A stretch of 63,748 bases of DNA, counting the filler, from Sphaeroforma arctica JP610 (Eukaryota): NCBI RefSeq assembly GCF_001186125.1. It is 4 parts of 2 records of this genome, joined end to end, with 100 filler letters (N's around TTAATTAATTAA, not from the genome) between each part and the next. Parts side by side here need not be neighbours in the genome. Positions count along the whole stretch, not along the records: positions 1 to 24,602 come from NW_014040539.1; 3 more parts are not named here. One strand, given 5' to 3'. Positions 1 to 63,748 of the stretch are shown in pieces. The first letter of the stretch is position 1. The number at the start of each line of letters is the position of its first letter. The notes under the pieces are model-generated. The model made no database searches and was not told the origin of the DNA. It was given only the letters and a program-made list of their open reading frames with translations. Both the position numbers and the translations under genes were made by a program.

Positions 1-16
1 TAAATAACTGAAAATA

Positions 17-83
17 TGTAAACTTCGAAGGAAATTACTAGGTTTCAAACTATATTAAACTAAAATACAATTTAGTCAGTTAG
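17..83. repeat. Terminal fragment of a TGTAAACTTCGA-ended repeat family (second copy at 37861-38050)
   Basis: 17-83 is the near-exact reverse complement of 37984-38050 and begins with TGT. Confidence 0.7.
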
Positions 84-103
84 GATTTAGCAGTGGTAGC
101 TTG

Positions 104-612
104 TGTAAGAATGATCGGGACTGCCTCTTGTTAAGAGCCTAAATATCCTCGATCACACAGGGCGTACCTCTAGCTGTTCTTTATTGAATAATTTTTACTA
201 TAAGTACTAAGTGTTCATGACCACATGCCTAATTTGTAGATAGACATAATAACGTAAGTCACGTTAATACATTAGCTGATATAAATAAAGTTACATCTGA
301 AGAAAAGTTAAAAAAAAGAAAAAGACCTATTGGATTTTGGAGATTGGCGGGAGGACCAAATTCTATAAGTAGTAGTTCGGAGATTATAAAATTTAGTTTA
401 TAATATCCTACATCTACTAATGTCTCAAACAGGTCCAAGTAGATGAGTCATACCAAATACTCAGGCTATTGGAGCCATCAGAGTGAATTTAGAACACTTT
501 GGAAATATTGGAAAAAGAGCTTGTATTAAATTTTTTAAAATACAAATAAAAACCAATGTATTATCTCAATTGATCTTGATATTTTAGACTGACCGGAGGC
601 CGTATTTCTACA
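104..612. mobile_element. Probable LTR of a second family (LTR-B)
   Basis: Begins TGTAAG and ends TTCTACA; its last ~90 bp (520-612) recur at 36631-36722. The left boundary is uncertain and there is no TSD. Confidence 0.5.
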
Positions 613-624
613 GTATGTTATTCC

Positions 625-1843
625 GGCGCCAAGGAATATTAATAATCCCCGCAGACGTGTGAACGATATCGAGTTTAATCGCTTCGACCGAACGGCTTTA
701 CACCAACCCGCAGAAGATTTCCACTCTGACGAGGTGACCGACCTTAATAAATCGGTCGACGACTATACCAATAAAATGGAAGTCGCCCATGCTGCGCATC
801 ATGCTGATGACGTAGCATACTATGCGAATATTATTGCGATTAAACAAATGCGCATAAACTAATTACTTCAGGCCCAACGTGGACAAGACCACAGGGACAA
901 CCAGAAGTACAAGGGACAGATCAGTCGACTTAAGTCGAACTGGGATGCCAACAGCAAACAGGTCGAGTTTATAAACAACCATGACCTCGACACGCTAACT
1001 CGTACGCTTAATACGTTTACGGTCATGCTGGAGACGAATGATATCGCTCCTCAACAATTGATCTCTGCCTTAACGCAGACATTTGACCCTACAGGGACCA
1101 GTTATCTGATCCTGCAGCGACACCAGCATGAGCTAGACACTTGTCGTGACTTGCCAGCTGTGTGTTGGTTGGTCACATCCTTGTTAAGTAAGGATATGCG
1201 TAGCCCTGAGCTAAGTTCAATTTTAAATGAACCAGCCGAGGACACGCCCATTCAGAGTTATATTCTGAAGTTAGACGCTGACCTGAAACGTCCCAATATA
1301 ACAAAGGACAAGGCACAGCGATGGTACGAATTCCTGGTTTCGCACGTGTTCTGTAAGAACATAGAATAACACGCGACTGGGGCTCGAGACAAGGGACATG
1401 AAACAAAGTTTTATCTATCCCGACTTACATGGGAACAGTTTTATGATACTGTATCCCTTATTTTTCCCGCACATCGAGTAACAGCGAAAGGAAAAGCGGC
1501 TGTTAAGAAGCCGCGGGAGCTCACCGATCACGGGTACGTATCCAGGCAGACCTCAAACGAGAGACTCCAACATACATGTACTCGCGACTCCACTTTAACC
1601 ACGCGACCCAATAAACGGGCACGCGCAGGAGCGAAGGACATGGAACCTCCATTTAAGGAGATTAAGAAATGTGCCGACGCCCAGTGTGGGTATGACATGT
1701 ACCAGTTAACCCCTAACTGGTATTGGAATGGTAGACAAGCATCCACCTGTACACACTTTCTTACTAAGTGTGACAAGTGTGAGAAGACCAATGGTTATCA
1801 CACTAAGTCTTGTGACCGAAAGCCCAACATTAAGTTGGAGTGA
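625..1843 (+). pseudogene. gag: gag remnant (3' part) with C-terminal Cys/His zinc-finger motifs
   Basis: ORFs 659-862, 1025-1369 and 1640-1843 are colinear with the minus-strand gag at 7001-9128; ends in CDKCEKTNGYHTKSC. Confidence 0.8.
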
Positions 1844-4800
1844 CGGTACTACCAGGTACAATCATTACACGGACATTACAACGACTCTTTAGATGAGCGT
1901 GTAATAATCCCTGTATATTGCAATGGAAATAAAGTCCTTGCGTTGATTGATCACGGTTCAGAAATTTCATGTATGTCCGATCGCTTTGCATCAGGTACAA
2001 TCATTACACGGACATTACAACGACTCTTTAGATGAGCGTGTAATAATCCCTGTATATTGCAATGGAAATAAAGTCCTTGCGTTGATTGATCACGGTTCAG
2101 AAATTTCATGTATGTCCGATCGCTTTGCATTAATGAAAGATATCGAAAGGAGAACACAAACAACTCATCTCATTTTAACTGATGATAAAATCTCCCTGGC
2201 CGATGATAGGAGTATCACTACTCAAGCTGTGATAGTAAAGATGTCACAGAAGTACGACATTATAGTCGGAATGAGTGATTTGCTCACTATAGGTATAATT
2301 GTAACTGGTCTACCAACTAACATAGATCCATTAAAGGATCAATCAGACGATAACTGTCTGAATCCATATAAGCCCCCGTCAGACATAGTCAAGGCAGTAA
2401 TACATGACTTTGCGGACAAAACCATGGATCTGATTCTTGTTAATAAGAAAATAAAGAACACAGATTGGGCAAAATTCCGCTTTAACGACGGATATGTCAG
2501 CCTTGACTTGACCAAGGTGGACTTTACACAGTTGAAGTGCTCCTCAAGGAACTATGTATCCTGGAGACACGAGGCTGTGGTAAAAGAACAAGTTGAGAAA
2601 TGGTTAGCAGATGGAGTGATAGAAATTAACTATCAACAGACGCCAGTTGACTTGGCATTGCTAGCTGTAGACCAACATAACTCTGACGGATCGTTTAAGA
2701 AAGTCAGAGTATGTTTAAATATGAGTCCGATAAATAAGTTATTGCCGACTCATAGCTTTCACCTTTCTCGTATTAGCGAGCTACTGCGAAGGATGGAAGG
2801 TGCTACAGTGTTTACAACTATAGACATTACACAAGGATATCATCAAATGTAGATATATGAACCCCACCGTAAATACTTTAGCTTTACGTGGAAAGGTAAA
2901 AAATACAGGTTCAGAGGTGCACCTTTCGGGTTACACTCTTTACCAGCATTCTTCCAACAAGTAATGGAAGAAATGTTTGCAGACATGCCTAACGTGCAAG
3001 TCTACATAGATGACATAGTCATCTTTTCTAAGACTACAGGCGAACACGCCGCATTAGTCAGACGAGTCCTTAAGAGACTCAATGAGCAAAGCTTCAAGAT
3101 TAACTAGAAGAAATGCCACTTCGCAATGAGCGAAATACAGCTCTTAGGCTACCATATATTTGGGGGAGGTATTAAGATCGACCCCGGTAAGGTAGAACAC
3201 CTGTGAGATTGGCGAACACCAACTACAGGAAGAGATGTTAACAGCATGTGTGGGTTTGTAAACTTCTTTTCAAATGGAGTACCACACTTAGCTGACTACC
3301 TTAAACCTTTTGGACACTTAAGATGTCATAAAGGCAAACTAGGAGACTTGTGGACTAAAGAGTGTGATGACGCATTTAAAGCGCTCAAACACGCAGTCCA
3401 ACAAGCCCCAGTTGTACAAGGGCCAGTCGATGGCGTGCCGTTTGAAATAGCAACGGACGCATCAGACTTAGCCTTAGGAGGAGTATTATATCAGGTTATA
3501 GATAACAAACCTAAATATATACAATTCTTTAGTCGAGCAATGAATGCTTCACAGTTGAATTATCCAACTGTTAAACAAGAGCTATTAGGCATAGTGGCAG
3601 CTCTAACACACTTCCGAGATTACTTATACGGAACAGCATTTGCGCTGATGTGTGATCCGAAATCTCTTCAATATATGAAAGAGATGAAACCCGACTCGCA
3701 ATTACTGAGTCGCTGGCATGATACAATATCAAAGTTTCATTTTGATATAGAACATCTGCCAGGAATACATAACCATTGACAGGATATGTTATCATGCTTC
3801 ATACCGGACTTTAATGAATGCGTACGTGAGTTACTAGCCACTGACTGGAAATGTAACCCCAGGTGGTTTGAACTGGCTCAAAAGGTATTTGGGCCACATA
3901 CCATAAATATGTTTGCTGCACTTCATAATGCACAACTATCGAATTACAGGACTTTAAATCTTCCTTTGGGAGACGCCTTTCAAATAGACCTCTCCAAACA
4001 TAATGCGTGGGCTAATCCACCATGGCAGTTAATTGCACAGCTATTAAATTATGTTTATATACATAAAGCTACCATCACGTTGTGTTGCCCATTACGGAGT
4101 AAAGATCCATGGCTCAATAAATTAATAAGCATGATACAATGCGAGCCAATATATTTAGATAGGGAAGTAGATACTTTCCTATATCAGGGTACCCGAACCG
4201 TCCAGAAGACGCCCTGGTGACATACTATAATATGTCGTATAGGTACCATTGGAACAACCAAATGGACCCCTTCTGAGACCTTCCTTAACAAGGTCAAAGA
4301 ATCAGAGATTCCACTCTCTACCCAATTGAACGTTAAGCAGTTCAAAGGCAACACAGCACTCGAAGTCTGTGCACAAGAAATACAATCTACTAATGACACT
4401 ACAGTTAAGAAGCGTCAGTCTCGAGCTAGGACTCTGTTTAATAACATAAAGTCCAAGCCCGAGGTCTTTCAAACCCTATTTTTAAAGGGATTAATGAAAG
4501 ACGATCCTGAAGCGTATACACATACAATGCGACTATTTAATAGGTCAGGTGTATCTAACGCACACGAGCGCACTCATGACACTCATGCGAAAGCAGGACA
4601 GGAGTCTGGAAACACTACAGACTTAGAGACCACGCAAGTGGATTCTCAACACCCTACCTTTATTCTGGAGGAACAGAAAGATGAAAACTTTCTTGCTTGG
4701 CTGACGCAAACCCATAAGCTGAAGCACCAGAACGTAGTAGACGCACTTAAAGATGCTAAGCGAAATAGGATCGCGCACCCTAAGCTGGCAGCTTTAGTTG

Positions 4801-6100
4801 ACAGAGTATATCAGTCATGTACAGACTGTGATCTCAATCAGATCAAGCGCTATGGGTTCGCACCGCTTAAGTGTGTGACTGAAGATGTTCCATGGCGCAG
4901 GGTCATCATTGATCTGGTTGACCTGCCCACGTCCGAGTACACAGGCGACCGTTACGTATGCCACTTCTTTGATGTGGCGCCACGGTTTAACTTGCTCTAT
5001 CCATTAAAGAATAAGAATACACAGACCGTGGCAGAAATATGTTGCCAAATCTTTGCTGACCACGGGTGGCCAGGTATTATGTGCACTGAGAACGGTAGTG
5101 AGTTCTGCGATGTTGTATGGAATCGCTAGTACTCGTATTAGGCATATGCTATAGGAGAGGTGTGCCATATAAGCCGCAAACGCAAGGCGCGAATGAAACG
5201 CGCCATAGAAGACTTAAGTTCTTCTTGCGTACTGCATTAACGGATGATGCAGATGATTGGCCGTACCACCTTAAGTGGGTACAACATAGATGAACGAGTG
5301 TGCTGATCCGATTACAGGAACTACACCCGCTCACTATTTTCGTGGCAAATATAGTGAGTTACAAATACCCTTTAACAAGGACGAACCTGATCACCATGAG
5401 TTACCATAGTTAGAGAAGGTACAACGTATTTATAACGTTGTATATCCTTGATTGCGAGAAATACGCAATATAGCCGTATTAAAAAGGCAAAAGCGTTGGA
5501 ACACTACCAAGAAGATAGCAGAGTATCAGGTCGGTGACAGAGTTAACATCCGTCAGCGTAATTCCAATGCTATTGTATTAACATCTAAATGGATAGGACC
5601 ATACATAATCTCTGTAGCCGACACTAAAAGTAAAACCTATGAGGTTAATAACCCCGACGGTCCTAGTGCTTTAAATATAGGCACTAGTCGGATACAGACT
5701 ACCGAGATTATACTTGTAAGAAGATATGACTCTAATGTCCCTCTTGATCGTTCTGAATTTAAAGACAGATAAGGGAGGTTATATTTACTATCGTACACGC
5801 TTTATAGACGGTACAATCGCTGAGTTGACTTCAGATGCTTTCGACAATCAAGACTATTTAAAAGCCTTTAATCGAAAATGGCGTAAACGCCTGCATAAGT
5901 CGCAAGCTGGAAAAGATAGCATGTTTCCATCGTCGGAAGGCACGGAAGTTAATACTTATACGCATACAGCATTTATCCCGAGCTTTAATGCTCACCCTTC
6001 ATATGTGCTTAAGACACTGAAGCGTACGAAACGTCCAGTCGACCACCACGGACCTACTGGACCCAAGCCCAAAACTCACATGGTAACCGAGAACGCTTAA
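1844..6100 (+). pseudogene. pol: pol polyprotein remnant (protease, RT, RNase H, N6-adenine MTase, integrase)
   Basis: ORFs starting at 1947, 3246, 3786 and 4326 share one frame and are separated by in-frame stops only; frameshifts appear after ~5130. Confidence 0.93.
3843..4250 (+). other. DNA N6-adenine methyltransferase domain (phage Dam-like / DIRS MT-like) embedded in pol
   Basis: DWKCNPRWF...FGPHTINMFAALHNAQL...DAFQIDLS...AWANPPWQLI...ATITLCCP...W; catalytic NPPW at 4014-4025. Confidence 0.85.
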
Positions 6101-6239
6101 CTTCTCCGCCTGAGAAACATTAACTATATTTTATGCTACTTAATGTTTTCGACCCGGTTTTCCATTCTCGCTTTTTGACCCATAATCAGCTTGAGTGAGC
6201 AACCTGCTTCTCCTGCGTCTCAAAGCTGGATGGAGGCTG

Positions 6240-7000
6240 TGTAATAGCCGGGCCTCCACATTAGACTCTATGTTATAAACGTACTCTTAAGCAGTACGTA
6301 AATTAGAAACGTACTCTTAATAGTACAAGGAACTTAAGTTTCCTAAACGGGTTTTAATGGTCCTATTAATTAATACCTTTTCCATTTTACATATCAGATA
6401 TTTGGACGAGGTCATTAAAAGGCCCCAGTAAAATACCATACATAAGAGTTGTTCTAGTTCTATTAATAGTACTATATTTACTTTCCAACTTTATTTATAT
6501 CTGAATACTTCGGTAGCGAGATGGCTCAACCGAATATGGGTTTCTAGGGACTATTAACGTTACCTAGTTGATCCTCCGATCAGCCAACCAGATGTGCCAG
6601 TCTGATGAAGTCTAAGTCGGTAATTCTTGATAAGTGGCAAGTTATTGGTTAGACAATAACTAAGGACATCAAGAGTATTTTCTTCTTCTTTTTTCTTCTA
6701 AAGATAGGATTTTATGAGTCACTCAGATTCGTCCCAATGAAACATACCATAGTTTCTAATAGAGCGACAACAAAACACTAAATAAAATCCCTTCGGCGGA
6801 AACAGTACTGAGAGGATTAATATGGGCAATGTCTCAGCTTCACAATCCCTCAGAGTATTGCTGTTTTCACGATGCATACCCAACTTTACTAAAAGTCTCA
6901 TTTGGTTTATTTACTTTGATATGTTCACGATACTTAGAATTTACCTACGCGTTTATTTACTCTAAGGCGTTAATATCGCCTTAATAGACCGAATCTTACA
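6240..7000 (+). repeat. Family A 3' LTR (761 bp)
   Basis: TGTAATAGCC...GAATCTTACA, preceded by a PPT; four further copies in the window. Confidence 0.95.
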
Positions 7001-9128
7001 AACGTAATGTCGGGCTTTTTGTCGCAAGAATTGGCGTGATAGCCATTGGTCTTCTCACACTTGTCATACTTAGTAAGAAAGTGTGTACAGGTGGGTACAT
7101 GTCTGCCATTCTAATAACCGTTAGTGGCCAATTGGTACATGTCATACCCACACTGTGCGTCGGCATATTTCCTAATCTAGTTCAATGGAGGTTCCTTGTC
7201 CTTCGCATCCGTGCGTGCCCGTTTATTGGGTCGCCTTGATTGAGTGGTGTCGCGAGTGAGCACGTGTCTGGTTAGGTCTGACGTGAGAGATGTCCTTAAT
7301 CAGGGAGCTCGCGCGGTTTCTTATTTACTGCTTTTCCCTTCGAGGTTACTCGGTGTGCGGGGAAATGAGTGGATACAGTATCATAAAACTGCTCCCACGT
7401 AAGTTGGGATAGATAAAAACTTTGTTTAATGTCCCTTGTCTCGAGCCTCAGTTGCGTAGTTACGTCGCAACTCGGTGTACAGACTTTCACGGTCGTTGTT
7501 CATATGTTGTTACAGAAAACATGCATAAAAAGGAACTTGTACCATCGCTTTGTTTTATCTAGACGTTTAAGGTCAGCATCAAGTTTCAGAATGTAACTCT
7601 GAACAGGAGTATTCTCAACTGGTTCAGTTAAGATTGAACTCAGTCCTGGACTGCGCATGTCCTTGCTTAATAAAGACGTAACCAACCAACACACAACTGG
7701 CCAGTCACGACAAGTGTCTAGCTTATACGGGTGTCGCTGCAGGGTCAAATAATTGCATTAAAGCAAAAATCCATTGCTGGTCAGAGATATCATTCGTCTC
7801 CAGCATGACCGTAAATGCAGTAAGCGTACGGGTTAGCGTGTCAAGGTCATGGTTGTTTATAAACTCGACCTGCTTGCTATTGGCATCCCAGTTCGACTTA
7901 AGTCACGTTGGGCCTGAAGTAGCTGATCGATGCACCTTTGCTTAATCGCGATCTTATTAGCAAAATATGATACATCATCAGCATGGTGCGCATCATGGGC
8001 GGTTTCCACTTTAATAATGTAATCGTCAACCGATTTATTAAGTTCGGTCACCTCGTCAGAGTCGAAATCCTCTGCGGGCTGGTGTAATGCTGTGTGATCG
8101 AAATGATTAAATTCGACTTCGTTAACACGTTTACGGGGGTGTTTATTACCCCTCGTAAAATCCATGGTCGAGGCCTTTCGGTGCTCTGTTCCTCGGATAG
8201 TGGTTGATTTTATAATCTTGGGTGATTTATGCGTCCGGATGACGTACTCAGTCTTAACTGGTTTCCGACGATTGTCATCCCAGTTGGGTAAAGGTGGCGG
8301 AGTATTTTTACCTGCCTCTGGGTCTATAATACCCTCAAGGACGGGCGACTCATGGCCGGGCGTTAGAACAGGCGAATAATTAGCATAGAGCTCTGGTGGT
8401 GGTACCTCGTAAGGCATAGATACGCTGAGCACATCTGGTACATCTGCCACAGTTGTAGCGCTCAAGCCTTTACGCTCTTCGGGCGTAATTGCCTGTCGAC
8501 GTTCTGTCCACTTCTGTAGGGCTTCGGTAAATCCCGGAGAAACATGCTCGCGTAAGTGCTGTGTATGGTTTCCTAATCTATACAATCGATCTACATGTTC
8601 AACAGCCATGTCCTTCATAAGGGTGGCTAACTGATTCTTAAGATCAGTGTTTTCAGTAATTAACTTACTTATGTGCGTTGGTTCAGTGGTCTCGGACGTA
8701 GATTCGGGGTTGCCACTTGAGCCTGCCTCCTCATCTGGTTCCGTTATAGGTACCTTCTGAGATTCATCTTTGTCCCCTATAATTGGGGGCTTTTCTTTCT
8801 GAGTTTCGTCAGAAGAATTGGATGGGATGTCTTGAGACGTGTCCCTTGTCTCACATTTTGGCTTCGCAAATGCCAGCTTTAAAGTTGAGGCAATAGTTGG
8901 CCCTCGGCCTCTATATGTAGGAGTAGTTTCCTTAATAGGAGTGGCTACATCCTTATCTGAGGTATTGTCTTGACTATTATTGTCGGAGACAAGTGCTTCG
9001 GCTACGGTGCGGTTAAACGCATCGGCAGCGGCAGCGGTTGCTTCTGCGGCAGCGGTAGCAACTTCTCTTTCCATCCTTTTACGTTCGGCCTTGCATTTCT
9101 TTGCAGGCGTATTGTCTTTCTTTGTCAT
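7001..9128 (-). pseudogene. gag: Long gag (about 700 codons, frameshifted)
   Basis: ORFs 7857-9128, 7500-7748 and 7296-7490 match the + strand gag (e.g. EFNxFDxTALHQPAEDF, CWLVTSLLSKDMRSP). Confidence 0.8.
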
Positions 9129-9254
9129 AATCTTAACTTATGACTTCAGTATTATTCTCCTAAGGAATGACTTTGCTTAAGAAAACATTTCGTGATAGTT
9201 AACCTTTACGTTTAAGTAGTCTAAGTAATTAGTACCTTTGCTATCTTTAAAATG

Positions 9255-10028
9255 TGTAAGATTCGGTCTATCAAGGCAATATTAATGCCTTAGAGTAAGT
9301 AAACGTGTAGGTAAAGTCTAAGTATCGTAAAATTTAAAGTAAATAAACGAAATGAGTCTTTTAGTAGAGTTAGGTATGCCTCGTGAAAAGCGCAATACTC
9401 TGAGGGATTGTGAAGCTGAGACATTGCCTATATATAATCCTCTCAGGACTGTTTTCGCCGAAGGGATTTTATTTAGTGTTCCGTTGTCGCTCTATTAGAA
9501 ACTATGGTATGTTTCGTTGGGGCGAATCCGAGAGACTCATAAAATCCTAGCTTTAGAAAAAAAAGAAAAGATAAAAAAATAAAGGAAAAATACTCCTGAT
9601 GTCCATGGTTATTGCATTTACCAATAACTTGTCACTTATCAAGAATTACCGACTTAGCCTTCGTCAGACTGGCACATCTGGTTGGCAGAACGGAGGATAA
9701 ACTAAGCAACGCTAATAGTCCTCAGAAACCTATGTTCGGTTGAGCCATCTCGCTACCGAAGTTTTCAGATATAAATAAAGTTGAAAAGTATATATAGTTC
9801 TATTAATAGAACTAGACCAACTCTTATGTTTGGTATTTTACTGGGGCCTTTTAATGGCCTTGTCCAAATATCTGATATGTAAAATGGAAAAGGTACTAAT
9901 TAATAAAACCATTACAACCATTTAAGAAACTTATGTTCCTCGTACTATTAAGAGTACTTTTATAGTTTACGTACTGCTTAAGAGTACGTTTATAACATAT
10001 AGTCTAATGTGCAGGCCCGGCTATTACA
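9255..10028 (-). repeat. Family A 5' LTR (774 bp)
   Basis: Reverse-complement homolog of 6240-7000 with TG...CA termini. Confidence 0.95.
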
Positions 10029-11816
10029 GTTGGGGCTATTGTTGTGGATGTTGCTTTTGTTAGAAATGTTGCTGTTACTAGGGATGTTGCAGTTTCTGGT
10101 GACATTGTTGCTGTGGGTGGTGTTGCAGTTGCTGGTAGTTCCGTAGTTTCTAGGGGTGTTACAGTTGCTTAGGGTGCCGTAGCTGCTATAGCTGCTAGAG
10201 GCTTTGTAGCTCCTGGGGATGTTGTAACTACTGACGGTGTCGTAATTGTTGGAGAGGCCTGATCATTATGAGGCTTTTTGTTTGCAAAAATTGTTGAGAT
10301 AAATCCACTGCGGATAGAGTCCAAGGATGGCATCGTTTTCTTTTGCTTTGGTGGCTTTCTACGTATAAGTTGAATATACACTGGAAGGTCAAGAGCGCTG
10401 GCTGCGAAAAAACTATCTAAATTCTTGTCGCCAGTAATAATATTGCCGTTACTATTGACCGCGAGAAAGCTATCAAACTCATTGTCGGCATTCAATTCAA
10501 AATTTGATTGATGCATGCCATCGCCATCGACATCGACATCGACGTCAACATCATTATGGACATCGAACTGATATTGCTGATCTCCTTCATAGACAAAATG
10601 ACTCGCATTGTATGTTTAAAGTTGGTGTTCCTATTGTCGGTGATCTACTAGTGTAATTATTCTCGAGAAATTCTTCTGAATTGGAAAACTGTAGGCGTGT
10701 TTTCAAGTATTCACTATATTCGCTACGTGGACTACGTGAACCCCTCTCTCTTGTCGACAGTACAGTGTCGCGTGTATCACGATTGTTTGTTGCTTGTGCT
10801 CTCAGAATTGATGGCTTGCTTGGTACGCAAATAGTCTTGCGAGGCTGTTTAGGTCTTTTCTTACTCCTATATACTATACTACCTGCGGTACCATATGTAG
10901 TTCTAGTAGGCTCTACAGGTACATCATCAGGACCCTTGATGAGGTCACGCATCTTCTTGGCGCGGCGACATAATTACCTAATTCTACTGCGGATATGTGC
11001 GATTTAAACATGATGATCTCCTAGTTTATAACTATAAACTATACGTGTGTTACTATGTATCTATGCAACGGTTGTGAAGGCTACAATGGATGCACCCTGT
11101 TTGAACACGCAAAATGCGTCCGTTGTAGTTTTGGTTTCAATTTATTGTTTTTGTCGTGCTTTTCGGCGGTCCGGTGGCACCCAATGAAATGCAAACCACG
11201 TTTTCGAAGACAATTTTTAAGTTTACGTACTATTTTGAACTTTACCGTAAAACTTTAACGATATCAGAATGTTTTCGAGGGTCCGAGACCCTCGAAAAGT
11301 TGACCTCGATATAATAAATTTTCATATTTCACAAGGTTCGCTCATTGGTCCACAACTATATTGAGTCAACTATATCGGTGAACTATTTTTCGGTTATACG
11401 GGCCCTCCCTTACGTAGCTATTGGCAGAGAATATGGTTCCACGCAAAAAAAAAAGGACCGTTCTATGAGTTCTGATTGGTCCAGACGTTGGTACAAGTCA
11501 AAGCAGGTGGAACCACTCCAGGTAGAGGCCCAAGTACGTATATTCGAGAGCACACCTCTTATGAACGGAGTGTGAATGGGGTTTTTATTTTATCTTCCAG
11601 TCGAAACATGTCTTNNNNNNNNNNNNNNNNNNNNAACGTATCCATATTTATACATTTATAAATTGCTATATTTTTGTATTTGGTACGTACACGGTTATAT
11701 CTATACACTTATATACATATGTATGTCTATTTATGCCTACTTTATCTTTTGAATGTTCATAAATAACTGTATAACAAAAAACTGAATGTCGATTGAGTTC
11801 TGCGATTGCCGATTAG

Positions 11817-13176
11817 ACTGGGTTGAGAAGGGCCTGGGCTATCATCACGCAGAGTCACTTGTTGTCCAAGTATAAGATATAGGTTGTATTTGTACTGTTG
11901 GGTATAGAGTGTCTACTTTACATGTGCTCTGTAGACCCTCGGCAAACCGAGCTGCTGAATGCTAACTGTGACGGTCATCTTGGTCGGACAGAAGTGAAGG
12001 TTCCCACGGAGCTGCTATGATATATTCGATGTGAGCATGCTTGTATTAGATGCATATTTCAGACTAATGCTATCTTAACGCATACGTGAGATCATGTATG
12101 TTCCTGTGAACTATCTGTATATCGCTCATATACTCGCACCTTTGTGTGTGTATTGGACGGTTGTTCATGAGGAAGCAGGGCTAGCTGTGTCGGGTTCACT
12201 GGGTGCTACTTCTCTACCACTACTGTGCAATAAGCCACATCGACTGCAAGCTGCGTAGAACAAGCCAGTATGTCCAACTAGTGAAACACACCGCCAAATG
12301 CCCTCACTCTGCTGAATTGTACTCTGTCCTCTATTCATTAATACTGAACTGTATAATAACATCGCTCTGTCTGTTATTGAATCCGTACCATCTGATCCGT
12401 ACGGCTGTATGCAATCATAGGTGGGCTGGAGTGGAGGGCGTGATGCTGTGTACATGTGCAAAGGCTTCAAGCAACTGCGAAGCCATCTGTGCGGACAGTT
12501 CCCCAAGGAGAAGGACGCTATATACAAGTACTTTGACGAAATCTTCCAGGCGTCTAAGGTATATAAGTGTAAACGTATTGATATAGATAGGAATGATCGC
12601 ATGGGTGTACCGAATGATTGATCATGTTTGTCTAAGTGTGCACGAGACTTTCCTTCCTATCTCTTGTAATGACGGATCGTACAATGCCGAGCTGCGAAGA
12701 GAAACAGAAACGGGGGTTTACACAAGCCTTGTAGAAGCGATTCCCTCTTTAATTGTCTAGCATGCGCTTGTGCTGCGCACTCTTCTTATTGGACACTTCC
12801 GTTTGTCTCTTATACGTGCGCATCATACTAATCCTCTATGTACATGTATATCTGATGACATGATCATTTGCCTATACTTTGGTCATCATACGCTCCCTCT
12901 ACGTACGTGTATATCTGATGATTTGACTACACTTCGACCATCAGGGTGCTAAGGCCATGATTATGATGAAGATCATGCCAAACTTTATCTATTCCAAGTG
13001 CGCTGAGTACTTCGATAAGCTCTACGGAGAATACGGCACACGAAGTGTCATAGATGTCATGCAGGAGTGCGGACTCTCTAATGAAACGATTGGCATGGTA
13101 TGTATGTGCGTATAGTGTACTTAGCCAAATATACAAACAAACAACACACACACACACACACTTATATATATATATG

Positions 13177-13214
<38 letters not shown>

Positions 13215-16200
13215 TGATATATTTATATATCCATCTATGTATCTATATGTGAATGTAATATATATTTGTACATTTGTATATTTGTATAATTATATGTAGA
13301 TACATAGATACATATGCATATACATAGACACACATGCATACATAGGTTTGGATGATTTGTGTGCGTGAATTATCACGGATATCGCTATAGAGCTCTCCGA
13401 TAAAACAGTCACATTGAGAAGTGTCTATGTGGGTGTGTCGCATATAGTCTTCTTAAGCCAACTCATATGACTGCGTATCTAGTTGGGTGAAAGCATCCGC
13501 ACAATGCGAGCGTGTTTATGTGTCTCGTGAAGTCTTTTTGTCCAGCCAAGAAGTCAGTCTACATCACCGCGATGCATTCATGCGGGGACAAACACATACA
13601 TGGCGCCCAAGGAAGCGCCGTGTATTACATCAGGCGTGAGATATTCCATTCACGTGTGTGTTTGATAAAGTAGGTAACATTCGTTTCATGGAGTGTATGT
13701 GCCAACATTCAGCGATGATGAGTTTGGCTCTTAAGGGGATTGTCTGCTGTATTCTCCGAGAAACTCACACCCACCCGGCTCGCCAATCAAATCACTTGTA
13801 TAGTGCTCGTGTTGTGCTGCTTTCATATAAAGCCCCAATGTAACATCTTTCCGCCCACACAAATGTCCGCATAGTGCTCGTGTTTTGGTGCTTTCATATA
13901 AAGCCTGAGTATATCAACTTTTAAGCCTTGAGTATATGAATCATGATTTGGACCAAAACATATCCGAAGTAGCTCAGATGGGAGAGCATTCGACTGAAGA
14001 TCGAAAGGCACCAAGATCGATACTTGGCTTCGGCAGATTTTTTTTTGAAAGATTTTTTTTTCCATGGTTGCTTAATAGCTCTAAGCAAATGAATGACTGT
14101 GTGCAGCCATTTGACCTCTTATACAGCAAACATGACCCCCCAGAGATTAGAATTGTCGTTAATGAGTAGTCAATATTTGTCAACTAAAATATATGCCAGG
14201 TAGAAGTGTGAGCCTTCAGACAGCAGACATGAGCCATATAACAGCAGACCATGTAGTATCCGTCTTAGACTTGCCATCAACGAGTAGTCGATATTTCACA
14301 ACCAAAATATATTCCAGGTAGAAGTGTGTTGATCGGTATATATACGCCTATAAAATGTGACCAGGCCCGCTATATGACTATCTATCGTCAAGGATGGCTG
14401 TATATAGTAAGTATCATCATTTGCTTCAGTGTGTATTTTACTTGGATTTATCCTCAACGTATACACACCAGCACCATTGCACAAAGGGTTCTACCTACTC
14501 TTACTATATCAAACAACCTTCATACCATCACGCGAACATAAAGACGTGCCTAAGAGTCTCTCTACTTGCCCGTTTCAGCTCACCTACAACTGGGGCGACT
14601 TCGGAACGCTGCCGTCCAAAGCACCGTTTCTTCTGCACGCTTTGCATATCATGCATTGGATGAAGGGTGGATGGTTCCCAGTGCATGGACCAGGTATTAG
14701 TGTTCATACGAGCGATTTATAGCTGTCACGCGTGGATATACATATTCATGCATACGTAGCTATACCTGAGATTCCCAGTGCATGGACCAGGTACTGGTGC
14801 TCATACGAGTGATTTATAGCTGTCACGCGTGTGTATACATATGCATGCATATGTAGCCATACTTGAGATTCCCAGTGCGTGGACCAGGTATTGGTGTTCA
14901 TACGAGTGATTTATAGCTGTCATGCGTGGATATACTTATGTGTGCATATGTAGCTATACTTGAGGTTCGCTGCTTCTAGCCCTCCCCCACCCTTCTATAC
15001 TCCCGCTCCCCACCTTACTCCCTTAAGATTGGGTGAGTCATTTGGGGGCAGGTGAAAAGCCTGTGGTATACTTTTCAAACCCGAAAGCGTTGAGTATGTG
15101 AGCTTCCTTCTGCTATTGAACTAATACGCTTTTGAAGTTTCCGTTCAAATTCTTGCCAGTTGTATACAATGAAGTTGCGTTTCCTTCTCATGTTGAGCAT
15201 GTCTTTTATTGTAGGAAAGGAAAGCATAAAATTATGACAAACTGTTCTATTGTCAATATGAAACTCTGTGCGTAGCCCACTCAAGTAGAGTATAAACAGA
15301 TAGGTTGTAGATGATCTAGGCGTGGTGTGTGATATTAGCTCGTTGATTGTCCAAAGACCTTTAATGCGTAGTTAAGTTAAGTACTGATACTGTCCTGTGC
15401 ATAGGCCACTGAAGTAGAGTATAAACAGATAGGGTGTAGATGATCTAGGCGTGGTGTATATTCATAGCTCGTGGATGGTCAAAAGACCTTTAATGCGTAG
15501 TGAGGTAAAGTACTGACTGCGTGCTGTGGGGATGTGGTTCGGCTATCTAGAGCATAGATACCATTAAGCTGTGATGTAGAAGTAGGTGTTGTCTTTACAA
15601 ACGGCTCGGGTGAGGTTTCAAATGCGGTATTCGCTGAAGGGTTTAGGGTTTTTAACCCTTGCATATACAGGCCATGTTTTAGGGGTTTTTAGGGTTTAGG
15701 GTTCTGCACACACCTTAATACAGGCACACACGTAATGGTGTAGAACGTAGGACCCCAACCGCAGGTGATAAATCGGTGCTCCATACATCACTGATTGTGC
15801 ACTGTGTCATATGCCGGTTCGTATGTTGCCTTGTGTACATTCTGTACACCACTGATTATGCACTGTGTCATATGCCGGTTCGTATGTTGCCTTGTGCACA
15901 TCCTGCACACACCACTGATCATGCACTACGCCCTCGCCCGACTACACAGAACAAATCGCGATTACCATCCTGCCCACCATTGAGAAGCCTGGCGGCAAAT
16001 GCTTTGTCAACGCCCGAGTGTCTGAGATTGTGCTGGATAAGAGTGGGGGGGTGGAGGGCGTGCTCATGAACAAGGGTCTCTTCATACCCACCACTAGGGT
16101 TGTCTCCGGAGTGGGGGCGTACAACACGTACACCAAGCTGCTCAGTGACAAGGCCACACTACCACCCCAGGTGAGTAGATTGGGTAAAGGCGGTAGTATC

Positions 16201-18469
16201 CGTGGGTGTTGGGTGTCGGGTGTGTATGTACATTTGTTGTAGCTTGTTGTTGTGTGTATGTGCACTTGTTGTAACTTGTTGTTGGGAATAGAGTTTGTGG
16301 TGGAGTTGCCTGGCATCTCAGTAGCCAAGACTGTACCTGGAATGTGGTCATGCAACAGAATACCTGCGTCATGCCCCCGCAGTAAACGGTCAAGACTTCC
16401 ACCCCAGATGAGATGTTCTTGTACATTCGTGGCATGGTTGTGTGCTGTGCGTGTACTGTTGTATGTATTGAACGTATATGTAAACCCTAATGTTTGTGCC
16501 CTCTGTGTGTACTGTTGTATGTGTTGTAGGTATGCGTACATATGAGTTGTGCGAAGTAGTATTTATCTTTTATTTTTTGCATTTAGAGGTCGCCATGCAT
16601 ACAATCAAGGTCGTACACAAGACGGGGGCAAAAGGAGTCCAACCCACACAGCTCAGGTACAGGGCGTTAAAATGTCTGAAACTTACGAGATAATGGTTAT
16701 GGACAGGCGAGTAGAACAAATTTGGTGTCTGTGTTGTACGGTTACACGAGCAATTGCTTTGATTCAACATTTCTTTTCCTTCAGTGGAATAGGCGCATAC
16801 AGCTATCGCGGGAGGGCCTGAGATACATCGTATAGGTGCCGTGGAGAACTACCTACACAATACAATATGATGCACCCCAACTGCATCACTCCGACCATTG
16901 CTGTCCTTCCCAAAACACGGGGCGTTTAACCAACCAAACTCAACTCAAAACACCACACAGATCCGAGATACCCGCAACGCCCTGACCTCGCAAGAGCTGC
17001 CTCTGGGCGGTACCATGATGTCACTCTTCATCGGGTTGGAAGGGACTGTGGAGAGTCTGGAGGTGCCCAAGCACAACAAGTGGGTATTCCCGACTTGGGA
17101 TCACGACGCAAACCAGAAACGCCAGGATGACGAGGGCCTGGATGCACCTTTTCCGGTCGTGTAAGTGTGTGTTGGTGTTGCGAGGTTAAAGGGAGGCGCT
17201 TGCTGATGGGTGTGTCCGTACCCCTGCGGTGTTGATGATTCTGGTGTGATATTGGATGGCCATGATCAGATAGGCAATGCATACGCTATATACTCACTTT
17301 GTATGGAAGTGTCAAATCATACTGCGGTTAGGCTATATCGGTTCCCGTGCATTAGGAATGAGGCGATGTGCGGGGCAGATCATAATCCTTGTACTCTTGA
17401 TCGATAGGTGAACTACAGTCGTTCATTAGAATACGACTACTCGTCAACACAAGGATGCGCCTATTGCGCTCAATACACAGGCCACAGATCCTCACATGTG
17501 TGTCCTTAACTGTGCATTACCATGTATCGGTACTGTCTGTTCTCGCCTTGAATACTCTCCGTTTCATGTCTCTATCTGTGAACTACTAATGGTAATACAT
17601 GTACATACCCTGAATAATTGCAGGTATCTTTCCTTCTCGTGTGCGAAGGATCCCAAGTGGGCCGAAAAGTACCCCGACACCTGCGTCGCGGAAGTGCTGG
17701 CACCCATCCCATATAGGTATGATGAAATGTTGTCACATGGCTGATCCAAAGCGCTGTATACATAAGATTGTATTTGCATTCTATTGATTCGATGTGTAGA
17801 TTTTGAGGACATTTAGCTGGCTCACGTACATGCGTGCCTGTTATTTTAATAAATCGGTAGGAAGGTTGACATGGTAGAAATAAGCCGCAGTCACTCAAAC
17901 CGTACATCCCGTTGTATTCACCTTTTAAAAGCATGTTCGAAGAGTTCGAGAAGTCCGTACACAAGAAGCGAAATGACAGCTACGACGCGCTCAAAGAGGT
18001 GTTCCAGGAGAAGATGATGGATGTTGTGTACAAACGGTTGCCTCAGTTTAAGGGCAAGGTTAAGTATGTGAACCTCGGATCCCCCCTCACCAATAACCAC
18101 TACTACAACACGCACAAAGGGGAGGTGTACGCCTTGGACCACTCGCTGGTACGCTTCTCCGTGCACAACCAGAAGAACAGACTGCGGCCGACTACCGAGA
18201 TCAGGGGCTTGTATCTGACGGGACAGGATGTATTCATGTGCGGCATTATGACGGCTATGTATTCCGGCGTTATGACTGTAGCTAGCATGTCCTGGATGGC
18301 TTTGTTCAAGAACTTAGATATTCTGCTGCGCAGGGTTCCGTCCGTGTACGGTGAGACGCGAGTGAAATCGGACGGGAACGAATATGGTGTGCTGAAGGAT
18401 AGTGCCGTGTTCAAGATACTGATGGTGGTAATCTTCGCTATGCTGTTTCGGGCGCTTCTCGTAGGGTAG
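11817..18469 (+). CDS. RETSAT: All-trans-retinol 13,14-reductase (retinol saturase)-like FAD oxidoreductase, spliced; 5' end uncertain or damaged
   Basis: Phase-consistent GT-AG exons 12421-12558, 12945-13097, 14579-14693, 15950-16170, 16961-17160, 17624-17716 and 17932-18469 give FPKEKDAI, YNWGDFG..P, HAL...GGWFP, SFSCAKDPKW, GSPLTNNHY...GEVYALDH and GLYLTGQD. Putative upstream exons at 11817-~11870 and 11935-12030. Confidence 0.85.
13963..14035 (+). tRNA. tRNA-Phe(GAA), intronic, slightly atypical
   Basis: Cloverleaf TCCGAAG/CTTCGGC, D stem GCTC/GAGC, anticodon arm TTCGA-CTGAAGA-TCGAA, T stem CCAAG/CTTGG; followed by an oligo-T Pol III terminator. Confidence 0.85.
14675..14965 (+). repeat. 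3 x 97-bp tandem repeat including an exon end and 5' splice site
   Basis: Units start TTCCCAGTGC at 14675, 14772 and 14869. Confidence 0.9.
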
Positions 18470-18714
18470 GGAGATAAAATATCAATGTGAGCAATACATT
18501 CTCATATTCTATCTGTATTTATCTAATTTGGCTTGCACTGATTGCTAGTCTTTAATTGACGTATCAGATTTCAAATAAACTGCCACGATTCACAAGGATT
18601 ATGTTTACGCACACAGAATACTCGGATGTTTCCTGAATATCTTCAATACGACTATTGGCAAGCTACAATATACGTGCATGATAGATATATATTAAAATAC
18701 TTGTCTGTTTCTCG

Positions 18715-18788
18715 TCTCTGTTAACTCAGTTGGTTAGAGTGCGGACCTAATAAGTCCGAAGTCACCAGTTCGAGCCTGGTACGGAGAA
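18715..18788 (+). tRNA. tRNA-Ile(AAT)
   Basis: Acceptor TCTCTGT/ACGGAGA, D stem ACTC/GAGT, anticodon arm CGGAC-CTAATAA-GTCCG, T arm ACCAG-TTCGAGC-CTGGT, then TTTTT. Confidence 0.93.
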
Positions 18789-19302
18789 TATTTTTCAATA
18801 TTATTTGGGGCGGCAATTGGGCCAATTTCAGAGCGGTATAAATATGTTCTTCAAATATGCGTTTGTAATGGAAACATAGCCCTCTAAAAAGACAGGAAAG
18901 CATTTTCTCAATTTGTGTCGTAATTGTATCGATAAGTATTGTTGCTGCATATGTATCTGTCTTTCAGTTTTATTATTAGGGTCGTCCTTAACGGCAAGGT
19001 AAAGTGGTGCCACCGCATGTCGGAAGCAAGTGACTACACAAGCCTCCACCACTTTAGTCTTATTATGTACCAATGGCCTCCAATGTAATCGTCACTAGAC
19101 CTTCGTCTATTGACTACCATTGTATTTTACTAGCTCTGCAGGTGCGCTGTCCTTTCGTCAAGTGCTTGATATCGCGCAAGCCACCCTTCATTTTAGCTAC
19201 TGTGTTGTCTATTCGTTAACCGAGCCTCGCATTAACTCTTGGTGATAGTGCGAAGCGTCGTACTAAATTATTAAATTATCACATATTCCCAACGTGAGGT
19301 GG

Positions 19303-19821
19303 TCAGCATTTTTTTACATGACGAGATGTGACTACCCATTTGATGACAGCGGATACTATTCGTTTGCAACTTTTGCGCAATTTAGGCGGGTTTTCGGCCA
19401 TGAAATACCTTAGCTCAACTTCAATGTTTGCATTGTCTTTCAGATGCGATCCATCATATTCATCGTCGTGGCCAATGTCTACAGGTAGGATTGTAGCACC
19501 CAGACAGTCTACAACCCGTATCTGCGGTGAGTTGCTGGATGGATGATATGTGTATGTCCAAGAACTACCATTATGAAAGCTGCCAATGCGATCTCGGAGG
19601 TCAACACTACTATACTCTTGTGTGGGCATTACCATTTCTGACCCGTGCATAACCTTCAACATTTTTGAGGGCATTGTACAGGATTGACTTGGGTGTCCAA
19701 GTCTGCTTGCGAAGTCTTGATCGGCTTCAAAGCGAGATTCGATACAGCGCGCAGAAGGACTCGGATTGGTCATCACTGGTTGAGTTGAGGATTGCTTACC
19801 TTTGTGTTTTTTAATTTGCAT
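19303..19821 (-). CDS. Hypothetical protein (172-aa ORF, possibly a terminal exon)
   Basis: Long open frame of normal composition immediately preceded by a TGCAG acceptor; no recognisable domain. Confidence 0.4.
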   Translation of the reverse strand: MQIKKHKGKQSSTQPVMTNPSPSARCIESRFEADQDFASRLGHPSQSCTMPSKMLKVMHGSEMVMPTQEYSSVDLRDRIGSFHNGSSWTYTYHPSSNSPQIRVVDCLGATILPVDIGHDDEYDGSHLKDNANIEVELRYFMAENPPKLRKSCKRIVSAVIKWVVTSRHVKKC

Positions 19822-21411
19822 CCTGCACTCTAGTTGCCAATGGATGAGTGTGGAAAAATTATCTTGTGAGCGGAATATATGTTGAAAATTAAAAAAAGCT
19901 ATGTCAGAATGGAAATATTACGAATGTACAACAAGAGAAGAGCTAAATACGCTTCCATCGAATTCAATATTCTTCAAGTATTGAGGTAAATATAGTATTT
20001 TTTTGCAAATTACAGGCTCTCCAGCCTCCGCAATAAGCCGCATTGCGGCATATTGCGGCATCTACTATCCACTTATCCTCTACTAGGTTTTTAGAGTGGC
20101 TGCTCAAAAGACTATAGAGAGTAGAGGAGAGTGAAAACCGACTCATCACAATTCACATAGCACTGATAGCAGTCTTATGAATCTACTCACATTTTAAAGG
20201 CATTCCGAAGGCCTGATCAGTTGATCACAGGACACACCGACTCAGTGCGAGTCTGTCAGACTGTGAGACTGTCAGACTGTGAGTGTGTGACAGTGTGACA
20301 GTGATCAGTGATCCACTGATCCCTGACCTTGGGGCTTGGCCGCTGCTTCACTACTCTTGTGAACACAAGTCTTGACTCACTGCACAGTGCACAGAGCACA
20401 TACTGAGGAAGTGAGTGAGTACTGACTACACACTAATGACTACTCAGACTTCAGACTTGTGTTGGGAGTTGAGAGTTGGGTACTTGAGCTACTCAGTAAT
20501 ATATCTAAAGGTATGCTTGTTGACAAATTAGTGCACCGATATATAAACGTACTTGCGCTCATCCGGACCCAGGGCCTTGTTTTGTATTTTATTGACATCA
20601 AATTAAGCAAACTTAAAGAGTATATATATTATTTTATAAAAAGAAAAGAAAAACTATCTCACAGGAGGAAATAAACACACCTTTTTTGAAGAAGGTGGTC
20701 GACCGAGAGTCAGGACTCCACTAAATTTTGGACTTTGAACTTTGGACTTTGGACTTTGGAGGCCCTGGCGCACGCGGTCTGCTTTCTGAAATCTGAAATC
20801 TTGTGTGGGGGACAAACCGAAAACGGAAAATGTCGCAGACTCTCGGACTCGGAGACTCGAAGTCGCAACATATATATTTATGTTTGTTTTTGTCTTTTAT
20901 TATATATTTTTATAAAATTAAAATAATAATAAACATTTGTTTTTATGTAGCCTTCTATTTTTTTTAGTCCTTTGAGACTTCGAGACTTGAGAGATGAAAG
21001 TCTGTGACGGTTTGACCTCTCTTGTTTTAGACAAATGTTTCAACAAAAAAAACCCCCCCTGTTTTTCTATTTTTAAAAACGAGCAAACCAAAAACAAAGA
21101 AGAAGACGGAGTCAATGGGTAATGTCATTGACTCTTTAGAGTTATTCATTACTATTTTTTAGAGATCACTCTATCTTTCAAGCACGCAGAAATGAACGAA
21201 ACTTTATTCAATCAAAATGTGTGTAGGACAATGTACAAATATTTAAATAAATAATCAAGCAAGTATTTATTCTTAAGCACTTCTGATTAGGTCGCGAATG
21301 TCAACTATTAACTCTGTAGCTTTAAGGCTTTAGTGCCATACTAAATACTTGCATAGCAACCTTTGCTTTGGAATGCAAGAATCTTAAAACCGTAATTATT
21401 ATTATTTCTAA

Positions 21412-21461
<50 letters not shown>

Positions 21462-23101
21462 AAGATACACTTTACTGTTCCTGTGACTATGACTATACGA
21501 CGCCCGTCACCATAAAATTAGTAACGGTCCAAAACCGCATCCGGTCCATTCGCAAAGGTAGGGTCGATATTTGTGGGCCCACCGGCCACGGAAGGCAACT
21601 TTGGCCCAAGTACCGAACTATTAAGTGTGAAAACTTGCAAAAAATAAATATCTTTAACGATACAGCAGTCAAGTATCAGTTTTCTGTACATAGTCTACAC
21701 CTATCACCTTGCATGGTCCAGCGGAAGGCTTGGCGCAACAACTCCTTTGAAATAAATAATATTATCCCTATCACTTTGAATAGAATACAACACCTTAGAC
21801 TAGAGGAGCCAATGTTCTGTTAAACCTGTAAGCGTGAATTCTTGGATTCATACTTCTGAATTTTATTAAAAAAAAATCGTTTCATAGCCTTAAATTATAC
21901 AAGAGAAGAAAAGAGGGCTATGCAAAATATGATGGTTTGGTTTGCACAATTGCACTGTAGTTAAACAATGTAAACATTCTATTTACAAATGTGGGCGACT
22001 GGAAGGCAAACAGCGAAGCCGGAGGAAGTGCCGCATTGGAAGGCGGAAGCCGGAACTTTGGAAGGCAGCAGCCAATAGGGGGTAAATAGCACTTGGGTCT
22101 TAGGCTCTTGGCAGTGCAGTGAGCAGTCACTGGCTCACTGCAGTGTGCAATGTGCAGTTGTGCATTGTGCACTGGTCTCATATTTAACCCTTTATGAGTT
22201 TATAAAACGAATAGATTTTAATGCGTTAGCGCTAACTGTTTAACGTGTTCGGCATCTGGTTGACTAGTATACGACTAAGAGTCTAAGACTAAATAATGTT
22301 TTAGACTGCTGTTCGACAAATGTGAGCCAGGTATACGTTACATACATACTCTTTTTTACTTTAGCGTTAACGTTAACGTGGGGTGCCTGCGTCGACTGGG
22401 TGTATGTATACATTATGTATACATGTATACATAATGTATACACATGTATACATAGCCTCCGTGGCCGCTGTGGCGCCGCCGCGGCGCCAGGCGCCATGTG
22501 TCTATGTGACCCGGCTTTGTGATATTGCGGGATTGTGGGAGTCTGACAGCTGGCTGAAGTCTGAACTGTGTGCCAGTGTGAGTGTGACAGTGAATGTGGC
22601 GAGTGGTTTCTCAGACTGTGGGACAGCGAAACTCGGAAACTGCGAGCGACGAGTCGGCGACGCATCCTCTGCTGCTCTCAGACAGCACATAATATGCCTC
22701 ATTTAGTCATTGAACATTGCATACAGGCCAGCCTTACGTACATCAAATTGTTTTTTGTTTTTAAATAGACCATATCTGCTCCCTACTTCTACGGCTACCT
22801 CTATATTTCTCTCTATGTACTTGAGTTATGTACTTGAGTAGAATATTCTGTATTTCATAAAAAATATACTGTTCTCTCTCTAGTCTCTATCGGAGTCCAG
22901 AATACAATAGTCTGTCTCTCGCTCAGTGGCAACTGGCATGGATCCACAATCCTGTCTCATGACCCTCACGGCCTCACATCCTCACACTTCCACTCTGAGG
23001 CTCAGTCTTCACTCTTCGGAGGTTCTTTTTGGTAATATTTCATGAGGCTATGCTTTTTTTGTCATTATTGTTGTGTATTTATTGTTGTGTAGATGTTGTT
23101 G

Positions 23102-23535
23102 TGCAAGTTTCGGTCTATTAAGGTGATATTAACGTCTTAGAGTAGTTAAACGCTTAGGTTAGGTCTAAGTATAGTCAAATTCGAAATAAATAAACGAAAT
23201 GAGTCTTTTAGTAGAGTTAGGTATGCCTCGTGAAAAGTGCAATAATACTCTGAGTGATTGTGAGGCTGAGACATTGCCTATATATAATCCTCTCAGTACT
23301 TTTTTCGCCGAAGGGATTTTATTAAGTGTTTCGTTGTCGCTCTTATTGAAACTATGATATGTTTCGTTGGGGAGAATCCGAGAGACTCGTAAAATCCTAT
23401 CTTTAGAAGAAGAAGAAAAATACTCTTGATGTCCATAGTAATTGCATTAACCAATAACTTGTCACTTATCATGAATTACCAATGTCTTAGCCTTCATCAG
23501 ACTGGCACATCTGGTTGGCTAAACGAAGGTTAAAC
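23102..23535 (-). repeat. Partial family A LTR
   Basis: Homologous to 9255-~9700 and interrupted by the next LTR. Confidence 0.85.
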
Positions 23536-24326
23536 TGTAATAAGCCGGGCCTCCACATTAGACTCTATGTATAAACGTACTCTTAAGCAGTACGCAAATT
23601 ATAAACGTACTATTAATAGTACGAGGAACTTAAGTTTCCTAAATGTACTCTTAATAGTACGGGAAACTTAAGTCTCCTAAATGTGCTCTTAATAGCACGA
23701 GGAACTTAAGTTTCCTAAAATGGTTTTTAATGGTTTTATTAATTAAACCTTTTCCATTTTACATATCAGATATTTGGATGAGACCATTAAAAGGCCTCAG
23801 TAAAATACCAAACATAAAACAGTTGGTCTAGTTCTATTAATAGAGCTCTATTTACTTTCCAATTTTATTTATATCTGAATACTTCGGTAGCGAGATGGCT
23901 CAACCGAATATAGGTTTCTAGGGACTATTAACGTTACCTAGTTGATCCTCTGATAAGCCAACCAGATGTGCCAGTCTGATGAAGGCTAAGTCGGTAATTC
24001 TTGATAGTGGCAAGTTATTGGTTACGACAATAACTAAAGACGTCAAGAGTATTTTTATTTTTATTTCTTTTTTCCAAAGATAGGACTTTATGAGTCTCTC
24101 GGATTCGCCCCAGTATAGAGCGACAACGAGACACTGAATAAAATCCCTTCGGCGAAAACAGTCCTGAGAGGATTATATATAGGCAATGTCTCAACCTCAC
24201 AATCCCTCAGAGTATTGCTGTTTTCACGAGGCAACCCAAACTTTATTAAACGTCTCATTTCGTTTATCTATATCGATATTTACACGATATAGAATTTATC
24301 TACGCGTTTATTTATTCTAAGGCATT
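23536..24326 (+). repeat. Family A LTR variant with a 3 x 38-bp internal repeat; lacks the last ~25 bp
   Basis: Starts TGTAATAAGCCGGGCC and is homologous to 6240-6970. Confidence 0.9.
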
Positions 24327-24349
24327 AAACTCGGCTCGGAATTTTTTTT

Positions 24350-24602
24350 CTTCTTCGGTATAGGAAGAATATCAGCCACGTGGGACACGATAGAGGGGTC
24401 CACAACTGCTGCTGGGACTTCGTAAGTATCACTCTTCTCATCATGGTAGGAAATAACAAAAGGTCCTATCGTCTTAGAAGAGAGTTCGGTAACGTTGGCG
24501 TTTCGATTTATAATGTTAACGTAATCGCCGACTTTGAACTGAACAATGTTCTTAGTGTTATTCCATCGGTCATACGCTTTAGGTAGGACGTGATTCTTGT
24601 GC
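24350..24602 (-). pseudogene. Integrase C-terminal fragment of a family-A relative
   Basis: Minus strand reads RWNNTKNIVQFKVGDYVNIINRNANVTELSSKTIGPFVISYHDEKSDTYEV, aligning to RWNTTKKIAEYQVGDRVNI...GPYII...TYEV at 5452-5772. Confidence 0.8.
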
Positions 24603-26605
24603 NNNNNNNNNNNNNNNNNNNNNNNNNNNNNNNNNNNNNNNNNNNNTTAATTAATTAANNNNNNNNNNNNNNNNNNNNNNNNNNNNNNNNNNNNNNNNNN
24701 NNTATATATATATAGCTTAGCCTCGCGCGCTCTCCAGAGTGAGCAGTCGCTAGAGAACCCCAGTGTACAAAAGTCCAGAACTAAGGATCGGTTCGGTAGA
24801 CTTGACTAGGAGTCTCAGACTCCCAGGTTTAGCCAACATGCGGGTCGCTAACGGGAGAGATAGAGAGAGAGAAGTTATAGAGAGAGTGGCAACTAGTCTA
24901 GAGAGAGAGAGGGAGGGGGGGGTGGGGGGAGAGAAGAGGCAACCAGTTTCCGGCTCATGGAAGGTTGGAGCAATAAACAACAATGATCCCACGTCTCCAG
25001 TTGTTCACAAATGTACACTTCTTGAATGAAACAAAGCTTTGCACACACACTCGCACATACGTCTGTAACCCAAACCCCTTTCACCCTTCTCATGTTATTC
25101 AGAATCAATCTGTGAGATATGAAGGGTTGTCAATACTTATTTTATATTCTATTAAAAATTATCAGTCATTGTTCCACACATCTTTTTTATTCTCACCTGC
25201 GAGCAAATAAAGCCGAGTTAACTACTGTAGCATTGGGACTAACAGCTTCCCACTCTTACTAGGGCACTGGGTCACATTATTAGATTGTTTACGGAAGGTG
25301 CCATCCTGGTTCGATCGGGGTCCTAGTATGCGTCCTAGGCTTCTAAGTTCCTCTGGCACAGCGCGAAGAGCTGGCCGATTTCCAAGTTGCGGAGCCGCTA
25401 GCTATATACTACAACGCATGCAAATACTTCGAGGTGAGCGAATACATATATCCACCGGGATGAGTAGCATCTGAAGACTGAAGGCTGTTTGCTTCTCCTC
25501 TCACTCTTCGTCCTTTATGGTCAACTATCACATCACGGCAAGTAAGTAGCTGGTCGTCGGCATAAAGTGCCATTGACAAATGATCCAAAACACATATCGA
25601 GGTCCACTAAGAATATGAGCGTCTTCGTGCGCTTCAAAACCAGTATGGGCTTGAGGACACAGAGAATGAATTTGCCAGCTGATAGTTGTTTCTATATATG
25701 AAGAGGCAAATAGCCCGAATCTACAGTAGTTCCAGTACCCACCGGAACCTTGTTGCTATCCTTCACGAGCAAGACAATCAAATGGTAAATTTTTGTTATA
25801 TCCTGGTGGGTGACCTACTTGGCCCGCGCACATGCGCATGCGGACTGACGAGTTTGTAGCGAGCGTTCTCAATCTTTGTTTCTTCGTCTACATATGAATA
25901 CAGTATTATTCTTTCACACCAGTCGAGGGCGCTCGTCAAGCCTCGTGTAATATATATAAGAACGGGCGCCAGGCCACATAGATACCTTACTTGTTCTGTC
26001 TAACATTCTTCACCCACTATTGAAACCTCTGTCATACATATCTTTTCATTTGCATGTGGTTGCTTTGATTATGACAGGAGGTTCAAGCCTTTTTCTCAGA
26101 CTGAAAGTCTACTTAGCTCCCAAAGAACGTGGCAACCCATCCAGCTGTGTAAACACGTGAAAAGGTTGGTCTGAAACGTGCGTGTGGCTGCCACATCGAA
26201 GAATTCTGTTCAGACTGGGAGAGATTGATTCACAGCTTATACACCCAGAGCTGTGGAACATTCTCCTGACCATTGCAATGCCTCTCTCCAACATGACTGG
26301 AAGGCTGATGCTGATTGAGAGCGCTCTAAACTTGAATTTTCGAAAGTGTGGCCACAACGACATAGTTCGGTGGCTATTTTTTTTAACCTAATCCTGGCTA
26401 AATATATAGGAAGAAGCTGTAGAAGCCAACACCTGATACGCTTTTAACATACTCGGCCGCTAGCCTTTGATCGTGTTATGCTCTGAACGTGATGGGGATA
26501 CCAGGTCGTGCGAGTGCGCTATGTGATTAACCAGCAACACGCGTATTGCTATCAAAGTAAGGTGCAGTACCTCGAATGTTTATTAGTGTTTTATGTGGAA
26601 CTCTG

Positions 26606-29600
26606 TCAACCTTCTGCCCCTGCGGAAGGCTCTGTCATACTATCGAATGTAAACGGGAATACCAGGCTTCGTGGGTACATCAGATATTTTGCCATTAAAG
26701 TACGTGTAGCAACTACGATGAAATTCTGTATCTTCTCGACGTTTCGCAGCACGGATTGGTTTTCGTCGCCGAGATTAGCGTCAAAGCTAACATCTACCAG
26801 GGGACTAGGGGTGGAGCAGTTCGTTAAAATGAGTTGAGATACATCTGAATCTTATCATCCAAACAGAGTGGCCTACGAGACTCACTGAAAGATTTGTACA
26901 TGGACAAATATAATTATCAGCTGTACAGGTTCAACGTAAGCACATTCGTATGTAGTAGCGGTTACGCCAAAGATTTTCAGCCATATTTCGCTCGAAATTT
27001 TAAAACGCGGAAATGGCTATAGATACTTCGACATACCTGCTGTGCTTAATGGAATGCAGCAGCGAGATGCGGATGTCCTTGTTTTCACGCACATATGCGA
27101 TAATCTCAGCTGCAGTATACAAAAATTGCACATATGTTCAAGGATTAGAGATGTGCAGTAATCATTGTTCATAAAGCAACTGACACGGCAAGTCAGATTC
27201 ACCAACACATTGAACTTGAATTAGCTCCCGACGAAATGATCGCCCTGCAAATTCAGTGCATGAACAACGGGCCACACAAGCACCGTCGATGTGTAGTGCA
27301 CGGGTGGTTAGTTCGAATGGCAGAGACACAAAAACATTCAGTGCAAGAACAAAGGGCCACACAAGTACCGTCAATGTGTAGTGCGCGGGTGGTTAGTTCG
27401 AATGGCAGAGACACGAAGGCTGGAGACGGAGTGTTCACCTGGACATCAGCCGACACTCGCAGCACAGCACTGCCCTGGTAGGCTACACGCACACGTACCT
27501 GCAAATAGTGTGAAAGCAATTCCAATGTTCAAGGCGTATCGATTTTGATAAGCTCTACATGTACGTGGCTCTGGTAGCAGTGTGACGGTAGTATACATGG
27601 CTCGAGGACTTTGGTTTTCTGGAAGGCTGCACACACATGTGATAGAAATCGGAAGCGGTATAAATGCCTAATGGGTGTCGAGACTCTCAATTTCAACATG
27701 CACACGTATATATATATATTGGAAGAGTACTTAGTATACATGAGAAAGGTACTGATACTCTGATTTGCTGTACTTACATGTCTATGCAAAGTGTAAGGGG
27801 TATATAGCCACGACTGCTGGGTTCTCTACGTGCCAAACACCACGTTTACTGGCGGTAATGCACCAATCATTTTACCAATACATGTAGCGATGTTCCCGTG
27901 AAGTGCTCGTAGTCTGACACACAGAGTTTCATTATTATCTGCCTATACATCACTACCATGTAGACACACTATCTATTCTGACAGGCAGACATGCAACTCC
28001 AATCTAAGTTGTCAGTTAGTAGCTTCACCTACTCACGGGACACGCCCTTCAGATGAGTGTCCACACATGACTTGTCAGTATATACCAGGCACTTTCATAA
28101 AAATCGCATACAGTTGCTCGATGTCTATGAGGCTATTATCTTGGCCATGAAAATGTCTAATCAACTTTTTCGCCGCCATGCCCATATACAACAAGCTACG
28201 TGTATTAAATAAGACAAAGACAAACTATGTGCACTCACAGATATTCACTCGCACACCAGCTTATAAACTCACCTGTATATAATCCACCTTGATTTCAAGG
28301 CACACACAAATAAATGTTCAATCAATTATTGTGCTGACAATCCGAATGACCCTTTTGGATACACTATTTATTTTTAAATCTGTAGTCGGGATTTTAACCG
28401 GCACATAGCTTGGGTCGCTTGAAATGATAATTTATATCGTCACTCAACCAATTTGTACAACAGCACTTGATCTGAATATATACACATAAATCAATTCACA
28501 TTTAAGCCAACAACCCCGCCTGCACACAGTCCAGATCTCTATCAACGGTAATAGCTTGTATATCCATTCAATTGACTATGCACACTAATTTATATATACA
28601 AGTATAAACAAGCATAACAATTACTTCAAGTTCAAATTCTCATCTGCACACATTCCGTGTTGCTTGCACCAGTAGAACTGTACCTATTCACCACAATTTT
28701 ACACAATTACAAATTTAGACAAGTATACACGAACATATCGACTCGATTTGAAGCCAACCTCGCCACCCCCACACAATTTTTGTCGCTTGCAACAGTAGCA
28801 CATATCTATTCACTATATATACACAAACATATCTATTCACCAAATATACACAAATNNNNNNNNNNNNNNNNNNNNATACAAAAACATATCTATTCACCAT
28901 ATATACACAAACATACCTATTCACTTTATATACACAAACATATCTATTCATCATATATACACAAACATATCTATTCACCATATATACACAAACATATCTA
29001 TTCACCATATATACACAAACATATCTAATCACCATATATACAAAATTATATCTATTCACCATATATACACAAACATATATATTCAGAGGCATGCATCAAG
29101 AGATCAACTCGAATTCAGGCCAACATCCCCACCTGCACACAGTCCGGGCCGCTTGCAACGGTAGTGAGGCGCGCAGCGTCTTCGCGATAGTATTGTCTCT
29201 CGTCGAAGTCTTCATTCTCCTGTGAGCAAATATTTCAAGATATTCCGATTAAAAGATCTGTGCACATGATCTGTAACCAACTACCTATTCGACAAATTAG
29301 CTTTAAAGTCAGTCCATCACTGGTCGGTATAGTTTGTAAGTTCCACTATTGATTCGCTTAGATTGTACATTGAACAGCTCCGGCATAGACTAGTGCAACT
29401 GAGATTACCGCAGTTCAGCTATGACAAATGTATAGAATACGTATCGCATTCTTTGTTTGAACCGCAACAAATGTTATGGTGCACATAGGCAAGGCAGTTT
29501 ACCAAACGAACCCGCAAGTGAAGTACACAGATCCCGTATTGTATATGCTCGTGCGAGATATCATAAATTCTCAACATATGTCAATTCAATTAGCCATTTC

Positions 29601-30644
29601 CTAATTGTGCGTGCACACACGTAATTGCAATCTCCCAACGCAAGGAAGTACGAGCATTCCAAATACCCACCAAGCGTTTAAACAAACCACGCAATAGCAA
29701 ACATGAGAAATCTCGAGAATCGCTGGCGACTGTTGCTATATACATGTGCTCAAATGTGAATATAATTACATGTGAGGAACCTACTAGTGCCATTACATAC
29801 AAGAGCGTTAATCTTTACTCAATACCCCGTCAGTGCAAAGATCTGGATTCTTTATCTGCCCACCACCGGTGCAAACCCGAACAACAACAACAATACATGA
29901 TAAATGTGAATATATATAGATGTTTCCAACGTGTACATACACCACATGTGACAAATGAGATATAGCTAACACTGAATGCACCTATGTATGACTAAATCTA
30001 TAATAGAGCCTAAATGCATACGCATACATCAGTACCTTATACCTTGTCCTCATATAGCTCTGGATTGGCCATACCATCGAATGGGTCTGAAATGTCAATC
30101 AGCTCCACAATGGGCGCTCGATCTACAGAAATGCGAAGGGCAAGTGATATTTTTTAATGCCAGGTGAATGTAGTGTAGCTACAGCAGGATATATTGATCT
30201 GTCAACAAGCTGTGCGTGAAATTAAAAAAGATATATGTGTGTACTCTCGATAGTCAATGTTTGTCTACATACACCTATGTATGTGAGTTTAACTTAGAAT
30301 GTGCATGTATACCATCGAGGCTACGAGTATCTTTGTATAGACTATGAGTATATTCTACATAGGCCGTGCGTGTCTTAGGAATAAGCAACACATGCCTGTT
30401 AAATCGGATATATGTGTTCTCACTAACGTTATGCGTGTCGTTGGAACAAGAAATATCTATAGATAATTGCCTCATCAGTCGGCACTTTAATAACATGGGG
30501 AGCGGGATCTCACTCACCTAATGCAGTAAGTGAACACATCCACAATTCAATACAACATTGAATGTGCATGGGGCTACAACAAAATTTATACATACACACA
30601 CACACACACACACTATGTATATATATAGATATATATATAGTATA

Positions 30645-30696
<52 letters not shown>

Positions 30697-31575
30697 ATAT
30701 ATAAATATATAAATATATATTGTATAAAAAGCGGCTCGAATCTTATACGAACGAAAGGACTTGCGCTTCATGGACACTTCTGCACGTGCATGCTCCTTTA
30801 CAATAATTGGTGTTATGCATACGAACATTTTATATTATATATAAACACACAAACGCATATGTATGAATCTGTGTGGTGCAGTAACTATCGGTATACATAC
30901 ACACCCCCTAAATCCAGATCGTGTATGACTACATTGCCGAGCCCCGCGATTCCAGAGGCGGGTAGACTTGTTTTCAGCTTCTCATTTAGAAAATCCTACA
31001 GTTGAAAAGCATTGCAGACAACATGAGAAGCTTGTAAGTATAGTAGTATACAATAGAACACTTCAAAAATTGGTGAATTAACATCTTTAAATTATTATGT
31101 ACCAGCTAATGCACGAAAGGGATCTTTATACGCAAATGTTTTGACATGTGCGACATGCATTTTGAAAAGGTTACATTGCTAGAAACGTTTGTACACCAAA
31201 TCTAGCTGCAATGTTTTTCTTTGTGTCAATTGGAAAACTTCGTACAGTCGTTTGGCCGACGGAATTAACACAACATACACAGATAAAGCTTTTTAAATAA
31301 TTGGAACTACGCAAAATGTATCCATACCAAGTAACGACTACGGGAATTATGCACATAAAAATAAGCGAATACGCGAAAGCATTCAAAATGAACAGATTCA
31401 GCTTCGGCCTTCGACTGTGCATACATAATTTAACAACTAGAAGAGCGCAAATGCGATTACACACAAACTCAAATACAAGCACACACTCACATGTATACAC
31501 ATATATATCTATATATATATATAAGTGTATGCGTGTGTATGTATGTATATATATATATATATATGTGTGTGTATT

Positions 31576-31614
<39 letters not shown>

Positions 31615-31789
31615 ATGTTATCATATATACATATATATATATAATAATATATATATACATAATATATAATAATATATATATATATAATAATATATATAGT
31701 TAATGTGGGACAAGTTAACTTGGATATGGGCAGGTAAAACCTAGTGACCGGGTATAGGCATAATGTGGGATAGCTTATATATATATAAA

Positions 31790-31836
<47 letters not shown>

Positions 31837-32218
31837 ATGTATGTATGTATGTATGTATGCATGCATGTATGTATATATATATATATATATATATATTATG
31901 TTTATTTTATCGTTGTTTACCGGCGCACCTTCGCATAATTCAAAGTTCCTTCACCAGAAACTAATTTGAAAATTGGATTCATTTCACGTCTACAATTGCA
32001 GATAATATGAACGCATGTGTATGATCAAGCCAAATTAAACACATACTGATATAACCTACATATGTGTGCTTTGAACTACATACATACAATCCAAAGTTAC
32101 CATATTCACAGATGAATATGGTACACATAATGTCGTAGACGTTTGTGGTAGTGTAGCATACTTTTGCCAGTTTCGAATGCTCTTTTGTAAGAAGCTCCCA
32201 GTTCAACTCCAGACTCAT
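26606..32218 (-). CDS. MDM12: Mitochondrial distribution and morphology protein 12 (ERMES SMP-domain subunit), 7 exons, 238 aa
   Basis: Phase-consistent exons 32218-32162, 30995-30905, 30122-30043, 29219-29133, 27498-27369, 27109-27037 and 26804-26606. Protein: [10 protein letters not shown]...[20 protein letters not shown]...[31 protein letters not shown]...[19 protein letters not shown]...LMYP, matching Mdm12 motifs. Confidence 0.88.
28797..29085. repeat. 27-bp minisatellite (ACAAACATATCTATTCACCATATATAC) in an MDM12 intron
   Basis: Direct tandem units spanning a small N gap. Confidence 0.9.
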
Positions 32219-32899
32219 ATTGGTGTGTTCTGTGGAGTGTGGTGTTTAGCTCTATTGTCTCCACAGTGTATTGCACTAAATTCTGTCTCTACCCAACCTT
32301 ATGAACATCTATGTAAGCACAATCAGATGTTTGATCCCATAAATATGCGTGTGTGTGTGTGTGTGTGTTTTCTACGTGTGAAAGTGCGTTTCGAGAATAT
32401 AATCTCGTACTAGAATTATATCAGCAACTAGCTTTCAACTAGCTTTCTTCGATGAGAATTTGCTAAGTTCGCATCGTAGACAGAGTGCATCCTCGTGTGT
32501 ACCTGGTATTAGGCTACCTAGTATATACATAAATACAAACGTACATGCATACATACACCATGCACATGCTTTGTGTCTATGAATACATTCAAGATTCTCT
32601 CAGCTTTTTCTCACTTTGTTTTATGCTCTTAAAATGGAAGTACATACATACAGGGTATTATCGTGTAAATATGATGTAGTATGCAGATTCCAAACCCAGA
32701 GAGAACTCAGAGAGAACCCAGCATAGCTTCATGAAGTTATGTATAGTGGGCTTATTATGGCAGCCTAATAAAGAAAAAAATTGAAAACCCTAAAACATAT
32801 TTTTTATATAAATAAATACATACGTACTGTAGCCGTCTATTTCTCAAAAAAAGAAAAAAAAGAACCCAAGCCCGTAGCCTTCTGAAAATAGAACACATG

Positions 32900-35800
32900 C
32901 CTCGTAAATAGGTCAACTAGCTAGGTGATAAATAGTAAATATGGATAGCACATTTGCGCCGAACGGAGGCGATGGTGGGGGTTAGCAGCAAGCCGTGTAT
33001 CATATGCACATCGAAACTCTAAACCTTGATATCGACATAAACTCGTGGTCGACATCGAAGGTAGATCCGGAGTCGTTGTTAAGTCCCACAAATGGGCGAC
33101 ATCGATATCGAGAATGAGTCGTGTTTGAACTTCCAGGTGGTTAGCACTTAGCAATTTCTAGCGGAAAGTGAAGTGTTCTCCGAAACAAAAACCGTGACAT
33201 AATTGGGTTAAATTTCCGGAAGCGTTAGGGATCTGATGAGCGTGGGTTGAGAACAAATCTTCATCGTCTTCTGTGAATTGGTTAGACCTGGGGTGGCCGT
33301 GTAAGGTGCAAATGTGTATTTAATTGGTGTAGGTACAACTTATGCCATATTAAAAACGAACGGCTGCAGTATAGGTACGCAATGCGAAAATGAACTTCTG
33401 GCGTTCATACGCTGTAGTCAGTTGTTGAAAAAGAAGTATGCGAAACAGTGAGGCGATGTTCCCATTAAGAACCAACTCCGAGCGTCCAAAGAGAGGCGAA
33501 TAACCCCTGATCTTCTTGACATGGGCCCGGCCTTTCTTATCAAGGATGATATCCTTGGTATAGTGGAATGCCGAGGGTACATGTTCTTTAGCAAACCTGT
33601 ATGGAGGTTTGATCATTGGCCAATAGAGTACCTGATGGCCGATCACAATCATGGGGCAGTCAATACGGTGGAGAGCGGCCGTTACTTTCTGGGTAAGTTT
33701 AATTTCTTCAATACGGTGGAGGGCCAAAAGATCACGGTCCAATTTGGCTCGTCCAGACGGTGTGGCTTCAGAATCTGTAGTCTCAGCATCCAAAAGTGCC
33801 GTTAAAACGGAGTCAGACGGGTGGGGACAAAGTTTATGTTTGTTGAGCGTGTAAGGTGTAGTGTATTACATTAAACCATGTGACAACGTTATAATATGCT
33901 CCATCTGTGGTGAAGCTTTACAGTGAGCGAGTGAATTAATCATGGTTTGACAGTCTTGAAAAAACTCTCAATGTGGTCAATTCTCTCATGTTCACTAGTG
34001 GTTACATACTGTGCACTTGTTGACAGTCGTTGGCCCTAAATGTACTGGTCCATGACATTATGGCTTCTGGGACGGATCTGTTCGTCACGGAATTGTATCT
34101 GGTACGCCGACGTATGTTCATAAAATCAGCCACATGTACCGGAACAGAGAGACACCATTCCGGACAGTCCCCCTTCCCATATTCGACTGATATCAATATA
34201 TAATCCAAATTGATCTCTTAAAGAATTTTGGATAGGGCGGTTGCGTAGTTGGACCAGACCACGCGTCCAGCCAAGAAAATTGGTCGTACGAATCAAACGA
34301 TTTAAATCGGCTTGAAGAGGGCAGTCGGAACATTCTTAGAAGTATTTGACCTGAATTGGGTTCTGAAAACGGTCAGCCAGTATGTGGCAATTTTTTTTTT
34401 TGGAGTGTCCATATGACCTCCAAAGCCATGGGGGCAGAAACCAGTCATGGGCGGACTGCAGCGGAAAGTGATCCAGCACTGAGTAAACCACGGAGAGGTC
34501 CGTGATCTTAGGCGGAAGAGAGATAGCGTGGTTTCCTGCCATACAGCTGTTGGTAAATAATGTGGAACACCGTGTAGTTCGCCTGTGCGGGTGGGAGGAT
34601 CACGTCGCCGGTGGGTAGGGTGATTATGTCTGACGAGACTACCAGTGGTTCTCTCTCAAGGCCGGCTGCACAAACGAGGTCGTCTATGTCAACGAACACT
34701 TCTTGAAACTCATAAAATAGGGAGAATGTCGAGGGATCAGTCGGTTACAAAGTATTTAAGTTCCGCTATGCATGGTGTGTGACCGATCGTGAGAGGATAT
34801 GTGCTTGGCCGGGATTGTGCGAGGTTCTGAGAGGGCGCGTATGTACTTGAGCTCGTAAAGGCTACCTCACGTAGAGGCAAGGTCAACCCTGAATGGCTGG
34901 CTGGCATTGTCCTCGATCGGAAAACTTGATTTGTTTTCGTCCATCTGGCGAGGCTCGTTAATGAAAGGCGCCAAAGTGGAGAATTCGTCTAGACTTTGTG
35001 TGGTGGTAGGCGGTGGCGAGAAATCTGCGATAGGCAGCCAAACCCCCTTAGTAGGTGGGTCATTAGTCAGCGTGAGAGAAGATAGTGGCTCAGGGCGGAC
35101 CTAGCGCGTAAGTAGGGTATCACACGGGGCCTGATAGTGGAGATCTGTGATATACCAGCGTGGATCGGCGTTGTCCTAGCCAACGGCAGCGATGTAGTGA
35201 GGGTACTGTCGGATACAATAACTAGATTAGGAAAATACATCTACAACTCCTTGGATTATTGCCGTATCAGTGTTTGCCGTCCAAGTCAACGGCAAATAAA
35301 TTGCAGCCGTAGGTGCCACTGCCTGTTGCACTGCTACAATTGACAAATATGATATAAATATTGCTGTCTGCGAAAAACTCAGCGTCATGTTTGCTCTCAA
35401 AGATGTACGACTACCGGAACTATAATTTGTTCAGCCTTTTACTGGAACGGTCATGTGGGAACACAAGCGCCGCGACCGCGGTAGGTGGTGGGAGGTAAAA
35501 GTAGATGCGGTGGTTCATGGGCAACACCAGTGATTTCATGTGGTCGCAGCAATGGGTCATAAAGTCGCGAAAGTATTGAGTGGGCCAGGTATGTTGCGGT
35601 AGTTGATCTTTACTTCATGCATCACTTGTATGTACCGAAAGAACTGGCGGCTTTCTAAGGTATCGTCCTGCGCGTATTTCGAGGGGTTGGTCGTTATATT
35701 CAGGATGAGATTGTGGTCGGTGTAAAGAAGTACCGACAACTGAGCTCGCTGGAGTATGTAGATTCGTAGACTCATTTCTTCACTGAGAACTTGCATCCGC

Positions 35801-36890
35801 TCATGCCTTTACCTGCTGAACTGTAGTTTCGCTTGGATGCTAAGGCCAACAGGAACATAAAAGTGTGGTCCGTTAGTGTATTCAGCAATGCCGACGGATG
35901 ACCTCTACCTCTGCAATACTTGCGGTTGTCGGAGAGATTTGGGGTGTGATGTGGTCAGCTGGGGACGATCTGGTAGCGAGGGGCTGGTGTCCTAGAGCTT
36001 TCGATATCGGCGTCAGTTGTGATTATTTTCGTGTCGGACAGCTGGGGTAGCTAGGTGCTCCAGACCCAGGATCAGTTCGGGTTCTGCGAGGCCTGGAGTT
36101 TGGTGGCTTCCAAGGTTCCATCGGTGACGTACATGTCCTCTATTTTCTCTACTACATAGCGAGGAATGCCAAGACATGTAAGCGGTTTCACGGTTTGGGC
36201 ATATCGGCGTCAGTTGGGATTAATTCCGTGTTGGACAGCTGGGTGGCTAGGTTTTCCAGACCCACGACCAGGCTGGGTTCCACGAGGGCTTGGCGTTTGG
36301 TGGCTTGCAAGGCTCAATCGGTGAGGTACGAGTCGTCTACTTCTCTACCACATAGCGACGGATGCCAAAGACGTGTAAGCGGTTTCACGGGTTTGGCAGG
36401 AGTCGTGCCCTACCACCAGGAGATAATTATCAACAAGGAGATCAGCTCCTTCCTGTCTTTGGGCCTAGTGCCGTGAAGAAACCCTCCAGACACTGCCATG
36501 ATGTCAGTGGTTGGCGATGGAACCTGTGTACATGCTCTCTGTCTGTAGTTTAACCACTATCGTTAAATCGCCGAGGTAGGTCAGTAGGGCGTCAACCATT
36601 TGGAAAGTGACAGTCATAAAATGTTGCATACTTGTATTAAATTATTTTAAATACAGATAAAAACCAATGTGTTTTCTTATTTGATCTTGATATTTTAGGC
36701 TGACCGGAGGCCGTATTTTACAGCCAGCATGATGACAAGGTATTATTCACATAATCCCAGTGGTAGACGGTGGAACCCGTGTACATGCTCCCTGTCTGTA
36801 TTTTAACCACTGTCGTTAACTCGTCAAAGTAGGTCAGTAGGGCGTCAATCATCTGGAAAGTTATAGTCATAAAATGTTACCAAATCCGAA
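32900..36890 (-). mobile_element. Highly decayed gypsy-like pol remnant (RT, RNase H, integrase traces)
   Basis: Degenerate RT motif LLTYLGDLTIV / LLTYFDELTTV (36520-36880, duplicated), RNase H LYTDH...INYRNIPGPLN (35557-35796), and integrase-like fragments at 34000-34700. Confidence 0.6.
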
Positions 36891-36904
36891 CACGCGAAGG
36901 ATAA

Positions 36905-38156
36905 ATATATCTGTCACGTGTTTGATGTCGTGTCAAGATATAATGTATTGTATCCGCTGAAAGATAAATCGACACAAACTGTGGCTGAGTGCATATATAT
37001 GTGCTTCGCAGATTTCGGCTGGCCAGCTATTGTAAGGTTCCGACAACGGTAGTGAGTTTACAGGAGATGTCATGACGACACTGTTACTCGTTGCGGGATC
37101 ATGCCATAAGATGGGTGTACCTTACAAGCCTCAGACACAAGGTGTGAACGAGGTACGACATAGAAAGATGAAGGAGTTCATGCGAACAGCACTACTTGAT
37201 GATGCTGACATATGGCCGTACTCAATCAATTGGGTACAGACACAGATGAACGAATCCCCTGATTCAGTCACTGGTACAACAGCCACTCACTATTCGGAGC
37301 CGTTATAGTGAATTACAGATCCCCTTCAGCAAGGAGTCTCAAGATGATCATGTGTTACCATGGTTAGAGAAGATGCGTCGGACCAGAGATGTGGTCTATC
37401 CTTGCTTAAGGGAGATGAAGGACATCGCTCTCAAGAAGAGACAAAAGCGATGGAATGATACCAAGAAAATAGTCGAGTTTGAGGTAAGCGATATAGTCAA
37501 CATTATGGCTCGCAACTCCGATACAACTGTGCTTACGGCTAAATATATTAAACCATTTATGATCTCTGTGGCCAATAAGAAGAGTGGAACGTTTGAAATT
37601 AACAACGTTGACGGCTCTAGTGCCTTAAATATCGGGTCACATCAAATCCCTACGACAGAGATCATCCTTCGTCGCACACGTGAAGCTACTACATCTCTTA
37701 TGTCTTACGAGTTTAAGAAGATTCTAGAGAAGTACAAACATGAGGATATGACATATGAAAGCCCAACGTAATATAATAACCGAGTAACTTATAACGTCCA
37801 AGTATACTTTGTCTAAGAGAAAATAACATAAGCATTGAGGCCGTTATATGATCGAAACCCTGTAAACTTCGATGGAAACTTTANNNNNNNNNNNNNNNNN
37901 NNNNNNNNNNNNNNNNNNNNNNNNNNNTTAATTAATTAANNNNNNNNNNNNNNNNNNNNNNNNNNNNNNNNNNNNNNNNNNNNCTAACTGACTAAATTGT
38001 ATTTTAGTTTAATATAGTTTGAAACCTAGTAATTTCCATCGAAGTTTACAACCCGTTTCTTTTCTTTTCGCTTGTACAATTCATGTGAGCTTTTTGAGTG
38101 TATGTGCTAATACTACATATAAGCCAACATTGTAATTTTCAAGCTGAGGGGGGGGA
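36905..38156 (+). mobile_element. Integrase and 3' end of a sister lineage of family A, with PPT
   Basis: CHVFDV..RYNVLYPLKDKSTQTVAE..FADFGWP..SDNGSEF..PYKPQTQG..RWNDTKKIVEF; purine tract GAGGGGGGGGA at 38146-38156. Confidence 0.85.
37861..38050. mobile_element. Insertion with 18-bp terminal inverted repeats and a 4-bp TSD; interior lies in an assembly gap
   Basis: ACCC|TGTAAACTTCGATGGAAA...TTTCCATCGAAGTTTACA|ACCC. Confidence 0.6.
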
Positions 38157-39753
38157 TTAACGTATTAATGTTGATACTTGTATTACTGGAATACGTTTAA
38201 CGAATTGGACATGAACAAGAACTGAGATATTCAAGATTCTGAACATGTGATAGTACTCAGTAGGGACTCTACTGTGGACAATTAGGTGGTTTTCCAAATA
38301 TAGATTGGTTTTTACACTGAAATTAGAATTGCACATAATATAGGAACGACACCAATCTGACACCTGAAAATGACACTTTGGGAATCTCTAATTAACGGGA
38401 GTACCATGAGAGAGGCTCTCAGGCATGAAATGGTTGTTAGTACAAACCTATGGTATATTTCGATAATAATCTCAGAGCAAAATAATCCACTGAGAAAAGA
38501 CAGGATCAGAGTTGTTAGAATTTAGGACAACATGGTTTTGATTCCTCCTAGCCAGCCAACTAGATGTGCCCGTCTATGCCTTAAATGGGATGGAGAGCTA
38601 GGTACCAAGTGATGGGGTTTAGGTGCAGATGTATAATACTGCACTGACTTGGTGTTTTGATTTTATTTTTGATTTTCTTAAAATGGACTTAGAGATATTT
38701 TATTGGTTAGTTTGATTAGGTAATTGTTTCGAGGCGTGAAATGTAAACTATGCGTCCAATGAAATGATATCTAGTCTTAGTAACTAAAACATAAATAAAT
38801 TTAGACCGAAGTAGTGAGTGATTAGAGCGGAGCATATAGACAATATCCTCAGTCTAAAATCCCCTAATCTTTTGCTCACTACCAAGGGCTGAAGCTAAAC
38901 TTATTTCACATTTCACATTTTAACGTTTAACGTATTTTCTTATTAACGTAAACGTTTTGGTATCGAATAGTCAGCCTAGAGGAGTCCGACTTTTACAATG
39001 GAGGATATGCGCTGAGTCAATTCGAGCCGGTGCTGGCAAAACACTGATACCATCGAATGTGCCATGTATTGGCTTGCTGGCCTACCAAGTAGCGTACCCA
39101 CCTCTGTGGTACGGATCGCGTCTGCGCCGTGTAGTGCCGTGGAATGAGTTGGTGCAGAGTACGAAATACCGAGTAGGACCAGGCTATCCGTCATAATTCG
39201 GTCGAGGAGCGAGGATGGGGGTGAGCCAATGCCGCACCACACCACGGATGCATTCGGGATGTGCTGTCTGGCCTGGATCGATAGTATCATAGGCGGGACC
39301 AACAAGCGCGATGATTTAGTTTGAACCGAAATTTGGAAGTAGTACTTCTAGAGCGTGATTAGCTAGGGTATGGAAAATATCTGTCGATTCCCATAGTACT
39401 GTCGTATCTGGTGCGGTTACTGAGTTGTTGTACTCGTTTAGTTGATTTTTAAAGTGCGCAATGAATTATATTCCAAGGTATACAATGAATTTAGTTGATT
39501 CGTGTCTCCTTGATAAACGTAAATTGTGACCCATTTGGACGAGCGAAAAACGTGAGCACATGTTGCCTGGACTTTGTTCAACGAGTTTTCTTAATAAGGG
39601 TATGCAGTCTTTTTGTGATCGCTTTTTCGCTCCCATTACTGTTGTTTGGTGTGGTCTAGATACCAGGTGCTGTTTTCGAGAGTATGCCATTCACATACTC
39701 TGTGCCTTGGCCCGCCTGTATGACTTACGAGAAGCAATAATTGCACATGATTG

Positions 39754-40436
39754 TGTAAGATTCGGTCTAATAAAGGCGATAGAAATGCCTTAGAATAAAT
39801 AAACGTGTAGGTAAATTCTTAATATCGTGTAAATATCGATATATATAAACGAAATGAGACGTTTAATAAAGTTAGGTTTGCCTCGTGAAAACAGCAATAC
39901 TCTGATAATAAAATTAAAAAAACTCTTGACGTCTTTAGTTATTGTCTTAACCAATAACTTGCCACTATCAAGAATTACCGACTTAACCTTCATCAGACTG
40001 GCACATCTGGTTGGCTTATCAGAGGATCAACTAGGTAACGTTAATATTCCCTAGAAACCTATATTCGGTTGAGCCATCTCGCTACCGAAGTATTCAGATA
40101 TAAATAAAATTAGAAAGTAAATAAAACTCTATTAATAGAACTAGACCAACTCTTTTATGTTTGGTATTTTACTGAGGCCTTTTAATGGCCTCATCCAGAT
40201 ATCTGATATGTTAAATGGAAAAGGTTTAATTAATAAAACCATTAAAAACCATTTTAGGAAACTTAAGTTCCTCGTGCTATTAAGAGCACATTTAGGAGAC
40301 TTAAGTTCCTCGTACTATTAAGAGTATATTTAGGAAACTTAAGTTCCTCGTACTATTAAGAGTACGTTTATAACTTGCGTACTGCTTATAAGTACGTTTA
40401 TACATGGAGTCTAATGTGGAGGCCCGGCTTATTACA
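39754..40436 (-). repeat. Family A solo LTR (internal deletion, 3 x 38-bp repeat)
   Basis: TGTAAGATTCGG...GGCTTATTACA flanked by ATTG/ATTA (4-bp TSD with one mismatch). Confidence 0.92.
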
Positions 40437-42000
40437 ATTAGAACTAGTGGTTTTGCGATGGTTACCGCTGACTTGTCCATCATTGGTCATAAAAGGAATG
40501 AATGTGATACCACTATTATAGTCTAGCAAAGGGACCTATGGTATTCACTTGAATCATATTGCCGGGAAATGCGACTGTTGCCAATTGTATCGGATGACAG
40601 TCCTTCCTGTGGATTTTTGTTCTTGAGAAATGATACACACCCTTCAATATATTATGTTACATTCCCTTTCTGGTGTGATCATGTGTTAACTTTGCTGATT
40701 CTTTGGTGGTTTGTACCGTCGAGACTTTGTGCCTATTTTGTCAACTAATGTTTTACTCGTGCATCAAATTGTGCTAGTTGTATGTAATATGGTTGTGCTT
40801 GGACTGACACAGATAGCTCAGATAATATACTTTGATCCATGCATGAGCGTTGGGCACCTGAATAGATTAGTGCGCTGTATGTGTTGCCATTAATTTGTAC
40901 ACTTATGTGTAATCTTTGATTTCGTGGGCTAAGAATGAAAGAATGGGATATGTAAGCAATATCATTTGCATTTATTAACAACGTTTCATCATCAGTGTGC
41001 ATTCATAATATCTACTATGTTACCATATTAGCTTCCGCCTACTAAGCCTGTCAGTTTTCTTCATTCCTCTCCCGTACCTTGCTTCAATTTATAGTGATGC
41101 ATAACTGGCCCACATGGACATGTTGAGACTGATGTGCTGCACGCGCCAAAGACTTCTTGCGGTTGTTTTCTCTTTTCTTGGGTCACTTGTTGAACGCATG
41201 AGGCGAAGGGTATACACCGCAGTGTGGAAATGGTCTTACACCTCACTGGGTTGAGTTGACATTGCCCCATCCTATGGGACGTCATCGGCCTTGACCTGCA
41301 CCTGGTGGACCCCCCTTTGGGTGGGCCACATTCTGGCGTGACCACCCTTGGTGTGTCAAGTTTTGGACGGTGTGACAATCAGCCAGACAATCAGCCATGT
41401 TAACATGCTTGTTGGCTGGCCACTTCGACGAGAACTTTCTCATTTTCAGGGTCAGAGGTTTTATCCCCTTCATGTAATCTGATTAATACCAACTCGCTAA
41501 TAAAGCCAGTGATTGCAATGATCTCATCGTGATCATTACTATCACAGTTGTTCATAGCTTTATTGCATAATTTTGTCAACCATTGATCTGCTTCTGGTAT
41601 CACTCTCTTTGGCTGCTGAGTGTCTACTTTTCTTCTGAGTTTTTGGGGTTCGCATATTTTAATGGGTGCATCCGCCTTCTGCGCATACAGTTAATCCACT
41701 AATATGCCCACTACGCACGCGTTGCCATCGTATGTTTTCTTGTCGGTCAACACTTTGAGCTTACTCATTGCTGGGTCTGAAAGTAGTCCAACTGCATCCC
41801 ACCTTTTACGTTGCTTAGAGTAGAGTTGTTCGATGTAGCTTGTGATGCTGGCATTGTTCGAGCTTAGATAGCACGAGCTATGACTATACGATTCGTATCT
41901 ACTCTGGTGGTGTGTACGGCTAGAGCTTACATGTGTGCATAGACTCCTCTGTGCTGGTCGTGGCCTTTGATAAGGAGCAGAATTCATTGACTGGTCTATG
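40437..42000 (-). mobile_element. Decayed gypsy gag-protease remnant
   Basis: Protease-like VQINGNTYSALIYSGAQRSCM (40745-41002) preceded by Cys/His knuckle-like gag fragments. Confidence 0.65.
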
Positions 42001-42479
42001 TGTTAAGTTTTCGTTGTAGTATGATAATTCGTAGACTGTCTGATTCACTAACGTAAAAGAGATATTCACCTTAAGTCTGGTTGTTCACTTTAAGTCTGGT
42101 TGTTCACCTTTATGCTGGCCTTCGTTTTGGTGTCTGTGTGGAAGTTAGATGCTTTTCTATGGGATTGAATAGCACAAATTGTCGTTCTCCTTGATCCCTG
42201 GGTTTATGTGGAGGGTTTATGGTTTTAGTCGATAGACTCAGGTTTATGTTTTTTTTTGGGTTGGTTCTTGTAAACTTCTTCTCAGATTATTCTATTTATA
42301 GGACACGAAAGCCGAGGTCCGAGACTGAGTGTACGTTACAGAGAATGTGATATATTTATTTCTAGAAAATATATCAGAGTAGTGTTCTGCTCATACTGAT
42401 TATATGAGTTTTTACCCTGGCCAACCCAAGTGGTTGAACACTAGTACAAACTCCATCAGTATATATCTGGTGAGATCAT

Positions 42480-44280
42480 AAATAAAGTCAGGCGAACGCA
42501 CCATTCTTTAGATACATTTGCACTTTATTTGAAGTCTACTACATCGCACTCTAACAAGTATTCACTTTGACCTTCAACCAATTTCATAGGAAGAGCTTTC
42601 GAGTAGGAGTGGGATGGGTAGTATGAGATTATCACTACAAGTGATAAAATAGTAGTGGAAATAAAAGTGGAAGTGGAAGTACTGTAGAAACAAGTGATAC
42701 ACACCTCTTGTTTGTGATGTACACTTACGAGCAATGTAAAAGGTTTGTCGGGTAGTCCATTTTTTAAGTTTGCCGAAAGACCGCTAGTATATCTCGTCGC
42801 TAATTTTGTAGCTTGAAAAAGTAATAACGATATTGGTTGGATAGTCGTAGGACAGTCCGCATACTACACATGATTTTGTGTGTTAATGCCCCCGCCATGT
42901 GCACTCTCTGAGTATTTGATATGCCATGCAGTGATGTATGCATTCGCTCTCTTCCTCTTGGTGATTAGCGAGTGTATATTTGACATGTTCTGTACTGGTA
43001 TTCAATCACAATATCAGAGTATTAAGACCGTCCTTCAAAGTCTTACACTTCGACTTGTTCTCACTCTATACTTTCGATTCGATCAGTGCATCTATTAAGC
43101 ATTTCGTGTACGCTTTCTAACACTGAACAAAATCCTGTGTAGTAGTGTGACAAACCAGTGAGCCGTGATGGTCTTCGTGTCAGCATATTCAACTGAACAT
43201 TAAAGGTATCTCTATCTATTCGGATGCCGCGATTAATAACATATATATAGTGAGTATAAAGTCGGCTCTGACTATTCCCCATGTCGAGAAGACAGATAAC
43301 TCTCTGAATAGATGTCCTCCCACTTTCACGTTCCGTAGTTGTCCGGGTCGGTGTATTAAGATAGATTGCACCCAATTCATCGCACCCATTGATTTGTCCT
43401 GGACAACCCTGTGTGAATACTTCTGCCTGGTCTTGTCTTATATTGCAGCGTGTATGTTGGGTATTCTGCTCTCAATGGTCGCCATTTGACACGTCCAAGT
43501 TTCTCGATTCATTTGCGTTTGTTATCAAGACGGTTATACCATTTTTTGAGCAAAACCGTGCCTTCCTTGTCCTCGCTGTCTTCAATTTGGGATCGGCAAG
43601 TATCTGGTCGTCATCTCTTGAGCAGGGGTTATAGTTCAACGACGCCATCAGTATATCTAGTACTTCCACTATTTATATCACGACGACCACCACTACTACT
43701 TTACGCCATGACTACGAATTGTAGAAAATAACTACTCCCTTTATGTTTCTCCCCTACTCTGGCTCTTCTTGTCGTTTATGTCGGGTCCCTATCGGTTAGG
43801 ACCAGACCGTGAGCACAAAAGTTAATTCCGCTATGTTGTGACAGTGTTAGTTCTAGACCGTATGCACATGAATTAATTCCGATATCTTGTGGAACTGACA
43901 GTGTTGTTATGTCCGTTGAATTAGGCTATCATTTGTTGAAAGTGTTCTAATATTGTTTGTTTGTCTTGTTGGTGTAGGAGCTACAAAACTAGAATTTGAA
44001 AGTGCCGATCTGCTTTCACTATGTTTAGAAACTGCTGCCTCAACATTGCTTTCTTTCTTATATTCAGTCTCGCTGCCGTGGTTATTGGCATCCTCATCTA
44101 CAGCATACGTCTGTCGTAGACTACCATTACCACTACCAGACCACTACCACTACAACTATTTGATCGTGCTCTAAGACTTATATCCTTGCTCTCAGCTTGT
44201 AGTATTTGTTTTGATAGTTTTCACTTACTGTTGCTGAAATTTATATATACATTCCCTGGTTTTGGAGTGCTAGGGTTTGT
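42480..44280 (-). mobile_element. Decayed retroelement gag/protease/RT-start remnant
   Basis: ICLLDMG protease-like motif (43061-43375) followed by EYLLECDVV-type RT N-terminal trace; heavily degraded. Confidence 0.4.
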
Positions 44281-44289
44281 CAATGACGA

Positions 44290-45851
44290 TGTTAATTTAG
44301 CCAAGGGGTCGTTACAGCAAACATATACCTCTCGAGAAAGCTAGACGTGAGGTAGGTATGGATTTCAAGGGCTTAGACAAAGTCAACGACCAGCCGAAGG
44401 TGATGTTGGCAGAGTACACGCAAATTCGTACGATATGTGCACGGGTACGCACTGCTTTGACGGATGAGCCAGGAGTGGTCTGGGTGTTTTGGAAGAGCAA
44501 ATCCTGGCGTGAGGATCGCCAACTTGGTTTGCTATGAATGCAGACAAGAAATTCCAGAATAGGAATGTCAAAACGTTATGTGAGACGAGTTATTGGTTCA
44601 TATTAGGTGATTGTTAGTATCTACCAGAGCAATGGCAGATCAGAGACGTTGGTCCGTGCGATGAGGGATTGGCTGCGTAGGAAAATCGAGGCTAACGATG
44701 AATCGCCTCACGCCTGGTCGCATTTAATATACAAGATGGTGCGTGTATACAATGCTACGTGTAGCTCGGTGACGTGATTCTGTGGGTTACAGGATAAGGT
44801 TATATCCTTTCTGGAAATAAAGCCCGGCGTACGAGATATGCGTGCTCAGTTGGAACAGCAAACGCGAGCCAATATCAAGCGAGAGAGTGTTGTCTGTTGT
44901 CGGTAGGCTCGAAGGGGTATGGTACCGTTTACGCGGTAAGTCGCACGATTTGCCCTCGTGCCGGAGTGGTCCTGCGCGGGCGGTATCTATGCAGGCACCC
45001 ATCACACACGTGGTTGAGATGCCGGATGGATCTCGACGCAGATTCCTTTGCGTACAGAGTAAAAGCCGAATGGTAAGCAAACAATAGAAGTAGAGATACA
45101 GTCTGCGGTGCGAGAACGTCCGCAAGGGCCGTATGAAGACTGGTTGATGTACCGTTCGCCATTGACGGAAAACTCTGATGGTTATATGCGACGCAAGAAA
45201 AAAGCGTACACTAAGCTCGCCTTGGGATCGCTGTTGGCAGATGTGGTGTGATGAGACAAAATTGTTTTGTCACTCACCACTGGTGAAAGAATCGGGTTCG
45301 AAGAAGATCTTGCACTCGAATTATCTGTATTCGTTGAAACGGGTGCTTCCCATGAAGAAGCGGTGCGACGCGTTCAAGTCACATGTATTGAATGGCTTTG
45401 CTTTTGCGCAGTCAGCGTTTTATCAGAAACAACGCTCGCAGGCTTGGGGTGGGCTGCAAATAGCAGTGAACGGTTCTGGTTTGCCGGCGAGTCGATAGAC
45501 ATAAGTGTCTGCCGTAGTCAGTTTTAAAATCTTCAGACCATTGGGGTGAGGGATGAATAACTCCATCCACCAAGATGGGGTGGAGATGTAAGCATCGCTT
45601 GTTTGTAAATATCTACATATTGTGAATGGTTCAGCCGCAATTGAGTTATGATTACAACATTATAGGGCAAGCAATGGCTAGCTTAGCGGGGAGTCGTCGT
45701 AGACTGTGAGGCTGAACCTAGAGTTGAGATACTTTTCTTCTGGGAATCAGGGATTCAGAACTTGGATACAGTTGATGAGTCATCATAATTGTGTAGTCAT
45801 GGAGGTTGTTTGATGTCAGACTTTTAGCCGTGAAAACTCGGGCTCAAGACA
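44290..45851 (+). mobile_element. Decayed integrase, PPT and short LTR of another gypsy family
   Basis: YQSNGRSETLVRAMRDWLRR...WSHLIYKMVRVYN integrase core; purine tract AAGATGGGGTGGAGA at 45572-45586, then TGTAAG...GACA (45587-45851). Confidence 0.6.
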
Positions 45852-46863
45852 AATTATTTATATATATATATATATATACATACATATATATATATATATA
45901 TATACATATATATATACATATATACACACACACATATATATATATATATATACAAATATAAATATAATGAGTGAGTGTGTGGCAAGGGAACTGCCACACG
46001 CTACGACATAATATTCAGAAAACGAATCTGTTTTAAAAGTCTAACTATCGCATAAGGATCACTCACTCAGTCACAATATACATATATATATATATATATT
46101 TATACATACATACATATAAATATACATACATCCATACACACACATATATATATATATAGTATAAATATAATATACATAATAATAAATAATTAATGAATAA
46201 TAAATATATATATATATGTATATATATATACATAAATATATAAATATGTGTGTATGTATATATGTATATATATATGTATATATATATGTATATATATATA
46301 ATTGATATATATATAATTAATATAATATATATATATATATAATTAATAATATATATATATATATATATATGCTGAGAGAATTACCAGAGAACGTCACTTG
46401 CGTTCTGATCCGAACTTTGAAAATAGAAGCGTATGAGGGCATATCTGCAATATACAACCGAACCCGAAAGAATATATCAGCCATCAATACCATTCCATGT
46501 TTGTATTCACATTCTGACAAAAAATTGCAGTCGCTTGTCGCCGTTTATGCTAGACTGTTACTATCTCGGCCTCAGAGAAACTAGTCAAATAGCAACTGTC
46601 TACAATACAAACTACCAATTAATCTACTGCAACACACATCGCAGACCATTTGGATGAAGGTGGAAGTAGGAAACCGCAATCAATTCTATTATGTGATACT
46701 ATTTAATAAGATATTGGGGCCAAGAGCGACCAAAAGACTTCACCGCTCTCGACTACTGCTCGTCAATCGCAAACACCGCAGAGCAATGAAAGTACAGCAA
46801 CAACGACGTAACCGCCAAATACACAGAAGGGGTATATACGGACGAGCACCGGTTCTTTCCACT

Positions 46864-49800
46864 TCATTTCCGCGCGCTTCGGTTGATTTTGCCGTAGACT
46901 GTTGGGAAAGCGTCCTCGCAGCGATACTATTCCGGTTGGTATGCAGATAGATTATAGCATGTTCAGTGCACACACTAGACATTGGGAGAAAAACAAACAG
47001 ATGTATATCATCCTTGGAAATCGATGACAAGTTCGACGCTTAAGATTACAACCACAAGGGATAGTAAGGATTGTCTAAACACGGTCTGTGGGTCACAGAC
47101 TGTGTCGCTGGTCGGGTGCATGTAACGTACAATTGCGTGAGCTGGTCCGCCGGGCCATAAATAGACATTGAGATCCAAAGCAGCAAATGTCAACACACAT
47201 ATCACATATCAGTAAAACTTCGGAAGAAAAAAAAAGAGGAACACCTTACACGCACTAGTACCTACCTGCTTCCGCAGCTTTTTATATGTGGTGTGGTCAA
47301 ACATCTGCTCAAACTCTTGCTCAGTCATGTAACAATCGGCATAGAGTGCTTGGAAACCTTGAAGACGGCGCACATGTGCTTCCACACGTTTCATCGACTC
47401 GGCGGCTACGAAGCTGAAGGTGGCACGATATACAATGAAATAAATAGTGTCAGTGTCATAATATACATTTACAGACGTGTACGTGTCCACATCATATATA
47501 TATATATATATAAATATATAAAAATAAATAATATACAGACGTGTGCACATCATATACAATTATATAGACATGTGTACATCATATACATATATATATAGAC
47601 GTATGCACATCATATACATATATAAATATATAGACGTGTGCGTGTGTACAACGGACATGCTTTGCACGAACATCACAGTAACCCGAATATGGATGTCTGC
47701 ATCAGAATCAGCGGCAACACAAACAGAGTCACAGGGCTATAGTCAGGATAGCCAAACGAGTGCAAATTGGGTTGACAGGACCGGCTATCATACACATACA
47801 ATGCGGATAGCAATGGCCAAACTACCAAGTCATCTGTAGTACTAAACGCTAGCTACTCACTATACCATTGCCACACCTGGCTCGAATGTCTAACACAGTC
47901 TACGAAACACATGGTCATACAACAAAGCATATCAGCCATATCCCATAAAAGCCGACACATACCCTTTATTAGCGGGATTTCCATACGCGCCAATGTCGAC
48001 AAACATCTCCTCGGGCTTGCCATCAACGATCGCAGGCTTTAAGAACCCGCCGTACTTGGCGTGGGAAGCGCTTGGTAGCTGCATCGGGCACAGCCAGAGC
48101 GGATATAGATCGAACTCGTCATGGAATATATTCACGCACTCGGCAGTGGAGCTGATGGGCACCAGCATGTCCTGATTGTGTAGGCGAAAGGTCAGGGTAT
48201 GTAATACTTCAGATATGCGTCATCGCACTCGTCATGGAATATATTCACGGACTCGGCAGTGGTGTCGATGGGCAAATATGACCTGATTGTGTACTATGGT
48301 TCAGTATCACATGCACATACTAATGAATGTATCAGCACATTCGTCAATGGGCATATACACGGACTCGGCAGTGGTGTCGATGGGCAAATATGATCTGATT
48401 GTGTACTATGGTTCAGTATCACATGCACATACAAATGAATGTATCAGCACATTCGTCAATGGGCATATACACGGACTTGGCAGTGGTATCGATGGGTAAA
48501 TATGATCTGATTGTGTACTATGGTTCAGTATCACATGCCCATACAAATGAATGTATCAGCACATTCGTCAAGGGGCAAATACACGGACTCGGCAGTGGTG
48601 CTGATGGGCACCAGCATGTCCTTTATTGTGCAGGTAAAAGGGGAGATTTGATCACAATCAATTGAGCATCACATCCGTCCACCAAGACATAGATACGCTC
48701 CATAGCACACTAAAAGACACTTTCCACTATTCATCCTCGAAGTAAGACTACGTCATGTGCAAAGTGCACAAGCATAGACCAGGATCATACCATACCTGCA
48801 CAACATGATGTAACTCGTAGAGCTTGCGGGTGGCTTCTATCTGGGTGAGTTTCAGAAGCGACACTTTGGGAGGCACCGCCCAACCGAACAGGTAGCGGAA
48901 TATGGGTTCATTGCCGAACGGAATGATATCCTGTATGGGGTAGTGAACCGGATGCTGGATTAGGACAGAGATAGACGTGATATTCTGCGGACGAGTACAA
49001 CAAGAATCTCTGTGGTACGCTGCCTGCACAGCTGAAAAAATGGCACACAATCGGACATGCACACACACACACACACATATATATATATCTATATATGTAA
49101 ATATACACCTATAGATATATGGGTAGATACACATGCAAATCACCGCAGACATACATAGACAGACGAGCCATATTGGTGCACGAGTGAGAAACCCTTCGTA
49201 TAAATCTGTGGGTGGGTGTTTGTGTATGCACATACGTACCCACACACAAGATGCACCCAACCCCGTGTCCATAAATACCCTGGTCAGCATCGTGCATGCA
49301 TAACTCTATACATATATATACTCGTCAATACAATACCGATAATTCCCAGAATATCGAGCGAGAATGGCGGTGGTAGTAGTCTCGTAGCGGGATGTACTCG
49401 TTTGAAGGTCCTATGGTGAGGAACTGCTCGACATGCTTGTAGAACCAAGGCTTATAATAGTTACCTGTGGTAAGGTGCAAGTATAACCAATGTTAAATTT
49501 TGACTCTGCGTCAATATATATATATATATATACATAAATGCATATATATATACATAAATACATATACATGAACATAAGTATATATCTGAACATGTATGTA
49601 TGTATATATAGATACATGTACATACAGGTGTGCAAATGTATGAAACTACAAACTTAAGCTTTTATACTGATCGTATCATGAGCCGCCACTCATAGCGAGT
49701 GGTTACTGCTTGGTGCTTTGCGCAACTACCCTATACATGACAAAACCGAGACACAAAAGTACACACCCCAATTTTAACAGAAACTCGAAACTCAAACCAT

Positions 49801-52800
49801 ATGTGGTAGTATAATGTGAATTGTGTACAGGTCATATACATACTACAACCAACTTCAGGCCCAACACTTCCGGTCTGAACTTACCGATTGCATTGCGCTT
49901 GGCTTGCACCACATGGTCAGTCATCACGCCAGTCATGACCACTGCCTCGTTTTGTGAGTAGACAAGACATTCAACAAAGTCATTGTCCATGTTTCTCGCT
50001 GCCGCTTCGAAAATCTTTGTGTAGTCTTGTTGCCTGAGTGTAGTTGCGAGGGTGTCCGAACCGGCGAGCGTAATCAGACAAGCATATAGGAGTTGTACCG
50101 TGTGTATCATTTGGTGGGATGTGGACGTGTACGGATTTAGGTATGGCATTTAAGTTGTTTCGACTAATGTGGATTTCAAACATGCGTTGTACAATCTTGG
50201 CTATGGTACATAGTAGCAATACATTAGTAATAAAACAGGCAAGATATAAAGACTTTTCCCTCTAGGTAGGCATAGGGAGTCTAATACAATCTCACTCTGC
50301 ATACACCAAAGTGTATACGTGACGACAGCGTCGTAAGAATCTAGAACCGGGCGCACCTCTCATGTAGCATGTACTGTATAGTGTGGATTAACGAACTCGC
50401 CCTACAGCACGAACACAAGCAATGTCTGCTTATAGCTCGGTGTACTCGCTCATAAACATGTGCATATGTGACGGCAGCTCGTGATAGAGTATCTGCGTGG
50501 TACCTGATGCGTTCCATGGTGCGTATGTACTGGCGTACGTGTGGTATACTTTTGTACAACGTGTTAGGTGCGGAAAGCCAATAGTGAAAGCAATTGCTGC
50601 ACAAAAGGAGTATACACACATACTTTAAGTGGCGCATGTTTTGATAATCTAGCGACCTACGTGTGGTATGATCTATGCACGACAATATATGTGTGACCCG
50701 AAAAGCAATTGCGAACCCATACATTCTAAATATATAATAAGTCTGTGAATTGGTGCAACCCACAAGAACTTATTGTTCCAAGGCGTGGATGTACTTACAT
50801 ACACACGTACTACTATGTACATCACAGCGTACGCGTGTAATGGTAGTAGTAATCAAATCTACGGTACATAAAGGGTGTATAAAATGGGTTTCGCATTTGT
50901 CATAGCGTCTGTGTGACGACTAAAGTATGCCATGGCGAAGGTGAATCGACGCACAAAGTGCTATATCACTGTAAATGCACAGCACACGATGAGTAAAGAT
51001 TCAGTATATGCGTGGTGATTAAAGATTAACTTTGTATGTATATACATGCATACAGTATATGTGTGGTGATTAAAGGTCTCACATGCGCCGTAGCATGCAT
51101 GCAGTCATGTTGGATATACGTGAATTCCTTCGAACCAGTGCGACATTCATGAACTATCGTGTGGTTGGGTGTCCAGTGAGGCTGACGCCTAGAACAGTGC
51201 ACAAGTGATCACTAACCTGATGCACGCTCTGGCCTATGTTTACCATGGTGGGCGTGTTGACTTACGTTTTGCATGGTGGATACGTATTTGTGACGAGGGG
51301 CGTGAAACGTGCACAATAATTCTTGCGAGTCCGGTCTGGTCAACGCATGACAAAAAATGTAGTAGGGTTTGGAGACACCGTACCGACTTGCGTGACACGG
51401 TGAGTATGCAAAGAGTGCATATTTCTTAATAGGTGGTTAACGAATGGCAAAAAAACACATATAGTTTGGCAAAAAGGGTTTCGAATTACGAGTGGTATGG
51501 TGTGTATGCGAATTGCGCGTGTTTTTTGGTAGGCGTTTGACTCGTGGTACAAACAGTATACTTTGACAAAAACGTACTGACTTACGTGTGGCATGGTGTG
51601 TACGTGATGTGTGCGTATTTCTTCGTAGGCACAAGTTTCAACTGGGCAGACACGATGAAACCGAGTGTACCGTACGACCACGGAATGCTGTAGAATAGCT
51701 CCGGGTTCTCGGTCGCACTGCAATTCACCACTTCTCCATCTGCGTGCATGTGAATGTGTAAATGTGTATGTATGATGTATTTAGTACACACATACACAAA
51801 TACTCACAAAAAACCGAGCCCACACACACACACACATATATATATATGGATAGTGGGGGCATATGGTCGTGTACAAGTATCTTGCTACATGCATGTCAAT
51901 AATGGGTACGCAAAAGCGAGACTATATGCACGCAATTGCTCACAATGAGTTGTGCGTATCAATACAGTATATAAATACGTTGCCGACAACACACCCTACT
52001 GTATAGTCAGTAGTCCGTCAACAAAGTATATTGGAAGTATGTACGCAATACAGATATGCATATGCACTTATACACGGGTGTTATCGCAAACACTGTTCTT
52101 CTCACAGTCTAATAAAGATACACACCACACTTCATGGACAACGGTGGTTCTCACAGTTCCAAAGTAGTACACACCACTTGTTCATTGGTCAATTACCTGC
52201 AGTAACCAGTTCAATGCTCTTCACAATGTGTTGAAAGAGGCCGTGCTTGTGTGATGAAGTTTCCACCCCAAAGCCAGCAATGAGCCCTCCTACCTGTATG
52301 TGCCGAATCCGAACAAATGACAAGAATAGGTATGTGTGCGAATACAAGATATATTAAAATACGTGTACACGCACGGCTCAAGGTGGTTTCCATAGACACA
52401 GACCAAATTCTTACAATAAAACCAGCAGGTCCGACATTCTCGTTCTCAAATTGCATCATTAGCACACTTTGAACCTAGTTTAGAAAGGTCGTTTTGACCA
52501 AGAGCTCACACGTACACACTTGTCACTCAAAATGCATCACAACTAAATTAACAAGGTGTCTATCACCCTAGAATCCCTGCAACAAACAGTGTTTTTCCTC
52601 GGGGTGTATGTATGGAGAACAAAGGTCTACTTTCCCCTTCACTACACAATGATTAATAGCATACTGTGAGATCGTCCAATTCGGGCGTGAGGGCTAGAGT
52701 CCAGCCAGTGGGAAGGATCAGTGACGTGATTTGGCCCATGGTGGCTAGCGGTTCAACTGGTAGTATAGATATGCATTTGTTTGGGATGAGTACGTAGAAT

Positions 52801-55800
52801 GCTGAATGATACTAACCAAGACCGTTGACAGATTAATAAGGTATGCCGCAACAGCCAACATATACGCCCAAATAAAGTCATCACAAGCTTTACTCGATAG
52901 AGGACGCAACACATAATATTCGCCATCGTTGTATGCATTGGAATTGCATAAGTAAGCCATTGTCGTGTACACAGTTGTGACTATGGGTTGCGCAACTTAG
53001 GGTGGAAGTCACAGCGGCTGAGACGCTAACAATCCTCTATCAAACACATAAGTCGCGATGCGTGGTATTATCCGCACTCTGCGCAAAGTACCTCTCACCG
53101 TCCGCGCCTTCTGATCCACTTCGAGCACATCGTAAAGGTCCACGTTGATGTTGCTCATGGTCTCCTTGTATGTGCCAATCCTCAGAGAGATCGTTTTCCA
53201 TCCAGCTCTGGTATGAATATTCGAATCGCAAACAAAAGACATTGCTTCAGAAGGCGTGGTTATCATGGATAGCAGGCCATTTGTAGTGCACTATGAGATA
53301 TATCGCGTAGACAAATGTACTTGCTTTATTAGAGCACAATACATCACAGTGTCGGCAGCTTGAACTTCGGTACAATAAAACGTGCTAATGGACTCGAACA
53401 TCTTGTCGTGCCCAAAGTACTGCCACAGAAAACGGTATAATAGGTCAAAACAAGGCCAAAAAGTCTGATGAATGCACGCACAGCCTACGTGGATATACAG
53501 TATATATATGTATATGCATATATACATACATACGCATATAGATATAGATGTAGATATACATGATATATATATATGCCATATCTAAAATTTTCAGATCGAC
53601 CGCATCTAAACAATGAACACCCATACTCTGTTACTAACCTGGCGGTACACATTGGGCGCCTGCGACCGTCAGCGTTCCAGTCTTTAACTTGTTTCTGTAC
53701 ATGGGCCACACGAGCTACCCAATTGTACAAGAAAGACAGGGCAAATGAAATGAAATGGAAGGGGATACGAACGCATTGCAGAATTAGTTTTCCTGTACAT
53801 ATTGCCAAATCAAATGGTAAATTTACTATTTCACGTTCTCCTTGAAACGCAACATCCGAATGGCGCATCTGTGCAGAGCAACAATGTATCGCATATATGA
53901 TCGAATCAATATCATAGCCTGAAAATATCCCAGGTTATTGGTTGCCATCCCTTCTTACCCTCCAGACCTCCGTATGGTTCACCGCCAACACCTTGGCACA
54001 AAAATCCACTCGTACACCGCTTAAATCCACTATCACAGCATATCTATAGACCATCAAAACACCTACATCCACATTGATGGCTCACAGACGGCTCATACAA
54101 TGTCGCTTCATGGGGGTGACAGGTGCCTGCGTGGTGACCGGTTCAAACTTCACCATAAAAATAAACAACAACAAAAACCACGACATCGTACACGACACGA
54201 GCATACTGACGAATGTAACGCATATTACTAATCCAGCATCACAAGTATATCTAGTGTATATATGCCATCAAAAAATTGGGTATACACTCTAACATGCGAG
54301 TCACGAACATGCGTAACGACCGGACGCAACTTTATCTCGAATATAATACGGAACGGTAGGCGAGCCTATTCCAGACTGTGGCGTGTATTACTAAATCAGT
54401 GTCGTGTGTATATCATTCGTATGATACCTGAAAACCGAGTGTAGAACTTAAAACCTAAATCACGAACCTGCGTGATGGGCGGGCGCAGACTTCATCTTAA
54501 ACACAATGGAGCTGCGCACATAGGAGACCGCATCGTACACAAGCGACATTGGCAGCAGCACCAGACAAGCAAAGATAGACCTATGGTACGTTAGCATGTA
54601 CCTGTAATTTGATAGATGCAATGGGGAGTGATGTCGTGTATGCATTAGGAATCTACGTCACGTACAAGCAGGAATTGGGAAGTTCATCTACTATATTGGT
54701 AAGCATTAATGGCTATGAGACATAGCCGTCAAAACCAGACACGCGAAAGTCATCCGGGAAGAGAGCCAGTGTGATCGTCTCGTAAGCGGTTGTTGGATAT
54801 GTTGCTGAAGGTGTCCGTATAAGTGGGATTCTGACAGAAGGTCACCGTAGCTCGTAGGCCAAACTCCTACTCGAAAAATGGTAAAGTGATGCGTGTTTCA
54901 AATGAAGTGTGAACTGGGCCAAGCAGTTTATCCCGATAAAAGATCATAAGAATAGTAGTATAGTGATATAAAGCATGAATGCAAAATAGGATACATTAGA
55001 ATTCAAGTTCAGAATGTATGTGGTGTATGCGAATCTTCTATGCATATCATAGTACTGAACGCAACACAGAGCGGTGATCTTGCTCACTTCACGCACCATG
55101 CACACACAGTGCAATAATATTCAAGTTAGAAATAAAGAAATCAGGTTACGAACACACTAAAAATTCATATACTCCATCCACCTGTTCAGTGCACCAACAA
55201 GTTGTGTATATACCGAGAAAAGCTCTTCCTAGAAATACAAGTACATACATATAAAGCCCACACCCTATCCCTGTGCTTAAAACATCGAAATGTAATTAAA
55301 TGATACAGTCGTACTCGCACTATACATAGGGACAACATGATAAGATCAAACTCAAAGAGCACATACTATATACACCTATTCAGTGCGTCACGTAAGTCGT
55401 GTAACAACGAGATAAATTTGTTTGGATATATGTAGATACACACAAGTGTATGTCCATCCCTGTGTATATCATTGCAACGTTAACGGTACAACCGTATTCG
55501 CGCTAAACATAGAAACGGCATAGGAATTAGTTCACTCGAGTCCGCGTAATCGATCCATCTGTTCAATGCGCCGCACCGGTCGTACAAATAAGCAAATACA
55601 TTCTATTGAATATATAACAAGTAATGACTATCTCTGTGTATAGACACCGAATATAAAAGATGCTAGCTTATTCACGCTAGACAGAGAACGTCATAAAAAC
55701 ACTCTCAAACCCACATACTCAATCCATTTGTTCAGTGCGCCACACAATTTTGTGTACTTAGTAGAAATACTACACTAACTATACATATAACATGTAAATA

Positions 55801-56161
55801 TTCACAAGTAGATAAAATATTCTTTCTACGATACAATATCGTAAATGCTAATATTTTCATATATCCATTTATGTACAAAAACCACAAAGTCGGTCCATAT
55901 TCTCTAATGTGCATATAGAAATATAGTTACCTGTGAACATGTATACATGCATAAAGGCGTGCCCATCTTTTAATATAATAACGAAGTGCTAATACGAACT
56001 TTATATTCATGCACAAAGGTCACATACTCTATCCATCGGTTCAGTGCGCAAGACATGGAGTCGACAATTGATTGAACAAATCGAGCAGCAGAGCCTGTCA
56101 TGCCGTTCTTAGACGACGATCCCGCATCTGGCTTGCTTCTACCAGATTCTGCGTAGCACAT
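46864..56161 (-). CDS. DHCR24: Delta(24)-sterol reductase, multi-exon
   Basis: Spliced exons give [26 protein letters not shown]...[53 protein letters not shown]...[57 protein letters not shown], and [10 protein letters not shown] (stop at 46866-46864). Confidence 0.95.
48114..48640. repeat. ~120-bp tandem repeat copying a DHCR24 acceptor site and exon start
   Basis: Repeated CACGGACTCGGCAGTGG...GATGGGCA...TGATTGTG units derived from the [11 protein letters not shown] exon start. Confidence 0.85.
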
Positions 56162-56770
56162 CGTTCCTGTAGCACAAACTGAGTACGTCTAGATACATAA
56201 ATTATATAGGCTATGAGAAGTCACTCTGGTGTGTAGGTGTGTGTGTGTGATATGTGGATAGTGCACTACTTGTGGCTACCTAGAAATATTGATATGTAGG
56301 TGAAAAGTCTTCAGCTCAACGTACAGCAAAGCAGTATTTATACACAGCAGCTGTGAGATTTAGCGCGCTCGTGTATTCTACTCGAGTACTTCAGTGGACT
56401 TCGTTGTTCGTTATTTGACACGCTGACGCGTTTCTATTTTTGTTCACAAGCACCTGAGGTCTTCTTGAGCGGATCGTACGATTATAGCATGACCAGAATT
56501 ACACAATAAGAAGAAGTATTGACGACGTATTTTATTATTTAAATCATGGTATGATTCAGGAGACCTAAATGCAGAATGGTTCATCTATGTGTAAATAAAC
56601 AATTTTAAAATAAAATAACTCAAGAAGTGAGACAGTCACCAAAATTTTATCACACATTCTACATATGTTTAAAAAAACTTCATGACCCTCTCTTCTACTA
56701 CTACTCTCTACTAGATTAGTAAATATTTTTAAATATAACGGCTGATCGGACTCACGTCCGAAAACTTTTA

Positions 56771-57656
56771 GGCCCTGTTCTGCAACTCAATATTACGGCC
56801 ATTTTCGACGAAAATGTTCATTTTTGAAAAAAGAGCATTTTTCAAAATTCAAAATGGGCATTTTCTCTAAAAATCGATTTGCATCTCAAACTTGAAAAAT
56901 GTCCATACTTCCAAAATCACTTTTTTGAACTTCTATAGTCGCGTTTTTACATAAGTTTCAAATGCTGTTTTTGGTAAAAAAGAATGGCCATTTCTTTGAA
57001 TTCACGTAAAATTTCTTCTGAAACTGTACAAAATACTCTTTCAAAAATAGAATCGGTGATATGTATGGTTGATCATTAAGTAATATGATTCGTTCTTTCG
57101 TGGAAAAAAGGGCGCGTTGCTATACGAATTATGAAAAGTAGCGTGCATGGAAATATTGTGCACAATGACAATGTCAAATGTAGATATATGGCTATTTTGA
57201 TCAGCCACATCAGACGAATTTTCAGCGATTCAGTCCCAGTGACCTCATCTTCCTCCACAAGAGAATCCATGGATCTAGGCGCGTGAGATGGGTTTGCACT
57301 CATTGTGGCTGATAAATGGGGTGGCACTTACAGATATTCTAACGATAATTTAACGAAAAATCTCAACAGTTAACAGCACGAACAAAATGATACATGGCGC
57401 GTTTTGAGAAATGGCGCGGTTTCATTTTTGCTCTTTCTATTTTTGGCAGTTTCAATGTTTACGTAAATAAGCTGCCGTAGGCGTAAAAATCGACGGTTGG
57501 AAATAATGGCCGTTTTTAAAAAGTATATAAGGAACTCAAATATTTTTGAGAATGATGTTGTACCCATTTTATAATGAAAATCTGAAAATATAAAATCGAT
57601 CTAAAATGGACTTTTTCAAAAATTGACATTTTCATGTTGAGTTGCAGAACAAGGCT
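56771..57656. mobile_element. Non-autonomous TIR DNA transposon, PIF/Harbinger-like
   Basis: TIRs GGCCCTGTTCTGCAACTCAA (56771-56790) and TTGAGTTGCAGAACAAGGCT (57637-57656), 18/20 complementary; flanks TTA/TCA. Confidence 0.7.
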
Positions 57657-59689
57657 TCAGATTCGAAATCTATATACAGTAAAATTGATGTTTGCATTTT
57701 AGCACAGCCTCCTCTCTACTATTCTCTCTCTAGCTAGTAGAAAGAGAGAGAATCAACAACTTTTGTGTTTATACATATTTATTTAAAAAAATACCACCAT
57801 GAAAAATACCTACTTTAGAACAATTTTTCAAACCCGTTTCTAAGCCTCTCTATTTATTTATATCCAATTAGCTTACCGCGAATAAAAAAATAGTATTTTA
57901 AAAAAGTGACTGAATTTTTGTTTGTACCGAACATCCTTTTTTGGCATGTGTTGTACTTTATAATCATTTTGTATACACTTTAGTAAATTTGACTATATAC
58001 CTTATCTAGACCATCTATGCATAGGTATATACATGTGCATGTTCTTTCATACCAGCTTAAGCATCATAAGACGCGATGGAGGTGCAAGGGCTGTCACTGT
58101 TACTGTCACCCTTACTAGTGAAAAATCCACTATCCAATATAGTAGGTGTATTGGGCTGTTACTGTATGTATATATATATATATATATAAATATATATATA
58201 TGTTTTATAATTATCAAATCGTTACACATTAAAGCTTCTGATTGACTGAGGTTACAGTTAGAAGGATTTTGAGTCTGAATGAGACTAACGCTAAGACTCA
58301 AAGTTGAGTGTGAGCGTGAACGTGAACGTGAAAGTAAAAGAGAGATGTAAGTGTGTACACGCGTGTGTATTTCAAGACCGCTTTGAATATACGCTTTCAG
58401 TCGCCGCGGTGTCCCAGCCGTTTTTTATTGAAATATAGGTGTCCGTCCGGTTTTTGGACGATTTTGAAAAAGTTTATTTTACGTAGAGTAGTTGGAGTCT
58501 CAATAGTCGTAATGATAGTCGTAATGTGGGCAAAGAAACAGTCGTATTTTAAAAACTCTCAGATTCTCTCTCTCGCTCTGAGTCTCTCTCTCTCTCCAGA
58601 TTGCGTCTCTAACTCACTATTGAGTCTATTCTCTCTCACAGGCTCTCTCAATACATTTAAAAAAAAAGATAGGTACTATTATTATTTTTTTAAATACGGT
58701 ACGTTAACGCGAATTTTTATATTAAATAAACGCTATGAATAACGTTTCGGGGTCAAATATGGATGATAAAATTATGGAATTGCGCTTGCACGATGAACCT
58801 ATTTACAACCAAGTGGACCTTATAGCTCAAATTAACAGTCACTGTTGGGTATTTTTGGCGCCAAACTTTCTAGGACATAATGGGATCATGGTATTTATAA
58901 CCTCATGAAAGAACCCAGTCATATATGAGATGGACTATATGGTATATAAAAGTTGAGCGTAAATCGATTTTTAATTATGTATAAACGTTATGTTGGACAA
59001 CTTTTTTAGTTTTTAGCTCTCTTTTAATTAAAAAAACAAAAACAAAAGCTCGCTATTTTTAAATTTTTTGTTAGAAGAAAACAATATCAAAATGCACTGT
59101 CTCAGCATGAATACATACTACACAGCCTAAAAAAAATCAATCGAGGGACCTACAAGCAATCATAATGATAAAACAATGGTTTTTTATTTTTATCGAATGA
59201 CTCTATTAATAGATCGCGAATGATAACTCATCATTTAAGTTATAGGCCATTCGAAATTAAGAATACATACATGATTCGACACGAGATAGAGATACCATTT
59301 GGCGAGATTTAATTGGACAAAATCAGTTGGAGTATTATTATGAACTGTCCACACTCGAACACTCACAAAGAGAGAGGAGAAGAAGATAAGGGTGGTACAT
59401 ATTTCAGGTTTGATTAGAAAATAATATAGTACTACTTTCCGGCTTTCGCCGGTGAAATTCGACCAAAATCCCATCATCCTCATCTAAAATTCTAAATATA
59501 TACCTCGCAAAACATTCATTAAAGGTGTCTGCATGCATAAATCTACCTAATTATCAAATGCTTCTGCTGCACTCTACCTTGCATACCCATAAACAAGTAG
59601 ATACATACATACATGCTAGACATACATACTATACATACATATCTATATAAATACTGAGAAATACGAATTTAAGCCAATTTTCCAGCGAC

Positions 59690-60136
59690 ATGAGTGATCC
59701 GAGTGGTACTAAACAGGGGCCACCCTCTAAGCCTGCTCCGTACAAGCCAGCACCTTACGCAGGCACCAGGAGGGCGTACAGGTCTGAAAGAACACCCAGT
59801 ATTGCAGCACTTGGCTCTAAAGTAGACCTGGATGTAAAGGCCTCTAATATACCCCCCTCGGAGTTGAAAAAGCCGCAACGACCCCCAGAGCCATCGTCGT
59901 TCGCGTCGCCTAGTAGCAGGAAAAAGGATCTGCCCAAGATTATGTCGCATAATGGCGTACCAATACACAGGTACGTTTGTGCATGATTTTCGGCATGACA
60001 TGTAGATATACCACAAACGAACATCGCATGCTAGGTCGTTTGTATCAATGCAAATGTTCATGTATTTTGCATGTATTTGATGCATGTATTGATGCATATA
60101 TTTATGCATGTGTGTACGCACGTGCATATATATATA

Positions 60137-60181
<45 letters not shown>

Positions 60182-61195
60182 GCACGTATATACTANATAT
60201 ATTATTNTATATATATATATATATATATANNNNNNNNNNNNNNNNNNNNNNNNNNNNNNNNNNNNNNNNNNNNTTAATTAATTAANNNNNNNNNNNNNNN
60301 NNNNNNNNNNNNNNNNNNNNNNNNNNNNNAGACTTAATCCCATCAACCTAGACTTAAGCCCATTCACCTTAGACTTAATCCCATCAACCTAGACTTAAGC
60401 CCATTCACCTTAGACCGAAGCCCATTCACCTCAGACTTAAAGCCCATTCACTTTAAACTTAAGCCCATTCACCTTACACTTAAGCCCATGCACCTTACAC
60501 TTAAGCCCATTCACCATAGACCTAAGCCCATCAACCTTAGACTTAAGCCTATTCACCTTAGACTTAAGCTGATTCACCTTAGACCTAAGCCCATTCACCT
60601 TAGACCTAAGCCCATTCACCTGAGACCTAAGCCCATGCACCTTAGACCTAAGCCCATCAATTTTAGACTTAAGTCCATTCACCTTCGACCTAAGTCCATT
60701 CACCTTAGACTTAAGCCTATTCACCTTAGACCTAAACCCATCGACCTTAGACTTAAGCCCATTTACCTTAAACTTAAGCCCATCTATCTTAGGCCTAAAA
60801 CCATTCACATTACAGCCTTAGACCTACAATAATTCAACATATACCTAAACACATTCTTTAGAACTGAACTCAATCACCTTATACCTAAACCCATCTACCT
60901 TGACACAAACGGGTATATCTCAACCTAAACCCAAACCTCTTTAACCTAAAAATATAAACATGCAGAGGCCTTTCCTTGGCTCGTGGTCACTTGAACGGTC
61001 AGGGTGCATGTCGTCCAATCACCAGCATGGCATACACAACGCAGTCGCCTCCGAGGGCATGTTGGGTGCGTGTGGGTGGTACTATGACAAGGTCTTCGAC
61101 AAGGCTGTCTTTGGGCAGCATGAAGATGTCTTGCTGGCGCTAGATGTCTTGTTCAAAAAGGTGGGTCTGACCTTCCTATTCTCCGACTTCCCGGT
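59690..61195 (+). CDS. Hypothetical spliced gene or pseudogene (Pro/Ser/Lys-rich first exon); may extend further right
   Basis: Exon 59690-~59970 (MSDPSGTKQGPPSKPAP...) ends at AG|GTACGT; a second exon candidate lies at ~60968-61192. No recognised domain. Confidence 0.45.
60329..60830. repeat. 21-bp minisatellite (CCTTAGACTTAAGCCCATTCA)
   Basis: More than 20 tandem units; yields spurious 7-aa-periodic ORFs. Confidence 0.95.
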
Positions 61196-62142
61196 GTCTG
61201 TGTCGATGTACACCAATTGCTGTGCCGATAGGTTCTCAAGTGCAAACCCCGTGTAGCGAGGTGAGAGCTACAGTTGGGTTTCTAGGGTTTGCACAGGGTA
61301 TGTAGAGTGCGGGTGGGTGGTAGTGCGACCAGGGGCACAACAAGGCTGCATTTGGGTACCCCAAGACTGTCTGGCTGGCCCTGAATGTGCTATTTAGAGA
61401 TGTAGGCTTTATATTTCCATCCTCCGACTTCCCATAGATTCTTGAGTGCAGCATGCTTAAGTGGGTTGGTTGAGCGTAAAGACTTTAACTGTACCGGACC
61501 CCTAGTGGAGTGCTTATCCCTCCAGATGGTCCCACTGAAGAGAAGGAGGCTGACACCTGATTCCCCCGTTATCTCATAAGGAAATTGAACCCTTCAGAAA
61601 AAAATATTAGTCTGTGTACAAGATGGAGACCAACGTATGTAAAGTCGCACATACGTTTTGTGTATTGGCGCGCTAGTTTATAGTTCTCGATCGTCTTGAA
61701 CACCTCATTCTGTGTTTGCGTACACATATGCATCTTGGCGAATTGCTAGGCATGTTAGGTGTAAGGTGCGGAGTCGTCGGCATCCCAGCAACGTATAAGG
61801 TGATTTGAATATCGCATGCGCAACCTCTAGAGCCGCACGAGTCCTCATACATGGAACACTTCATACCCGCCACTGCACTCACAACATCCACGCCATGGGA
61901 TTCACACGCCTAGCGTAACCCTGAGGCCGTGAGAGATGTTCTCGTACTTCGGTAGGGTATACACGAGGTGCATTCTCTCCCTTGCTGTAATTGTATATAG
62001 CAGGCGCCGGAGATACACTGAGGTATCACATATAAAAGAACACCTTAGGTACAAGTAAATAAATAGCCAGGTTACATCCTAACTGTGGTCAGTTTGGTGG
62101 CCGTGTACTTCTGAGGTGAGATGTTTCGGAGTGCATTTATGC

Positions 62143-62686
62143 TGTCTGTTATTCACCAACAGGTATAGATTGGGTCTGTTATTCACCAACAGGTATAGAT
62201 TGGATCTGTTATTCACCAACAGGTATAGATCGGGTCGGTTATTCACCAACAAGTATAGATTGGGTCTGTTATTCACCAACAGGTATAGATTGGGTCTGTT
62301 ATTCACCAACAGGTATAGATTGGGTCGGTTATTCATCAACAGGTATAGATTGGGTCGGTTATTCACCAACAGGTATAGATTGGGTTGGTTATTCACCAAC
62401 AGGTAAAGATTGGGTCTGTTATTCTCCAACAGGTATAGATTGGGTCTGTTATTCTCCAACAGATTTGGATTGGGTCAGTTATTCTCCAACATGTATAGAT
62501 TGGGTCTGTTATTCACCAACAGGTATAGATTGGGACGGTTATTCACCAACAGGTATAGATTGGGACGGTTATTCACCAATAGATTTAGATTGGGTCAGTT
62601 ATTCTCCAACAGGTATAGATTGGGTCGGTTATTCTCCAACAGGTATAGATTGGGTCGGTTATTCACCAACGGATTTAGATTGGGCT
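62143..62686. repeat. 30-bp minisatellite, about 18 units (GGGTCTGTTATTCACCAACAGGTATAGATT)
   Basis: Head-to-tail units with no spacers. Confidence 0.95.
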
Positions 62687-63748
62687 CCGAGGATAACGAC
62701 ACACACTACTTGGCACTCGCGCTGAGGCGGAACATGTTCTGTTTTAGGCTATAGCTGTGCTCTATATTCTGACGAGAGCTGAGAAGTACTTGCAGGCTGG
62801 GACCGTCATGAAACCAGACACGTGATAAGACTAAAACTGGCACATCTGGAGGGCAACCTTAACAGCGAAATGTAGCGAATCCTAACGATACGGATCTGCC
62901 TCTGATTTGATAATTACTTTTATCGGAGTGGTAATTATTTTGCAAACACGGAGAGATATTTACGAACTATGTATTGTATTAAGAGTTTAGTAGTTTTAGT
63001 CAAGGTCTACATATACACACCCAGCCTCCTAAATTTATTGCAGGATACAAGGTGTATGCACGCGCTAAACTGCTAGCAAGCAGTCTTACTCCACATCCTC
63101 CTTAAACCCATCCAACCCGCTTGTGCTTTGCGCCTCGGCTAGTTCCTGTTGCTTTAAGATCGTCATGCCCACGTGATGTTTGCACACATAGTACGCGTCC
63201 ACGATGTCGTTGATGGGTGAGACAGTAGTCCCTCGGGTATTGAACACATCGGAAAGGTTGATCCCTGCTCAGGGTATATAGGGTTGGGTTAGGGTTTGGG
63301 AGTCAGGAGTCAGCCAGGCAAACAACGCACAGCTTGGTAGGTAGGGAGTTAGAAGAGTTGGTGTACGTTTTCAAACTCAATTGTATACCCAAGTGTATGC
63401 ATGAATGTATGTACTCATGTTTAATAACTTAATACGCGTGGCATGGTATCGCTGACACCTATATACAGCTTTAGCGATGTGATGACGAATGTGTCTGCAC
63501 CATGCTCGATGTACAGCATACGATACACATCCAGAATACAGCTTTGATTTTGGCATAGACAGTCTAGGGGTACAATTGAGCTAATACAGTGAATGACTTA
63601 TGCATGTAAAATGATGATGATATCAGCTCATACATGCACAAGTAGCATTTTATTAGAAGTGATACATACGCCAGGACAGTGCACGTGCTAGATACACACA
63701 CAGCTACGCAACTGTGTACACTATACGTCCTCCTGAGCCTATATATAT

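Follow-up and report, generated by a model that had tools for sequence, protein, structure and literature searches.

The closest described relatives of the element studied here are the DAM-LTR retrotransposons, an ichthyosporean lineage for which Sphaeroforma arctica is named as a host (Fernandez-Moreno et al., May 2026; bioRxiv 10.64898/2026.05.21.726589; hereafter the preprint). In S. arctica, DAM-LTRs have more 6mA-marked insertions and higher expression than other LTR elements, and a phylogeny infers transfer of the DAM from DIRS elements; the DAMs gave no global rise in 6mA in dam-minus Escherichia coli. The model proposed there consists of methylation of RNA–DNA intermediates followed by maintenance through AMT1, and the main text contains 0 occurrences of PCIF1/CAPAM. 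DIRS elements themselves have the pol order RT–RNase H–methyltransferase (MT), with an MT of unknown function, according to PMC3266345, which confirms the order given in the initial annotation of the present locus. In Iyer et al. (PMC4738411), the DIRS1 MTs are placed in the PCIF1 clade and their MT domains are judged likely inactive. A gypsy Pol with a captured DNA methyltransferase domain, KnitGypsy-Dnmt3, is described in PMC5890265.

The whole stretch of S. arctica DNA analysed here (63,748 nucleotides, referred to as the window) contains what is almost certainly a dead copy of a Ty3/gypsy-type DAM-LTR retrotransposon of this species (Table 1). The initial annotation had described it as a gypsy-type element with an in-frame Dam-like domain and had implied that it was new. 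The description is upheld, as the same arrangement is common to the stop-free relatives P0002 and P0003, and the novelty is not, as both the kind of element and the same model are already given in the preprint for the same species. A methylase-carrying gypsy element of S. arctica is already known from that work, with methylome and expression data, and our analysis serves as an independent confirmation, with evidence that the RNase H–MT–integrase design is under selection.

Table 1. Features of the studied copy and its sibling, in window coordinates
Feature	Coordinates	Strand	Remarks
Gag-like region, decayed, 5'-truncated	614–1843	+	Cys/His knuckle-like motif at 1769–1813
Aspartic protease active-site region	1853–2130	+	LIDHGSE at 1943 and 2082; aligns to P0003 protease
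Reverse transcriptase	2540–3205 (bounds approximate)	+	RVT_1, E 5.5e-14 on 2853–3104
RNase H	3350–3790 (bounds approximate)	+	RT_RNaseH_2, E 9.5e-31; RT_RNaseH, E 4.5e-28
Dam-like N6-adenine methyltransferase domain	3837–4244	+	PF05869, E 1.8e-4; independent profile, 135 bits
In-frame linker, poorly conserved, ~155 codons	4245–4709	+	25–30% identity among three copies
Integrase	4710–5810	+	HHCC finger 4713–4829; DDE core from 4905; C-terminal part
Polypurine-tract-like run	6228–6236	+	8/9 purines, 3 bases before LTR; weak feature alone
3' LTR, 761 bp, TG...CA	6240–7000	+	89% identity with 10028–9255
Sibling copy, same family	7001–10028	-	5' LTR 10028–9255 and gag 9137–7001

The pol of the studied copy, in the frame from ~1947, runs from protease through RT, RNase H, Dam-like domain and linker to integrase. 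The order protease–RT–RNase H–integrase in one pol frame is found in the window copy and in P0003, whose best PDB sequence match is the Ty3 Gag-Pol (E 6e-63) and whose integrase also matches the foamy-virus and HIV integrases in the same search. The gag-like region gave no informative Pfam match, and its 647–1836 part shares 74% identity with the gag-like stretch at 8138–7001 in the sibling. The protease motif is doubled by a perfect tandem duplication of 139 bp (100% identical), which shifts the pol frame and either arose very recently or is an artefact of the assembly. The RT retains an intact YIDD (~3003–3014) and is interrupted by stops at 2850, 3105, and 3204, and a further stop (3777–3779) is located at the RNase H end. 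The run of the frame into the HHCC finger and integrase, as originally described, is correct as regards the frame; it passes through the linker first and is broken at ~5110–5117, inside the core (frameshift near 5115), with further frameshifts near 5285 and 5770. The second acidic position of the DDE core is E, and rve is matched with E 0.0043 in the window ORF and with E 5.9e-9 in P0003.

Only the 3' LTR survives on the studied copy, which is without a 5' LTR and is cut within gag at ~614–647, beside an unrelated repeat. The sibling copy ends where this LTR ends, and the same LTR positioned 5' of gag is seen only there. Two copies are therefore needed to reconstruct the direct-LTR layout, and the TG...CA direct LTRs previously ascribed to the element hold for the family, through the sibling LTR, but not for the studied copy itself. 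Further LTR pieces are present near 23.1–24.3 kb and 39.8–40.4 kb of the window, and the LTR has an ordinary ApT content (observed/expected, 0.89). The inverted LTR pair (6240–7000 and 10028–9255) was considered as possible DIRS termini and rejected, as its members come from two neighbouring copies and the pol does not lie between them. Unrelated repeats are found to the left of the cut gag, with 17–83 resembling 38050–37984 (98%) and 520–613 resembling 36631–36723 (90%).

The motif string initially noticed in the pol frame is present as written (3753–4244). It begins with HLPGIHNH (3753–3776) and continues with ATDWKCNP (3837–3860), the predicted SAM-binding motif INMFAA (3903–3920), GDAF (3969–3980), WANPPW (4008–4025, with NPPW at 4014–4025), TITLCCP (4071–4091), and KTPW (4206–4217), followed by a stop (4218–4220) and the last strand, HTIICRIG (4221–4244). 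The domain is real, with a proper extent of ~3837–4244 instead of the 3786–4250 first proposed. Its assignment to PF05869 stands as a match (21.6 bits, E 1.8e-4, on the 146-residue stop-free piece of the window), but the score is under the family cut-off of 28.1 bits, as are those of P0002 (26.2 bits) and P0003 (22.9 bits); P0004 and P0005 score above it (53 bits, E 3e-14). An independent profile, built from five distant relatives only with the window, P0002, and P0003 left out, scored 135 bits on the domain and below 0 everywhere else in the six reading frames of the window, and in a shuffle control the best of 500 shuffles reached 4.8 bits versus 129.4 bits for the real segment.

No second MT domain was found in the window, and a PDB sequence search with the domain segment returned no match; weak matches of the domain profile to Chk1 kinase in the PDB (E 0.03) were taken as chance. 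The scans of viral and metagenome contigs gave no relatives of the domain, the one match (locus L001) being a chance one in a bacterial-looking gene, and a literature search for a caulimovirid methyltransferase produced nothing of relevance.

When longer proteins were searched with the segment, two of the 308 candidates matched, P0002 (1376 aa) and P0003 (1400 aa). Both are stop-free and contain RT, RNase H, the Dam-like domain, and rve in this order in one ORF, with the protease also in P0003. The domain is 73% identical between the window and P0002, 66% between the window and P0003, and 67% between P0002 and P0003, and the pairwise identities among the same three copies are 67, 65, and 61% for RT, 65, 69, and 73% for RNase H, and 29, 30, and 25% for the linker. 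The domain is therefore as conserved as RT and RNase H, unlike the linker, which at the sequence level points to selection on the Dam-like domain in the family.

Wider searching with the RT–RH–MT region of P0003 showed that, among the best 120 of 1259 matches, a precomputed integrase family is present in 117 and a precomputed PF05869 in 6. The order of RNase H, MT, and integrase region is shared by P0004 and P0005; rve was matched in P0002–P0004, and P0005 is without a Pfam rve match. In trees built on RT–RNase H with all 121 rows retained (no DIRS rows among them, so that gypsy-versus-DIRS placement is outside their scope), the window, P0002, and P0003 are grouped (support, 0.999 and 99%) and nested among integrase-bearing pols. 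The window and P0002–P0005 form one clade of five rows in FastTree (support, 0.885), with P0027 and P0020, both without a Dam match, as neighbours; in IQ-TREE, the smallest well-supported set around these five also includes two ungrouped rows. Separately, P0028, P0038, and P0109 (and weakly P0091) are gypsy pols with a Dam-like domain ahead of the protease. These pols are placed elsewhere in the RT tree and are therefore consistent with separate captures, as the preprint reports.

Two integrase fragments of the same group are also present in the window, at 24416–24601 (minus strand) and 36882–37798 (plus strand). Along 62 residues, the former has 90% identity with P0003, and the P0003 subfamily is therefore probably present in this genome. 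The linker between MT and integrase of P0004 (residues 939–987) has a weak Agenet (Tudor-like) match (E 0.004). The C-terminus of the integrase resembles a worn chromodomain by eye (window 5777–5900; P0002 1265–1310; P0005 1276–1321). For P0002 and P0003, however, such a degenerate domain was supported neither by Pfam, nor by a home-made Chromo profile built from 28 chromodomain-bearing relatives, nor by hhalign (probability, 0.3%), all of which are sequence tests only. A weak Chromo match was obtained in the sister element P0005 (17.7 bits with the home-made profile; Pfam E 0.015), and a weaker one in P0004.

The state of the studied copy was compared with that of other copies in four public sequencing runs. 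The contigs from all four, mapped to 3200–5200, cover the domain together with its flanks, and one run alone gave 21,841 pieces of graded identity on this interval, which indicates many diverged copies. In each of the four runs, another letter makes up at least 99% of the depth at positions 3778 and 3906, giving a sense codon instead of the stop at the former and aspartate instead of N at the latter. Because the other copies read sense and D, the stop at 3777 and the NMFA are decay private to the studied copy, in agreement with the initial view that the copy is decayed and that the N in DxFA is unusual. Translation of 19 variants out of the 40 listed of 226, a selected subset that does not amount to dN/dS, showed that, of 15 near-fixed differences from the other copies, 14 alter an amino acid or a stop and just 1 does not, with only silent changes (4/4, 2 of them inside the domain) among the intermediate-frequency differences. 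This pattern would fit neutral decay of the studied copy combined with purifying selection in the family. Since the three RT stops and the fourth at the RNase H end all precede the domain, the studied copy is incapable of the mechanism considered below, which concerns intact copies.

For structural comparison, the intact domain of P0002 was modeled with AlphaFold from an 8-row alignment (pLDDT, 86; pTM, 0.83). The named top structure matches of the model are SAM-dependent methyltransferases. When it is compared with predicted viral structures, the model is closest to a phage DNA N6-adenine methyltransferase (E 5.3e-9; TM, 0.65), and viral PCIF1-like proteins appear from rank 14 (E 3.6e-5). The best solved structure is PCIF1/CAPAM (Foldseek E 1.1e-4; VIA-align Z 10.2, root-mean-squared deviation 4.0, 143 aligned residues); ranks 2–10 in VIA-align are taken by adenine methyltransferases of rRNA or by a putative RNA methyltransferase, and lower scores were obtained for DIMT1, Erm, and KsgA (Z 7.7–8.6), E. 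coli Dam (7.6), and T4 Dam (7.5). The predicted class I, N6-adenine methyltransferase-type fold is well supported by this model.

Altogether, we lean slightly toward the explanation that the locus is a dead gypsy DAM-LTR copy of a family in which the domain of intact copies uses the reverse-transcription product of its own element as the substrate for adenine methylation. Whether the domain in intact copies is catalytic on DNA or a hybrid is, taken separately, an even call, and in the scheme that follows each step past the modeled fold is inferred. Following the preprint model, Pol with the Dam-like domain would be packaged alongside the element RNA; the domain would bind SAM via the DxFA..N motif and take adenine into the NPPW pocket, and may then mark the RNA–DNA hybrid or the new cDNA. 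After integration, host AMT1 could maintain 6mA at ApT sites, by which the new insertion would come to lie in permissive chromatin. The initial suggestion of a 6mA-using unicellular host fits S. arctica, as reported in the preprint. The enrichment of 6mA on DAM-LTRs is nevertheless a correlation, whose source could be host AMT1 acting on transcribed elements.

It is unlikely, though worth serious weight, that the domain is instead a non-catalytic nucleic-acid- or SAM-binding module, retained because it binds the RNA or cDNA of the element or brings in host factors such as AMT1, with any 6mA on the element being deposited by the host. P0003 has CPPW (residues ~694–699) in place of the catalytic NPPW, and its domain is still 66–67% identical to the others, so that conservation is undiminished; the negative E. 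coli assay of the preprint and the view of the DIRS1 MT domains as likely inactive in PMC4738411 point in the same direction. Against this, NPPW is kept in the window and P0002, P0004 also has NPPW and P0005 has NPPF (both at ~40% identity), and the motif-I aspartate is present in 7/7 non-window alignment rows. The natural NPPW (P0002) and CPPW (P0003) variants offer a ready comparison for the question of activity.

Rather improbable, in our judgment, is that the domain acts as a PCIF1-like RNA methyltransferase that forms N6-methyladenosine on the packaged or nascent RNA of the element, with an effect on RNA stability, translation, or packaging. PCIF1/CAPAM is the top solved match by both Foldseek and VIA-align, and the enzymes at ranks 2–10 act on RNA, some of them putatively; an RNA substrate would also account for the negative genomic-DNA assay, and the DIRS1 MTs fall in the PCIF1 clade in PMC4738411. 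However, the phage DNA N6-adenine methyltransferases match better than the viral PCIF1-like proteins (E 5e-9 versus 3.6e-5), and PCIF1 may therefore be merely the nearest solved relative; in any case, a shared fold leaves the substrate undecided. Most of the extra parts of PCIF1 are absent, and the 143 aligned residues are scattered over its positions 232–652. The PCIF1 cap site needs these extra parts. Also, no Pfam match to a WW domain was obtained in the element ORFs. In one form, to which we give correspondingly little weight, the domain would act inside the particle to mark the element RNA or, in the reverse-transcription hybrid, its RNA strand, and the 6mA of insertions would come from the host; if true, this PCIF1-like domain would be a retroelement-encoded RNA-modification enzyme. 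With an RNA cap methyltransferase as the nearest solved fold, RNA and hybrid substrates are worth considering.

Scarcely credible, and largely refuted, is the reading of the segment as a single DIRS fragment inserted into a gypsy copy, or of the whole as a DIRS pol that met a foreign integrase by chance: RT–RH–MT is indeed the DIRS pol order (PMC3266345) and the locus is full of nested, cut elements, but four independent stop-free ORFs (P0002–P0005) have the domain between RNase H and the integrase region, the window and these four form one RT–RH clade (FastTree, in trees without DIRS rows), a protease stands ahead of RT, a scan of 11 window ORFs, P0002, and P0003 gave no tyrosine recombinase family, and contigs of 4/4 runs span the domain and its flanks.

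Outside the element, an intron-rich host gene at ~12400–18470 (plus strand) resembles all-trans-retinol 13,14-reductase, its last exon being SARC_00588. Over 90% of its length, the exon at 17870–18466 shows 100% identity with SARC_00588 of S. arctica JP610, and its other four of five matches have 37–41% identity. A second retinol-reductase-like fragment is located on the minus strand near 47200–49300. Minisatellites occur at 60335–60870 (unit of ~21 bp), 62024–62800 (~30 bp), 28765–29110 (~27 bp), 48116–48620 (~112 bp), and 14675–14968 (~97 bp).

In comparison with known systems, KnitGypsy-Dnmt3 differs in that its enzyme is a cytosine C5 methyltransferase of an unrelated family in a charophyte host (PMC5890265). 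PCIF1/CAPAM (PDB entry IDs, 6IRX and 6IRW) is alike as the best solved structural match (Z 10.2), but is only 13–15% identical and has additional parts that are mostly missing from the domain. The phage enzymes of PF05869 and PHROG 111 share a sequence match, the NPP[W/F/Y] motif, and the best predicted-structure match, whereas the domain here is embedded in a retroelement polyprotein and the three closest copies score under the Pfam cut-off. DIRS1-like elements share the RT–RNase H–methyltransferase pol order and are characterised by inverted terminal repeats and internal complementary regions along with a tyrosine recombinase (PMC3266345); the studied element, by contrast, encodes an aspartic protease and a DDE integrase and carries a TG...CA LTR. 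In comparison with the ichthyosporean DAM-LTRs, the studied copy is dead, and the domain order of that lineage is unstated in the main text of the preprint; the two are alike in the S. arctica host, the Ty3/gypsy organisation, the DAM within Pol, the NPP triplet, a chromodomain undetected by sequence, and the 6mA self-activation that is proposed for them.
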